Assembly: GCA_905331485.1 (NCBI GenBank)
Contig: CAJNYT010000045.1
Coordinates: 4,015-39,825, forward strand
DNA: 35,811 nt
DNA from: Rotaria socialis
Lineage: Eukaryota
Direction: 5' to 3'
Part shown: positions 1-35,811 of the stretch, piece by piece
Position numbering within the stretch: the stretch's first letter is position 1
Layout of the letters: each line of letters starts with the position of its first letter
Notes under the pieces: model-generated
What the model was told of the DNA's origin: nothing
The model's database searches: none
What the model saw: the letters and a program-made list of their open reading frames with translations, nothing else
Position numbers and translations under genes: made by a program

Positions 1-553
1 TGGAAACGTAACGCTGTGACACTTTTTCTCGTGAATTTAACATCTACTTTTTAATTAATGTTGATTCGTCTTAATCAGTTGTTTTTACATATTCATACAG
101 AACTTTTCTACGACTTTTGTCACAAAAGACCTTCTTAGCACCTATAAACATCTATAAGATCTGTGTCTGACTTGAAAATTTTGCATCCAGTCAACTATAC
201 TACTGATAAGTATTCGAAGTTTTCTTGGAGACTCTTAGCCACTAGAATTCAAGCGCTTGAGATCTTAAAGACTAGTGTTTATCCAGCTTGGGACGAAGAC
301 CCGGTCTCCTTTGAGCTGGGTAGTTTTATTTATTTTTTATTTCAAAGTTTTATCTTATCAAGTTATTTTTCAACATTTCGAGTAATATATCTTTTCGTAG
401 TTTTCAGTTTTTCAACATTTTTGCCTACATCAATAGAACCGTGGTTAGAAAAATATTTTTCTCTTTTTTTCATCTCATCATTAAGGCACACAAAGAAAAA
501 AACAACAATACCTAAAAATAAAAGTAGTAACAACTATGAAAACCTATGTACAA

Positions 554-2365
554 TCAATATTTTACGCTTTTTCTTTGAGCACACATAGAATAATAACTAA
601 CCTCTAATTCATTTTCATTAACTACTTTAACATAATGCACCTTTTGTGTTTCCGGGACAGATTTTGCTGTTTTAAAAAGATTTTCCAGTTTAATTTTCGA
701 TTTCTGAATTTCGTCAATATTTATTTCAGTAACAATTATTTTGTCAGTTTTCTTTCTTGCGAGTTTAATAAAATCTTCAACTGACCGACATACATCTCCC
801 GGTAATATAGCTGACCAAACAAGACGTTTTACAACACCTCCAATACCATCGACTACACCTTTGCCATGAGAAGTTGCAAAAAAATTCCAACTAAAATCAA
901 TGTTTCTCTCGTTTGCAATTCTCGTTAAATTTCGAAAATGATAGTGCTGCTTCAACTGGGAAGCAGCACCATCAGAAAAAAAATTTATTTCTGTAACATT
1001 TGAAATAACTGATTCAACATGATTTTAAATAATTTCCAAAGCAGAATTCACAACAAATTTATCATGTGTTACATCCGATGATGGTAAAGCAAAAGAAAAA
1101 TTTTCCGTTTTCGATCAGACAAAGCAGTAAATATACTCAATGATTTTGAGTTCCAATGAGCTTGTTGAATCTCGTCCTGCTCTTTCATACTAAAGTTCTC
1201 GGCAAAATCAACTTGTAATACAACTTTTTCATCAGTAACTTCAGTTTTTAATTTTTCGAAATGCCTTGATTGCTCTCGTTTGATATATACGTGAAACAAA
1301 AAACATTCAACTTTCGATTTTAACAAGAGAACTGCTTCATCAACAGTTCCTGAACTCTTTTTTTTTCTGCACAACCACATTCATTCATCCATTGTGACCA
1401 AGTTATTTTAGCACTACCAATTGACACCTGTTCTTCAACCTTATCCGAAAAGAAATTTTCACAAATTACACAACAACCAAACATAAAATCTTCGTTATTA
1501 GTACTACACACCAAACATAAAATCTTCGTTATTAGTACTACAAACCAAACTATAGTAAATGTTTCTAAAGACGAACAATAATTTCCACCAACATATTTAT
1601 CAAGAGATTTCAAAAGCAAACAAATATTTTCATGATACACACATAGGCAATTTCTATGTGCTAATGCAGCTTTTGGAATAACAAATACTGGTCTTAATTC
1701 GGCAAATGGTGAACGACTTAAATTAACATTTTTATTCTCCTCTTTAAAAAATTCATAATTTTCACGTAAACTATTAAGCAAAATTCGTTTTTGATAAGTT
1801 ATTTTGCTTCCATCATCTTCTTTAGCAACAACTACATCTCTTTTTCATGGCAGTTGATATGAAATATCATTTCGTACATAAAAATTATGAACATCATCTT
1901 TTAGCTTATCAGCAAGTTTAATTGAAGTACGTTGATGTTTAGATTTAGAGAGCAAGCAAAACTTTTGAGCAAGATGTTGAACAATAACTTTTTTCTTGTT
2001 ATCACATTAGGCAATGATGAATTTACTTTTTTCAATGTTTTACTAAATGATTGATGAGTTTTAAACGTACGTACAGAAGGAATATTAATGAGACGTTTTC
2101 TTTTGTTTTCTCGACATTTTTGTTGACGATTTTTTGCTCGTAAACGAAATTTAGCTAAATCTACCTCTGTTAATTTTGTTCTTATTGAATTATTACACCC
2201 AGGTCGAGCATTACGACGACTAGATACGGCCGTAAACGGTCGTTTACGGTGACGTATACGGCCGTATACGCCGAATTTACGACCGTATCCGGCCCGTATT
2301 TTAACGTTTTGGTATGCGCCGTATATCGCCGTGTCGTATACGGTAGTACACACCAACCGTTTCAA
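554..2365 (-). pseudogene. Frame-shifted transposase-like coding relic (unclassified DNA transposon), truncated by the window edge
   Basis: Four consecutive minus-strand ORFs in different frames (554-955, 1069-1380, 1320-1781, about 1900-2110) read as one interrupted protein. Motifs include VLQVDFAENFS...QDEIQQAHW...SLSIFTA and ATSHGKGVVDGIGGVVKRL, which resemble catalytic-core blocks of eukaryotic DDE-type transposases; the family is not recognised. Several frameshifts are needed to join the pieces. The adjacent CG-rich motif array at 2220-2470 is a plausible subterminal-repeat region. Confidence 0.35.
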
Positions 2366-2470
2366 ACTCGTATCCGACCGTATACGGCCGTATCATAAAC
2401 AGCAAACGACCAAACACTGCAACTTAAACGACCGCACCAACATCGTGACCGACCGTATACAGCCGTAATT
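2220..2470. repeat. CG-rich array of short palindromic motifs (CCGTATACGG, CGTAAACGGTCGTTTACG); candidate transposon subterminal repeats
   Basis: Repeated copies such as gaccgtatacggccgtat, gccgtatacgcc, cgtaaacggtcgtttacgg within 250 bp, in an otherwise AT-rich and CpG-poor context. The array abuts the 5-prime end of the transposase-like relic on the minus strand. Confidence 0.5.
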
Positions 2471-2719
2471 CTGAAGAAAAAAAATACATTCCTAAACCCC
2501 TCTCATCAATAGTGCGCACACTACAGACATCAATTCTACTAAATTTCCATAGGAATCACTCTAACCAAATGCAAGCAGTAAGAAAAACCTACTCCAAATC
2601 ACACAATAATTAGACAAATCATACTTCCAACAGATCTTGTCGGAGCACTCTCTATAACCTAACATACTCGCCCGCATCTAAAGTAAACTCCATATGATTT
2701 CCCGCGTATTCTGCAGTAA

Positions 2720-2960
2720 GGATCACGAGAAATCTGAAAAATACAAAAAGCATCAAAGAAACCCTGCAAAAATCACCTTTTGAAGGAAGGATCGTAGAGA
2801 ATCGTGGAAAGCAGCATTCGATAGCCAGCATCAAGAGATCCATATTGGGAGATTTCTGCTCCATCTTGCAACAGGGATCATGAGAAATCTAAAAAATACA
2901 AAAAGCATCAAAGAAATCTTGCTAAGATCACCTTTTGAACGTAGGATTAGTGAAGATGAT
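2720..2960. repeat. Tandem repeat, 2 units of about 153 bp
   Basis: ggatcacgagaaatctgaaaaatacaaaaagcatcaaagaaaccctgcaaaaatcaccttttgaagg... recurs as gggatcatgagaaatctaaaaaatacaaaaagcatcaaagaaatcttgctaagatcaccttttgaacg... Confidence 0.6.
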
Positions 2961-3486
2961 GTCAAAAAATACCAAAAAATCGATATAGGGTAATAAAAGT
3001 AATAGCATGCTGGGAAACGGTTGAAAAATTTAGAAGAATGAGCGAAATCGAATATGTTCAGTATGGATTAGCTTCAAAGTTTATCTCGGTTGTAAGGGAA
3101 AAGGATGTTTTTGTATGATTTAGTCGGACAGGTCAAGTGGAATTTCAAATTCTGCCAGATATAAGGCTTGTAGAGATTATTGGGAATCTATCTATACTGT
3201 TATTTGTGGTGGAGATGTATAGGAATTCTTGGATGTTGTACATTCTGGCAGTGCAGTTTCTGATCTGTTGCTGTAATCGTGAAAAATGATTTGATGCTGA
3301 AATCAGTTTTGCCCAAAGTCTGGTTTTTGATAGAAAGCGGCTTTGGTGAACTTCAGGTCCAATGGGACACCGGAATGAGGGAGAAGTAGCTTGATGTAAA
3401 TGAGTTTGAAAAGTTTTGGAGGTTGAGAAATGATTTCGTGGACTTGGTAATATTCACTTAAAAGGGGGCACGTCATATCTTCTGCC

Positions 3487-3770
3487 CTTACCCATAACGT
3501 TTTTAGATGCTGAAATCCTGCTTTTGGATTTCTGAGTAAAAATGTTCCGGAATTGGCGGAGTTTGTGGCAAATGCTCTATTCATGATATTTCTACTCGAT
3601 AAATGATCTCCTGGGCTCTCTAGGTCGAAGTGCTAAGGTAGGACAGTTCATGTCGTTCTCTCCTTACACATAACGTTTAGATGCTGAAATCCTGCTTTTG
3701 AATTTTTGAGTAAAAGTGATCCGTAAATGATTGGCTTTGTCGCAGATGCTCTATTAAAGATGGAAACAGA
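3487..3770. repeat. Tandem repeat, 2 units of about 174 bp
   Basis: ...ccttacccataacgtttttagatgctgaaatcctgcttttggatttctgagtaaaaatg... recurs from about 3661 (...ccttacacataacgtttagatgctgaaatcctgcttttgaatttttgagtaaaagtg...). A partial third occurrence of the gatgctgaaatc core lies near 3295. Confidence 0.55.
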
Positions 3771-4940
3771 TGATTGATGAAACTTCTTTTGATAAATGAT
3801 GAAAGATTGAAGAATCCGGAAAATGTGTCAGAAATCACAATGAGAAATCATAGAAATAATAAAGGAGCACTGAGATTCTTGTGGTGTATAGAGTTTTGGT
3901 TTCTGAATAAATTTTTTGTATAATTGTGTTGATAGAGAGTAAGCTATAACGTTATTCAATATAGTAGCCAGACCTTGCATCACTTTTGCGCTGCAACATT
4001 GACAATGATTTATCAGTTCAGACAGTATATCTTGATGTTTCTATGATTTTTTCATCTTAACTATTTAAGTTTCGAGTAGGGGATATGCCTGACGCAACAG
4101 GCTTGTACAAATAGTGAGACTCTTCACGATAAAACGATTGACGGACGTTGTTGTCATATAAGCTGGAATGAATTATATCTATAGTAAGCTCTATAGTTCC
4201 TGATTTATGAGCTGATTTATGAGAATGTTCCGGGGTATTTCAGAACTTCACCACCGAATTTCGGAGTTTTCCGCACAATAGAGAGTTCTGGCTGTGTTAT
4301 GGTTTATTTTGATATTCTACCTGTATATTTCCCGTGATTAAAACTGAGAAAAAATAGCATTTAAATGATTTTGCTGTCATAAAAAGTGATGAAAATTAAA
4401 ATATTTCTGTCTGATGGAGAATCAAATTGATATCAAAACTAGTTAAATTTCTGATGACAGATTTAATCAGATTGTTCGATTTTTGAAGGTTTGTATCCTA
4501 CTAATATGAGATTTCTTTCATTAAAATCTGTTCAATTTTTTCTTGGAATTAATTGTGTTGATTTCTGATTAAAAATCGGATTTCAGTTGATGTAATGTTC
4601 AAAATTTATACTAACTCGATTATTTTTTGAAAAAAGATACTTGAAGAAATATAAGATTGTGATACCCTCTTGATAGAAAAAATCGTGATTTTCGCACGTT
4701 CGTGAAGTTAGCATCGTATTCGAGTGAAACCTTTCTGTATTGTTTTGAGCTATCGTTCCAACACGCATACTCATGTTCCGAGTAGAATTTCTTATGCTCT
4801 ATCGAATGGTATATTTGGATTAACTTGATGTCGACGCGTTCTCCTGAATTTTCGAAAAAACCCAAAAAATTCTAGAATTTGTTTTGTAAAATCAGATTTT
4901 TTATCTTGCTGAAAATGGTCCCAAAAATCTCCAAATACTG

Positions 4941-5292
4941 TTTTTGTGTACTCAAAAAGTGAGTACACTACTAAAATAGGTCAGTGTGTCCGTCCGTCCG
5001 TCCGTCCGTTCATTCGATAACTCTTCACAATTACATTCGATTGATTTAAAATTTTGTGCACACAATGGTCTTGTCAATATCTAGGTCGAGTTCGAAGATG
5101 AGAAGGATTCGTCAAGAAATGACTGAGTTATCAAAAAAATGATCACTTTTTATCAGACTATCCCTGAGAGGGAGTACAGGGATTTTTTCAAAAAAAAACT
5201 TTTTTCAGTATCATTCACAACATACATGAATCGACTCAGTTTTTGCAGTACACATAACAATTGGATGCAAATCCGATGTTTCCACATTTATT
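4941..5292 (+). mobile_element. Interspersed repeat family, copy 1; internally deleted derivative of about 350 bp
   Basis: Starts tttttgtgtactcaaaaagtgagtacac (a 9-bp stem hairpin, gtgtactca/tgagtacac) and ends ...gtttccacattt, like the copies at 9500 and 23380. It lacks about 175 bp of internal sequence present in the other two copies. A (GTCC)5 microsatellite sits at about 4988-5010. Confidence 0.6.
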
Positions 5293-5849
5293 TTCTTATG
5301 AAATTCTAGCACCATACTCGCCAAAGTCGTTGTTCTGAGTACTCACTCATGATCGTAACACAACTTGAGTAGATCTATTCAATGATTTCGGCAGATTTTT
5401 CATAGCTCGAAGTAGGATCTTCTGAGATTTCTTCAGTATTATCTTATCAGTGGGTGAAGTCTAATTTCGAGCTACGGAAAATATGTGAACATGACTGGAT
5501 AGTGTTCATCGAGTTCCACTTGGAGCATAGGTACGAGAATTGGAACATTGGTCGAAGTGACTATGGCCGAATTTTACAAAAAAAAGCATTTCAGGATTTT
5601 TTGGATTTTTCGAGATTCCAGGAGAATGGTGCAAGTCTAGTTAATCGAAATATACTATTCGGTAGGATATACGAGGTTCTACTAGTAATATGAGTATGGA
5701 CGTTGGAAAACTAGCTCTAAAGAGCATCGAAAGGTTTACTCGAATGCGATGCTAACTTCACCTACCAGATGGTCACTTAATACTTCTTACTGAGATAGCT
5801 TGAGTAAACTACAATCTAAAAAATGCTACTATACTTTAAGCGAGCAGCT

Positions 5850-6135
5850 AGTCATCGTAAACGATCGTTTACAAAAGTATACGATAGAAAAGCGGCAATC
5901 GTTTCTTGGAATTTTTACGGTCATCGTAAACGACCGTTTACTGTGATATCCGACAGTCGTTTACGGTTAGCGTTTAGTTACGATGGCCGTTCACGGAGAT
6001 TTTTCACGGTCCTCGTTTACAACGATCGTATTTCATCGTATAACTTCGTTTACGGCAACAGTAAACGACTAAAAAATACGGTCGCCGTTTTTCATCGTGA
6101 ATGATAGGTATACGGCCGTTTACGGCTCAGGTTGA
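5850..6135. repeat. Second CG-rich array of CGTAAACG / CGTTTACG / TATACGGCCGTTTACGG palindromic motifs
   Basis: catcgtaaacgatcgtttac, catcgtaaacgaccgtttac, cagtcgtttacgg, ggtatacggccgtttacggc. Same motif vocabulary as the array at 2220-2470. It could be the other terminus of an element or a solo terminus. Confidence 0.45.
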
Positions 6136-7207
6136 TCGACCTGGGACTTTGCATTTCCTATGCAAGCTCGATAGTTTCATTTCTCGTTTAAACGAATTTT
6201 TTCTGACTTTCCACTCTCGAGACCATCGTTTAGAGGAAAAACAATATTTATTCCTTTTGTTCTACTCCTGCTCTCATCGACAAAAGTCATTCAAAAAAAT
6301 GATGTAGGTCAGTTAGAGAAACTCTCATTGAGTTTATTGAACGTTAATTTATTTAGGATATGAATACATTTGAATTGTTTTTCATAATAGAATCCTGTTG
6401 TTTTAATTATTGAGTCATGCATTTCTATTTTGAACAGTACTGCATGAATTCAAAAACGAAATCCAGCGCAACTAAAGAATGAATGCAATGGCAACATATG
6501 GGAGGTTAAGTTCTTATGTCACAAGTGCCCTAAAAAAACACACTTGTCTTCATGGATACTCGGTTGTGTCAATTCGCATCTGTCACCAATAAACAGAACG
6601 ATACTATTATTGGAAGAGCCAGTAGGTGGCTTTTTCCTCGTATTTTTAAGGAATTTCTAAAAGATCATCTTCTCTAGTGCAATAAATAAATATCGATATC
6701 TCTACTATTGTATCGCTAATCGCAATTTTTTTAATGTAAAAAATGTCGTATCAATATATCTTTAGGGTATCTAGTTTAATTCTTGAATTAAAAATATAGT
6801 ATATTTATTTATTCAATCGTTAAGAAGCTTTTTTTCTTCTTCAAGTGGACATCTAACGATAATTGAATTGCTTCATATTTTGAAAGTTCATCGAAACTAA
6901 CTAACGAGATGCTGAGAATTGCAGATACTAGCGGCATTAATACGATTGGTGATTTTTTAACAAATAAATAATTGCACGAGTCGCTCGCTGAAGAAACAAA
7001 ACAAACTAACTATATATCTGATACGCGATTTACAGAATAAGAAAGAAAAATACTGTTAATTCGTTTAGTTTATGACAAGACGACGTTAAACAACTACATT
7101 CTTATTCGAGATTCTTGCTATTGAATAATCTATGATCACAAATTTTTAATTTACCTTAAGAATTCGTGAAATATGAATAAAATTTCTCTATAAATCTATC
7201 GTTAATC

Positions 7208-8877
7208 ATGCCGTTAACAAGTTTATCTGACGTTGTTCCAGATCGAACCAATGTTTTACATTCAACGGACAAACTTGGTCTTGATGGTCAACGAGGTTTA
7301 TATCATTCAATGGCGATAATAATCCTTATTGTGTGGTATATTTCATCGGCGGCAACATTATTTTCAAATAAATATATATTAAGTCATTTGGATGGTGACA
7401 CTTTTTCATTAGGTATTGAAATAGACACATCTACTATGTTCCGCTTTCAACTAAAATTTCGAATTTCTTTTTGCAATTTAAGGCACAATTCAACTTGTTA
7501 TTTCCATAATTAGTGGTTATATACATTTACTATTTGTAAATAAATTTCGTAGTCCATTAAATAGAAATTCAATGGTGATGAAAAATGTATACCGTGATAT
7601 GATATTAATCGGCGCATTTCGTTCTGTGACTATTGTTTTAGGTTTAATTGCTCTGAAATATATAGCTGTATCATTTGTAGCAACAATAAAATCTTCTTCT
7701 CCGCTATTTACCGTTATTATTAGTCGAATTATACTTGGAGAAAGAACAAGTAAGAAACATTTTTTTGTTAAATAATTTTTAAGAATAACTATTCTCTTGT
7801 ATTTTAGCTCATTGGACTAAATTTTCAATGATACCAATCACACTTGGCTTATGTTTATGTAGCTCATTTGAATTAAGCTTTAATTTAAGTGGATTTTTGT
7901 GTGCATTAGGGACAAATATATTTGATTGGTAAGAGATGATTATACTGTTATTTTGTAGAAATAGTACCAACGACGGAGCCTGCTTCAGAACTTAGACTAT
8001 AAGCGAAGACAATTCTTCAAGTGAAAGTTTAGGTCACAATAGATTTTTTGTCTGGCTCCATCATTAATTTGTAGTGAAGGTTAGAAACAAAGCTCATCAA
8101 TTCTTGAGTTTTCCATATTTAGCATGCGACCGTTTGTCTCTCTCTGGACCTATATTCTGATTAATATAATTCGATTTGAACCATAGAATAATTAACTGTA
8201 CTGTTTAATTCCGGTCTCGCATATCTCTAATCGTGACAGACGAAACATTGCAAGTTTTGAGTCCGAGAGTAATATTGATTTAATTTAATCTGATAAATCG
8301 AACAGATATGAAAATTCACTGATTTTTTTCCACGATTCGAATTTTCTTTTTATTTCAGTTTACAAAATGTTTATTCTAAATTGTTAATAAGTGGTGAACA
8401 TTATCGTTATACAGCTATCGAATTACAATTTTGGGCTAGTCTTTTAGCATGTATTTTTCAATTACCTTTACTTATTTATTATGTTGATATTCCGTTAGCA
8501 TTAACATTAACTTCGAAAACATTAGCTCTTTTATATATTTTCAATGGATTTTGTTATCATATACAAGCCGTCGCTGCTTTTGCTATCATGGCTTACATAT
8601 CGCCAATAACACACAGGTAAAATAGAAACGATGCCTCGTCGTATTATTTACAATTTTCGTTTTTTTTTCTACTAGTGTTGCGAATACTATAAAGCGTGCA
8701 TTAATGATATGGATATCAATTATTATATTTCATAATCCGGTGACATTTTTAAGTGGTGCAGGAACATTTATTGTTATGCTTGGTGTGATTCTATACAATG
8801 AAGGAAGAGATGTAGAGAAAAAACCTAGAATCGTAAATATTGATAGTCCGACAATGATTACATGGCGACATGTTTAA
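7208..8877 (+). CDS. SLC35E-like solute carrier (nucleotide-sugar / triose-phosphate translocator family), at least 5 exons
   Basis: Exons: 7208-about 7412 (or 7437), about 7565-7749, 7808-7928, 8359-8616, 8676-8877, with stop TAA at 8875-8877. Spliced product contains [153 protein letters not shown]. These match the conserved TPT/SLC35E blocks (NKxILS, PxFTVxxSRxILGE, LQNVFSKKLL, HSVANTxKRA). The exon1/exon2 junction could not be phased unambiguously. Exons 3-5 are phase-consistent with canonical splice sites (gtaaga, ttatttcag, ttttctactag). Confidence 0.75.
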
Positions 8878-9499
8878 ACCGACGATAAAAAGGCGAGTTT
8901 CATATGATAGTATTCTAATCGACAAATTAATGTATAATCACAACGAATATTATCATACCCAACAGACTATATATTTATTATATTCGCATTGAACGTTTTT
9001 TGTTTGACATTTGTAATCGACTTTATGCACATTTACGTGAATTTATTTGTTAAATCACAACGATATTGAAAAATAACGATAATAAATAAATAATGTTTTC
9101 AATACAAAACTACGTATTTAAGCTTTTATAAAAGAAAAAAAAATGTGGCATTATTATTAGAAGTCATTCAGAAGATAAATGATGTATTGAAACAATAGAC
9201 AACAAGGAAAAAAGTGATGCCAACTAATATACTATAAACCTGTTATTCTAGTTCTTTCAGTGCATTTTACAGCGAATCAAATTATTGATGAGTGCTATTT
9301 CTCTATCGTATTTTATATTTTCGAGGTCAAATATAAAAATGGGTAGTGACTTTTGACTAAAAAAAGATGCTAACTTTAACATGAAAGGCAAGTCATTTCT
9401 ATTCACTATAACACTCAACTGTATTGTATAGCACAAATCCATTTTTTTGTTGAATATTTTTAACAAATAATTCTCAACACTACTTTCAATTAATTTGAT

Positions 9500-10030
9500 C
9501 TTTTTGTGTACTCAAAAAGAAAAGAGTACACTATAGAATCGGACAGTGTGTCCGGCCGTCCGTTTATTCGATAACTCTTCACAATTACATTCGATTGAGC
9601 TGAAATTTTGCGCACAGAATTATCTCATCAATATCTAGGTCGAGTTCGAAGATGAGAAGGATCCGTCAAGAAATGGTTGAGTTGTCGAAAAAATTGTCAT
9701 TTTTGATCAGACCATCCCTGAGGAGGGGTACAGAGATTTTTCAAAAAAAACTTTTTTTTCTCAGAATTATCAACAACATATAAAAATCGAGTCAGTTTTT
9801 AACGCTGATGACAAATCTGATATTAGTTTTGAACTAAGCCATAGCTTTCTAACGAAACATCGCCTGAAAAACGTCTCAAAATGCACAAAAACTGCATCCA
9901 GAAATCAAATTGCCTAGTTTCTCATGATAATTTTCGTGTTCAGACATTCTAGAATGACTCATATGTCGCATGCACTTTTTGCAGTACACATAACTCTCGA
10001 ATGAAATCCGAAGTTTCCACATTTTTTTAG
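9500..10030 (+). mobile_element. Interspersed repeat family, copy 2; full length about 530 bp
   Basis: Same termini (tttttgtgtactcaaaaag... / ...ccgaagtttccacattt) and internal sequence as copies 1 and 3. The hairpin stem has diverged (gtgtactcaaaaagaaaagagtacac). Confidence 0.6.
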
Positions 10031-10497
10031 CATGTATTTTATCAAAGTTCGCTTTCTAACACCTGTTTTATCGCCAAACAGTCATAAGGTTATTACAAAC
10101 TACTGGAGTATTTGCGTCATCAACACATTCTATTGTGAATATTTGTGACATCTATATTAGTCATATAGAAAATTTCATGTTGCATTGAAAAGAAAAATTT
10201 TATTTCTTCCTTCTAGGCAAAGATATTCAGTGTCAAATATAGGGCTCTTGCGTTCTTCTCCAATTCACTCTCTGCATAATCTGTTTTTCAACCCTCTATT
10301 TTCTCTTACTTTTTTTTATACGCAGAATAAATCAACCTCGTTATATGCCAATGCATTAGTTGTTATTGCTATTTAGTCTTGCAATCTTATCTGCAGTCAT
10401 TTCATAACGTTGGTGAAAACTTGTCAGTCCCTCTACACAACCCTTCTCCTTCTATTTCACATACACAATATTCCCTAATTGTGTTGACATTCTCACC

Positions 10498-10510
10498 TAT
10501 ACATAAAAAG
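10498..10510 (+). promoter_or_regulatory. TATA-like element (tatacataaaaag) about 60 bp upstream of the MVP-1 ATG
   Basis: Position relative to the start codon at 10568. Sequence only. Confidence 0.25.
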
Positions 10511-10567
10511 GACTTCTTCTACTGCCGTCATTCTGTTTCAGATTCGCATTACTAGTAAAGAATAAAA

Positions 10568-13500
10568 ATGGCTGATCCAAAAGTTACCGGTGGTATGAAT
10601 ATTTTAATTCTTTTGCATTACGATTCAATCCTCGTTGTTTTTTTTCTTCTTTGAATTTTAGTTTACCGAGTTCCTCCTTTCTACTATCTGCATGTACTTG
10701 ATCAAAATAAAAATGTAAGCCGACTTGAAGTTGGCCCACTCACATTTGTTAAACAAGATCATGAAAAAGTCCTCGTTGGGCCAGAACGCATGATAATAAT
10801 TCCGTATGTTGAAGTTGTTTTTCTTTCTTTGATTTCATTAAAAATTCTATGCATAACTAATTATCTAGTCCTCGCCATTATTGCGTCGTTGAAAATCCAG
10901 CTGTTCGTGATAAAAATGCGAAAGTTGTTATTGATTCTAATGGTCAAGTTAAGTTGTTACATTCGGATGTTGATATTCGATTTGCTCAAGAGCCATTTCC
11001 ACTCTATCCTGGTGAAATACTCAAACAAACTGTAACACCACTGAAAGTTATTGAGCCTAACTGTGCATTACGCCTTCGTGCGGTTTTGGATTTTATTGAT
11101 GAGAATGATCAACAGATACGTGCTGGAGATGAATTTCTCTTCTGTGGACCAGGTAAAACAGCAAAAAAAATATGCTAAATTTTTTAATGTTAAACATGTT
11201 CGAATAAATTTATTTCTAGGAACTTATCTGCCACGTAAAGAAGTTAGCGTTGAAGAACAAATAAAAGCTGTTATTCTGAAATCAAACGAAGCTGTTCGAT
11301 TACGTGCAAAAAAAGAGATGGTTGACCGCGATGGAATTGCACGCGAAACAGGCGAAGAATGGCTTAATCGTACTATTGGTTCATACTTACCATTAGCTTA
11401 CGAAGAAGTTGTTTCAACAGTTAAAGCCTATGTACTAACTGACAAAGTATGTGTTCTTAGGAATCAGTCGTCTTTTTTCATGATGTATTTATTTCATTGT
11501 CCTTTTTTTTCTTCCAGAAAGCTCTTCATTTACGAGCATTGGGCACATTTATTGATTCATTCAAACATAAACGTCTCAATGGAGAAGAATGGCTTGTATA
11601 TGCCTCTGATGCTGAAACATATATTCCAGATGTTTTTGAAGAGGTAGATATAATTAAATATATTTATTTCATAGATGAAAAATAATGAATAAAATATTTA
11701 GGTTGTTGGTGTTGTAGCAGTAACTGTATTAAATTCTCGTCAATACGCTGTTATTATTGATCCTGTTGGTTCAGATGGTAAACCACAACTTGGAAAGAAA
11801 AAGCTTGTTAAAGTATGCTAAATTAAAATCATATGAATTTTAAATTAAAATCTTTCGATTTTTTCTAAAGGGAGAAACAACATTCTTTCTTCAACCCGGT
11901 GAAAAATTAGCTAAAGGTATTCAGGATGTCTATGTTCTGGAAGACGATGAAGGGCTCATTCTTCGTTGTACTGAATCATTTAAAGAAGATGGAGTAAGTT
12001 AATACTTTGTGTGAAATTTTTATTTATCAATTGTATCCGATTGTTTTTATAGACGGTACTACGTAATCCCGGTGATCGTTGGATGATCCGAGGGCCCAAA
12101 GACTATATTCCAGCTGTAGAATCGGAAGTAGTACTCCGACGTAGAGCTACACCATTAGATGTCAACGAAGGTATTTATGTTCGAGATGTTAAAACTGGTA
12201 AAGTTCGATCAGTCATTGGCACTACATATTTATTGACTGAAAATGAAGAACTTTGGGAAAAAGAATTACCCGCCCAAGTTGAACTACTTCTCAATCAAGA
12301 TGCTCGATGTTTTGATGATAAATCAGCACAAAAAGCAACTATACCACCAAGAGATAAATCGAAAGTAGTTGCCTATCGAGTTCCACACAATGCTTGTGTA
12401 CAAATTTATGACTTCAAATCTAAAAAAGCACGCATTGTTTTTGGCCCTGAACTTGTTATGCTCGGGCCAGATGAGCAATTCACAATATTGAATTTATCCG
12501 GTGAAAAACCCAAAGTACCAAATAAAATTCGAGCTATTTGCCTTTTAATGGGACCCGAATTTTCAAGTGATATTGTAACAATCGAATCAAGTGATCATGC
12601 TCGTCTTTCACTCAGACTTTCATATAACTGGCATTTTGAGGTAAGAATTATAAGAGTTTACAAAGAAAAGAGAATGAAGTCTTTGTTTTTTTTTTACATT
12701 ATTTTAGGTTAATGATTGTAATGATCAAAAAGAAGTTACAAAACTTTTTTCAGTACCAGATTTTATTGGTGATTTCTGTAAAGCTGTAGCAGCTAAAATC
12801 CGTGGTACTGTTGCTGGTATTTCATTCGATGATTTTCATAAGAACTCAGCGAAAATCATTCGAACCTCAGTATTTGGTCTTGATGAAAATAAACATGTGA
12901 AAAAAAGACTAGTATTTCCACAAAATAGTTTGGTTCTGACATCGATTGATATTCAAAGTGTTGAACCAGTAGACCAACGAACACGAGATGCTCTTCAAAA
13001 GAGTGTTCAATTAGCTATTGAAGTAAGATGATAAAATACAATTGGTTGAGCTGTGATGTTTAACTTCAATCTATGTCATTTTTTAGATTACAACAAATTC
13101 ACAAGAAGCCCAAGCGAAGTATGTTTAACAAAAAATGAACTTCAAATTTTTATTTGCTTCGTTTTTCCTATAGACATTTAGCTTCACGCACAGAACAAGA
13201 AGCAAAGGGTCATTTAGAACGACAAAAAATTGCTGATGAAGCAGAAGGTAGAGTTTGATTTTATGTGAAATTGAAATTTTAAACATTTTCATTTTTATAG
13301 CTGAAAAGGAACGACGAAAATTATTAGAACTTCAAGCACTGTCATCTGCTGTTGAAACCACCGGTCAATCACGTGCTGAAGCTCAATCAAGAGCAGAAGC
13401 AGCTAAAATCGAAGGTGCAGCTGCCGTTGATCAAGGTATGTCTCATATTGAACATCTGTATCGATATAGATATTATATGTTGTCTTTTCTGTTTTTCAGC

Positions 13501-13907
13501 TACACTTCGTGCACAAGCGTCAAAGATTGAATCTGATGCTGAACTTATACGTTTAACACAAGCACGTCAACTTGAATTACATTATTCAACATCGACGACT
13601 AATTTAGAAATTGAAAAAGCAAAACGACTAGCCGACATTGAAATTTCCGAATTCAAAGAGCATGTTGCTGCTATCGGTCCAAAAACTATTCAAGCTATTG
13701 CTACTAGCGGACTCGATAATCAAGTAAGATTTTATCTTAATAAGAATTCATGCTACACTTTACTAACTGCTTGATTTTTTTCTCATTATTCAGGTTAAAC
13801 TTCTCCAAGCTCTTGGTATTAAGTCAACTTTGATCACTGACGGACGCAGTCCAATTAATCTTTTCAATACTGCCGTTGATTTAGTTGGCGCACCACAAAG
13901 ACAATAA
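10568..13907 (+). CDS. MVP: Major vault protein, copy 1 (14 exons, 839 aa)
   Basis: Exons: 10568-10592, 10662-10803, 10869-11152, 11220-11446, 11518-11643, 11702-11812, 11871-11993, 12053-12640, 12708-13022, 13087-13118, 13174-13247, 13301-13435, 13500-13723, 13794-13907 (stop TAA). Exon lengths sum to 2520 nt with phases consistent. All junctions are GT-AG. Product [66 protein letters not shown]...[45 protein letters not shown]...[40 protein letters not shown]...[61 protein letters not shown]...[22 protein letters not shown] aligns across its length to MVP (vault repeat domains, shoulder, cap-helix). Confidence 0.9.
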
Positions 13908-15007
13908 AACGATTGAGAACAAATCAATCAAGAAAAAACAAAAACTCATAAAATTTGAATTTCTATGTCCAGTTTTAGACACAAGACATTAGTCAGATTC
14001 TTAAAATAAAAACACATGTTTTTTTGTAAGAAGGACAGAACATTGTTTTATACTTATTATTTTTAATATATGTATGTGACCTCAGAATATAGCTTTTTCC
14101 ATTCGAAAAATAAAATAATTTAATAAAATTTGGTATATATATATATATGTTAATTTTATTGAAGTAATTGAGAAAGTTGAGTATGATACATAAAAAAAAT
14201 GATATTCTACCTGAAATGAAATCATTTTCAACGCTAACACAAACGCAAAGGCTCGATTGATTCTAGGGAAATATGAGTTTGGGAAATGCGAATGAATCAG
14301 ATTCGATTTAATTTAGTATTCACCAAAACATTTAGCTTCTATTCAAATGATATTTTAAATGTACTAAACAAAACAAAACACATTTGGGAAGAGTAAATCT
14401 TAAGAGGGCGATTTCTCAAGTGTGACTAAGCCAATGCAACGAACATTCTAACAAAAGATAAGCTCCGACGAGCCTCCGAAAATTGTCCCCCAACTACTAA
14501 TAACTTTGCTGAGTGGATCTTTATTTCAAGTGAAGTATTTGTAAATTAATGGAAGTATGAGATTTTCATCTATGTTTTCTGCCGACGACTCAACAAATCA
14601 CGAAAGTCGCTCTTACACTCTTAGGTTGTTTTTTCGAACTGAAATACGAAATTTCAATTTAAAATAAATTCACGTATCGCAATGAATTTTCGAGGTATTC
14701 ACAAGCCATAAAATAAAAACATCGAAATTGTCAAGGTGAAGTAAAGAAATGCATCGCCATGGGGTGCCTATTTTTGACGCACCTTTTAATACATTTGAAA
14801 AGAGCTAGGAAGTAGATAATAAATAGGCAGTGAAAAAATTGTTTCTTATGATGATCATCACAGTTTATTATTCATACATGAACTACACAATAAGTAGAGT
14901 GCACTTATATAGTTAAATTATTAATACGAAAACAAGAAGGGACGGACAAAAATTATTGTTTTTCGTCAACAAAAAGCAAGTTTTATCTAATAATTTTCTT
15001 CAATGCA

Positions 15008-18000
15008 TTAATTAGGTGCTCCACCCGCATTACTAATTGTATTTGCATTTAAACCACCTAAAAGTCCTTGTCCAAAACCCATTAGATTGATAGGTGAATG
15101 GCCATCAGTAACCAACATGGACTGAAGACCGAGGGCTTGCAAAAGTTTAACTTGTGTATCTGGACCTGAAGTTGCAATGGCTTGTATTGTTGATGCACCG
15201 ATTGATTCAATTTGTAATTTGAATTTGTCGGTTTCAATACGTGACATTTCAGCTTTTTTAGTAATTTCTAATTCATTCTGTTCACGTAAATAGTTAATTT
15301 CAGCTTCTCGTGCCAATTTTAAACGTGATATTTCAGCTTCGGCTTCAATTCGCGCAGCGTCAGCCCTGAGACGAGCTAAACAAATGAAAATTCATTTGTT
15401 CAATTGCATTGGAGAAATAAAATAAAATATCTATACCTTGTTCAACAGACGCTCGTCCTTCAATGAGAGCAGATTCGGCTCGACTTTGTGCTTCGGCTTT
15501 AGCTTGACCTGTGACTTCAACAGCCGATGATTCAGCTTGTAACAGGAGAAGTTGTTTTCGAACCTCTTCAGCTTCAGCATCATCTTTAATACGTTGACGT
15601 TCTAGTAAACCTTTTGCTTCTTGTTCTCGACGCGAAGCTTCATGCTTAGCAGCAGCTTCTTGTGAATTTGTTGTAATCTAAAATGCAGACATACACGAAA
15701 ATTAATCACCACAATTCAATCGATTGTCTTTTATCTTACTTCAATGGCTAATTGAACACTCTTCTGAAGAGCATCTCGCGTTCGTTGATCAACTGGTTCA
15801 ACACTTTGAATATCAATCGATGTAATGACAAGATTGTTTTGTGGAAAAATAAAGTTATCTCGTATTTTTTGATTTGCATCAAGACCAAATACAGACGTAC
15901 GAATAATTTGAGCTGAATTCTTATGAAAATCATCAAATTGTGTACCAGCAACAGCACCACGAACACGTGAAGCTATAGCTTTAGCTGCATCACCAACAAA
16001 ATCTGGTACAGAAAAAAGTTTGGATGCTTCTTTGTCGTCATCAATATCTGATATTTCAAAATGCCAATTGTATGAAAGTTGAAGTGAAAGACGAGCATGA
16101 TCAGCTGTTTCAATAACAATCACATCAGTAAAAAAATCTGGTCCAAGAAGTAAGCAAAGTGTTTGAATTTGATTTGGTTTTTTTGGTACACTGCCACTCA
16201 ATGAAAGTAATGTAAAATGCTCATCGGGTCCAAGCATAACAAGTTCAGGGCCAAATATAATACGTGCTTTCTTAGCTTTATAATCATAAATTTGTACAGC
16301 GGCATTGTGTGGTACACGATAGGTAACTAGTTTTGATTTGTCACGTTTGGCAGCATTTACGTTTGAACTTGTTGCTGTTGTTGCTGCTTGTTGTTGAGAT
16401 TGATTTTTATCTGATGTTTGACTTCGTGTGAGAACATTTCGTTCACTTAAAGCATCACGAGACAATAGTTCTTCAACTTTCTTAGGTAATTCTTTTTGCC
16501 ATAATTCTTCATCTTGTGTTAACATATAAGTTTCACCAATGACGGCGCGGACACAACCAGTTTTGATATCACGAACATAGATACCTTCATTGGCATCCAA
16601 TGGCAAAGCTTTTCGACGTGTAACAACTTCAACTTGTGTTGGAGGAATATATTCACTAAAATTCACAAGAATAATATTAATTTAGACCTTTCATAGAGAC
16701 ATTAAATATCTTACGTTGGACCACGAATCATCCAACGATCACCGGGATTTCGATTAACATTAGCTTGCGTATCTTTAAATGCTTCAATACATTTTAGAAT
16801 AACACCTTCATCTTCACCTAAGATAAACACATCTTGAATACCATTTTGAAGTTTTTCACCGGGTTGAAGAAAGAATGATTTTTCACCGACAACAAGTTTC
16901 TACGAAAGAAAACAAAATCAACATAATTAATCGCTCTGATTTCATTGAGATAAAAAACTTGCTTTTTTCCCTAATTGTGGTTTTCCATCAGCAACTGGAT
17001 CGATTATAACACAATATTGACGTGATGTCAATGTTACTACATTAACAACAGAAACTAATTGTTCATAGACACTAAGAATGTGTGTTTCAGTGTCAGCAAG
17101 TGTTACAAGCCATTCTTCACCATTCATACGTTCTTTACCGAATTCATCGGTAAAAGTTTTTAATGCACAAAGATGAAGAGCTTTTTTATCGGTTAATACA
17201 TAAGCATTTTCTACTGAAACCACAGTTTCCTAAAATTAACAAGATTTGAATTTCGCATACCGACGAGATTTTGCACTTACATATGCAAGTGGTAAATATG
17301 CACCGGTCTTTTTAATTAACCACTCTTCACCAGTAACACGCCGTTGGCCTGTACGATCAACGATTTCTTTTTTTGCGCAAAGCCTTATAGCTTGATTAGA
17401 CGAGATAACTGTAGCACGAATTTGTTCTTCAACGCTAACTTCTTTACGAGGAATATAAGTAGCTGGCCCTTCAAATAACCATTCATCTCCAGCCCGACGT
17501 TGTTCGCCTGCTGTTTCATCTTGAAAATCTAGGACAGCTTTTAAGCGTAACGCTGAATTAGCAGGAACAACTTTTAATGGAGTAACAGGCTTTAAAATAT
17601 AAAAAGTAGTTTTGTTTTATTCTCAATAGAAAATGTTTAGTGTTTTTTTTTATACTTGACGAAGAATTTCACCGGGATAGAGAGGAAAAGGTGATTGATC
17701 AGGTTGTGAAAGACGAATTTCCAAGTCAGCATGAACAAGTTTCGCTTGTCCATTGCTATCGAAAATAACTGCGCCAGCATCATTGCGTACTACAGGTGAT
17801 TCAATAACACAGTAATGACGGGGCCTAAAAACACATCCAAATTTTCACTTTCTTTCAGCGTCTTTTCTTAGATTAACAATTATAAACGTACGGTACTGTA
17901 ATCATTTTTTCTGGTCCGATGGTGACTGTTTCATTGTCTTGTTTAATAAATGTTTTGGGACCAATTTCAAGTCTCGTAACATTTGTATTTTGATCCAAAA

Positions 18001-18079
18001 CATGAATATAATAATAAGGAGGAATTCGATAAAGTGGACCAGAATCACTTTTCTTATCCATAGTTGTTGCTTTACTCAT
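15008..18079 (-). CDS. MVP: Major vault protein, copy 2 (8 exons, 881 aa), convergent with copy 1
   Basis: Exons (minus strand, 5-prime to 3-prime): 18079-17892, 17824-17656, 17589-17281, 17229-16963, 16899-16715, 16655-15740, 15680-15437, 15375-15008 (stop TAA). Lengths sum to 2646 nt, phase-consistent. Product [78 protein letters not shown]...[58 protein letters not shown]...[24 protein letters not shown] is about 65-70% identical to copy 1. A 28-aa low-complexity insertion ([28 protein letters not shown]) falls in the variable loop. Intron 4 uses a GC donor (aaaaaa|GCAAGT...tttcgtag|aaactt). An upstream in-frame TTG-initiated extension shown in the ORF track is not a real start. Confidence 0.88.
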
Positions 18080-18149
18080 TGTGTATGTGTTTGTAGAATG
18101 TTCGTATGTCAGTAACAATCTATAGTCAAGAAAAAAAAACGTTGATTCT

Positions 18150-18160
18150 CTTTTATAAAC
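18150..18160 (-). promoter_or_regulatory. TATA box (minus strand TTTATAAAAG) about 75 bp upstream of the MVP-2 ATG
   Basis: Plus-strand ttttataaac at about 18151-18160. Position relative to the ATG at 18079. Confidence 0.3.
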
Positions 18161-18919
18161 TCAAAATATAAAGACTATGGTATTGCATGTTGAATGATTA
18201 AGTATTTTTCAAAGCATTGTGCAAGTTTGCCCCATGTCAGAGAAAGGAAGAAAAGAAAAACAAATATCGCGGTAAAATCTATATTTCACTCTCTTTTACA
18301 TCTTGGTGTTCTTGCACAAGTTTTTATTTTTTCAAGCTTTTTGTTTTCAAGGCTATTTGCAGTGCAGAAATAGGCAAATATTTTGGAGGTTTAATTCAGC
18401 AGTGAATAGAATTGCGTTTGAAAAAGAAACCTCAGAATTACTCATTCTGATAAATTACCTAGAAATTACACCGAAATGAGAAACGAAGCAAATTTCAACC
18501 AAATATGCAACCGACAAAAACAAAAATTTATCAGTTTTACTTTCATAGATCAATCCAGAAGTGATTCTGAAAAATGTAGAGTATGACGTTTTTTTTACCA
18601 GAAGGTAGTAGTGTTGTAAAGAATTTGTTTTTAACCGAGCATTGCAAGCAAACTGCTGAAAGATAAATGGGGCATTTGCTTTTAAAGAAACAAAAAAGGT
18701 CATTCGTGGAAAATTTATCACAGATTATTTCAAACTGATGTAACTGTGATCATATTGAATGAAGATTCAAATCAATCGTAGTGCCACATCATTTTACAGT
18801 TTTTCTCAATCTACGCATTTTATATATACAGTTGAGAATGATGCAAAAGAATTCTGAGCACAACAGATAAATAATTTTACAATAAGGATATTAAATGATG
18901 CATTGTCATACTAATGAGG

Positions 18920-19100
18920 TTTTGCTGTATATTGACAATGTTACTTGATCGTAGATACAAAATTGATCGTCGCTGTCGACTGCATCACATCCTAAGAACA
19001 TCAATAGAAATCTTGTCTTCGATGGAATCACATTCCCAATGGAAAGATGTGCATGCAGATGTTTATTACTTCCGCACACTCAAGACGACGAATATCTTTC
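18920..19100 (-). pseudogene. Truncated third copy of the 3-prime end of the pentapeptide-repeat gene (duplication remnant)
   Basis: acttgatcgtagatacaaaattgatcgtcgctgtcgactgcatcacatcc...atcaatagaaatcttgtcttcgatggaatcac is homologous to 20540-20650 (gene A tail) and 24305-24420 (gene B tail). No upstream remainder of the gene is present. Confidence 0.4.
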
Positions 19101-20715
19101 GAACTCGCTATCAACTTTTATGTTTATCTCAACTATCAACTCTGTCTCTCAATTACATTTGAGCTTGAAAAGAGGGTATCAGTGTGAATTGTTCTTATGT
19201 TGTTTGTCGTTGTAATATAACAATGGCGAGAAAATATAGTTTTCAAAAACTTCATATCGTTGCAAGAACGAGTAGTAGCACTTAAAAACAAGTCAAAGAA
19301 ACAAGATAGACGAATAGTATTTGGCTTGAGTATATGACTTCGTGATTTAAAATACAATAGAAAATATTATGCAAACAGACCGAGATTTCATCATATTTTT
19401 ATCGGGTTATTAAAGAAAAAGGTCATATAATGTCACTTTTCTTAGCTGACACAAGATAGTACCTCTTAGTTGTCTGCTTGCCAATTCTCTGTTGAGTTGA
19501 TTACTCTTTATCGTTAGCCTATGTGAAAATAAATCTATAATCATATGTCTATGCACGTTATAATACACGTGTGAATAAATTGACATTGTTTTCAGAACAA
19601 TGCCCCAATTTTCTACTTGGTGTATCAATGTGACTACCTGATTACTATTGGGTTATATTCTTCGAAGCTACATCACCAAGAGAACAAACAGCAATGACCT
19701 CTCTACCGATGCCAATAGATGATTCTCCGAGATTGGTTTACATTTTCAGTATGGTTTCTATTATTATCTTCCTACTGATTATCGTCTGCTATATCTCAAT
19801 CGTTAGAGAGTGCTTAGAAGCAACACCTAGAAGAACACTGCCGACACCTCGATACTTTCAAATAGATGAGTATCCACAATTGGTCAACTCCTATGCTGAG
19901 CAACCCCTCGGTCAACCCGTGGAATTCTAACGCCATCAGATATCACCCATAATCGATCTCAACCAATATCAACAATGAATTTCGAAAACTTAAACTATAC
20001 CGATAATATTATTCAGTTTATTGGTTGACAACTTTATTGAAATAGTTTATTTCTTGGCAAGGATATATGTTGCTGATAAATGGGTGCCTAATATTGCTCT
20101 TTATACGAATGCTCCAATAACCGACTTCTGTCTTATGTTGTTCCACTTTTTGGTTAACTAGTGCACTAGTCTCTCCTTAATATGAAGAAGCTAAAAGCAG
20201 GCTCTTTAATTAAATGTTTCTTTCCTGATTGCTTTTAATCATAATCCAAACCTTATGCGATTGCAACCTATTTTCAGAGTGGTACACATCAAATAATTCG
20301 ATTGAGCATTTAATGCGTGAGAATGGCATGTATATTCTCCGGTTAATGTCAACATTTTCTCAAAAATTGCCAGGATGAGTTTACATATTTCGATAAAGAC
20401 AACTTCTTTCTGCAGATACAATTCAATTGTTATTGTTTTCAAAAATATGTTATACATAAAATTGACATATTCGTGTCGTAATGCGTATTTACCAAAAAAA
20501 ATCCTTTATCATCTTTACGAGATCTTTCTAAAAACTGATAATGTTATTTGATCAAAGAGACAAAATTGGTCGTTGCTACCAACTGTATTACATCCCAGCG
20601 ATACTGCTATAAATCTTGTCGTTGGTGGGATCATATTAACAAGTGAATGTTGATGGAATGACGATGTCAAATTTTTCATATGAACTTAAAATACAAGCAC
20701 AATAACAATAGTGAA

Positions 20716-22057
20716 TCATGAAAGCCCTACCGGCAACGACTTACTAAATACTGAACTTCCAAAACCAAATGAATTTTTATTTTGTGAAAAATGTACTGTC
20801 ATCGTTAACGAATCTTTGTCATTTGGATTTTTCAATCCGAACCATCCAAATAAATTGAACATAGCTAGTTTTAAATCGATCAAACGAGAGAAGTTTTGAA
20901 CGGACAAAAGTTGATAGTAGGTCATGTCTTTATCTATTTTGAAAAAGCAATCGTCTTCGACTTTAGACATATTCACTGGTACGTTTGTTTGAAAATGAAT
21001 AATATTTAGTGGTTCATTAGTGATGACACCATTCCAATGTGGCGTTACATTGAGATGACACTACAAAAAAACGAAATGAAAAACACTCCACAACGGGATA
21101 TATGACAAAACTAACTTCTGGCTCTGCTCGACCATGCATAAGCAAATTCTGTGAATCGATAATACTGAACGTGCCATCCGGTAAGCGAGTATTGAGCAAA
21201 ATTACTGGCTTCAAGCCGAGAAAGGGTGGTGGATTCAATAAGGAATTTCCAATAACACTTTGATACAAATCAACATTTGTGAAATCTACATTCTGATAAA
21301 CTCCATCACCAATGAATGATTGACGAAGATCAGCGCTCGTGAACTTTGCTTCATACATTTGGTTGTCACGAAATTTTGCCTTATTCAAATTGGCATTCTG
21401 AAAATTCGCAAGCGCAAGATTGTTCAACAGAAAGTTAGAACCAACCATTGACGCACTCTCAAACACTGCATATGTGAGAGTACAACCATCGAATATGACA
21501 TTTTCTGCGATGACTCCAGGCAAATAAAGAAAGGAAAGATCACAGACTTGTGTCGAAGATTGCACAAGCTTCATTCCACTAAAATCCGCCCCACGTATAT
21601 CAATTTTCGGTGTGATATCGTGTCGAATCAGACGACTTTCATACAAAAAAAGAAACACATCACGCTTACGGGTAGGGTCAAGATTTCTTAGGACCGTTAA
21701 TGTTTGAACGCGAATTTGCAGAAGAGACTTGTTAATATTTTGTTCAAAATTTTCATCTAAAAGAAGATCTCTCATATCATCCATATACTCTTTGAAGAGA
21801 ATCCTTCGATTCGTTTCATCGGCTTGTCTTTGATCTTGGTCACGTGTCGCCCTAGCCGCAGCATCTTGTTGTAACGTGAAGACAATCGTAAACACTCCAA
21901 AAACAATAGTTGGCAATGCAGCAAGTGTAAGCTTGAATATATTCATACATTTAATTGGCTTTGATTTCTTACGAGTCACCACATCAGATGACGTTTGTGC
22001 CGCAGATGATGACACGATTGAATTTCCTCGTGTGAAATCAAATGAACTGTTATCCAT
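20716..22057 (-). CDS. Pentapeptide-repeat single-pass membrane protein, tandem copy A (2 exons, 428 aa; C-terminal tail lost to stop)
   Basis: Exon 1 22057-21116, exon 2 21060-20716. The 55-bp intron has donor gaa|GTTAGT and acceptor tttttttgtag|tgtcat. The reading frame continues across the intron, and the exon 2 frame is conserved codon-for-codon with copy B. Product: about 45-aa N-terminal tail, hydrophobic helix LTLAALPTIVFGVFTIVFTL, a juxtamembrane charged segment, then about 24 consecutive pentapeptide repeats (ADFSG MKLVQ ... ANFQN ANLNK AKFRD NQMYE AKFTS ADLRQ ... VDFTN VDLYQ), then CHLNVTPHW...IIHFQTNVPVNMSKVEDDCFFKIDKD...FGLKNPNDKDSL...SKSLPVGLS*. The downstream 195 bp (20520-20715) still aligns in frame with copy B's C-terminal extension but carries TGA and TAA codons. 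Confidence 0.75.
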
Positions 22058-23379
22058 AGTTTGTTGAAAGATGAGAGCACGAAAAATTTCACGTATTATA
22101 ATAAATTCAAGGTTGATAGTATCTAAAATCTATATTGTGTTGTGATTCGTTCGAACATACAAAAAAAGTAAAAAGAACCAGTTATTTATACCTGTGTGGG
22201 AAGCTTTATATTAACATAATAGGCATTCGCAGCAAATTGAGTTTGACGGATGTCTATGATATCCTCTGAATCTGACCTCATCGTCAATTGTAACGTTTTC
22301 TATCACGAACTATATATTCCGAATGACGTACCTTTCACAATAGTTTTTCATAGAGTAGTCATTGTATCGATAGATAAAACAAAACAATCTCTCGACTGAT
22401 CTAACAGCTTTGTAGAATGAGAAAAAACATCTTCTATCATTGGCCAAAAGCGATCTTTTGAAAAATGTCAATTTATTAGCATAATTCACAAGATCAGTGT
22501 TGAGTGGCTAATGACATTTCTATTGAAAGTAAATGAATTCAATGTGTTAGTCAAAATATCAAGATATATTGTAGAAAAAAAAGTAGAACATCATCTAATA
22601 CATTGGATTAACATTTTTCTTTGTCATAAAAGTCGAAATTTCAATTGCATCTGATTAAAACTACCTGCTGTGACAATACGAAACCAGGCTTTGTGCTCTT
22701 CTGATGAGTAGTATGGATACGATGAAATATTTTCTGATTTCGACACAAACATTCTGCTAACAGTTACTTTTCGGACATCTGAGAATCCTTGGATTATTTG
22801 ATAATCTTCTCTCATGAACTAGGGAAAAGTCTACTGATGCCAATGCAATAGTAGCGATTGTTACAGTCATATTATTAGTCAACCCAATATTCTTTGCAAT
22901 TATGTCTACTTTTCGTATCTTGAAATTCAACAAATGGGTAGTGCACAGCAATTATTCAAATTGTATATTCTTCGAATAGCTGTTGGCAGTTAGAGACCTG
23001 CAGGTTGTAGATAAGTGTTCTGTTCTGCCCTAGTAGTACAGGGTAGATTGTAGGGTATAACTATTTTAATCTGCCAACCTGTAATTAACCTAATGTATTC
23101 CGTATTGTTGGTGTCTCGTCAGACCTATTCAGTAGGAAATGTTTGGAAGCCTGTAGCCTAGCTCACCATTGATTGAGATCGGTCTCGGTCACGGTGCATA
23201 AAACCAGATGTGCCGCTACTATATACTTTATACATCTATCTACTAAGTTTTCCACATAGTTTAGTTTCTTAGTTGACCACTTTATTAAGATGATTTATTT
23301 CTGGACGAAAAAGTCCTTTGCTCATAAATGGGTACCTAATATTGCTATTTTTAGTCTTCTCCTATAACTGACGGCTGCC

Positions 23380-23913
23380 TTTTTGTGTACTCAAAAAGTG
23401 AGTACACTCTAGAATCGGCCAGTGTGTACATCCGGCCGGCCGGTCGTAGGCACGATAACTTTCGAAAGGAGAGTCAGATCGTGATAAAATTTTCCATACA
23501 GTTCAATCGCATGAATATCTCGACCGAGTTCGAAGATGAGAAGGATCCTTCAAGAAATGGTTGAGTTATCGAAAAAATTGACATTTTTGACCATACCATC
23601 CCTGAGGAGAGGTACAGGGATTCTTTTCAAAAAACAAATTTTTCCCAGAATTATTCACAACATATACAAATCGACTCAGTTTTTAACGCTGATTTCGAAT
23701 CTGATATTAGTTTTGAACTAAATCGTAGCTTTCTAACGAAACATCGCCTGAAAGCCGTCTCAAAATGCACAAAAACTGCATCCAGAAATCAAATTGTCTA
23801 GTTTCTCATGATAAATTTGGTGTTCAGACATTTATTCTAGAATGACTCATATGTCTCATGCACTTTTTGCAGTACACATAACTCTCGGATGAACTCCGAA
23901 GTTTCCACATTTA
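23380..23913 (+). mobile_element. Interspersed repeat family, copy 3 (about 534 bp); an insertion present in duplication unit 2 only
   Basis: The flanks cctataactgacggctgcc | ... | ttctgttctactttttgtccagccgatgcac are contiguous in the paralogous unit 1 sequence (ccaataaccgacttctgtc ttatgttgttccactttttggttaactagtgcac at about 20110-20160). The element is therefore a post-duplication insertion. Same termini as copies 1 and 2. Confidence 0.7.
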
Positions 23914-24279
23914 TTCTGTTCTACTTTTTGTCCAGCCGATGCACTATTTTTTCATTGTTATCAAAAGACTAAACATATGTTTTTTAATGAAATATTTCTT
24001 TCATAATTGCTTTTAATCATTAACCAAAGCTTAGATGGTTATAATTTTTATCGTGGATTAGCTTTTATATGTGTACTTGGAGAATAGCCGCCAGCCTATT
24101 CGTTCATCAATGTGAAAATTTTGTTTTCAACAATTGTGAGTAAGATCATATGACGTTTCGAGTTCGTAGCTACATTTCACAGAACTATAATATCTATGAA
24201 GGCATCGTCGTGTTGAGAACACACAGTAATTTTTTTATTTTTTTCAAAAACATTGTATACATAAGATTCATTGTAATAT

Positions 24280-25818
24280 CTACAAGGTCTTTCTATAAAT
24301 TGATAATTTCACTTGATCGAATAGACAAAATTGATCGTTACTACTAGACACAATACACGCCAGCAATAGCACTATAAATTTTGTCTTCTCCGGAATGATA
24401 TTGACAAGAGAAAGTCGCTGGAACGATGTCAAATTCTTTATAACCACTTGAAATACAAGCAGAATAAATACAGTGAATAGTGAAAACTCGGTCGATAATG
24501 ACTTACTAAATATTGAACTTGCAACATCAATTGAATTTCTGTTCGGTGAAAAATGTATAGTCGCCAATAAGGAATCCATGTCATTTGGATTTTTCAATCC
24601 AAACCATGCTGATAAATTGAACATGGCTAATTTAAGATCAATCATATGAGAGAAGTTTTGAACAGATATGTGTTGGTAACTGGTCAGATCTTTATCAATT
24701 ATAAAGAAACAGGCGTCTCCGACTTGAGACACGTTCGCTGGTACATTTGCTTGAAAATGAATAATTTTCATTGGGTCATTGTTCTTTACATCTCTCCAAT
24801 GTGACGTGAAATTGAGATGGCACTAGAAGAAGCGCAATGAAAAATATTCTAAAACGCAATATTCTGTAAAACTAACTTCCGTCTCAGCTTGATCACTCAA
24901 AATCAAATTTTGCGAATTGATATTACTGAACGAGCCGTTCGGTATACGAGTATTCATCAAAATATTTGGCTTAAAGCCGAGATACACTATTGGATTCAAT
25001 AATTCATCTCCAATGATACATTGATATAGATCTACATTAGTTAAATCCATATTTTGAACAACGCCACCATGAATGATTGATTGAACGAGATAGGCACCGG
25101 TAAACTGCGTTTGATAAAGCTGATCGTCGTGAAATTGAGCTTTAGTAAGATTGGTATTTTGAAAATTAGCACGTAATAGATCACTCAAAATAAATTAAGA
25201 GCCAGCCATCGATGAATTCTCAAATACGGCGTCTATGAGAGTACAACCATCGAATGTGGTATTTTCGAGGTACACTCCGGGTAAATGAAGAAAGGGAAAT
25301 TCGCATGACTGTGTTGATGTTTGTATGAGTTTCATTCCACTAAAATCTGCCCCACGTATATCAATATTTGGTGTGTGATCGTGTCGAATTAAACGGCTTT
25401 CATACAGAAAAATAAAAACATCCCGTTTACGAGCCCGATCAAGATACATCAAAACGGTCAATGTTTGTACTCGAATCTGTAATAGAGACTTGTTGATATT
25501 TTGTTCGAAATTTTCATCTAAAAGAAGATCTCTCATATCATCCATATACTCTTTGAAGAGAATCCTTCGATTCGTTTCATCGGCTTGTCTTTGATCTTGG
25601 TCACGTGTCGCCCTAGCCGCAGCATCTTGTTGTAACGTGAAGACAATCGTAAACACTCCAAAAACAATAGTTGGCAATGCAGCAAGTGCAAGCTTGAATA
25701 TATTCATACATTTAATTGACTTTGTTTTCTTACGAGTCACCACATCAGATGACGTTTGTCCCACAGATGATGACACGATTGAATGTTCTCGTTTGAAATC
25801 AATTGCATTTTTGCCCAT
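24280..25818 (-). pseudogene. Pentapeptide-repeat single-pass membrane protein, tandem copy B; in-frame TAA inside the repeat domain (probable pseudogene or needs sequence verification)
   Basis: Exon 1 25818-24877 (942 nt, same length as copy A exon 1), 54-bp intron (gaa|GTTAGT ... ttcttctag|tgccat), exon 2 24822-24280. TAA at 25195-25197 replaces the AAC codon of copy A (MAGS* versus MVGSN) in the same frame with no frameshift. Exon 2 extends about 65 codons beyond copy A's stop and encodes a second hydrophobic segment FSLFTVFILLVFQVVI. The N-terminal 60-residue TM region is nucleotide-identical to copy A. Confidence 0.7.
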
Positions 25819-26689
25819 GATTCTTTGAATGATAAAGACACTAAAAAAATCTGAGAAATCAAAATCAAAATCGATATTATCTAAAAGCAATATTGCAGAA
25901 AAACTTCTCTGAAAAATTAATTAACACTTTCTATCTAAAAATATGCATTCGTCTAGCTAAATCGCACCTCTCTATTTAGTATTTCAATATCATGGGAGTC
26001 GTTCTGACAACTTCTTAGATAGACTTCTTGTAATGTGAAGAAAACGCCGAATAATAACAATTAAAATTATCGTATCACCGATGATCTCATGAAAAATGTT
26101 AATATAGTGGCATTATTAATAAGGTGAATATTGACGTGCTAGTCGTACTTGTATTCAAAGCAAATAAACTCGATATATCAGTGGCGATATCAAGTTAAAA
26201 CCTACAAAACAGTATCCCAATATCATTGAATACATTAGATTAGCATTTTTCTTTTTCATAATAGTCGCGATTTCAATTGTGTTAGATTGAAACTACTAGT
26301 TATCAAAATACAAAGGTACACTTAGTGTTTTTCGTATGAATCATATTTGCATTATGAAACATTCTGTGACGTCGACATTAATATTCTACCCACAGTTGAT
26401 TTCCATACATCTGACAATCGCTAGATTGTTTGATACTGTTTTCTAATAAAAAAAACTTTATTAGATAGACTATGTGGTCAAGTAATATAGAATGACTATC
26501 ACATGTTCGATAATTACCTATCTCAAGTTAAAATATACTCATTTAAATTCATGAGGTTGTCCAGCGAGTAAGATATATGTATGGCTATCACTGTCGAATC
26601 CGCCCGCATCCACTCCCCGTTTATCATTACTCTATCACCGATCGAAACAAAGTGATCAATCATGCAACACTGTAATTTGAAAAAACGTC

Positions 26690-26900
26690 TAGATTTTTAT
26701 TTTCAAATATGCCTTAGACGACGAAAAGGAAGAACCACACACCAACAATTGCACACATATGAACAAAATTTATAGACACAACGAAAACAAAAAAGAAATC
26801 GCCAGATTGAACAAATACAATACACACACATATACGACAAAACAAAAAAAGAAGAATATTTCATACGTTTTTCGTGATCTGGTTTCTAAATAGACAATCA
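26690..26900. repeat. A/C-rich low-complexity tract (CA/ACA-rich)
   Basis: cacacaccaacaattgcacacatatgaacaaaatttatagacacaacgaaaacaaaaaagaaatcgcc...acacacacatatacgacaaaacaaaaaaag. Intergenic, between the SUN gene 3-prime end and the upstream side of the pentapeptide copy B promoter. Confidence 0.5.
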
Positions 26901-27062
26901 TACAAGAAACAAACTAAGCGTATTTTTATTATATGTTTTACAAACAAAAACAAAGGTTAATTATACAAAAACATCAAAACGACTTATTCAATATGAACAA
27001 TCGATATGATGGAATCATAGTTAAGTCTTTTTCGGAAAAAGAAAACAATAGCGCAATTATCT

Positions 27063-29739
27063 TTAAACAGCTGTTGGCGTGACACTTTGCATGTCGCCAT
27101 GAACTCGAAATCTGTACAAACATGTATAAGCTGGATTACCCCAATTTGATGTTATTTGTACTTCAATATATTCAACAACGGGTACATTAGCAATCTAAAA
27201 TAGAATAGAATTAGTTATATTGAAAAAAAAAACATATAAACGTCACATACTTGAGGTTTAAATCTTTGAAGTGCCGCACCATTTTCAGCATCATAATTAT
27301 ATCGACCAAGAACAGTACCTTCCTTATCATTTTTATCTTTCAAAGCCTAACAAAAACAAACAGACACAAAGAATATTATTCTTATAATAAAAGATTAAAT
27401 TTTCTTTTCATTTACATAAACTGTAAAATTATTTGGTGCACTATTTGTATGTCCAACGATAGAAATACTTTTCGATAGATGTTCAAGTACGAATTCAGTT
27501 GGTATAACAGGTACAGCCAATCGAATAACTACACTTCCATGATTACCTTTAAATGGAAAACATTGACCAGGCATACGTCCATGCTAGAAGATAAATTTTA
27601 TTTAAAAATTCAAACAAAAAAATTCAAGAACAAACTTTAATGATTATATCTGGTTGTTTTGACATATGAACAATAGGAATGCCAAGAAATTTCACAACTT
27701 TTTGTTGAGGTTCATCTGTATATTCTTCACAACGTGTATCAACAACTTTTCCTCCTAGAAACAAAAACGATGATGATAGCTTTCATTACTCTTTTCAATC
27801 TATTTACCATTAGCTTCTAATGCATAATCAGCTTGTCCAGTTTCATCAGCTGAATATTCTTCGATTAATTTTCGAGCCAACTAGAACAAAAATTTTTATT
27901 TAAAAAAATATTGATTTTCCTTAAGATTTAATTTACTTGAATGAATTCTCTTTCTTGATCAGGTTTTAAAGCATGTCGTCTAGAAAACAGCAGAAAATTT
28001 GTATTTTTTTGTTAGTACCTTCGATTAAACTTACGTTCCAACAACTTTCTCACGTTCTTGTTTAAGTTCTTCGATAAGTTTATTGACTTTTTGTAGGCCG
28101 GCTTCATAATATTCCTTAGCATTATCAGTTGTTGTTTCAACAACACCAACAACACGATTTTTAACACCACGAAACGAGCCTAGTAATTTGTTTTTCGTCG
28201 AAGAGCAAAAATTGCTTAACGATTTTAATACAGAATTTTTAACATTTATTGTTGAACGATAAACTTTTTGAAGCTTTAGAAGGCCAAGATTATATGTACG
28301 AAAACGAGTAAAATCAGTAGTATGTTGAATATTTTGACAAATGGTATTCACTTTTGAATTTCGATTATTTGCAAATGGTTTACAAGCCAAATAAGGTACT
28401 AAAAAAAATAGATATAAATAGATTAATAAGAATATAAATAATTGACCTACATGCATAAACAGTAAGTAAAATAATAAGTGGTATAAGTATCCACCATGGT
28501 AAAACTTTGAATTTGTTCCAAACTGTATCAAAAATATCGATAGGTAAATGGAAAGCTTTTTTTAAGCAACAAACAGTTGTTTTACAGCAATTCCTTAAAT
28601 GTTTACAGCTACCATCATCGTGATGATCTTTTCGGTGTTTTGTTGCTTTACGTTGTTGATGTTGTTGTTCACTCTCATTATCGTGTGGTGTTGAATGAAC
28701 TGGACGTGAACGAAGATTATAGCCTGTTGCTCGACTACCTGATGCTGATGATTGAGATGATGTACGAATAAATCTTGTACCACCGATTGTCCCTTCACTT
28801 GTTGGTGAATCTGGTGTTGATGCTTGTTGATGACCACCAGTAAGTTGACATACACGATCGCAAACAGCACCATAGCCATTGGCTAATTGTGATCGAACGG
28901 TACAAAATAGATGACACGGTAATGAGAGTAATGATGCTGTACGATTTTGATCTTCATTATGTAAACTACGACGAGCCATGACGGGAATCTCGTATGTAGT
29001 TGTTTGTAATGTAGGTGCATAGGCATTGCTAGAGAGAATAATAAACAATGGATTTAATTTGTCTTAAAAATCGATTCGCTACGATATGAATTATTCGTAA
29101 ATAGCTTTCATCTATTCGATCTTGATCGTTCGAAGCCTCCTACTGAGATTGACATTTTAGAAGAGAAGCGAATAAATAATTATGTTATATATAATCTACA
29201 TCGTAGCGAAAGTTGTAATAGAAATTTTCATTTTACTCTACACTTCCGGTAGAGCACATCTGCTTAGGGAATATCAGATAAAGTTGATTAATACAGTAGT
29301 GCATGTATGTGCATCCGGTTGAAGAAGCTTATAATCACCCTTACTAATCAATAACAATAGGCTCAAATAATAAGTACAATATCTGACGACTACTCAACAA
29401 TCAATGGATTTGATTTCCTCTATTTTAAATACTCACCTATGAGCATATGTATAACTTGTCGATTGGAGATCACTGGAATAAAAAAAAGTAAAAAATTTTG
29501 ATAAAAATTTAATTGAGGCAAATATTTTACTGAGTAGGTGATTTAGTACTTTCGAGTACTTCTTGTACGCTTCGATTAGCAGCAGCCGATGCCATTCGAC
29601 GAGTTACTACTGAATCAGTTCGTGCTTCGGTTTCAATATACATTGGTCGGCGAGTTGTTGTCGACGAACTCGTAGTTGTTGTTCTATTCGATGATGATCG
29701 AACTTCAGTTATATCATCATCGGTGAGTGTATCAGTCAT
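27063..29739 (-). CDS. SUN-domain (Sad1/UNC-84) inner-nuclear-membrane protein, 9 exons, 593 aa
   Basis: Exons (minus): 29739-29531, 29028-28451, 28398-28035, 27979-27937, 27880-27808, 27754-27636, 27583-27416, 27346-27251, 27194-27063 (stop TAA at 27063-27065). Lengths sum to 1782 nt, phase-consistent. Donors include gtaaaat, gtaggt, gtaagt, gtaaat, gtttgt, gtatgt. Product: S/T-rich N-terminus (MTDTLTDDDITEVRSSSNRTTTTSSS...), TM helix VLPWWILIPLIILLTVYALPYL, a coiled-coil-like region, then a C-terminal SUN domain ...DYALEANGGKVVDTRCEEYTDEPQQKVVKFLGIPIVHMSKQPDIIIKHGRMPGQCFPFKGNHGSVVIRLAVPVIPTEFVLEHLSKSISIVGHTNSAPNNFTVYALKDKNDKEGTVLGRYNYDAENGAALQRFKPQIANVPVVEYIEVQITSNWGNPAYTCLYRFRVHGDMQ. This matches the conserved blocks of SUN1/SUN2/UNC-84 (GxCWxFxG, TLEHIPK, SSAPKDFAVYG, NWGHPEYTCLYRFRVHG). 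The ORF track's M at 29048 and at 29748 are TTG codons; the true starts are the ATG at 29739, with a first splice joining exon 1 to the acceptor at 29029. Confidence 0.85.
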
Positions 29740-31494
29740 TGTGTTCAACTTTTTTATTTTTTTTCTATGTTTATTTAAACAAATCTATAAGATTTAACAA
29801 AAAGAAAAAACGAATTAACGTCTCATGTTGAACTTCTTTCCTTGTTGTTTCCTCTTTCTGTTCATATACATGCAGCTATGTGTTAGCGTCGGTGAACGAT
29901 ATGAACAAAGAACGACCGTTTTGCTCAAGAGAAGAAACAGACGGAAAAGAAGAACCAATATCCTTCTCTCTTTCTTCCTTACGCGTACATGACCATCTAT
30001 CTCTATCTCGTTGACCATCCATCGAACATAGTGAGGGATTGTACAGACACATGCACAACACATTAAAAAAAAAGGAGAAACGAAAGAAATTGCTAAGTCA
30101 CATTGAAGTCATTCGTTTCACCAAATCGAATTTTTTTTTCTCATTCGAAGTAAAAAAAACTAACTTGATGATAAATCATCGAGGTTAGACAGATAACATT
30201 TTCATCTGCAGTATGTCAAATAAAAAGGTTATGATCAAAGATAAATAATATGAATGAAAAAAAGCTTGATCAGTAGCTAAAAAAGAACTCCGAAGGAAAT
30301 CAAACTGTCTTAGATTAATAACGTCCTTGGGATTAGTTCAAAAGGAATGGATTCTATGAATAAATTTCTCAGAGAATAAAATATGAGATATTGATTTCTG
30401 CACTTTGAGTGGATCAAAGGATTACTTCAGATAGAAAAAAAGATATTTACGAATGCAATCACCTCTTCCGTTTCGTTTTACATATTTGAGTAATACAAAG
30501 ACATGCCTTCTCTTTCCTGTGGCAAACAACTTGTTTCTTTGCTTAATAGACTACCTGTTTCATGTTACCAGAGTTCATCATGATGGCCAATAGAAGACAT
30601 TTAGATGATACGCTTCTACTGATCGTATCTGATTTTTTTACCTTGATAAGATCGAATAACTATGCTCTGTAAAAAAATATTTAAAATAAATTGTTTCGTA
30701 TGGCTACTTCATTTTCAAATAATTAGAATAATTTCGATGAATCGATTTCCGGAAAATAAGCATTAGTTTGGCATCTGTTTTACTAGTTATGATAGATAGG
30801 TTTAACCGAATCGAACAGCGGAAATGTGTGAAAAATAGATTTGATTCGATTAACTGTCTCCTAGGATCGATGATATGTACAGAGGAAAAAAAAGATTCTA
30901 ATACTATTGGCTTACCGTTTAAAATCTTTATTAAACAAGCAAAAAAAAGAGAGTTGCAACATTCTCTGTCATGTATTGTGACAGCATCTTGTACTATGGA
31001 CGCAACGAAACATCAATTATACGTTGCATTTACGCATAAAATTTAATTGTGTGAATTCACATGTGTCACATAAAGAGTAGTATGCATAAAAGTGAGTGAT
31101 GTTGATAGATACGAAAAAGAAAATATTGTGTAATATTGAGACCATGATTACCGAAACAACTTTTCTCTTCTCTCGTACTAACTTTGAGTCAACCAAGTGA
31201 ACTAACATAGATTGACCTCTACAGACAATTTCTTGGTGTCAGTAAGTGTAAATTGATCGATTTCTCTTTCGCATATGCCACCAAGAACAGATAGACAAAG
31301 AACGTTTCGACCAATCAGACGTGAGTTCTTTGTTTCTGTTCTGTCAAGTATGTCACTTACCAAGATATTTCTTGCAAAATCGATGATGTGATGTGTTGAG
31401 ATCAATGAACAATATTTTCTAGTCTTTCATCAACTCATTAATGTGCATTGATTTTACTGACAACTAGCGACATCAATGCCAGATAATTTCACCA

Positions 31495-31895
31495 TATGAT
31501 GCGTTCGGAGAATATTCACGGAAACTCGATTAAGTGCTAGGGAACCAAACTTAGCAGATATAATAGATATAGAGATATACAGCATATAGGGAGGAGGGGG
31601 GGGGTCTAGGAGATACAGGATATATATTTTTTTCTCTTTCATCTCTTAATTTTTTAAAATTATAACTCAACATAAATAAAATTTTCCGTCACAGATATTA
31701 CTGATATCAATATTTATTTGTTGAGCCTTGGTCATTGCTTATCAATCTCCTATAACTTCTATAACTCCTGTAACCCCTAGATCTCCTAGGCCCCCTATAT
31801 GCTGTATATCTCCCTATCTATTATATCTGCTAGGTTTGGTTCCCTAGCACTTAATCGAGTTTCCGGGGATATTCTCGGAACGCATCTAATCAATT
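31495..31895. repeat. MITE-like inverted repeat: two arms of about 118 bp (about 90% identical) around a 170-bp AT-rich spacer
   Basis: Left arm gcgttcggagaatattcacggaaactcgattaagtgctagggaaccaaacttagcagatataatagatatagagatatacagcatatagggaggagggggggggtctaggag. Its reverse complement recurs at about 31783-31895 (ctcctaggccccctatatgctgtatatctccctatctattatatctgctaggtttggttccctagcacttaatcgagtttccggggatattctcggaacgc). Contains a G10 run at the inner end of the left arm. Confidence 0.6.
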
Positions 31896-33159
31896 TCACA
31901 TTCCAACACCTATCCGTACATAAATATGTAAAATTAATGTAGCATATATTGTTTATCGGTCTTAATTTGAATATAAAAAGATTGAAGTTCATTCAAACAT
32001 GACAAATCTAGTCATTATTTTTGTTTCTTTTTAATAAACATGATTAGTATGATTTGTCTATGAATATTTTGTAAGCTGAGATTTTATATAGTAATATAAT
32101 AAGTTTAATGGAATTACACGCATGACCTGCTAAACTTTTAAACTTGATACACATGTCCAGCAATATTGCGCTCGAACATACTGTGATGCTAACGTAAGAA
32201 CATCAAAGAACAAGAAACGATTGTCGAATTTTTAATCTGCATAAAGCGACGCATATGTATGCATATACAAATCACGTAACCAAAATGTTGACATTAACGC
32301 TCAATTATAAATTCTCTTGTTTTCATGATTAGAATCATTAAACAGCATTTACTTGTTTAGCTTCACTAACCACCAATCAAAGAACATCTAAGAATAATTT
32401 ATTCATTTTTATTGTACAAAATGAATTGAACATGTACAGTTTCAAATTTGAGATATAGTTAGTCTTTGTTTTTGTTAGTTGAGATCATTGTAAGCTTGTT
32501 GTATAAAAATGAGAAGTAACTACCAATATACACGAAATGATTTCTTTCGAATAAAACTTCAAACTATCGCTCGCGGAAAACCTAGATTATTCATTACTCA
32601 CAAGATGCTACATCAAATATAAGTAATTTCGTTTTTTTAAAATTTCTTTCAATAATAAATATTAATTGTCATTACGAATCAGAGACCGTTACAAACAGGG
32701 CAAAATATAGAGATCAATCATGATAGTTTTGTCTATCAAATGATATACGGTAGATTTTTCAGTCAATTATGTGAAGATTATGATCGATTACAATGCATGT
32801 CATTATATGCGCCAGTCGCTATGAACTCTGTCACTGTCTAATTCGGACAATACCACTGTCCTCATTTTTACATTATTTAATTCAATTATAAAAATAAAAA
32901 TACTGGCTAAAGAGGAATATTTTCTGACGGTTTTGGTACATGCATAGTTTTGGCAAACGATAATCAAAAGTAATAAATGATGACGATAGAATTTCATTTT
33001 ATGAAAGTTAAAAAAATAAATGATTATTAATAATCGATTATGGAATTTATTTCAAGATTTCATCAAGAAACCATTACAATTAAACTAATTTCATATCAGC
33101 ATGCTTTGATGAAACGAGTAAATGAATTGGCTCAACACAAAATAAATCATTTGATCTAC

Positions 33160-33245
33160 CCATGCAATAAAAACCGCATGAAAATCGGCGGTTAACCGCG
33201 GTTATACCGGTCCGGTTACTGGCTCCCATGTCAGTGTAATTTTCG
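33160..33245 (-). repeat. Inverted copy of the GGGAGCCGGTAACCGG(A/C)CGG repeat (left boundary of a candidate foldback element)
   Basis: The reverse complement of cggcggttaaccgcggttataccggtccggttactggctcccatgtca is tgacatgggagccagtaaccggaccggtataaccgcggttaaccgccg. This matches 35148-35200 (tgaaatgggagccggtaaccggagcggtaataccgcggttaaccgc). Confidence 0.55.
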
Positions 33246-34099
33246 GCAAAACCTGTTGCGGTATTTACAACATGGGTAATCTTAGATGTTAATAGTTGAC
33301 AATGAGCAACTAAACTACAATTATCTCCGACAAAAAAATAGAATTTTTTTTTATCATTAGAATGTTTAGAAATTTTCAATACATATTTTGAATACTTATG
33401 ATAAATTTGATTAAAATTAAATTCTCTATCAGTCATAATTCGACTGTTATTTTCGTTATCTTCATCATCGTTTTTATTTGTTCGATTAATTTTATTTGAT
33501 AATTTTTTATTCATACGCTTAATAACATTATTTGACATTAAAAGTATCATAATACTTGTACATATGTCAAGTAAACCTGTTAATTCTTGATCTAGCCGAG
33601 AATCTTCATTAATATTTATTAAGAGCCATTCCGCGTAATCCACAACCTATTCATGTAGAAGTTGCTCAATCGATGGAAACCGATTTGACTCCTTTATGTA
33701 TAGGTTCGTAGGGGAAAGAGTTTGATGAATTTCTGCGCAAGCCGTTTCAAAAAATATTGTTTCGTTCCTGAGAGCACCCTCCGAAAAAGGTGACATTTTT
33801 TGAGATTTTTTGTAACATTTATATCTATTCATGAGTACATCTGTTTTGGTTGAAGTTTATATTATAAGTCGACCTAAGTTTTATCTATTTTTCTTAAAAG
33901 AAACAAACTCAAATAGGTGAGTCATCTGTGAGTTGGTTGGGGCGACAAAGTCGAGGAAAATTTCTACTGTTTTTACGATATTGTGCATGTATATAATGGT
34001 TGAACAGTTTCTATCAGAAAGCTGAAATTTTGTCCACTGGGAGATCTTATCAAGTACTAACTCTGATAAAATATTCAGCTCTTCAACTAGCTCCTATGG

Positions 34100-34875
34100 C
34101 TCATGGGATCCTCGTCAAAAAAGAAACCTTGATCAAAATCACCATTTTCAAGGAGAGATGTTTATAGCAAAATCAGACCTGCAGAAGTTCTGTCATTATG
34201 ATTTCAAACTGCATACATAGTACTACAAAGTTCTGCAAAAATTAGGGTGGGACAAACTATATTACCGTTCAGAGCCTTATCTGAAGTTGAGTAAAAGAGC
34301 TGTATATTTTTAGCAAAATTCTTTCAGATTTGTTCCGAAATAAATAACAACATGATATAATAGAAAGAAACTTACTATCTACTTTAGGTGAGCACACAAT
34401 CCTCTACTCATTGAGGTATAAAGATCCTTTGAAAGTGAGAAAAAAAAAATTTCGACAAAAAACCGTGGAGGGGAGCGCAACATTAGTTTCATTATCGAAA
34501 TCCCTGTATTTCCCTCCATGGTTTTTATCGAAATATTTCTTTCTTACTTTCAAAGGATCTTTATGCCTCAATGAGTAGAGGATTGTGTGCTCATATATAG
34601 TAGATAGTAAGTTCCTTTCTATTATGCAGAATTGTCATTTATTTGTGAACAATTATAAAATAGTTTAGCTTACAATATACCGCTTTTTATCTCATTTTCA
34701 GATAAGGCTGTGCTGAGCAATATGCATGGTCCCATCCCAATTTTTGCAGGACTTTGTAGTACCATGTGTACAGTTTGAAACCACCAAGACAGAACTTATA
34801 CAGACCTGATTTTGCTATAAATATCTCTCCCCAAAAATGGTCATTTTCATGAAAATCGCATTTTTGACGAGAATC
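34100..34875. repeat. Long hairpin palindrome of about 780 bp (foldback-like)
   Basis: Inner arms 34354-34445 and 34530-34620 are essentially perfect reverse complements (gaaagaaacttactatctactttaggtgagcacacaatcctctactcattgaggtataaagatcctttgaaagtgag versus ctttcaaaggatctttatgcctcaatgagtagaggattgtgtgctcatatatagtagatagtaagttcctttc). Outer arms 34100-34330 and 34690-34875 are about 80% complementary (for example aatttttgcagaactttgtagtactatgtatgcagtttgaaat versus aatttttgcaggactttgtagtaccatgtgtacagtttgaaacc). The centre, near 34490, is also a small palindrome (aaaaccgtggagggga / tccctccatggtttt). Confidence 0.6.
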
Positions 34876-35099
34876 ACTTTCGTCTTAGAGGTTAGCTACG
34901 GAGCTAAAATTTCTATCGGAGTAAGTACTTATCAAGATCTGATTGCAGCCTAAATTTCAGTTCTCTTATATGATTCGTTCAAGCCGATAGGTACACGCAC
35001 AAAATCTCGAAAAGTGAGGAATTTTTCATGAATTCTGTTATTCCAGTCAACTGTTTCACGATTTAAGCAGTTCGCATGTCGCGAATACCACTTCAATTT

Positions 35100-35400
35100 T
35101 TGCGGTAAACCGCGGTAATTTTAGAAAAGCGGTAAATTTATATGAAATGGGAGCCGGTAACCGGAGCGGTAATACCGCGGTTAACCGCTAGTTTTCCGGT
35201 ACCCTTTTTATACCGTCATCATATAGGAAAAAAGATGCCTAAAATAGCCCGATCAATGACTTTTAGCAACAATTTTTTATAAACGCTCAGCGAACCGGTT
35301 AATCGAAAAATACCGGCGGTAAATTTGTGTTGATGGGAGCCAGTAACCGGAGCGGGAAAACCGGGGAAAACCGTCAATTTTACTCCGGTTTTTCCAACAG
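35100..35400 (+). repeat. Two direct copies (period about 185 bp) of the GGGAGCC(G/A)GTAACCGGAGCGG repeat, in inverted orientation relative to 33160-33245
   Basis: 35140-35200 agcggtaaatttatatgaaatgggagccggtaaccggagcggtaataccgcggttaaccgc. 35318-35380 ggcggtaaatttgtgttgatgggagccagtaaccggagcgggaaaaccggggaaaaccg. Confidence 0.55.
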
Positions 35401-35559
35401 GGGTTAGGAGGGGACTCTCAGAAAAAATCGAATATCTCCGAAATGGTACAATATTTTTTCAAAACGGCCTGCGCAAAAAATTCATCAAACTTTTCCCCCG
35501 ACAAACGTAAACAGAAACAAGTCGAATCGGTTTTCATCGATTGAGCAGGGTCGGTCGTG

Positions 35560-35750
35560 GCATACGCGGAATGGCTCATATACTAGTCACCAGAGCATCA
35601 ACCAGGCCGTGTTTTTGTAGGCCTGGCCGGTTCGTGACAGGCCTTTGCATTTCAAGCCTGCCTGTGCCTGTCAACTAATTTGTTCGGCCTGGCCTGCCTG
35701 CCTGTCATTCTCTACGGCCTGCCTGGTCTGCCTGACAAGGCCTGTCAATT
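35560..35750. repeat. GC-rich simple repeat built from GCCTG / GGCCTG units
   Basis: ccaggccgtgtttttgtaggcctggccggttcgtgacaggcctttgcatttcaagcctgcctgtgcctgtcaactaatttgttcggcctggcctgcctgcctgtcattctctacggcctgcctggtctgcctgacaaggcctgtcaa. Strong local composition shift relative to the AT-rich window. Confidence 0.5.
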
Positions 35751-35811
35751 TTTTTTAATGCTAATATCATTACGAGGATAGAATAGAAACATGTAATTAA
35801 TGTTGAGAATG

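Follow-up and report, generated by a model that had tools for sequence, protein, structure and literature searches.

Convergent major vault protein genes with class-specific intron sets in bdelloid rotifers

Two diverged major vault protein (MVP) genes lie tail to tail in a 35,811-nucleotide stretch of the Rotaria socialis genome, the whole of which we analysed and call the window (GenBank assembly GCA_905331485.1, contig CAJNYT010000045.1, positions 4,015 to 39,825 of the forward strand). We consider it very probable, at roughly 85%, that the pair arose by an ancient inverted local duplication, that purifying selection has maintained both copies and that the differences between their exon structures come mainly from differential intron loss. 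The genes themselves are not new: public R. socialis assemblies, to which the window is 99.5-99.8% identical, already carry annotated 880-aa and 839-aa genes with spans matching our models. The pair is a real but ordinary fresh example of a known pattern and alone opens no long-standing question.

Results

We built the gene models by hand and then reproduced them independently using a purpose-written protein-guided spliced aligner. MVP1 (10568..13907, + strand) has 14 predicted exons (10568-10592, 10662-10803, 10869-11152, 11220-11446, 11518-11643, 11702-11812, 11871-11993, 12053-12640, 12708-13022, 13087-13118, 13174-13247, 13301-13435, 13500-13723 and 13794-13907), separated by 13 introns of 53-71 nt that are GT-AG in 13/13 cases, and encodes a predicted protein of 839 aa. 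MVP2 (15008..18079, - strand) has 8 predicted exons (18079-17892, 17824-17656, 17589-17281, 17229-16963, 16899-16715, 16655-15740, 15677-15437 and 15375-15008) and 7 introns, which measure 51-67 nt and include one of the GC-AG type. Its predicted protein has 880 aa and not the 881 aa given in an earlier reading of the letters alone (the sequence-only reading), which had the size of MVP1 right. The two proteins are 66% identical (552/836), and our models reproduce that reading's description of a convergent pair of diverged MVP paralogs ~1.1 kb apart, both intact and with no disabling lesion in either ORF.

Read directly, the 1.1-kb spacer between both stop codons (13908..15007) contains AATAAA-like signals ~100-140 nt past each stop codon. 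Its conservation extends no further than the close relative R. magnacalcarata; neither a second R. socialis locus nor Adineta vaga shares it. No linked vault RNA or other non-coding RNA emerged from Rfam, whether the entire window was searched at gathering thresholds or the spacer at E<=1.

The predicted MVP2 protein is identical to the annotated R. socialis protein CAM2716300.1. The exact 839-aa MVP1 sequence had no entry in the protein collection searched; an 839-aa MVP1-type gene of equal span is annotated in R. magnacalcarata too. Between the window and R. magnacalcarata, exon lengths are all equal, exons are 97% and introns 90% identical, and the lengths of intron indels are not divisible by 3. 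Retention of any intron would break the ORF, as we found by checking every one, and an intronless, transcript-like contig of MVP1 type (JGI contig L013) is collinear with the exons of the window and breaks at predicted exon borders.

Both MVP1 and MVP2 have the complete MVP architecture. The Pfam domains Vault, Vault_2, Vault_3 and Vault_4 scored well above their gathering scores in both proteins, and PF11978 (MVP_shoulder) was recovered at E = 2.5e-48 in MVP1 and 1.4e-51 in MVP2. As in the metazoan MVP of the rat/human vault (PDB 4V60), the domain order is conserved and the alignment runs end to end, with MVP1 residues 8-835 matching residues 6-851 of the solved protein, cap-helix region included. 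MVP2 departs from canonical MVP by a Gly-rich tail at the C-terminus and by an additional low-complexity loop rich in S/T/Q.

Across three comparison depths in Rotaria and Adineta, Ka/Ks was 0.06-0.12 for MVP1 and 0.09-0.13 for MVP2, and both copies are therefore under purifying selection. These values also bear on whether one copy is decaying or non-functional, or whether the pair is an artefact of assembly or a palindrome of homologous regions that has been collapsed. Palindromic arrangements of this kind were reported from early bdelloid assemblies, which gives the artefact a precedent. Ratios of 0.06-0.13 nevertheless argue against decay, and both ORFs are intact at all modelled loci (two in R. 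socialis and those of R. magnacalcarata, A. vaga and Didymodactylos carnosus). The mirroring is limited to the MVP genes, with different genes in the flanks, and several independent assemblies show the same arrangement. MVP1 and MVP2 differ in 34% of their amino acids, versus ~14% between the two R. socialis loci. On intact ORFs, constraint, recurrence and differing flanks, we rejected both a pseudogene and an assembly palindrome as highly improbable.

The same convergent pair is present in R. magnacalcarata, at the second R. socialis locus, in A. vaga and in D. carnosus, with conserved flanking genes (a TPT transporter upstream and Sad1_UNC downstream). A third paralog, MVP3, exists in Rotaria, and bdelloid MVP1, MVP2 and MVP3 each occupy more than one locus. 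In a neighbour-joining tree with 200 bootstraps, an MVP1 clade and an MVP2+MVP3 clade, each including D. carnosus, both received 100% support, as did the monophyly of rotifer MVPs. Horizontal transfer as the origin of one copy was rejected, both copies grouping within Rotifera. Because the pair recurs at other Rotaria loci, in A. vaga and in D. carnosus, and given the gene tree, the comparison indicates that the duplication predates crown bdelloids. Neighbour-joining support for the monophyly of bdelloid MVPs is only 74%, so the duplication could also predate the bdelloid-monogonont split.

The sequence-only reading counted 13 versus 7 introns with only 3 shared in the same phase, which is exactly what the alignment gives; the copy-specific introns that it listed are all present. 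Positions below are alignment columns, with MVP1 introns on the + strand and MVP2 introns on the - strand. The shared introns fall at P|PRHYC (column 64, phase 2; MVP1 intron 2, 10804..10868, and MVP2 intron 1, 17825..17891), after QLAIE (column 710, phase 0; MVP1 intron 9, 13023..13086, and MVP2 intron 6, 15678..15739) and at VDQ/VEQ (column 790, phase 1; MVP1 intron 12, at VDQ-g, 13436..13499, and MVP2 intron 7, 15376..15436). With ~2.6 kb of coding sequence, three exact matches of position and phase far exceed what chance would give.

Across species, column 710 is occupied in all MVP1, MVP2 and MVP3 genes, both D. carnosus genes included, and not in the outgroups. At columns 64 and 790, the MVP1, MVP2 and MVP3 genes of Rotaria and Adineta all carry introns, and neither D. 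carnosus gene nor any outgroup does. The reverse holds for columns 582 (phase 2) and 611, which, among positions shared by MVP1 and MVP2 paralogs, are common to both D. carnosus genes only. Simple inheritance of this pattern therefore needs parallel losses. An alternative is that the shared introns, or the two absent from D. carnosus, spread by gene conversion between the adjacent inverted paralogs, a process reportedly frequent in bdelloid genomes. Short tracts in which paralog identity equals or exceeds ortholog identity do occur, at columns 480-520 in A. vaga and at the N- and C-termini in D. carnosus. However, near columns 64 and 790 the paralogs are no more alike in nucleotide sequence than over the gene on average (63-68%), and introns at shared sites, including the column 64 pair, have no mutual similarity. 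Column 710 needs no conversion, because every bdelloid MVP examined has it. Sliding-window synonymous and nucleotide identity in four species placed orthologs closer than paralogs almost everywhere, with few short, weak exceptions; columns 680-720 were ~90% identical in every comparison. We thus regard conversion as unlikely and continue with duplication followed by differential loss.

To polarise the differences, we mapped introns in Lottia, Lingula and Nematostella and scored as shared those at the same alignment column and phase. This mapping against related MVP orthologues, proposed in the sequence-only reading, sorted the differences into loss, retention and gain. Seven of the 13 MVP1 introns occupy ancestral metazoan positions. 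Three of these are found in all three outgroups: intron 3 (11153..11219; column 164, phase 1), which D. carnosus MVP2 also has, intron 4 (11447..11517; column 240, phase 0, after VLTDK) and intron 10 (13119..13173; column 720, phase 2). Intron 5 (11644..11701; column 282, phase 0, after PDVFEE) is shared with Lottia and Nematostella, and intron 7 (11994..12052; column 365, phase 0, after KEDG) with Lottia and Lingula. Lingula and Nematostella both have intron 6 (11813..11870; column 319, phase 0, after QLGKKKLVK) and intron 13 (13724..13793; column 865, phase 0). Against Nematostella, intron 7 is off by one alignment column, in a gapped stretch.

Three further MVP1 introns are restricted in distribution. 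Intron 1 (10593..10661; column 17, phase 1) is private to Rotaria and Adineta MVP1 and is therefore probably a gain; it is absent from D. carnosus MVP1, MVP2/MVP3, Brachionus, Lottia, Lingula and Nematostella. Only MVP1 has intron 8 (12641..12707; column 587, phase 0, after SYNWHFE), which is found 10 nt downstream from the ancestral position in the W codon. Intron 11 (13248..13300; column 745, phase 1) is specific to the MVP1 clade, D. carnosus included.

MVP2 shares only column 122 with Lottia, Lingula or Nematostella. This intron (intron 2, 17590..17655; phase 0, after GEILRQ) is its only retained ancestral one; it is also found in Lottia, Lingula and D. carnosus MVP1 and has been lost from Rotaria and Adineta MVP1. 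Three MVP2 introns are derived and were seen only in MVP2/MVP3: intron 3 (17230..17280; column 225, phase 0, after LPLAY), found neither in D. carnosus MVP2 nor in any outgroup examined, intron 4 (16900..16962; column 315, phase 0, after QLGKK) and intron 5 (16656..16714; column 380, phase 2, RGP|T). Eight of the 20 introns in the pair are thus assigned to ancestral metazoan positions, and the others to gains on defined branches. The window, R. magnacalcarata and A. vaga agree in every intron position, and so does the second R. socialis locus, except that its MVP2 has one extra intron, at column 582. As positions are identical in Rotaria and Adineta, the intron turnover is old.

MVP2 intron 4 is the GC-AG intron, with a GCAAGT donor that the sequence-only reading left unremarked. 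The GC form is common to the window and R. magnacalcarata, whereas A. vaga and the second R. socialis locus have a GT donor.

Two derived MVP2 introns lie near ancestral positions occupied in MVP1. LPLAY| is 15 codons from VLTDK|, as the sequence-only reading had it, and QLGKK| is 4 codons, not 3, from QLGKKKLVK|. That reading saw in these pairs either intron sliding or independent gain. Under sliding or transposition, the LPLAY| and QLGKK| introns would be the ancestral VLTDK| and QLGKKKLVK| introns moved by 45 and 12 nt, the proposed route being reverse splicing into a nearby transcript site, reverse transcription and recombination. At columns 225, 315 and 380, the new intron is in each case 4-15 codons away from where MVP2 lost an ancestral one, and there is a genuine micro-cluster at LSYN|WHFE, where four positions fall within 14 nt across lineages with shifts of 1-10 nt. 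However, random placement in a permutation test gives such distances at P = 0.34-0.40. In both copies, homologous and conserved codons separate the old site from the new one (KLVK/KLVV; [30 protein letters not shown]), which makes a simple shift of the boundary impossible, and the introns do not resemble one another in sequence. D. carnosus MVP2 has neither the old nor the new positions; loss therefore preceded gain. In the outgroup mapping, VLTDK| and QLGKKKLVK| are ancestral metazoan positions, and LPLAY| and QLGKK| are derived in MVP2/MVP3. Because the distances are at chance level and the codons conserved, sliding is not supported for the 12-nt and 45-nt pairs, and we judge it distinctly improbable. 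The pairs are better recast as loss plus unrelated gain, in which MVP1 would have kept the ancestral intron and MVP2 would have acquired a new one nearby.

Introner-like, transposon-derived gain found no support either. When the introns were compared all-versus-all and with the window, nothing beyond low-complexity matches of 8-14 nt turned up, and no similarity between introns or to the window; the gains are old, so any introner signal could have decayed.

Discussion

These results are consistent with a history in which a single MVP gene of the rotifer lineage duplicated locally, tail to tail, at some time before living bdelloids last shared an ancestor. The pre-duplication gene would have been intron-rich, with ancestral metazoan introns and one or more specific to rotifers, including that after QLAIE. 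MVP1 would have retained 7 ancestral introns and gained about three. The MVP2 lineage would have lost at least 6 ancestral introns, a contiguous four (columns 240-365) and two in the 3' part, and then lost column 164 and gained three introns before the MVP3 split and the Rotaria-Adineta divergence.

The pattern of the block loss in MVP2 suggests that recombination with a partly spliced cDNA may have been responsible. As in reverse transcription-mediated intron loss, the contiguous four and two 3'-proximal introns are missing, the exon joins are precise and the frame is kept. A comparable case is found on a monogonont-like contig, where an intronless gene (m2) adjoins a 4-intron gene (m3) with 90% amino-acid identity. 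MVP2 differs from such cases in adjoining its paralog, in keeping an ancestral intron and three MVP1-shared sites, and in having acquired new introns. The suggestion of retro-copy-like loss in this copy therefore holds for the loss itself and fails for the retrocopy: MVP2 is not a processed retrocopy, because it keeps ancestral and shared introns (one and three of its 7) and adjoins its parent 1.1 kb away.

The sequence-only reading called this much turnover between adjacent paralogs unusual. That view is not supported, as the paralogs are ancient and class-specific intron divergence has already been described for bdelloid alpha-tubulin. In that family, the bdelloid copies form five classes by their introns, which occupy 17 sites in all, and monogonont copies have no introns or almost none (Eyres et al. 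2012, PMC3464624). Each class has 6-8 introns of 42-70 nt, in patterns conserved within the class across species (PMC3464624). Similarly, MVP1, MVP2 and MVP3 carry 13, 7 and 9 introns of 51-71 nt in class-specific sets, and monogonont genes are again intron-poor (1 intron in Brachionus MVP, 0-4 in the monogonont-like contig genes). MVP differs in being another gene family, in having adjacent, convergent classes and in being polarisable with outgroups, which show mostly retention versus loss of ancestral metazoan introns. The pair thus adds a well-polarised case to the known pattern of ancient bdelloid paralogs with class-specific intron sets.

Mollusc, brachiopod and cnidarian MVPs are 63-71% identical to rotifer MVP and share 7 intron positions with MVP1. 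The Lottia, Lingula and Nematostella loci examined hold a single MVP each, whereas bdelloids have an MVP family, and our analysis documents a conserved linked MVP1/MVP2 pair plus a third paralog in this group. R. socialis thus joins Trypanosoma brucei and Dictyostelium (two MVPs) in having more than one diverged MVP paralog per genome, with at least two that are intact and under selection. The duplications are independent, as the rotifer paralogs group inside Rotifera. At 66% identity, these are also less diverged than kinetoplastid paralogs as described.

Members of the MVP family assemble into 78-mer vault shells. In T. brucei, a single shell contains all three MVP paralogs (PMC12547018). 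By analogy, heteromeric vaults built from MVP1 and MVP2 are plausible, and judging from their architecture both proteins most likely assemble into vault shells, whether mixed or separate. In A. vaga, five MVP genes, listed by FUN_ identifiers without mappable coordinates, are over-expressed following irradiation or rehydration (PMC10809525). Because radiation and rehydration induce MVP genes in this species, the pair may interest the vault-function field. That bdelloids kept a fixed set of MVP1, MVP2 and later MVP3 for obligately heteromeric or specialised vaults tied to their desiccation and radiation responses is a speculative reading that we hold to be doubtful.

Equally tentative, and separate from any vault function, is the proposal that rotifer MVP genes might be a hotspot of intron gain and micro-sliding. 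If so, they would offer a tractable natural series for how spliceosomal introns arise in animals. Our mapping places ~20 novel intron positions in rotifer MVP genes.

Two complete MVP paralogs share three intron positions

[quoted passage not shown] The aligner recovered both window models and, for six other MVP genes, exactly the proteins that are annotated, validating the method. MVP1 (10568-13907, plus strand; 839 aa) comprises 14 exons separated by 13 GT-AG introns of 53-71 nt; MVP2 (18079-15008, minus strand; 880 aa) comprises 8 exons separated by 7 introns of 51-67 nt. Both genes are complete and convergent (tail-to-tail), with 1.1 kb between their stop codons and 66% protein identity (552/836), and exactly three intron positions are common to both in the same phase. 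The diverged pair with largely unshared introns described in the sequence-only reading is therefore real and was accurately reported, including its copy-specific intron list and the MVP1 length, with minor corrections: MVP2 has 880 rather than 881 aa, and the two closely spaced intron pairs lie 15 codons apart, as stated, and 4 rather than 3. Absent from that description was a GC-AG intron in MVP2 (16962-16900, minus strand; donor GCAAGT), whose donor is also GC in R. magnacalcarata and GT in A. vaga and at a second R. socialis locus.

The sequence comes from Rotaria socialis, a bdelloid rotifer. MVP2 matches an annotated 880-aa protein of this species at every residue, and in R. socialis assemblies with 99.5-99.8% identity to the window across 23 kb, 880-aa and 839-aa genes are annotated with the same spans. 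Exon lengths match the R. magnacalcarata ortholog in 22 of 22 exons, with 97% identity in exons and about 90% in introns, and intron length differences are mostly non-multiples of three. Retention of any intron of either gene would introduce a stop or frameshift. A 2.75-kb JGI contig (L013) contains an uninterrupted MVP1-type open reading frame of 841 codons and aligns to the window in blocks that end at the modelled exon borders; it behaves as a spliced transcript from a related bdelloid. Pfam returned a complete MVP architecture for both proteins, and MVP1 aligned end-to-end to solved vault structures.

The pair predates crown bdelloids

The pair is already annotated in public assemblies, and its paralogs are ancient and conserved. 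The same tail-to-tail arrangement is found in R. magnacalcarata, Adineta vaga, the early-branching Didymodactylos carnosus and the second R. socialis locus (about 74% DNA identity), which is probably an ohnologous region. The flanking genes are a TPT-type transporter, upstream of MVP1, and Sad1_UNC, on the far side of MVP2. In a neighbour-joining tree (200 bootstraps), an MVP1 clade including D. carnosus and an MVP2 + MVP3 clade including D. carnosus MVP2 (MVP3 being a third paralog) each received 100% support, as did all rotifer MVPs together. This clade structure places the duplication within the rotifer lineage and before crown Bdelloidea, its exact timing left loose by 74% support for bdelloid MVP monophyly. 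Ka/Ks values of 0.06-0.13 for both genes (against R. magnacalcarata, the second R. socialis locus and A. vaga) indicate that MVP1 and MVP2 are both functional.

Differential retention and old gains explain the intron discordance

We mapped the introns of 15 genes onto a single protein alignment, with ancestral positions defined by Lottia (12 introns), Lingula (13) and Nematostella (16). MVP1 has ancestral introns at columns 164, 240, 282, 319, 365, 720 and 865 and derived, private ones at 17, 587 and 745; MVP2 has one ancestral intron (122) and three derived ones (225, 315 and 380) found only in MVP2 and MVP3. Both carry columns 64, 710 and 790, shared among bdelloid MVPs, and the intron at 710 occurs in all bdelloid MVPs examined. 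The discordance between the paralogs is accounted for by which ancestral introns each copy kept, together with old lineage-specific gains. All positions are the same in the window, R. magnacalcarata and A. vaga, so the whole pattern predates the Rotaria/Adineta divergence; the second R. socialis locus differs only by one additional MVP2 intron at column 582. D. carnosus MVP2 retains 164 and lacks 240, 282, 319, 365, 720 and 865, and it also lacks 225, 315 and 380, an arrangement indicating that the MVP2 lineage underwent its losses before it acquired the three new introns. The lost introns form a contiguous block of four plus two 3'-proximal ones, a pattern suggesting that they may have been removed by recombination with partly spliced cDNA.

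Intron sliding or independent gain had been proposed for the two closely spaced pairs, namely the introns after VLTDK (MVP1) and LPLAY (MVP2) and those after QLGKKKLVK (MVP1) and QLGKK (MVP2). Sliding is unsupported for both pairs. The MVP1 member of each pair is ancestral and the MVP2 member derived, and the codons between them are homologous in both genes, ruling out a simple boundary shift. Distances of 12 and 45 nt are expected by chance (P = 0.34-0.40, given the density of 10 MVP1-private introns in about 2.6 kb of coding sequence), and intron-versus-intron comparison detected no sequence similarity at shared or nearby sites. A micro-cluster at LSYN/WHFE (columns 582-587; window 12626-12640 and 16070-16090) may instead reflect real micro-sliding or a hotspot of gain, as four intron positions fall within 14 nt across lineages: N codon phase 1 in second-locus MVP2 and MVP3, N codon phase 2 in both D. 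carnosus genes, W codon phase 2 in Lottia, Lingula and Nematostella, and phase 0 after E in MVP1. In the window's MVP2 this invariant motif is intronless.

Some positions look concerted. Columns 64 and 790 are present in both paralogs of Rotaria and Adineta and in neither D. carnosus gene (L004, 10001-13811 and 16663-20057), whereas columns 582 (phase 2) and 611 (phase 1) are common to both D. carnosus genes and absent from the other bdelloid genes examined. Parallel loss would account for this distribution, and so would old gene conversion between the neighbours; the sequences as they are today gave no clear signal of conversion between MVP1 and MVP2. Just upstream of the bdelloid-wide intron, the paralogs are about 90% identical in nucleotides (12915-13029 and 15733-15847), compared with about 67% over the rest of the gene. 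This stretch is equally conserved among Rotaria and Adineta orthologs, suggesting constraint that includes synonymous sites, or old gene conversion.

High intron turnover in rotifer MVP genes matches known bdelloid paralogs

Such turnover had been considered unusual, which does not apply to this group. Bdelloid alpha-tubulin falls into five classes of paralogs, which have 6-8 short introns distributed over 17 sites (Eyres et al., PMC3464624), and intron turnover in rotifer MVPs matches this known behaviour of bdelloid paralogs. The rotifer MVP genes sampled show about 20 non-ancestral positions, and the only intron of Brachionus MVP lies at a private position. The window locus adds a well-polarised example of the class-specific intron divergence known from bdelloid paralogs.

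A monogonont-like JGI metagenome contig (L015, 2950-18650; 25% GC) contains MVP genes in a direct tandem array: one truncated copy, one intronless 847-aa gene and two four-intron genes that encode about 850 aa. One of the four introns is at an ancestral position, and the model of the second four-intron gene has one in-frame stop. At 90% amino-acid identity between the intronless gene and its intron-bearing neighbours, intron discordance here is much more recent than in the window pair. The bdelloid MVP family also exceeds that pair. MVP3 (R. magnacalcarata L010, 8001-11116) encodes 858 aa with 9 introns at an unlinked locus in Rotaria and split from MVP2 later than the D. carnosus divergence, and a further MVP2-like clade includes R. 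magnacalcarata (893 aa) and A. steineri (884 aa) proteins.

Heteromeric or specialised vaults built from MVP1 and MVP2 would be a reasonable expectation: three T. brucei paralogs form one shell (PMC12547018), and in A. vaga, irradiation or rehydration is followed by over-expression of five MVP genes (PMC10809525). No vault RNA or other Rfam family matched the whole window or the MVP1-MVP2 spacer.

Repeats and neighbouring segments

A repeat of about 525 bp (9505-10024) sits about 540 bp ahead of the MVP1 start codon, with further copies at 23380-23915 and 4941-5244 and on L001 (5955-6484). A hairpin (GTGTACTC...GAGTACAC) marks its beginning, and T-runs border it on both sides. The orthologous R. 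magnacalcarata site (L006) lacks it, so the two sister species differ in this mobile element insertion.

Between MVP2 and Sad1_UNC, an 8-kb segment (about 19100-26000) holds two diverged tandem pentapeptide-repeat genes (21017-22057 and 25195-25890, minus strand; Pfam PF13599/PF00805). Neither A. vaga nor the second R. socialis locus has this segment; in both, Sad1_UNC comes immediately after MVP2. Since pentapeptide-repeat proteins are typically bacterial, the gene may have been horizontally acquired and then duplicated.

Two inverted repeats may represent transposon termini or hairpin elements: an imperfect one at 34000-34982 (arms of 452 nt, 76% complementary, 79-nt spacer) and a shorter one at 31498-31886 (94 nt, 94%, 201 nt). 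In the 5' part of the window, two direct-repeat pairs (2712-2947 and 3502-3761; about 80-86 nt, 83-86% identity, 155-174 nt apart) may reflect repeated exon or domain structure of an unannotated gene.

What the first reader, a model, noticed from the sequence alone, without database searches (positions are those of the whole stretch)
20520..25200. Each tandem copy carries a different premature stop; neither encodes the full ancestral protein
Codon-by-codon alignment of the two genes shows two distinct lesions.
- Copy B has TAA (25195-25197) where copy A has AAC, in the middle of the repeat domain.
- Copy A has TGA and then TAA (about 20690-20715 and downstream) where copy B reads through for a further 65 codons, including a hydrophobic segment, to a TAG at 24280 that is homologous to copy A's final TAA near 20520.

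So A is C-terminally truncated and B is nonsense-interrupted. Possible explanations: both are decaying; B is a pseudogene while A has shed a dispensable tail; or the stops reflect sequencing errors or allelic variants captured in the assembly.
Basis: seen in the sequence. Interest (0 to 1): 0.55.

Follow-up and report, generated by a model that had tools for sequence, protein, structure and literature searches.

The report
One intact gene, one null allele
Of two neighbouring duplicate rotifer genes, one is intact because its supposed stop codons lie inside a short intron, and the other carries a real premature stop that is a natural variant in Rotaria socialis; this is ordinary.

Summary
The window comes from the bdelloid rotifer Rotaria socialis. 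It holds two tandem three-exon genes on the minus strand. Each encodes a membrane-anchored pentapeptide-repeat protein.

Copy A (22057-20515) is not truncated. Its TGA (20716-20718) and TAA (20686-20688) lie inside a 60-nt GTAAGT...AG intron (20744-20685). Splicing gives an intact 475-aa protein. It differs by one residue from an annotated R. socialis protein and has the same length as the R. magnacalcarata ortholog. Both introns sit at the same position and phase in Adineta vaga. The 'hydrophobic segment' in copy B is a translated intron that happens to be stop-free.

Copy B (25818-24280) does carry an in-frame TAA at 25195-25197 (codon 208). It is not an error: it recurs in assemblies of two wild individuals on different haplotypes. 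Other individuals have AAA (Lys) and an intact 474-aa protein. So this is a segregating loss-of-function allele.

R. magnacalcarata has its own independent nonsense allele (TAG, codon 211) alongside intact alleles. One R. socialis individual has a third stop at codon 470.

B evolves faster than A (dN 0.074 vs 0.041), which suggests relaxed constraint. This is an ordinary finding of low interest.

The parts
20515..22057 (-). Copy A: intact three-exon gene. Exon 1 is 22057-21116, exon 2 is 21060-20745, exon 3 is 20684-20515 including the TAA stop at 20515-20517. It encodes a 475-aa membrane-anchored pentapeptide-repeat protein.
   Evidence: The spliced CDS is 1428 nt with no internal stop. It differs by 1 aa from annotated R. 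socialis P0052 and contains P0056 exactly. It is 91% identical and co-linear with the 475-aa R. magnacalcarata protein P0001. Pfam Pentapeptide_4 E=7.5e-16.
21061..21115 (-). Copy A intron 1: 55 nt, GTTAGT...GTAG, phase 0.
   Evidence: Splice model. The junction ...AEPE|CHLNVT... matches P0001, P0048 and P0052. The same position and phase are used in the A. vaga ortholog.
20685..20744 (-). Copy A intron 2: 60 nt, GTAAGT...TTTAAG, phase 1.
   Evidence: The junction ...GSSVF|IHMKNLTS... matches the annotated orthologs. A. vaga has a 56-nt intron at the homologous position and phase. Many ORF-called family fragments from metagenomes end at about this position.
24280..25818 (-). Copy B: three-exon paralog. 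Exon 1 is 25818-24877, exon 2 is 24822-24507, exon 3 is 24446-24280 including the TAG stop at 24280-24282. It spans 474 codons with one internal stop.
   Evidence: The spliced CDS is 1425 nt with a single internal stop at codon 208. Residues 1-207 equal annotated R. socialis protein P0053 exactly. It differs from the intact 474-aa alleles P0047 and P0058 at 12 and 9 positions, counting the stop.
25195..25197 (-). In-frame TAA, codon 208 of copy B, inside the pentapeptide-repeat domain. This is a derived nonsense allele; the ancestral codon is AAA (Lys).
   Evidence: TAA is present in the window, in L004 (Rs_AK27 maxhap) and in L010 (Rs_RS1 reference, a different haplotype). AAA is present in L005-L009, L011 and in all four R. 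magnacalcarata B sequences.
24823..24876 (-). Copy B intron 1: 54 nt, GTTAGT...TCTAG.
   Evidence: Annotated intact alleles P0047 and P0058 read ...AETE|CHLNFT....
24447..24506 (-). Copy B intron 2: 60 nt, GTAAGT...TTCAAG. By chance it has no in-frame stop, so the raw ORF reads through it.
   Evidence: The ORF 24280-24771 translation contains SKSLSTEFSLFTVFILLVFQ. Annotated R. socialis protein P0060 reads ...ASSIF|MVIKNLTSFQ... without those 20 residues. The same intron in R. magnacalcarata B carries an in-frame TGA (P0062 and P0067 end there).
25474..25818 (-). Probable gene-conversion tract: codons 1-115 of copy B are nearly identical to copy A (22057-21713).
   Evidence: Codons 1-115 are 94.2% identical at the nucleotide level, against 73.4% for the rest of exon 1. 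dS between A and B is 0.10 here against 1.07 for codons 116-207; in R. magnacalcarata the values are 0.49 and 0.76. At sites 216-246 the window's B carries copy A's bases, whereas other B alleles carry the R. magnacalcarata B bases.
18915..19058 (-). Relic of the last exon of a third copy, lying between copy A and the major vault protein gene.
   Evidence: tblastn of protein A: residues 429-475, 52% identity, E=1.3e-11. Translation...IPSKTRFLLMFLGCDAVDSDDQFCIYDQVTLSIYSKTS. The DNA repeat family D3 covers the same stretch. No upstream exons were detected.

Best explanation
The window is Rotaria socialis DNA. It carries a tandem pair of paralogous genes, in the order Sad1/UNC - B - A - major vault protein, all on the minus strand.

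Each gene has three exons separated by two very short spliceosomal introns (54-60 nt). Each encodes a single-pass membrane protein with this layout:
- a short basic N-terminus;
- a transmembrane helix at about residues 38-62;
- a helical stalk;
- a pentapeptide-repeat beta-helix at about residues 150-300;
- a rotifer-specific C-terminal beta-sandwich.

Copy A is a normal, intact gene. The TGA and TAA taken for a truncation lie in its second intron and are removed by splicing.

Copy B in this haplotype carries a single-base change, AAA (Lys208) to TAA. This is a naturally occurring loss-of-function allele found in some wild R. socialis individuals, while others have an intact 474-aa gene. If translated, the allele would give a 207-residue product with the membrane anchor and stalk, only about the first third of the beta-helix, and no C-terminal domain.

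Such null alleles are probably tolerated because B is a partly redundant, faster-evolving duplicate of A. R. magnacalcarata carries an independent TAG at codon 211, and another R. socialis individual has a stop at codon 470.

Shown: the gene structures, the intron locations, the reality and polymorphism of the TAA, and the independent stops. Inferred: that splicing occurs as modelled, that the TAA allele is non-functional, and that constraint on B is relaxed.
For: Species and gene models:
- The best hits are annotated Rotaria proteins.
- P0053 (R. socialis, 207 aa) equals window B residues 1-207 exactly. Window A is 1 aa from P0052.

Introns:
- Canonical GT-AG boundaries give 1428-nt and 1425-nt CDSs, with no stop in A and one in B.
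- The junction sequences match public gene models, which were predicted with RNA-seq.
- Both introns are conserved in position and phase in A. vaga L014.

The TAA is real and polymorphic:
- One search shows TAA in the window, L004 and L010, and AAA in six other R. socialis loci.
- Sample mapping: AK27 and RS1 carry TAA; AK11 and AK15 are intact in both reference and maxhap assemblies; AK16 carries a stop at codon 470.
- L010 differs from the window at 9 of 1539 sites, so the two TAA sequences are independent.

Independent R. magnacalcarata allele:
- TAG at codon 211 in L001 and L002; TTG in L012 and L013.

Constraint (NG86):
- A vs B: omega 0.31, so both were long under purifying selection.
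- A orthologs: omega 0.36, dN 0.041.
- B orthologs: omega 0.50, dN 0.074.
- Downstream of codon 208: 0.80 for B against 0.54 for A.
- B holds 20 of the 53 mismatches between the window and L005 across 13.5 kb.

Protein architecture:
- Pfam Pentapeptide_4 scores 58.4 bits against a cut-off of 38.
- The AlphaFold model has a beta-helix with pLDDT above 90.
- Foldseek matches Qnr, MfpA, AlbG and Rfr.
Against: - I could inspect no transcript or read data, so splicing and expression of either copy rest on conserved signals and on other groups' RNA-seq-guided predictions.
- The assemblies are haploid-collapsed. I cannot say whether TAA carriers are heterozygous (one intact allele still present) or homozygous.
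- The rise in dN/dS for B is modest and based on few substitutions. Part of B's excess polymorphism comes from a gene-conversion tract rather than relaxed selection.
- Two independent stops only three codons apart is a roughly 2% coincidence under a uniform model. The 'random decay' explanation does not predict it.
Confidence: 0.85

Rival explanations
1. The TAA in copy B is a sequencing or assembly error, and the gene is intact in this genome.
For: It is a single-base difference from the intact alleles, AAA vs TAA. The source assemblies are short-read SPAdes assemblies from single animals.
Against: The same T is present in the reference-type window and in the separately re-assembled maxhap contig of Rs_AK27 (L004). 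It is also in the Rs_RS1 reference (L010), which differs from the window at 9 other sites in the gene. The T is linked to two further derived bases (gene positions 712 and 732) found only on TAA haplotypes.
Confidence: 0.02
2. Copy B's stop is bypassed in vivo by cryptic splicing or translational readthrough, so the allele still makes a near-full-length protein.
For: There are 52 in-frame GT...AG intervals of 90-399 nt that would remove the TAA. For the R. magnacalcarata TAG allele, annotators modelled a 42-nt or a 90-nt 'intron' that skips the stop (P0003 and P0004).
Against: - None of the candidate donors resembles the GTAAGT/GTTAGT donors of the real introns.
- All would delete 30 or more codons of beta-helix that are kept as coding sequence in copy A, in intact B alleles and in Adineta.
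- The two R. magnacalcarata models disagree with each other, which is typical of a predictor avoiding a stop.
- The RNA-seq-guided annotation of both R. socialis TAA alleles ends the protein at residue 207 (P0053, P0057).
- The stop is not conserved, since other alleles have AAA, unlike programmed readthrough sites.
Confidence: 0.05
3. Copy B is a dead pseudogene in Rotaria generally, and the 'intact' alleles are simply ones that have not yet been hit.
For: - There are three different nonsense alleles in two species (codons 208, 211 and 470), and none in copy A across the same loci.
- B's omega downstream of codon 208 is 0.73-0.80.
- About 4.3% of random substitutions in this CDS create stops, so 2 nonsense among 27 variable sites in R. 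socialis is close to the neutral expectation.
Against: - No frameshift or splice-site loss was seen in any of 13 B sequences.
- Introns and reading frame are intact in all 13.
- Overall omega for the B orthologs is 0.50, and 0.30 in the N-terminal half. That is below 1 after dS of about 0.15.
- A 3-nt in-frame indel is the only length change between the species.
Confidence: 0.15
4. The truncation is functional. A product of about 207-210 residues (anchor plus stalk plus a stub of the beta-helix) has been favoured independently in both species.
For: Independent stops at codons 208 (R. socialis) and 211 (R. magnacalcarata) are only 9 nt apart. The chance under a uniform nonsense model is about 0.02. 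Both are found in more than one wild individual.
Against: - The coincidence was noticed after the fact.
- Codons 208 and 211 are the only two stop-accessible codons within codons 205-211.
- A third stop lies elsewhere, at codon 470.
- Sequence downstream of the stop shows no extra decay on TAA haplotypes, only 2-3 private changes, which fits a young allele.
- No known precedent supports a function for such a fragment.
Confidence: 0.05

Closest known systems
Bacterial and cyanobacterial pentapeptide-repeat proteins (Pfam PF00805/PF13599; e.g. Qnr, MfpA, AlbG, Rfr lumenal proteins)
   Same: The central domain scores above Pfam's curated cut-offs. It is modelled as a right-handed quadrilateral beta-helix with pLDDT above 90. 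Its best structural matches are QnrB1, MfpA, AlbG, HetL and Rfr proteins.
   Different: The rotifer proteins have an N-terminal transmembrane anchor and a helical stalk. They also have a C-terminal beta-sandwich with no detectable homologs outside rotifers. The genes contain spliceosomal introns. Nothing suggests DNA mimicry or gyrase protection, and the function is unknown.
SV2A/B/C luminal domain (PF23894), the pentapeptide beta-helix of animal synaptic vesicle glycoprotein 2
   Same: It is a membrane-tethered, probably lumenal or extracellular, pentapeptide beta-helix in an animal protein. There is a weak Pfam match at residues 218-269.
   Different: The score is 16.4 bits against a cut-off of 29, so it is not a member. 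SV2 is a 12-TM transporter-like protein, whereas this is a single-pass protein.
Segregating loss-of-function (nonsense) alleles in young tandem duplicates
   Same: There is a single derived stop in one paralog. Intact alleles coexist in the species, and the sister paralog is intact and more constrained. Other nonsense alleles of the same gene exist.
   Different: The host is an asexual, degenerate-tetraploid bdelloid. Allele dynamics there are shaped by gene conversion rather than segregation, and a conversion tract from A is visible in this very allele.
Ultra-short bdelloid rotifer introns misread as coding sequence
   Same: The introns are 54-60 nt with GT-AG ends. When their length is a multiple of three and they lack a stop (B intron 2), they read as an in-frame insertion. 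When they hold a stop (A intron 2), they mimic a truncation.
   Different: Nothing is unusual. This is the standard structure for the family in Rotaria and Adineta.

Membership tests
Pentapeptide-repeat protein family (PF00805 / PF13599) | Profile match above the curated gathering score | tested here: met
   Pentapeptide_4 scores 58.4 bits (cut-off 38). Pentapeptide scores 49.6 bits (cut-off 20.2).
Pentapeptide-repeat protein family (PF00805 / PF13599) | Right-handed quadrilateral beta-helix fold | tested here: met
   In the AlphaFold model, residues about 150-300 form regular short strands with pLDDT 91-98. Foldseek matches QnrB1, MfpA, AlbG and Rfr at E 1e-5 to 1e-4. This is a predicted structure, not a solved one.
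Spliceosomal GT-AG intron (for 20685-20744 and the other three) | Canonical GT donor and AG acceptor whose removal restores an open frame co-linear with orthologs | tested here: met
Spliceosomal GT-AG intron (for 20685-20744 and the other three) | Position and phase conserved in distant orthologs | tested here: met
   A. vaga L014 has a 56-nt phase-0 intron and a 56-nt phase-1 intron at the homologous sites.
Spliceosomal GT-AG intron (for 20685-20744 and the other three) | Spliced junction observed in transcripts | not testable with these tools
   No RNA-seq access. There is only indirect support: the public models were predicted with RNA-seq data.
Fixed (unitary) pseudogene, copy B | Disabling mutation fixed in the species | tested here: not met
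   AAA (intact) is found in 6 of 9 R. socialis sequences, and TAA in 3.
Fixed (unitary) pseudogene, copy B | Neutral evolution (dN/dS about 1) and accumulation of frameshifts | tested here: inconclusive
   Omega is 0.50 overall and 0.80 downstream of codon 208. There are no frameshifts or splice-site losses in 13 sequences. The counts are small.
Programmed stop-codon readthrough or recoding site | Stop codon conserved among alleles and orthologs, with a conserved downstream signal | tested here: not met
   The stop is absent from other R. socialis alleles and from R. magnacalcarata at that codon.
SV2 luminal domain (PF23894) | Profile match above the gathering score | tested here: not met
   16.4 bits against a cut-off of 29.
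Jelly-roll carbohydrate-binding / FBA / GOLD-like beta-sandwich (C-terminal domain) | Significant structural similarity and conserved ligand-binding residues | tested here: inconclusive

The most novel reading that the evidence does not exclude
The near-coincident, independently derived stops (codon 208 in R. socialis, codon 211 in R. magnacalcarata) each persist in several wild clones alongside intact alleles. This could reflect selection for a truncated anchor-plus-stalk product, for example a dominant modulator of the full-length A/B proteins. It could instead reflect a local mutational hotspot. Either would replace random decay as the explanation.
Probability: 0.05. Interest if true: 0.4.

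Novelty: new member of a known kind. Interest (0 to 1): 0.15.

Why it matters
Mainly as a caution. In bdelloid rotifers, introns of 50-60 nt can look like in-frame insertions or premature stops when raw DNA is read as continuous ORFs. Half of this finding disappears once the introns are recognised.

The remaining half is a clean, small example of how a tandem duplicate decays in an ancient asexual animal. Three independent nonsense alleles of the faster-evolving paralog coexist with intact alleles. A gene-conversion tract from the healthy paralog is visible in the same allele.

It also flags public gene models for correction:
- R. magnacalcarata P0003 and P0004 'splice around' a stop.
- P0055 fuses B and A.
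- P0053 and P0069 split one null allele into two 'genes'.

Nothing here changes current understanding.

Tried and rejected
1. Bypass of the TAA by splicing. I listed every in-frame GT...AG interval of 30-400 nt spanning it. There are 52 and the shortest is 90 nt. None has a donor like the real introns, and all delete conserved coding sequence. Rejected as unsupported.

2. Homologs of the C-terminal domain. A word-index search with 161 aa found only one R. socialis protein. A full HMMER scan of 1.84 billion representatives with exon 2 found 18 hits, nearly all of them this family or short unannotated fragments that align as its exon 2. No annotated relative was found.

4. Testing whether TAA carriers are heterozygous. 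I looked up which assemblies hold which allele. The reference and maxhap assemblies of an individual show one allele each, so zygosity could not be resolved.

5. Literature search for pentapeptide-repeat proteins in bdelloids. Two papers mention both terms, each using 'pentapeptide repeat' only once; I did not open them.

6. Looking for upstream exons of the relic third copy with tblastn at E up to 10. None was found.


Full report
**What the region is**

The window is AT-rich (about 30-39% GC) with sparse long ORFs, which suggests a eukaryote. The two copies lie on the minus strand about 3.76 kb apart.

A search with the spliced copy-A protein returned only bdelloid rotifer proteins as close hits. 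Rotaria magnacalcarata was 91% identical over 100% of the query at the same length of 475 aa. Adineta steineri, A. vaga and A. ricciae were 46-49% identical. Bacterial pentapeptide proteins appeared only at E of about 1e-10.

Cluster members identify the species as Rotaria socialis:
- The annotated 207-aa R. socialis protein P0053 is identical to residues 1-207 of copy B.
- Copy A differs by one residue from R. socialis P0052.

Gene order is Sad1/UNC - B - A - major vault protein. It is the same in other R. socialis assemblies, and it is consistent across the two R. magnacalcarata contigs that cover the region.

**Gene structure**

Reading the minus strand shows two short introns in each copy, with canonical ends.

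| Feature | Copy A | Copy B |
|---|---|---|
| ATG | 22057 | 25818 |
| Intron 1 | 21115-21061 (55 nt, GTTAGT...AG) | 24876-24823 (54 nt) |
| Intron 2 | 20744-20685 (60 nt, GTAAGT...AG) | 24506-24447 (60 nt) |
| Stop | TAA 20515-20517 | TAG 24280-24282 |
| Spliced CDS | 1428 nt, no internal stop | 1425 nt, one internal stop |

Evidence that the introns are real:
- The spliced junctions (...AEPE|CHLNVT... and ...SSVF|IHMKNL...) are exactly those of the annotated proteins P0001, P0048 and P0052. For B they match P0047, P0058 and P0060.
- Those gene models were predicted with RNA-seq data.
- In Adineta vaga, only one pair of GT-AG intervals reproduces the annotated protein P0006. These are two 56-nt introns at the homologous positions and in the same phases, 0 and 1.
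- Many short ORF-called fragments of this family from metagenomes end at about the position of the intron-2 donor.

**Copy A is intact**

Copy B 'reads through' here only because its 60-nt intron is a multiple of three and happens to lack an in-frame stop. The 'hydrophobic segment' SKSLSTEFSLFTVFILLVFQ is that intron translated. In R. magnacalcarata the same B intron carries an in-frame TGA.

The homology of A's final TAA with B's TAG is correct.

**Copy B's TAA is real**

TAA at 25195-25197 is in frame as codon 208. It lies inside the pentapeptide-repeat domain, whose best Pfam stretch covers residues 185-251. Copy A has AAC at 21434-21436.

I aligned 13 B-gene sequences from public assemblies and mapped them to samples using the tables of Nowell et al. 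2021 (PMC7943196).

| Individual or assembly | Locus | State of copy B |
|---|---|---|
| Window | - | TAA at codon 208 |
| Rs_AK27 maxhap | L004 | TAA; 100% identical to the window, so the window is probably AK27 |
| Rs_RS1 reference | L010 | TAA; 9 differences from the window across the gene |
| Rs_AK11 reference and maxhap | L006, L017 | AAA, intact |
| Rs_AK15 reference and maxhap | L007, L016 | AAA, intact |
| Three newer R. socialis assemblies | L005, L008, L009 | AAA, intact |
| Rs_AK16 reference | L011 | AAA at 208, but a different stop (TAT to TAA) at codon 470 |
| R. magnacalcarata, four sequences | L001, L002, L012, L013 | AAA at codon 208 |

The T is therefore derived. It is linked to two other derived bases (gene positions 712 and 732) found only on TAA haplotypes. 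This rules out a sequencing error and shows a naturally segregating nonsense allele.

The assemblies are haploid-collapsed. I therefore cannot tell whether carriers are heterozygous.

**An independent stop in the sister species**

R. magnacalcarata B has TAG at codon 211, where the other alleles have TTG. It is present in Rg_MAG3 (L002) and in GCA_905332145 (L001). That assembly is the RM9 or RM15 maxhap; the two supplementary tables disagree. The codon is intact in Rg_MAG1 and Rg_MAG2.

The G-to-A change also creates an AG. Annotators' models then removed a 42-nt (P0003) or 90-nt (P0004) in-frame 'intron' to avoid the stop. The two models disagree with each other, so I regard them as prediction artefacts.

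Under a uniform model of stop-creating substitutions, two independent stops fall within three codons with a probability of about 0.02. This is a post-hoc coincidence. I record it but cannot explain it.

**Selection (NG86)**

| Comparison | omega | dN | dS |
|---|---|---|---|
| A vs B (paralogs) | 0.31 | - | 0.55 |
| A orthologs, R. socialis vs R. magnacalcarata | 0.36 | 0.041 | 0.114 |
| B orthologs, intact alleles | 0.50 | 0.074 | 0.147 |

- The A vs B value shows both copies were under purifying selection for most of their history.
- Downstream of codon 208, omega is 0.80 for B against 0.54 for A.
- No frameshift or splice-site loss occurs in any B sequence.
- B holds 20 of the 53 mismatches between the window and L005 across 13.5 kb. 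Several of these belong to a gene-conversion tract.

Evidence for the conversion tract:
- Codons 1-115 of B are 94% identical to A, against 73% further on.
- dS between A and B is 0.10 in codons 1-115 against 1.07 in codons 116-207.
- At sites 216-246 the window's B carries A's bases.

Taken together, B looks like a partly redundant paralog under relaxed constraint. It tolerates null alleles but is not a fixed pseudogene.

**Can the stop be bypassed?**

There are 52 in-frame GT...AG intervals that span the TAA. The shortest is 90 nt. None has a donor like the real introns, and all remove conserved beta-helix sequence.

The public annotation of both TAA alleles ends the protein at residue 207, and in L010 it calls the remainder as a separate 218-aa ORF. 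The stop is not conserved, which argues against programmed readthrough. I give bypass about 5%.

**What the protein is**

The AlphaFold model of the R. magnacalcarata ortholog of copy A (P0001; mean pLDDT 77) shows:
- a long helix from residue 38, which is the hydrophobic anchor IFKL(T/A)LAALPTIVFGVFTIVFTL plus a stalk;
- a small helical region;
- a pentapeptide beta-helix at about residues 150-300, with pLDDT 91-98;
- a C-terminal beta-sandwich at residues 330-475, with pLDDT 70-85.

Foldseek matches the centre to QnrB1, MfpA, AlbG, HetL and Rfr proteins.

The basic residues before the anchor suggest a type II orientation, with the beta-helix outside the cytoplasm. So do the N-x-S/T sequons in the C-terminal half, one of which has an invariant Asn. 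This is inference. The biochemical function is unknown.

The TAA allele would retain only the anchor, the stalk and about the first third of the helix.

**Verdict**

- Copy A's 'lesion' is an intron.
- Copy B's is a real allelic nonsense variant, already visible in GenBank annotation as a 207-aa product.

This is an ordinary case of misread introns plus a segregating null allele in a tandem duplicate. Interest is low.

Noticed in passing
window 18915-19058 (-): A lone relic of the last exon of a third family copy lies between copy A and the major vault protein gene. It is 52% identical to A residues 429-475 (E=1e-11) and has an open frame. No upstream exons were detected, which suggests the array once had three copies.
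   Followed up: partly
window 25474-25818 vs 21713-22057 (-): The first ~115 codons of copies B and A are 94% identical, against about 73% for the rest of exon 1 (dS 0.10 vs 1.07). Alleles differ in how far the A-like bases extend. This looks like recent, allele-specific gene conversion from A into B.
   Followed up: partly
L011 6001-7539 (Rs_AK16, GCA_905331475.1), codon 470 of copy B: This is a third, independent nonsense allele (TAT to TAA) that removes the last five residues. It is annotated as the 469-aa protein P0060.
   Followed up: partly
L001 6263-9438 and L002 8001-11172 (R. magnacalcarata copy B): The public gene models P0003, P0004, P0061, P0063 and P0064 skip the true last exon, which is intact in the DNA, and attach an unrelated low-complexity C-terminus about 1.6 kb away. 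A LINE-like reverse-transcriptase ORF sits just downstream in L001 (9856-13375).
   Followed up: no
L008 9761-11482 (R. socialis GCA_965120245.2, copy A): Copy A is annotated as 516 aa (P0068), with an internal tandem repeat of about 41 residues (ATRDQDQRQADETN...NINK twice). Other assemblies lack it. It is either an assembly artefact or a real in-frame duplication of the stalk.
   Followed up: no
window 17873-18118 (-) and about 27000-29700 (-): The flanking genes are the start of a major vault protein ([25 protein letters not shown]...) and a Sad1/UNC-domain gene. The order Sad1/UNC - B - A is seen in other R. socialis assemblies, and matching Sad1/UNC - B and A - MVP contigs in R. magnacalcarata.
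   Followed up: partly
P0055 (R. socialis, 916 aa) and P0059: These public models fuse copy B to copy A through the intergenic region (...SSIFNTINLEFIIIREIFRALIFQQTMDNSS...). They are annotation artefacts caused by missing B's intron 2 and last exon.
   Followed up: no
PMC7943196 supplementary files 1 and 2: The two supplementary tables assign maxhap assembly GCA_905332145 to different samples, Rg_RM15 in one and Rg_RM9 in the other.
   Followed up: no

Follow-up and report, generated by a model that had tools for sequence, protein, structure and literature searches.

Tandem bdelloid rotifer genes for membrane-anchored pentapeptide-repeat proteins, probably of bacterial origin

A 35,811-nucleotide stretch of Rotaria socialis DNA (the window) contains two paralogous genes, copies A and B, arranged in tandem on the minus strand with three exons each, and their proteins share a pentapeptide-repeat beta-helix held by a membrane anchor. 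On balance, the two are best taken as members of a bdelloid-specific family, a domesticated transfer from bacteria whose products are probably lectin-like type II proteins of the cell surface or secretory-pathway lumen. The argument for transfer is made because the architecture is shared with bacterial proteins and matches in other eukaryotes are lacking. The family is already in public databases, unstudied: the rotifer proteins carry only the label 'unnamed protein product' or the automatic 'Pentapeptide repeat-containing protein', so this is not a known, named metazoan family, and a literature search found no paper describing it.

The gene pair and its alleles

The two proteins are 70% identical, as befits the tandem paralogous pair seen in a preliminary description of this DNA. 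The spliced product of copy A (475 aa) is, residue for residue, the deposited CAF3314226.1 ("Pentapeptide repeat-containing protein"). The GTTAGT intron of 54–55 bp that had been proposed is thereby substantiated, and Adineta vaga has it (P0006) at the identical position and phase. Intron 2 is also kept in A. vaga at the same position and phase, and its removal is required to match the deposited copy A protein. The earlier gene models were right about intron 1 and had overlooked intron 2, exon 3 and copy B's in-frame TAA (codon 208); since intron 2 and exon 3 were missed, the boundary of copy A was put at 20716, the true end being 20515. A 'second hydrophobic segment' formerly attributed to copy B comes from translating in frame through its 60-bp intron 2 (FSLFTVFILLVFQVV), and P0127 and P0138, both intact products of copy B, lack it.

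The TAA shortens the copy B product to 207 aa (deposited as CAF3314248.1). The nonsense mutation is specific to this allele, since at this codon three other R. socialis assemblies (99.6% identical) have AAA (Lys), and the copy B protein that they encode is intact, at 474 aa. At the species level copy B is a functional gene; on this haplotype a change of one base, AAA to TAA, has introduced the stop. Copy A is intact and purifying selection acts on it (dN/dS among its orthologues is 0.36, and 0.08 for the stalk). What is left of a third tandem copy, now decayed, is a relic of exon 3, with no partner exon 1 or exon 2 upstream of it.

The pair is flanked by a SUN-domain gene and the gene for major vault protein (MVP). 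This arrangement (SUN, copy B, copy A 2.2 kb further on, MVP) is found again in further assemblies of R. socialis and in R. magnacalcarata, and the locus, metazoan neighbours included, is present in at least four assemblies of the former and three of the latter. [The GC content of the pair is 33–39%, AT-rich like its neighbours and the rest of the window.] The genes are eukaryotic, because the two spliceosomal introns are common to Rotaria and Adineta and the neighbours are SUN and MVP.

Table 1. Coordinates, within the window, of the features of the two genes and of the decayed third copy
Feature	Position	Strand	Remarks
Copy A exon 1	21116..22057	-	codons 1-314; spliced product = CAF3314226.1
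Copy A transmembrane helix	21878..21946	-	residues 38-60; hydropathy
Copy A helical stalk and N-cap	21608..21877	-	residues 61-150; from alignments with bacterial proteins
Copy A pentapeptide-repeat beta-helix (predicted)	21158..21607	-	residues 151-300; ~26 in-register repeats, ~6.5 coils
Copy A intron 1	21061..21115	-	55 bp, GTTAGT...TAG, phase 0
Copy A exon 2	20745..21060	-	most of the predicted C-terminal beta-sandwich domain
Copy A intron 2	20685..20744	-	60 bp, GTAAGT...AAG, phase 1
Copy A exon 3	20515..20684	-	last strands of the C-terminal domain; stop codon 20515-20517
Copy B exon 1	24877..25818	-	
Copy B in-frame TAA, codon 208	25195..25197	-	nonsense allele of this haplotype
Copy B intron 1	24823..24876	-	54 bp, GTTAGT...TAG
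Copy B exon 2	24507..24822	-	
Copy B intron 2	24447..24506	-	60 bp, GTAAGT..AG, phase 1; in frame, no stop codons
Copy B exon 3	24280..24446	-	stop codon 24280-24282
Third tandem copy, decayed: exon 3 relic	18915..19058	-	tblastn E ~1e-11; 52% identity to copy A residues 429-475

Protein layout and proposed role

From N- to C-terminus the protein consists of a tail, predicted to be cytosolic, a single transmembrane helix, a helical stalk of 90 residues, the pentapeptide repeats and a C-terminal beta-sandwich of ~160 residues. In copy A, exon 1 encodes everything up to and including the beta-helix and its 'LPDG' cap. The single N-terminal transmembrane helix initially proposed is upheld by hydropathy, by which residues 38–60 are the sole such segment, and by the AF2 model, where a continuous helix runs from 38 to 100. 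Five of the 15 residues upstream are Lys or Arg, and the segment is predicted from sequence to act as a signal anchor. The stalk has the bacterial-type motifs KEYMDDM..LLL and R.QTLTVL..LD..RKRDV..FLYESRLI.

The repeats make up ~130–150 of the 475 residues. The proteins had been called 'built almost entirely' of them; at ~30%, with the stalk before and the ~160-residue non-repeat domain after, this is an overstatement. That they are pentapeptide repeats held up in both copies against the Pfam models Pentapeptide_4 (E 7.5e-16 and 6.2e-17; 58.4 and 61.9 bits, gathering cut-off 38) and Pentapeptide (E 2.7e-13 and 1.9e-11; 49.6 and 43.7 bits, cut-off 20.2). Membership of the superfamily (Pfam PF00805 / PF13599) was taken to need at least 8 contiguous repeats above the gathering score, and ~26 in-register repeats are present with scores above the cut-offs. 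Within residues 151–300 of both copies, L, F, I, M or V occupies 24 of 30 positions in one register, versus 5–11 in the other four, a count that 0 of 200,000 shuffles reached (corrected hypergeometric P ~2e-7). The five-residue periodicity, also claimed at the outset, is not a compositional artefact. The modelled repeats (AF2 pLDDT 94–98) are matched by Foldseek to HetL, QnrB1, MfpA, AlbG, Rfr23 and NleL at E 5e-6 to 2e-4, and are predicted to have the pentapeptide-superfamily fold. The linker that follows, residues 301–331, is poorly modelled.

The C-terminal domain, which is non-repeat and encoded by exons 2 and 3, is modelled by AF2 as a beta-sandwich (core pLDDT 75–94). An exhaustive phmmer search with it of 1.84 billion representatives gave 25 matches. 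One, a leucine-rich-repeat protein, is spurious; the remainder are members of the rotifer family or short exon-sized fragments, bdelloid wherever the source is named. No match up to E 10 was found in Pfam with 18 aligned sequences of the domain (FBA family and CBMs included), nor in a sequence search of the PDB. The closest structural matches by two methods are the sugar-binding FBXO2, FBXO6 and CBM16, at 10–16% identity, and the domain appears to share a predicted jelly-roll fold of the FBA / CBM type. Membership of the FBA family by sequence is rejected, as there is no FBA match and the rotifer proteins have no F-box.

The aligned rotifer proteins have conserved cysteines at 172, 192 and 315, and those at 352, 451 and 461 fall on conserved cysteine positions of the C-terminal-domain alignment; the N-glycosylation sites N318 and N424 are also conserved. 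Because of these cysteines and glycosylation sites, and of the positive-inside rule, the protein is predicted to be type II single-pass. The short basic N-tail would be in the cytosol, and the stalk, the beta-helix as a rigid rod and, most distally, the beta-sandwich would face the cell exterior or the secretory-pathway lumen, the side that would bear the six family-conserved cysteines and the glycosylation sites. Copies A and B are most likely a membrane-tethered lectin-like receptor or adhesin, since the predicted fold of the distal domain resembles the sugar-binding domain of FBXO2/Fbs1 and CBM16. The pentapeptide helix may serve as a stiff spacer or as a second binding face.

A less favoured possibility accepts the same evolution and differs on the ligand: the beta-sandwich might bind proteins, like MAM or the ephrin-receptor domain, or the pentapeptide helix might itself be the functional surface. 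The same fold class (jelly-roll, galactose-binding-like) does hold protein binders, among them MAM, the ligand-binding domain of the ephrin receptor and reelin. There is also an animal precedent for the helix in the luminal domain of SV2A/B/C (Pfam PF23894), a membrane-glycoprotein pentapeptide beta-helix that is a documented protein receptor, that for botulinum neurotoxin A (PMC8145042). In its favour, too, the SV2 model gives weak matches, at 16–24 bits (16.4 and 21.1 for the two copies). Against it, these scores are below the cut-off of 29, so that the copies do not rank as SV2 members, and both methods of structural comparison place sugar-binding modules first. The lectin-like role is preferred. 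Tentatively, the family might represent a new class of receptors at the cell surface, in which a lectin-like domain, lineage-invented or untraceably diverged, was joined to an acquired bacterial beta-helix with intron 1 as the seam. The family, multigene, partly tandem and with segregating nonsense alleles, would then be used in fast-evolving recognition, for instance of microbes, fungal pathogens or food.

Relatives and origin

Among 5.8 billion proteins searched, the relatives are bdelloid only and then bacterial, the first of the latter being from Dictyobacter (E 2.4e-10). Every full-family relative that carries a name comes from a bdelloid rotifer. The top bacterial full-length score is modest (58 bits), and bacterial relatives are 23–32% identical. 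These nearest outsiders have the same architecture of transmembrane helix, stalk and repeats: an N-terminal helix, the stalk motifs, with which the rotifer stalk aligns motif for motif, and a terminal (M/L)PDG. Stalk plus repeats are 32% identical to bacterial-type P0100 by BLASTP (E 2e-15). Leptolyngbya genomes encode the same architecture, and tblastn matches were obtained in four cyanobacterial genomes. When relatives of the non-repeat regions are sought, as had been suggested, the stalk leads to bacterial proteins and the C-terminal domain, where a source is named, to bdelloids only. The genes combine non-metazoan best outside matches with metazoan neighbours, introns and the absence of any other metazoan homologue from the searches, as is characteristic of foreign genes in bdelloids. 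Of the two origins first entertained, domesticated horizontal acquisition or lineage-specific family, both descriptions hold, with relatives bdelloid only and then bacterial, and the introns conserved.

The architecture and distribution point to the ancient acquisition, from bacteria, of a gene for a membrane-anchored pentapeptide-repeat protein. This gene would have supplied the N-terminal transmembrane helix, the conserved helical stalk, the quadrilateral beta-helix and, as its end cap, 'MPDG', and would have arrived before Adineta and Rotaria split. Two spliceosomal introns would have been gained subsequently, together with two extra 3′ exons for the bdelloid-only beta-sandwich, and the family would then have multiplied, in part as tandem arrays. 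Intron 1 lies ~20 residues beyond the LPDG that is equivalent to the bacterial MPDG, and it is just past the latter that the bacterial homologues stop.

It is improbable that this is instead an old eukaryotic pentapeptide family, inherited vertically and left only in bdelloids, with its bacterial likeness due to retention or convergence. Some 14% of PF00805 sequences are eukaryotic (PMC8145042), and introns, neighbour-like composition and metazoan flanks give the genes a fully eukaryotic look. Yet eukaryotes outside bdelloids are absent from the searches of both 5.8 billion and 1.84 billion proteins, and the stalk, which low-complexity repeats could not mimic, matches bacterial proteins specifically. 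Ancient acquisition of bacterial genes is, besides, abundant in bdelloids (PMC4632278).

Cytoplasmic DNA mimics that regulate topoisomerases, as Qnr and MfpA do, are very unlikely, despite the shared fold class and the Foldseek matches to QnrB1, MfpA and AlbG. With an N-terminal anchor the repeats would lie outside the cytosol, as the cysteines and glycosylation sites that are conserved also suggest, and the net charge of the repeat domain is only -3. NCBIfam models for Qnr, MfpA and HetL give 21–30 bits against cut-offs of 240–460 (penta_rpt_Qnr 28.9 against 240), with no match of the rotifer protein to the MfpA model. Members of the Qnr / MfpA / AlbG family are soluble, cytoplasmic and of ~180–220 residues, and the rotifer protein, with 475 residues and a transmembrane anchor, falls outside it. 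Bacterial contamination or chimeric assembly, suggested by closest non-rotifer relatives being bacterial, is refuted by two GT-AG introns that break the reading frame and are kept in the chromosome-level A. vaga assembly, and by the synteny across Rotaria assemblies, and the GC content matches the window.

If a domesticated bacterial transfer is correct, an animal gave a bacterial gene introns, a new 3′ domain and family expansion, a clean example of foreign-gene integration, and these proteins would be among the few animal pentapeptide beta-helices outside the cytosol, besides SV2. Through the family one could also approach what the many uncharacterised membrane-anchored pentapeptide proteins of bacteria do. 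The advance is incremental, because bdelloid horizontal transfer and pentapeptide proteins are well known and the sequences were already deposited.

Relation to known systems

The closest known systems are bacterial membrane-anchored pentapeptide proteins, themselves uncharacterised, from Dictyobacter aurantiacus (P0039), Leptolyngbya sp. PCC 7375 (locus L004) and metagenomes (P0041, P0100). Common to these and the rotifer proteins are an N-terminal transmembrane helix, a stalk, a pentapeptide beta-helix and the terminal (M/L)PDG, with the stalk motifs Y(L/I/M)D.(M/I)..L(L/F)L and R..TL..L..LD..RK..V..FLYES.LI. Unlike the rotifer proteins, the bacterial ones are without introns, C-terminal beta-sandwich or ectodomain cysteines, and have repeats closer to the canonical form (A[DN]LSG-type; Pfam Pentapeptide E 1e-33 to 1e-56).

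In SV2, as is predicted for the rotifer proteins, an animal pentapeptide beta-helix is on the luminal or extracellular side and probably glycosylated. The SV2 helix binds botulinum toxin edge-on. However, the SV2 domain is a loop in a 12-helix MFS transporter, without stalk or distal beta-sandwich, whereas the rotifer protein has both, on a single-pass anchor. The two pentapeptide domains are of independent origin. For the C-terminal domain, the comparison is with the FBA domains of FBXO2/Fbs1 and FBXO6/Fbs2 and with CBM16, CBM4, CBM22 and CBM61, at 10–16% identity; FBA domains are cytosolic, whereas the rotifer domain is predicted to be extracytoplasmic and comes without an F-box.

Like bdelloid acquired genes generally (PMC4632278), these are bacterial-type genes among metazoan genes, with introns gained and under purifying selection, and found in both Adineta and Rotaria, which is why the family is regarded as ancient. 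Unlike them, the gene was extended by a novel bdelloid-only domain and expanded to a multigene, partly tandem family.

Gene models and encoded proteins

When the reverse complement of the window is read and the exons are joined, two paralogous three-exon genes, copy A and copy B, emerge on the minus strand. Exact-sequence look-up matches the copy A model residue for residue to a protein deposited for Rotaria socialis (CAF3314226.1 / UniRef100_A0A817T8Q5, named 'Pentapeptide repeat-containing protein'), and from this identity the window is that of R. socialis, a bdelloid rotifer. Both copies are already in databases under an automatic name.

Features of the window and their coordinates
Feature	Position	Strand	Remarks
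Copy A exon 1	22057-21116	minus	
Copy A intron 1	21115-21061	minus	55 bp, GTTAGT..TAG, phase 0
Copy A exon 2	21060-20745	minus	
Copy A intron 2	20744-20685	minus	60 bp, GTAAGT..AAG, phase 1
Copy A exon 3	20684-20515	minus	
Copy A product			475 aa
Copy B exon 1	25818-24877	minus	
Copy B intron 1	24876-24823	minus	54 bp
Copy B exon 2	24822-24507	minus	
Copy B intron 2	24506-24447	minus	60 bp
Copy B exon 3	24446-24280	minus	
Copy B product			474 codons
Copy B in-frame TAA	25195-25197	minus	codon 208
First 62 codons, copy A	21872-22057	minus	
First 62 codons, copy B	25633-25818	minus	
Exon 3 relic	18915-19058	minus	
SUN-domain gene	26623-31492	minus	
Vault gene	14292-18298	minus	
Second vault copy	11051-13774	plus	
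Dispersed repeat	23379-23915; 9500-10027		~530 bp, 85% identity, same orientation
Three ORFs	554-2365	minus	133-154 aa; 554-955 and 1320-1781 scanned against Pfam, without match

The preliminary description had proposed a tandem pair of intron-containing membrane proteins built almost entirely of pentapeptide repeats. The pair is real and its interpretation was mostly right, but the gene models needed correction. The GTTAGT intron is present in both copies. Copy A had been ended at 20716 because intron 2 was missed: that stop lies inside the intron, and the true end is 20515. What had been taken for a second hydrophobic segment in copy B is its intron 2 translated in frame, and the TAA at codon 208 of the same copy had been overlooked.

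The repeats themselves are confirmed. Both copies score above the gathering score with Pfam Pentapeptide_4 (E 7.5e-16 and 6.2e-17) and Pentapeptide (E 2.7e-13 and 1.9e-11). The five-residue periodicity is also real: in residues 151-300 of both copies, L, F, I, M or V occupies 24 of the 30 positions of one register versus 5-11 in the other four, a count reached by none of 200,000 shuffles (corrected P ~2e-7). The predicted beta-helix has about 26 repeats (some 6.5 coils). After a tail of 37 residues comes one strongly hydrophobic segment, residues 38-60, in agreement with the one transmembrane helix after a short tail that had been claimed. 'Almost entirely' repeats is wrong, as a helical stalk of 90 residues precedes them and a non-repeat domain of about 160 residues follows.

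Bacterial relatives and a bdelloid-only domain

Among 5.8 billion proteins copy A has 38 close relatives, and every named one is from Rotaria or Adineta; metagenomic ones without a source name break off at the position of intron 1, as expected where a prokaryotic gene caller has met a eukaryotic gene. The next matches after the bdelloids are bacterial pentapeptide proteins, headed by one from Dictyobacter aurantiacus (E 2.4e-10), and non-bdelloid eukaryotes are absent from the matches in this search. The likeness to the bacterial proteins goes beyond that of repeat to repeat, since the transmembrane helix and motifs of the non-repeat stalk also align (rotifer FTLQQD...KEYMDDMRDLLL...RVQTLTVLRNLDPTRKRDVFLFLYESRLI; ...QAYLDQMSQLL...RARTLTVLTRLDPTRKSSVLRFLYESRLI in P0100, a bacterial-type relative of metagenomic source). 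BLASTP of rotifer against P0100 gives 32% identity (E 2e-15). Among prokaryotic genomes, scanned at one per species, those of Leptolyngbya and other cyanobacteria encode the same architecture. A word-index search with the stalk only returned just 5 rotifer fragments; a stalk profile that includes bacterial sequences returned mostly rotifer fragments, with a handful of bacterial-type proteins, P0100 among them. Against the PDB, a stalk profile gave only insignificant matches to Hsp90 and Rop.

The bacterial relatives stop shortly past an 'MPDG' cap motif. In the rotifer proteins the equivalent 'LPDG' (residues 292-295) is followed about 20 residues later by intron 1. The domain encoded beyond it was used for an exhaustive phmmer search of 1.84 billion cluster representatives, the query being a 181-residue C-terminal stretch of the orthologue from R. 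magnacalcarata. Only 25 matches were obtained, one of them a spurious leucine-rich-repeat protein; the others are exon-sized fragments or full proteins of the same architecture, the latter from R. socialis, Rotaria sp. Silwood1 and Adineta steineri. With E up to 10, searches of this domain against Pfam families and PDB sequences gave no meaningful match. AlphaFold2, from an 18-sequence alignment, predicts a beta-sandwich (core pLDDT 75-94), and the full-length model agrees (pLDDT 94-98 in the beta-helix, 72-87 in the C-terminal domain).

P0006, the A. vaga relative, has both introns at positions and phases matching those of the Rotaria genes, so that acquisition, intron gain and 3′ extension predate the Adineta-Rotaria split. 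A bacterial origin of the family is well supported. The two copies derive from a bacterial gene for a membrane-anchored pentapeptide protein, which was domesticated and joined to a bdelloid-only domain. Ancient acquisition of bacterial genes is a bdelloid hallmark (PMC4632278). A literature search for a bdelloid pentapeptide family found no paper; the sole co-mention concerns an A. vaga gene with an astacin domain, which is unrelated.

The tandem locus and the divergence of its copies

Over 13.5 kb the window matches three further R. socialis assemblies at 99.6% identity, and these share its gene order: SUN-domain gene, copy B, a 2.2 kb spacer and copy A. Copy A is followed by a major vault protein gene, in the window as in R. 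magnacalcarata. Some 1.5 kb downstream of copy A is a lone stop-terminated exon 3 relic, which shares 52% identity with residues 429-475 of that copy and shows that the array formerly had at least three copies; no exon 1 or exon 2 matching it was found, and the third copy is this relic only. Two more family members stand in tandem (1144-2214 and 6001-6918) on L008, an apparently rotifer metagenomic contig, and tandem arrays thus seem typical of the bdelloid family.

Upstream of copy B stands a gene that orthology with R. magnacalcarata and the other R. socialis assemblies assigns to Sad1/UNC (SUN-domain); the window ORF 28380-29048 alone is without Pfam match. The minus-strand vault gene corresponds by orthology to the one that encodes 855 aa in R. 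magnacalcarata (95% nucleotide identity). The second vault copy, in opposite orientation, is diverged and possibly fragmentary (81% nucleotide identity over 370 bp), with partial matches to Pfam Vault_3, Vault_4 and MVP_shoulder. One copy of the dispersed repeat lies in the spacer that follows copy B; at the R. magnacalcarata equivalent a LINE-type element (RVT_1 / Exo_endo_phos_2) comes next.

The in-frame TAA of copy B accounts for codon 208, and a 207-aa truncated product, CAF3314248.1, has been deposited from the same contig. In the other R. socialis assemblies this codon is AAA (Lys) and the 474-aa protein is intact (P0127 and P0138), so that the TAA is a single-base nonsense allele of this haplotype and the gene is not dead. 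The same intact alleles dispose, for R. socialis, of a pseudogene shared with R. magnacalcarata. In the latter, copy B has an independent in-frame TAG, about 630 nt after the ATG and 3 codons beyond the TAA position of R. socialis (loci L001 and L010, two assemblies). It is masked by annotated 'introns' of 42 nt and 90 nt in the deposited annotations P0003 and P0004, that of P0003 being the 42-nt GT..AG one. Splicing out of the window TAA was considered and rejected: the interval matching the 42-nt 'intron' has TG at its end, and use of the closest AG would shift the frame, so a canonical in-frame splice is unable to rescue the copy B stop. That nonsense mutations arose twice, independently, within a span of four codons is an odd coincidence (chance ~1-2%).

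By Nei-Gojobori estimates between R. socialis and R. magnacalcarata orthologues, copy A is constrained (dN/dS 0.36 for the whole gene, 0.08 for the stalk) and copy B relaxed (0.51 for the whole gene, 0.79 downstream of the stop). Duplication predates the species split, as dS between copies A and B is ~0.55-0.66 and between species 0.11-0.15. In the first 62 codons, dS between the copies is 0.02 versus 0.6-0.8 elsewhere, which indicates that gene conversion recently acted on the 5′ end.

Topology and comparison with known pentapeptide proteins

Lys or Arg makes up 5 of the 15 residues ahead of the transmembrane helix, and the segment after it is net acidic. Six ectodomain cysteines (172, 192, 315, 352, 451 and 461) are kept among the rotifer proteins, the two in the repeat region being absent from the aligned bacterial relatives; predicted glycosylation sites N318 and N424 are conserved. 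The best reading is of a type II membrane protein, presumably on the surface of the cell or within the secretory pathway. To judge from the predicted fold, the function of the two copies is probably lectin-like, and the helical stalk and rigid beta-helix would keep such a module clear of the membrane.

Pentapeptide proteins are mostly bacterial, with 84.7% of PF00805 sequences from bacteria and 13.7% from eukaryotes (PMC8145042). Unlike in the DNA-mimicking members, the net charge of the repeat domain here is only −3, and the curated models for Qnr, MfpA and HetL give 21-30 bits against cut-offs of 240-460. A known animal example is the luminal pentapeptide domain of SV2, which works as a receptor (PMC8145042). 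The genes represent a variant, so far uncharacterised, of kinds already known.

Follow-up and report, generated by a model that had tools for sequence, protein, structure and literature searches.

A 181-bp segment that is identical in two otherwise diverged tandem genes of the bdelloid rotifer Rotaria socialis is very probably the footprint of non-reciprocal ectopic (interlocus) gene conversion from copy A to copy B, laid down in several events after the split from R. magnacalcarata. The sequence-only reading had proposed a recent gene-conversion tract, and this proposal was borne out by phylogenetic incongruence, by the divergence of the same segment in the sister species (dS 0.51), by the lack of an RNA signal, and by a permutation test. 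It is refined here: the direction is from A to B, the acceptor is neutral and partly pseudogenised, and the tract is made up of nested events of different ages that are still polymorphic.

In the window (the whole stretch of DNA that was analysed, 35,811 nucleotides), two pentapeptide-repeat membrane-protein genes stand in tandem on the minus strand, B upstream of A (Table 1). The minus-strand order is Sad1/UNC gene, B, A, and major vault protein gene, and synteny with the Sad1_UNC and vault genes was demonstrated. The closest proteins are those of R. magnacalcarata and R. socialis. The protein of gene A differs from R. socialis P0053 by one residue; an exact look-up of the spliced 475-aa product gave no record, P0053 being the nearest protein, and no annotation exists for the A allele of the window itself. 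Exon 1 of gene A passed the Pfam gathering thresholds for PF13599 (60.8 bits, cut-off 38) and PF00805 (51.5 bits, cut-off 20.2), and fragments of gene B scored 20-29 bits on PF00805. As in other pentapeptide-repeat proteins (PF00805, PF13599), the repeat region of gene A shows A(D/N)LXX-type periodicity, which corresponds to right-handed quadrilateral beta-helices. The protein is set apart from them by its architecture: an N-terminal tail is followed by one transmembrane (TM) helix, a charged juxtamembrane segment, and the repeat region, and the C-terminal ~170 aa form a domain without a Pfam match. All matches from named sources at 37% identity or more belong to Rotaria or Adineta, other matches are mostly environmental sequences, and the best bacterial match is 31% identical; the domain architecture is bdelloid-specific.

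Table 1. Features of the A/B locus, in window coordinates (cds, position in the coding sequence).
Feature	Position	Strand	Details
Gene A	20515-22057	-	Intact; 475-aa pentapeptide-repeat membrane protein; splice model built on P0001/P0053
Gene A exons	22057-21116, 21060-20745, 20684-20515	-	Introns of 55 and 60 nt
Gene B, upstream tandem paralog	24280-25818	-	Homologous exons 25818-24877, 24822-24507, 24446-24280
181-bp perfect block, gene A (donor)	21747-21927	-	cds 131-311, residues 44-104; from exact-run extension, translation, hydropathy
181-bp perfect block, gene B (acceptor)	25508-25688	-	23 sites with the A state in B_win where both R. magnacalcarata B sequences differ
Maximal conversion footprint in B	25496-25784	-	Limits are the nearest orthology-sorting sites, 25785 and 25495; from site-pattern tables
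Minimal conversion footprint in B	25528-25774	-	From site-pattern tables
Donor segment in A matching the maximal footprint	21735-22023	-	Minimal 21767-22013
Older 5' part of the footprint in B	25689-25784	-	Pairs with A 21928-22023; 13 A-state sites, 5 A/B differences
Central patch in B	25573-25603	-	cds 216-246; pairs with A 21812-21842; converted in the window haplotype; from haplotype tables
Antisense 63-aa "ORF"	21876-22067	+	Twin at 25637-25828; listed only through allowed bacterial GTG starts

Direct comparison of the two copies, at an offset of 3761 bp, delimited the maximal exact run to 181 bp. A perfect tract of 185 bp had been claimed (21750-21934, paired with 25511-25695); the tract is real, but that interval contains a single mismatch at its position 179 (21928 A versus 25689 G). 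Identity at third codon positions across the block, which had also been reported, was confirmed. The block codes for residues 44-104 of the A protein (TLAALPTIVFGVFTIVFTLQQDAAARATRDQDQRQADETNRRILFKEYMDDMRDLLLDENF), that is, for the TM helix and juxtamembrane segment as originally described; the juxtamembrane part is charged, and the most hydrophobic stretch of 19 residues in the protein (43-61) lies in the encoded segment. The flanks had been put at about 100 bp and about 95% identity. This holds on the higher-coordinate side (5' in the gene sense), where 21928-22023 shows five differences in 96 bp (95%), at 22002, 21999, 21964, 21958, and 21928; on the lower-coordinate side, identity drops at once, with a first mismatch at 21746 and 60-bp windows falling sharply to 41-52 of 60. 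Outside the tract, A and B are indeed diverged, although at 74.2% identity (1338 ungapped columns) instead of the 70% given earlier. The chance of a run of at least 181 bp is about 1.5e-21 at 74% identity, and that of a 181-bp run is 5.7e-15 at the 83% identity of the R. magnacalcarata paralogs in the same segment. In a Sawyer-type permutation test on the 461 polymorphic sites of an alignment of four sequences, none of 20000 shuffles gave a run as long as the 34 concordant sites observed.

Comparison of the window copies (A_win, B_win) with their R. magnacalcarata orthologues (A_mag, B_mag) revealed which copy had changed. In the 181-bp block, identity is 100% for A_win/B_win, 93.9% for B_win/A_mag, 85.1% for B_win/B_mag, and 83.4% for A_mag/B_mag; outside the tract, it is 74.2% for both A_win/B_win and B_win/A_mag, 93.0% for B_win/B_mag, and 94.2% for A_win/A_mag. 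Over the maximal footprint, B_win/B_mag identity is 84.8% (93.0% outside) and B_win/A_mag identity is 94.8% (74.2% outside). A_win/A_mag identity over the same footprint is 95.5%, which equals that of the flanks and indicates that A is unaltered there. At 36 sites, B_win shares its state with A_win and A_mag, and B_mag differs. At four sites (21847, 21818, 21788, and 21758), a state derived in R. socialis is common to A and B, and the R. socialis-derived A states at cds 211, 240, and 300 are also found in R. socialis B copies. The tract, thus, groups R. socialis A with R. socialis B, whereas the flanks group orthologues. Conversion from A to B after the species split follows from these patterns, because R. 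socialis B has the A state at the 36 sites, R. magnacalcarata B does not, and the flanks sort by orthology.

Sites of the orthology type return at 22024 and above, and at 21734 and below, so that B keeps its own sequence on both sides of a footprint of about 250-290 bp in total. These acceptor flanks rule out an origin by crossover, by formation of a chimeric gene, or by a fresh partial duplication; copy number and the 3761-bp spacing of A and B are constant in all R. socialis loci. Synonymous divergence followed the same pattern. In the tract, dS is 0.017 for A_win/B_win, 0.125 for A_win/A_mag, and 0.51 for A_mag/B_mag, which reaches 0.71 in the rest of the gene; between R. socialis B and B_mag, it is 0.44-0.52 in the tract versus 0.08 outside. 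The transfer was non-reciprocal, in that the acceptor B changed and the donor A did not, with a possible rare exception at 21788. This site is G in every B copy of R. socialis and in most of the A copies, whereas the A copy of locus L010 and both R. magnacalcarata copies have an A; it could reflect an occasional B-to-A transfer, and a strictly one-way direction is thus not proven. The nearest outgroup has 59-60% protein identity, and most of the 36 sites were polarised by parsimony and by a retained central patch (see below). GC-biased gene conversion was not seen at the converted sites (13 W>S versus 19 S>W).

The two copies form an old duplicate pair, with a dS of about 0.7. Gene A is under purifying selection (omega 0.36 against A_mag). 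For B, omega against B_mag is 0.86-0.92 outside the tract and 0.77-1.16 in the two gene halves; B has been drifting neutrally since R. socialis and R. magnacalcarata separated. In the window haplotype, its reading frame is broken by a TAA at codon 208 (25195-25197), and, with omega of about 1, this B is a pseudogene. The resulting 207-aa product is annotated in R. socialis as P0054. Selection maintaining this truncated product was considered and rejected, with omega at 1.0-1.2 for codons 105-207. The TAA is carried by the window, L009, and L010 (R. socialis haplogroup I), and the frame is open in L004-L008 and L011, so that the loss of B is polymorphic in the species. Both R. magnacalcarata B sequences have a TAG at codon 211, which is independent of the R. 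socialis TAA. A 530-bp insertion downstream of B was inspected for inverted repeats and TIRs, and nothing clear was found.

Other R. socialis haplotypes (loci L004-L011; L007 is GCA_965120245.2 and L011 is GCA_965120295.2) revealed that the perfect block is composite. A B-type central patch is retained at cds 216-246 in L004-L008 and at cds 216-229 in L010 (14-31 bp). In L004 and L006, it carries the R. magnacalcarata B states at cds 216, 219, 229, 240, 242, and 246, which anchors the A-to-B polarity, and it is surrounded by blocks of 63 and 65 bp that are identical to A. The haplotypes form a nested series, from L004/L006 to L010 and then to the window and L011. Since other haplotypes carry shorter tracts with an unconverted patch, several nested events must together account for the perfect block. 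The window differs from L004 by 61 mismatches over 17.5 kb, eight of which fall in cds 194-246. Both B haplogroups, stop-bearing and intact, hold converted and unconverted forms. L009 is 100% identical to window positions 24966-33818 (8.85 kb) and is probably the same sample, so that it is not independent support. The 5' part of the footprint reflects an event that is older than the A changes specific to R. socialis at 22002 and 21928, because B lacks those changes. A single conversion followed by later mutation was disfavoured: all five A/B differences lie within 96 of the 289 bp, and partial-tract haplotypes exist.

It is extremely unlikely that a functional constraint at the nucleotide level, such as a structured RNA, an antisense transcript or ORF, or a regulatory element, holds the 181 bases fixed. 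Identity at third codon positions, an antisense frame that is open for 63 codons in five of five sequences examined, and two weak tmRNA-model matches (21876-21954 and 25637-25715) are what such a constraint would have in its favour. However, A_win and A_mag differ at 11 of the 181 block sites (6.1%), as in the flanks, B_win and B_mag are only 85% identical there, and other R. socialis B haplotypes differ from A within the block. Nucleotide-level constraint is absent, because the R. magnacalcarata copies are only 83% identical in the segment, with a dS of 0.51. The tmRNA-model matches were the only output, both sub-threshold, of an Rfam scan of 20000-26500 at E<=1, and were rejected as chance, their 12-12.6 bits being far below the gathering score of 47. 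Folding of the block on both strands gave no excess stability over shuffled sequence (z-scores +0.37 and +1.30). The antisense frame contains no Met in any of the five sequences, begins with GAA in B_mag, and overlaps the perfect block only at 21876-21927 (52 bp); without an ATG in a eukaryotic genome, with a GTG or GAA "start" and only partial overlap, it was rejected as a gene. The earlier suggestions that these frames are a by-product of the identity, and that constraint is less likely than conversion, agree with the ORF, dS, Rfam, and folding results.

An assembly artefact, in which A reads or k-mers were threaded through B (a mis-resolved bubble) and the identity, or its central 31 bp, is unreal, is improbable, although less so than constraint. 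The identity blocks on either side of the L004-type patch are where de Bruijn graphs mis-thread; L007 has an A copy with a 179-bp insertion that ends in N and joins a converted tract to a B-type flank, a scaffolding error; and L009 may duplicate the window. A search of the literature for the sequencing technology of the GCA_9651202xx/3xx R. socialis assemblies yielded nothing useful. Against an artefact stands the fully converted B of L011, which lies on the other, intact haplogroup with different flanking SNPs, and the L007 insert itself links a converted patch to B-specific flanking sequence. L010 switches state between cds 229 and 240, a junction that would be too short for an assembly graph artefact. 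None of seven A copies has a B-type patch, so that an error would have to act in one direction only, and the 36-site bulk of the footprint recurs in every one of the nine B sequences of R. socialis, which come from at least seven assemblies. As read from assemblies only, the final step, which left an A-type central patch inside B, apparently occurred. A reversed polarity, with A and B alike in the ancestor and R. magnacalcarata B overwritten, for example, by a third divergent paralog or an ohnologue, is scarcely credible. Without an outgroup, the 36 sites at which only B_mag differs are formally symmetric, but L004/L006 and L010 keep the R. magnacalcarata B states in the patch, so that this sequence type is ancestral to B in both species. 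Furthermore, the A_mag/B_mag dS of the tract (0.51) is comparable in magnitude to that of the remainder of the gene (0.71), the R. socialis-derived A states in B require transfer within R. socialis, and zero differences in 181 bp cannot predate a split that left 6% divergence between orthologues.

Gene conversion from A to B could have proceeded as follows. A lesion in B would have been repaired by homology-directed repair with A, 3.76 kb away, as the template, most plausibly through synthesis-dependent strand annealing (SDSA) or short-patch heteroduplex repair in the course of double-strand break (DSB) repair. At least three or four such events very probably took place in the R. socialis lineage, all within the same ~290 bp, at the coding region's 5' end. 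An early event covered approximately cds 45-130, which now shows 5% A/B divergence. One or more later events homogenised approximately cds 131-215 and 247-311 in every B haplotype of R. socialis and copied substitutions specific to R. socialis A. One or more recent, short events (14-181 bp) then erased the remaining B-type central patch in some haplotypes, including that of the window; the converted patch in the two B haplogroups may have arisen twice or been passed between homologues. A search for long stretches of identity already in place, from which conversion might have started, found none above 24 bp: paralog identity in the tract before conversion was ~84%, with identity blocks of 24 bp at most. 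This is a poor substrate for homologous recombination by yeast or mammalian standards, which counts against the conversion reading. Each event would have lengthened the identity blocks (from at most 24 bp, to 63-65 bp, to 181 bp), and may thereby have raised the odds of the next.

Classic cases of interlocus conversion are the globin genes, CYP21A2/CYP21A1P, and the opsins. The A/B tract resembles interlocus conversion between tandem paralogs in being short (tens to a few hundred bp) and non-reciprocal, in linking paralogs a few kb apart, in its abrupt boundaries, in clustering by species within the tract and by orthology in the flanks, and in having one decaying partner. The direction is the harmless one, from the functional gene into the decaying copy, and is opposite to that of the CYP21 disease situation. 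Human interlocus conversion is reportedly found at roughly 92% identity, whereas A and B shared only about 84% in this segment before conversion, with no identical block above 24 bp. Unlike in the classic cases, several nested events still segregate among haplotypes. The A/B tract is a textbook ectopic conversion tract, a known kind of event, and explains the anomaly fully without a hidden RNA, gene, or artefact.

Interlocus gene conversion has been reviewed (Chen et al. 2007, Nat Rev Genet 8:762, cited in PMC6264785), and bdelloid genomes, those of non-desiccating Rotaria among them, are well established to undergo gene conversion (PMC5916493, PMC6264785). In bdelloids, it has been described for homologues of the "former allele" kind (Mark Welch et al. 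2008; Flot et al. 2013; see PMC5916493 and PMC6264785 for discussion). The animals, the presumed homologous-recombination repair machinery, and the identity tracts are the same in that case; however, it involves collinear homologues that differ by a few percent, and A and B are tandem paralogs ~25% apart (dS about 0.7). Since Rotaria do not desiccate, it was argued that conversion must stem from ordinary mitotic or germline repair (PMC5916493). Bdelloid repair was also hypothesised to tolerate divergent partners, with the loss of mismatch-repair and recombination-fidelity genes permitting recombination between diverged copies (PMC6264785). The A/B tract is consistent with this hypothesis, but is no test of it.

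A start at ~84% identity, at least three recurrences in the same 290 bp, transfer always from the functional to the decaying copy, and continuing polymorphism are the basis of a more speculative reading. In this, the locus would serve as a natural reporter of homeologous recombination that is unusually permissive and recurs in a bdelloid that does not desiccate and is putatively asexual, a possibility that we regard as tentative and rather doubtful. A variant, in which repeated homogenisation of the TM and juxtamembrane module was selected, is less likely.

The converted tract has practical consequences: it places the 207-aa fragment derived from B in A's 90% protein cluster, a warning for annotation, and it caused the scaffolding error in the public assembly L007, a warning for assembly. 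Because intermediate haplotypes survive, the succession of events can be read directly, as can the lengths of the tracts (for the latest events, 14 to at most 181 bp). The locus provides a clean, polarised, and datable case in bdelloids, in which gene conversion is central to the debate on long-term asexuality. If low-homology ectopic conversion were common genome-wide in Rotaria, it would provide direct support for the repair-gene-loss proposal (PMC6264785).

Genes A and B are tandem minus-strand paralogs in an AT-rich window (33.6% GC), for which a bacterial ORF model gives few genes. The 346-aa minus-strand ORF at 21017-22057 was found to be exon 1 of gene A, a eukaryotic gene with introns of 55 nt (GT..AG) and then 60 nt (GTAAGT..AG). 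Its spliced product contains a hydrophobic helix (residues 43-61) and pentapeptide repeats that exceed the Pfam thresholds, shares 91% identity with a Rotaria magnacalcarata protein, and differs from the R. socialis database protein P0053 by a single residue. Gene B, read up to its TAA, matches the 207-aa R. socialis protein P0054 exactly, and the contig bearing P0054 (L009) is 100% identical to positions 24966-33818, which identifies the DNA as that of R. socialis. Family matches of at least 37% identity with a source name are all bdelloid (Rotaria or Adineta), the remainder being mostly unnamed environmental sequences; beyond bdelloids, bacterial pentapeptide-repeat proteins, such as those of Dictyobacter, reach at most 31% identity. 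This taxonomic spread would be compatible with an old horizontal acquisition.

Features of the window and their coordinates
Feature	Coordinates	Strand	Remarks
Gene A exons	22057-21116, 21060-20745, 20684-20515	minus	spliced product 475 aa
Paralog B	25818-24280	minus	TAA at 25195-25197
~530-bp repeat	23381-23911; also 9500-10027, 4941-5244		copies 77-85% identical
Major-vault-protein paralogs, convergent	11051-13774; 14292-18298	plus; minus	Pfam Vault, Vault_3, Vault_4, MVP_shoulder on both
Inverted repeat, ~129 bp	31498-31626/31760-31886		85% identity; arms ~130 bp apart; upstream of Sad1/UNC gene region

The gene order in coding orientation is Sad1/UNC, B, A, major vault protein. R. socialis, a bdelloid rotifer that does not desiccate (PMC7943196), has this order at seven other loci, and in R. 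magnacalcarata it is found in pieces. Compared with the flank downstream of A, that of B contains the ~530-bp repeat as an insertion (junctions corresponding to A 20133/20134). The repeat is also present in the R. magnacalcarata B contig L002 (8168-8711); it has no clear terminal inverted repeats, and is probably a non-autonomous transposable element. Directly downstream of B in L002, where A would be expected, lies a reverse-transcriptase/endonuclease retroelement (RVT_1, Exo_endo_phos_2; 9856-13375), and no A copy follows before the end of the contig. The vault paralogs share 72-80% DNA identity, with one 41-bp stretch at 93% (11222-11262/17460-17420).

Compared at a constant offset of 3761 bp, A and B share a longest exact run of 181 bp (21747-21927, equivalent to 25508-25688); elsewhere they are 74.2% identical (1338 columns). 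The sequence-only reading had described a perfect 185-bp interval (21750-21934/25511-25695); that interval holds one mismatch, at 21928/25689. The flank that it placed at about 95% identity lies on the 5′ side of the gene (21928-22023, 5 differences in 96 bp), and the abrupt divergence that it reported is seen on the gene's 3′ side, where identity collapses immediately. The analytic probability of a 181-bp run is ~1.5e-21, or 5.7e-15 assuming the 83% identity of the same segment in the sister species, and in permutations of the 461 polymorphic sites, 0/20000 shuffles reached the observed 34 concordant sites in a run. The run is no chance event.

The window copies were aligned with R. magnacalcarata A (contig L001, 94% identical) and B (L002/L003, 91% identical). 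Nearly all informative sites outside the tract sort by orthology, A from B. From 22013 to 21767 the pattern switches, with 36 sites at which both window copies and R. magnacalcarata A agree and R. magnacalcarata B alone is different. A derived state is present in both R. socialis copies, and another state in both R. magnacalcarata copies, at 21847, 21818, 21788, and 21758. The two window copies have a synonymous divergence of 0.017 in the tract, against 0.51 for the R. magnacalcarata copies and 0.44-0.52 for the B orthologues, whose value outside the tract is 0.08. The tract carries the signature of a non-reciprocal transfer from A to B that took place in the R. socialis lineage once the two species had separated. 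The original observation holds, at coordinates that are shifted slightly, and its interpretation as recent gene conversion is supported. An isolated site at 22051/25812 (coding position, cds, 7) has A in both R. socialis copies and G in both R. magnacalcarata copies, with orthology-sorting sites within 2 bp; the same mutation may have occurred in parallel, or a micro-conversion may have taken place here, beyond the main tract.

Pairwise nucleotide identity of window (win) and R. magnacalcarata (mag) copies
Pair	181-bp block	Outside tract
A_win/B_win	100%	74.2%
B_win/A_mag	93.9%	74.2%
B_win/B_mag	85.1%	93.0%
A_win/A_mag	93.9%	94.2%
A_mag/B_mag	83.4%	75.1%

Haplotype tables show a nested series of conversions, with more than one event. 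The outer footprint, bounded at 22024/22013 and 21767/21734, is common to 9/9 R. socialis B sequences. Loci L004-L008 keep a B-type patch at cds 216-246, together with a private G at cds 194; in L010 the patch is reduced to cds 216-229, and in the window, L009, and L011 it is entirely gone. Seven linked downstream SNPs separate B group I (window, L009, L010), with a stop at codon 208, from group II (L004-L008, L011), with an intact frame. Both groups include one member with more conversion and one with less; the last patch therefore either underwent conversion twice, once in each group, or was transferred from one homologue to the other. Of the 17,541 positions compared between the window and L004, 61 are different, and 8 of the 61 fall within the 53 bp of cds 194-246, where 0.18 are expected by our arithmetic; these differences were therefore templated and did not arise by point mutation.

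The 5′ segment (21928-22023) is the older part of the footprint, with 13 A-state sites yet 5 A/B differences, and with R. socialis A-specific changes at 22002 and 21928 that have no copy in B. Its event (5.2% divergence) may be roughly dated near the species split. The latest homogenisation would date back, as a rough 95% bound, no further than ~29% of the way to that split, because the 181 bp contain zero differences, scaled to the 5.8% divergence of the A orthologues. The most recent event in the window's lineage has a length of at least 14 bp (cds 216-229) and at most 181 bp.

Nucleotide-level constraint, or an embedded structured or antisense RNA, had been offered as an alternative reason for the identity. 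This explanation is rejected, because these bases are free to vary, both among orthologues and in the paralogs of the sister species; the best Rfam match (12.6 bits, threshold 47) and the folding z-scores of the block (+0.37 and +1.30) also argue against it. Antisense frames of 63 codons are open in all sequences, but they start with GTG or GAA, without ATG, and overlap the block by just 52 bp, in keeping with the earlier view of them as a by-product. R. magnacalcarata B could in principle be the changed copy, as a pattern in which it alone differs is symmetric without a close outgroup. However, R. socialis L004-L008 and L010 retain its states in the central patch (cds 216, 219, 229, 240, 242, and 246), and this type of B sequence is therefore the ancestral one in the two species. 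Moreover, synonymous divergence of the R. magnacalcarata paralogs in the tract is similar in magnitude to that of the remaining gene (0.71), and A substitutions specific to R. socialis (cds 211, 240, 300) are found in R. socialis B copies. At 21788/25549 (cds 270), all R. socialis B and most A copies have G, while the A copy of L010 and both R. magnacalcarata copies have A, which could mean that a polymorphism of A has been retained, or that transfer now and then runs from B to A.

An assembly artefact would concern the final 31-bp patch only, which was seen in assembled sequence, and L007 has an apparent scaffolding error at exactly the same place. This is unlikely, as the converted patch is found again in L011, of the other haplogroup, the state junction in L010 lies within 11 bp, the B-type patch occurs in no A copy, and the L007 insert itself joins the converted patch to B flank. 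Most of the footprint is shared by all R. socialis assemblies. In the A copy of L007 (GCA_965120245.2; 12126-12136 and surroundings), a 179-bp insertion ending in N combines the converted tract with B-type downstream sequence, and the resulting gene model has 516 aa. Here the identical block seems to have misled the scaffolding or the merging of haplotypes. Another gene model, P0056 (916 aa), reads through from B into A as a fusion.

Omega of the acceptor B since the species split, outside the tract, is 0.86-0.92 (1.0-1.2 for codons 105-207, 0.77-0.85 for codons 212-475), compared with 0.36 overall for A. Its premature stops are independent and lie three codons apart: codon 208 is TAA in R. 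socialis group I, and codon 211 is TAG in R. magnacalcarata L002/L003. In both species, then, B is decaying, and because other R. socialis haplotypes have an open frame, its pseudogenisation is polymorphic within R. socialis. No selection maintaining a truncated product was seen in the omega of codons 105-207. Two public gene models for R. magnacalcarata, P0003 and P0004, conceal the stop by placing a predicted intron over it.

The transmembrane and juxtamembrane segment is the best-conserved DNA of the paralogs (83% versus 75% in R. magnacalcarata) and contains several of their longest pre-existing identity blocks. None there exceeds 24 bp, and the first conversion therefore took place on a poor substrate. 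That event would have enlarged the identity blocks to 63-65 bp (L004 type) and later ones to 181 bp, and longer blocks should progressively ease further exchange. A break or gap in B may have been repaired with A as template, 3.76 kb away, on the same chromatid, the sister, or the homologue, the likely pathway being synthesis-dependent strand annealing with short heteroduplex tracts. Converted sites show no GC bias (13 W>S versus 19 S>W).

Missing mismatch-repair and homologous recombination genes have been discussed in relation to conversion between diverged bdelloid copies (PMC6264785), and conversion in non-desiccating Rotaria has been linked to mitotic processes, not desiccation (PMC5916493). 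The A/B locus fits both ideas without testing them. The feature is a case of a well-known process, gene conversion, and its local interest lies in the nested polymorphic events, in the transfer from A into a pseudogenising B, and in the low-homology start.

What the first reader, a model, noticed from the sequence alone, without database searches (positions are those of the whole stretch)
33160..35400. Candidate foldback element: 780-bp hairpin flanked by inverted and direct GGGAGCCGGTAACCGGAGCGG repeats
A near-perfect inner palindrome (about 90-bp arms) is nested inside diverged outer arms, about 780 bp in total. It lies between an inverted copy (33160-33245) and two direct copies (35140-35200, 35318-35380) of a GC-rich about 50-bp repeat. 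Long terminal inverted repeats built of short subrepeats enclosing palindromic DNA are characteristic of foldback-type transposons. The structure would also be a fragile or cruciform-prone site.

The AT-rich ORFs that the track calls at 33080-33832 overlap these repeats and look non-coding.
Basis: seen in the sequence. Interest (0 to 1): 0.5.

Follow-up and report, generated by a model that had tools for sequence, protein, structure and literature searches.

The report
Nested small transposons in rotifer DNA
This stretch of a bdelloid rotifer (Rotaria socialis) genome is an ordinary pile-up of small non-coding mobile-DNA relics: a roughly 2-kb hairpin-shaped repeat with a tiny "MITE" transposon inserted in one arm, another copy of that MITE nearby, and a third element next door, not one compound foldback transposon.

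Summary
The repeats and the palindrome are real, but their sizes and relationships differ from the finding. The window is Rotaria socialis (bdelloid rotifer) DNA. Three other assemblies carry the same structure at 99.3-99.6% identity, and the arms differ by about 20%, so it is not an assembly chimera.

The GC-rich "GGGAGCCGGTAACCGG" repeat is the core of a MITE family. The left copy (33159-33276, 118 bp) has ~20-bp terminal inverted repeats and a TA target-site duplication. Two independent paralogous loci show the empty site. Another copy lies at a different R. socialis locus.

The two "direct copies" form a 331-bp block (35073-35403) inserted into one arm of the palindrome. With that block removed, the palindrome runs from 33623 to 35577. 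Its arms are 869 and 888 bp, 80% identical, with a 39-nt loop and sharp GAGCCATTCCGCG termini. No tandem subrepeats, clear target duplication or other copy was found.

It abuts a truncated ORC4-like pseudogene fragment on the left and a 1.1-kb hAT-like element on the right.

Verdict: a nest of known kinds of non-autonomous DNA elements. I could not settle whether the big palindrome was ever mobile or arose by local inverted duplication. Low interest.

The parts
33157..33158 (.). TA target-site duplication, left copy, of MITE R1'
   Evidence: Window reads GATC-TA-[CCCATG...CATGGG]-TA-ATCTTAG. Empty sites in L008, L007 and L006 read GATC(A/G)...TA... with a single TA.
33159..33276 (-). TIRs are CCCATGCAATAAAAACCGCA / CCCATGTTGTAAATACCGCA. 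The core GGGAGCCAGTAACCGGACCGG is at 33207-33227.
   Evidence: It is absent from paralogous loci L008 and L006/L007: the alignment jumps from 33277 to 33158. TIRs match 15/20. No ORF of its own.
33277..33278 (.). TA target-site duplication, right copy, of MITE R1'
33299..33616 (-). ORC4-like pseudogene fragment (equivalent to residues ~245-360 of P0122), truncated at its 5' side within ~6 bp of the palindrome terminus
   Evidence: phmmer and tblastn hits to P0122 and P0128; P0128 has AAA_16 + ORC4_C and is named ORC subunit 4 of Didymodactylos carnosus. No other ORC4 pieces within +7.6 kb. Junction alignment.
33623..35577 (.). FB1: long-inverted-repeat (foldback-type) unit. 1,955 bp in the window and 2,088 bp in the other three assemblies. 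Termini are GAGCCATTCCGCGTA... / ...TACGCGGAATGGCTC.
   Evidence: Self-BLAST and arm alignment. The collinear middle segment beats 1000/1000 shuffles. Present in L003-L005.
33623..34472 (+). FB1 left arm (about 850 bp of paired sequence; 869 bp when measured to the loop midpoint)
   Evidence: 80.4% identity to the right arm over ungapped columns. By zone: terminal 84%, middle 74%, outer palindrome 79%, inner 87%.
34473..34511 (.). FB1 central loop (39 nt) between innermost stems CCGTGGAGGG / CCCTCCATGG
34512..35577 (-). FB1 right arm, interrupted by the R1 block. In this haplotype it is also shortened by a 132-bp deletion.
35073..35403 (+). The outer termini are R1-type (CCCAT.../...CAGGGG) and are flanked by TT/TT.
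   Evidence: R1 copies are 78-84% identical pairwise. The left arm lacks the block. The terminus reads CCCATATCGCG in L004. R1a's terminus matches the independent copy in P0127.
35404..35405 (.). Junction of a 132-bp deletion specific to the window's haplotype. The missing piece is FB1 right-arm sequence present in L003-L005.
35583..35590 (.). CTAGTCAC: left copy of the 8-bp target-site duplication of the neighbouring hAT-like element
   Evidence: 8/8 identical copy after the right TIR in L003/L004
35591..35811 (+). Left end of a 1.11-kb hAT-like non-autonomous element that runs off the window. TIR is CAGAGCATCAACCAGGCC, with GGCCTG-type subterminal motifs.

Best explanation
The locus is a nest of independent, non-autonomous DNA elements in a gene-poor stretch of the Rotaria socialis genome.

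(1) **R1 is a small MITE family.** Its copies have terminal inverted repeats and insert at TA, duplicating it. This is the Tc1/mariner-pogo ('Stowaway-like') style, presumably moved in trans by a transposase encoded elsewhere. One 118-bp copy sits in an ORC4-like pseudogene fragment. A 331-bp two-core block sits inside the right arm of the palindrome.

(2) **FB1 (33623-35577) is a separate foldback-type unit.** It has two ~870-bp arms, a 39-nt loop and discrete GAGCCATTCCGCG termini. It is old (arms ~80% identical) and has no coding capacity. It is most likely a decayed long-inverted-repeat transposon relic that arrived before the R1 block.

(3) **A hAT-like 1.1-kb element** with an 8-bp duplication later landed 5 bp from FB1's right end.

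Shown: the anatomy, the R1 insertion with its empty sites, the nesting order, and reproducibility across assemblies. Inferred: that FB1 was itself once mobile, and which transposases served R1 and FB1.
For: - **Organism and reproducibility.** P0121 is a 100% match annotated in R. socialis. The same structure occurs in three other assemblies at 99.3-99.6% identity.
- **R1 is a MITE.** The 118-bp element has 15/20 TIRs and a TA/TA duplication. Uninterrupted empty sites occur in L008 and L006/L007. A further copy is fused to a cathepsin exon in R. socialis protein CAF3412321.1, on a different contig.
- **FB1 is one palindrome.** After excising the block, the arms are 869 and 888 bp and align terminus to centre. 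The weak middle segment is collinear and beats 1000/1000 shuffles. The outer boundaries are sharp.
- **Left terminus.** It coincides within ~6 bp with the loss of ORC4 homology relative to L008 and L009.
- **Arm identity.** The termini (84%) and centre (87%) are better conserved than the interior (74-79%), p = 2.6e-5.
- **TE-nest context.** There is a hAT-like element with a perfect 18-bp TIR and 8-bp TSD, a further small foldback at 31498-31886, and no called genes for 10 kb to the right.
- **Literature.** Foldback-like DNA elements and MITEs are reported in bdelloids (PMC2861651, citing Arkhipova & Meselson 2005; PMC7943196).
Against: - No second copy of FB1 was found. The 21/22-mer core has 0 hits in viral and metagenome contigs. 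A concatenated translation search gave nothing. There is nothing in about 80 kb of fetched rotifer loci. The R. socialis genome itself could not be searched.
- FB1 has no convincing target-site duplication. The best candidate is 6/9 for a 9-mer, roughly p 0.1 before correcting for the nine lengths tried.
- The upstream half of the ORC4-like gene is not found beyond FB1's right end, so FB1 is not a simple insertion into that pseudogene.
- L006/L007 carry the same truncation without FB1.
- R1's transposase source is untested. The R1 block is flanked by TT/TT, not TA/TA.
Confidence: 0.6

Rival explanations
1. FB1 was never mobile. It is a local inverted duplication made during double-strand-break repair or replication template switching (fold-back priming or MMBIR). 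That event copied ~870 bp of pre-existing right-hand sequence in reverse and joined it to a broken ORC4-like pseudogene. The R1 and hAT-like elements inserted afterwards.
For: - No other FB1 copy was found.
- There is no clear TSD.
- The left end is a breakpoint where the ORC4-like gene is truncated and its upstream half is missing.
- In this model the right 'terminus' is simply where copying began, so no coincidence is needed.
- A short unique loop of 39 nt is typical of fold-back priming.
- Bdelloids are known for efficient DSB repair (PMC8494291, PMC7943196).
Against: - The termini are better conserved than the interior, which is easier to explain by past functional constraint.
- L006/L007 show the same ORC4 truncation without FB1, so the truncation may predate FB1 and not be created by it.
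- The surrounding DNA is a transposon nest containing other small foldbacks.
- R. socialis is a non-desiccating species (PMC7943196).
Confidence: 0.3
2. One reading: one compound foldback transposon whose long terminal inverted repeats are built from the GC-rich GGGAGCCGGTAACCGG subrepeats and enclose the palindrome.
For: One inverted and two direct copies of the repeat do flank the inner palindrome. Short CGGTWA/ACCGCGGT motifs are concentrated there.
Against: - The left copy is an autonomous-looking insertion unit with its own TIRs, TA TSD and empty sites.
- Host ORC4-like sequence lies between it and the palindrome.
- The right copies interrupt one arm of a larger palindrome whose other arm lacks them.
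- The repeat order is not mirror-symmetric.
- A further R1 copy occurs alone at an unrelated locus.
Confidence: 0.03
3. The palindrome is a chimeric assembly join (inverted-read or haplotype-scaffolding artefact).
For: Palindromes reported in the first A. vaga assembly were later judged to be artefacts (PMC8494291). One of the other assemblies (L005) has an N-join nearby, inside the hAT-like element.
Against: - The arms differ at about 20% of aligned positions and by many indels. An artefactual join would give identical arms.
- The same structure is present in four assemblies, counting the window.
- One arm carries a MITE block and a haplotype-specific 132-bp deletion.
Confidence: 0.01

Closest known systems
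Stowaway-like / Tc1-mariner-pogo-derived MITEs (TA-flanked miniature inverted-repeat elements)
   Same: R1' is short (118 bp) and non-coding, has ~20-bp terminal inverted repeats, and inserts at TA and duplicates it. It has clean empty sites in paralogous loci and further copies at other loci.
   Different: The terminus (CCCATG...) was not matched to any known transposase's TIR. No library of named MITE or TE families (Repbase/Dfam) could be searched. The nested 331-bp block has two cores and is flanked by TT, not TA.
Foldback elements (Drosophila FB; Galileo/1360-type long-TIR elements; the 'foldback-like DNA TE insertion' reported in bdelloid gene-rich contigs: Arkhipova & Meselson 2005, as cited in PMC2861651)
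   Same: FB1 consists almost entirely of two long inverted arms (~870 bp) with a short loop, discrete symmetric termini and no coding capacity. It lies in a TE-rich, gene-poor stretch.
   Different: There are no tandem subrepeat arrays in the arms. There is no convincing 9-bp (FB) or 7-bp (Galileo) target duplication. No other copies were found. The arms are 20% diverged. The 2005 paper itself was not available to compare sequences.
hAT-superfamily non-autonomous elements (hobo/Hermes-type termini)
   Same: The neighbour at 35591 onward has a perfect 18-bp TIR beginning CAGAG, a perfect 8-bp TSD and no ORF.
   Different: It is not part of the reported finding, only its right-hand neighbour. 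No transposase partner was identified.
Repair-generated inverted duplications / palindromes (fold-back priming, MMBIR)
   Same: A short unique spacer between the arms, no TSD, one end at a gene breakpoint, and apparently single copy.
   Different: Both ends are sharply defined, and the termini are better conserved than the interior.

Membership tests
TA-type (Tc1/mariner-pogo, Stowaway-like) MITE, applied to R1 | Small size (tens to a few hundred bp) and no coding capacity | tested here: met
   118 bp (33159-33276). The only ORF across it is the chimeric host read-through.
TA-type (Tc1/mariner-pogo, Stowaway-like) MITE, applied to R1 | Terminal inverted repeats | tested here: met
   CCCATGCAATAAAAACCGCA vs CCCATGTTGTAAATACCGCA, 15/20. 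The block in FB1 has the same type of termini.
TA-type (Tc1/mariner-pogo, Stowaway-like) MITE, applied to R1 | TA target-site duplication, with a single TA at the empty site | tested here: met
   TA at 33157-8 and 33277-8. L008, L007 and L006 have one TA and no element. The nested block is flanked by TT/TT.
TA-type (Tc1/mariner-pogo, Stowaway-like) MITE, applied to R1 | Multiple dispersed copies in the genome | tested here: inconclusive
   There are three cores in this locus plus one copy at a cathepsin locus on another R. socialis contig. Genome-wide copy number could not be counted. There are 0 exact core matches in metagenome or viral collections.
TA-type (Tc1/mariner-pogo, Stowaway-like) MITE, applied to R1 | Cognate autonomous transposon with matching termini | not testable with these tools
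   The R. socialis genome and TE libraries are not searchable here.
Foldback (FB-type / long-TIR) transposon, applied to FB1 | Element made up mostly of long inverted terminal repeats with a short or absent middle | tested here: met
   Arms are 869/888 bp and the loop is 39 nt.
Foldback (FB-type / long-TIR) transposon, applied to FB1 | Arms built of tandem short subrepeats (classical Drosophila FB) | tested here: not met
   TRF finds no arrays within 33623-35577, apart from a 10-nt x2 repeat inside the nested MITE.
Foldback (FB-type / long-TIR) transposon, applied to FB1 | Target-site duplication (9 bp for FB/MULE-like, 7 bp for Galileo/P-like) | tested here: inconclusive
   9-mers match 6/9 (about p 0.1 in AT-rich DNA, uncorrected) and 7-mers match 3/7. 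The element is old enough for a TSD to have decayed.
Foldback (FB-type / long-TIR) transposon, applied to FB1 | Evidence of mobility: other copies or an empty site | tested here: inconclusive
   None was found in the collections reachable. The host genome was not searchable. The left end coincides with an ORC4-homology breakpoint.
hAT non-autonomous element, applied to the neighbour at 35591+ | 8-bp TSD and TIRs beginning YARNG | tested here: met
   CTAGTCAC on both sides (8/8). TIR CAGAGCATCAACCAGGCC is perfect over 18 bp.

The most novel reading that the evidence does not exclude
FB1 may not be inert. The higher identity at the hairpin tip and at the termini (87% and 84%, against 74-79% between them) could reflect recurrent hairpin-templated gene conversion. 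Alternatively it could reflect selection on a transcribed long-hairpin locus that feeds the small-RNA silencing machinery of an asexual animal. Or FB1 could be the first delimited member of a still-recognisable foldback family in Rotaria with a decayed 9-bp (MULE/FB-like) target duplication.
Probability: 0.08. Interest if true: 0.45.

Novelty: new member of a known kind. Interest (0 to 1): 0.15.

Why it matters
It matters little beyond annotation. The work delimits a TA-type MITE family and a ~2-kb foldback-like unit in Rotaria socialis. It shows that an annotated 156-aa 'protein' (P0121) and the N-terminus of a cathepsin model (CAF3412321.1) are read-through of these repeats. It also gives a worked example of a real, diverged, reproducible palindrome in a bdelloid genome, in contrast to the assembly-artefact palindromes of the first A. 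vaga assembly. If FB1 proved to be a repair-generated inverted duplication, it would be a small data point on DSB-repair outcomes in bdelloids.

Tried and rejected
- **Exact look-ups.** Look-ups of four window ORFs using the first possible start codon all failed. The source was found only after a phmmer search revealed the real gene-call start.
- **Rfam and tRNA.** There is nothing at gathering threshold across the window. The only permissive hit in 32.8-35.8 kb is a sub-threshold mir-722 match (21 bits against a cutoff of 81). There are no tRNAs, so no SINE-type origin.
- **R1 core scans.** Viral contigs gave 0 hits and metagenomes gave 0. Prokaryotic genomes gave 2 hits. The one examined (L001) is a chance 21-bp match in a 64%-GC bacterial contig; the second was not inspected.
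- **Palindrome core scans.** Viral contigs gave 0 hits and metagenomes gave 0.
- **Indexed protein searches.** The 187-aa ORF returned only itself. A 1,576-aa concatenation of all stop-free stretches of FB1 and R1 returned nothing at E <= 10.
- **Other look-ups.** P0127's contig is not on record. Arkhipova & Meselson 2005 is not held in the library.
- **Considered and rejected:**
  - GGGAGCC as an element terminus. R1 homology continues on both sides of it.
  - R2/R2' as two copies of a separate MITE. They are collinear with the rest of the arms.
  - piggyBac (TTAA), PIF (TWA), hAT (8 bp) and P (7 bp) target duplications for FB1.
  - L006 as an FB1 empty site. Its similarity to the right flank is in the wrong orientation and belongs to another MITE-like unit.
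Full report
**What the window is**

The window has sparse ORFs, about 33% GC, split Major Vault Protein exons and pentapeptide-repeat ORFs, so it is eukaryotic. The best named MVP hit is Adineta steineri, at 89% identity over 65% of the query.

A full phmmer search with the 187-aa ORF overlapping the finding returned a 100% match, P0121 (156 aa). It is annotated 'unnamed protein product [Rotaria socialis]'. Looking up its exact sequence fetched the same locus from three NCBI assemblies: GCA_905331015.1 (one of the R. socialis individuals of Nowell et al. 2021, PMC7943196), GCA_965120325.2 and GCA_965120295.2. Each locus reaches 7.6 kb beyond the window's right edge.

Yes, with corrections.

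- The GC-rich 21-mer occurs three times against none expected.
- Gapped self-comparison gives a 1,072-bp palindrome at 33956-35027 and the three R1 copies.
- The order R1' - R2 - palindrome - R1a - R1b - R2' is not mirror-symmetric, which already argues against a single nested hairpin.
- The inner arms are about 87% identical over ~150 bp, with one ~50-bp stretch at 49/50, so they are not near-perfect over 90 bp.
- As single-stranded DNA, the central 321 nt fold into a long stem with a 39-nt loop (34473-34511), at -106 kcal/mol and z = -18.7.

**Not an assembly artefact**

All three other assemblies reproduce 33160-35405 at 99.3-99.6% identity to the window. The arms differ at about 20% of aligned positions and carry many indels. 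One arm carries an insertion and a haplotype-specific deletion. A chimeric join would give identical arms. This differs from the palindromes of the first A. vaga assembly, which were artefacts (PMC8494291).

**What the GC-rich repeat is**

Locus L008 is a 6.3-kb rotifer contig from a metagenome carrying a frameshifted ORC4-like pseudogene. It aligns to the window at 86% identity, but the alignment jumps from 33277 straight to 33158.

At base level:

- Window: ...GATC TA [CCCATGCAAT ... ACAACATGGG] TA ATCTTAG...
- L008, and independently L006/L007: the same flanks with a single TA and nothing between.

The inserted 118 bp (33159-33276) has terminal inverted repeats CCCATGCAATAAAAACCGCA / CCCATGTTGTAAATACCGCA (15/20). 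This is the signature of a TA-inserting miniature inverted-repeat element (MITE). The short CGGTWA/ACCGCGGT motifs concentrated there are internal to the MITE copies.

A further copy exists elsewhere in the same species. The first ~59 residues of the R. socialis protein CAF3412321.1 (P0127) are a read-through of an R1 copy, including the R1a-type terminus (SHVANTGSIFAV against SHVANTTSIFAV). The rest of that protein is a papain-family last exon.

**What the palindrome is**

The other assemblies carry 132 bp that the window lacks, at 35404/35405. This segment is collinear, in inverse orientation, with left-arm sequence around 33803-33916. The key 30-nt match (23/30) beats all 1000 shuffles.

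R1a, a 70-bp spacer and R1b form one 331-bp block (35073-35403) with R1-type outer termini. When it is excised, the two arms are 869 and 888 bp and align from the GAGCCATTCCGCG termini to the loop:

| Zone | Identity (ungapped columns) |
|---|---|
| Terminal | 84% |
| Middle | 74% |
| Outer palindrome | 79% |
| Inner palindrome | 87% |
| Overall | 80.4% |

Heterogeneity between zones is significant (p = 2.6e-5).

So there is one foldback-type unit, FB1, at 33623-35577. It is 1,955 bp here and 2,088 bp in the full haplotype, and about 1,757 bp before the MITE block inserted. The MITE block is present in only one arm, so it arrived after the arms formed. FB1 has no ORF longer than 76 codons and no tandem subrepeats.

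**The flanks**

*Left.* Positions 33299-33616 (minus strand) are homologous to residues ~245-360 of ORC4-like proteins. These are P0122, a continuous 366-aa ORF in its own contigs, and P0128, named ORC subunit 4 of Didymodactylos carnosus.

- The homology stops within ~6 bp of the FB1 terminus, whereas L008 and L009 read through.
- No upstream ORC4 sequence is found in the next 7.6 kb.
- The annotated 156/187-aa ORF is therefore a chimera: FB1 terminus, then an ORC4-like relic, then MITE read-through.

*Right.* Five bp past FB1 lies a 1,111-1,112-bp element with a perfect 18-bp TIR CAGAGCATCAACCAGGCC, a perfect 8-bp duplication CTAGTCAC and no ORF. These are hAT-like features, and the element explains the GGCCTG-rich tail of the window. 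More inverted-repeat units follow, and no genes are called for 10 kb.

**How it most likely works**

- *R1 (confidence about 0.9).* R1 copies were cut and pasted into TA sites by a transposase supplied in trans. The insertion itself is shown. The enzyme is inferred from the TA rule of the Tc1/mariner-pogo group, which is established knowledge.
- *FB1 as a transposon relic (about 0.5-0.6).* I favour an old, now immobile, long-inverted-repeat element. The reasons are its discrete symmetric termini, termini better conserved than the interior, a left end at a homology breakpoint, and the TE-nest setting with other small foldbacks (31498-31886; L008 4745-4864).
- *FB1 as a repair product (about 0.3).* The serious rival is a repair-generated inverted duplication. 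It explains the missing target duplication, the apparent single copy and the lost upstream half of the ORC4-like gene equally well.
- *A complication.* L006/L007 carry the same ORC4 truncation without FB1. This weakens any argument that FB1's arrival caused the truncation.

**Comparison with known families**

- R1 meets the tested defining features of a TA-type MITE. Its transposase partner is untested.
- FB1 works like a foldback element. However, it fails the classical subrepeat criterion, and its TSD and copy-number tests are inconclusive. I therefore do not file it as a member of the Drosophila FB or Galileo families.

**Novelty and score**

This is a new member of known kinds. Bdelloid MITEs, hAT elements and foldback-like elements are all reported (PMC7943196; PMC2861651). 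Interest is low (0.15). The main practical value is in correcting two gene models and in documenting a real, reproducible palindrome in a bdelloid genome.

Noticed in passing
window 35583-35811, continuing to about +0.9 kb beyond the window (L004 reverse-complement 12645-13756): A hAT-like non-autonomous element of 1,111-1,112 bp. It has a perfect 18-bp TIR CAGAGCATCAACCAGGCC, a perfect 8-bp TSD CTAGTCAC, GGCCTG-type subterminal motifs and no ORF. It lies only 5 bp from the foldback's right terminus.
   Followed up: yes
window 31498-31886: A second, younger small foldback. Its arms are ~94-110 nt at 94% identity, with a ~200-nt loop, and it is unrelated in sequence to FB1. It is present in all assemblies, and L003 has a 51-nt vs 19-nt length difference at 31589-31607.
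   Followed up: partly
window 11051-13774 (+) and 15572-17460 (-): Two Major Vault Protein gene copies in convergent (inverted) orientation, 70-93% identical at the nucleotide level over the exons. This is a gene-scale inverted duplication.
   Followed up: no
window 20012-22818 and 23260-26450: A tandem duplication (period ~3.76 kb, 72-77% identity) carrying pentapeptide-repeat ORFs (21017-22057, 25195-25890). The domain is bacterial-type, so horizontal origin is possible, as is common in bdelloids. This was not tested.
   Followed up: no
window 33617-33622; L006 ~1420; L007 ~280: The ORC4-like fragment is truncated at the same residue (~243-245), within 8 bp or less, in the window and in L006/L007. 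Their upstream sequences are unrelated. L008 (a pseudogene) and L009 (an intact ORF) read through. This is unexplained.
   Followed up: partly
window 35404/35405: The window's haplotype lacks 132 bp of FB1 right-arm sequence that all three other assemblies have. The deletion abuts the end of the nested MITE block and has only ~2 nt of junction microhomology.
   Followed up: yes
L004 reverse-complement 13762-13948 (outside the window, right of the hAT-like element); L006 725-793: A 187-bp MITE-like unit with TIR CAC[C/T]GTTTGGGG[C/T]GGG. L006 carries a ~70-nt stretch similar to its left end and adjoining flank.
   Followed up: partly
P0127 = CAF3412321.1 (R. socialis, a different contig): In this annotated cathepsin-like protein model, the first ~59 residues are a read-through of an R1 MITE copy abutting the last papain-family exon. 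This is a probable gene-model error.
   Followed up: partly
window 9593-10027 and 23477-23915: A dispersed direct repeat of about 430 bp, 86-95% identical, with a weaker third copy at 5039-5338. It was not characterised.
   Followed up: no
window 2224-2299; L005 reverse-complement 12651-12795: A CpG-rich 10-bp tandem repeat (ATACGGCCGT x7). Similar sequence appears after an N (an assembly join) inside the hAT-like element in assembly GCA_965120295.2. From the record coordinates, the three other assemblies' contigs appear to start at about window 2.7-5.7 kb.
   Followed up: partly
L008 4745-4864: A 120-bp near-perfect palindrome (59-nt arms, 95% identity, 2-nt spacer) in a related rotifer contig. 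Hairpin-type small elements appear to be common in these genomes.
   Followed up: no
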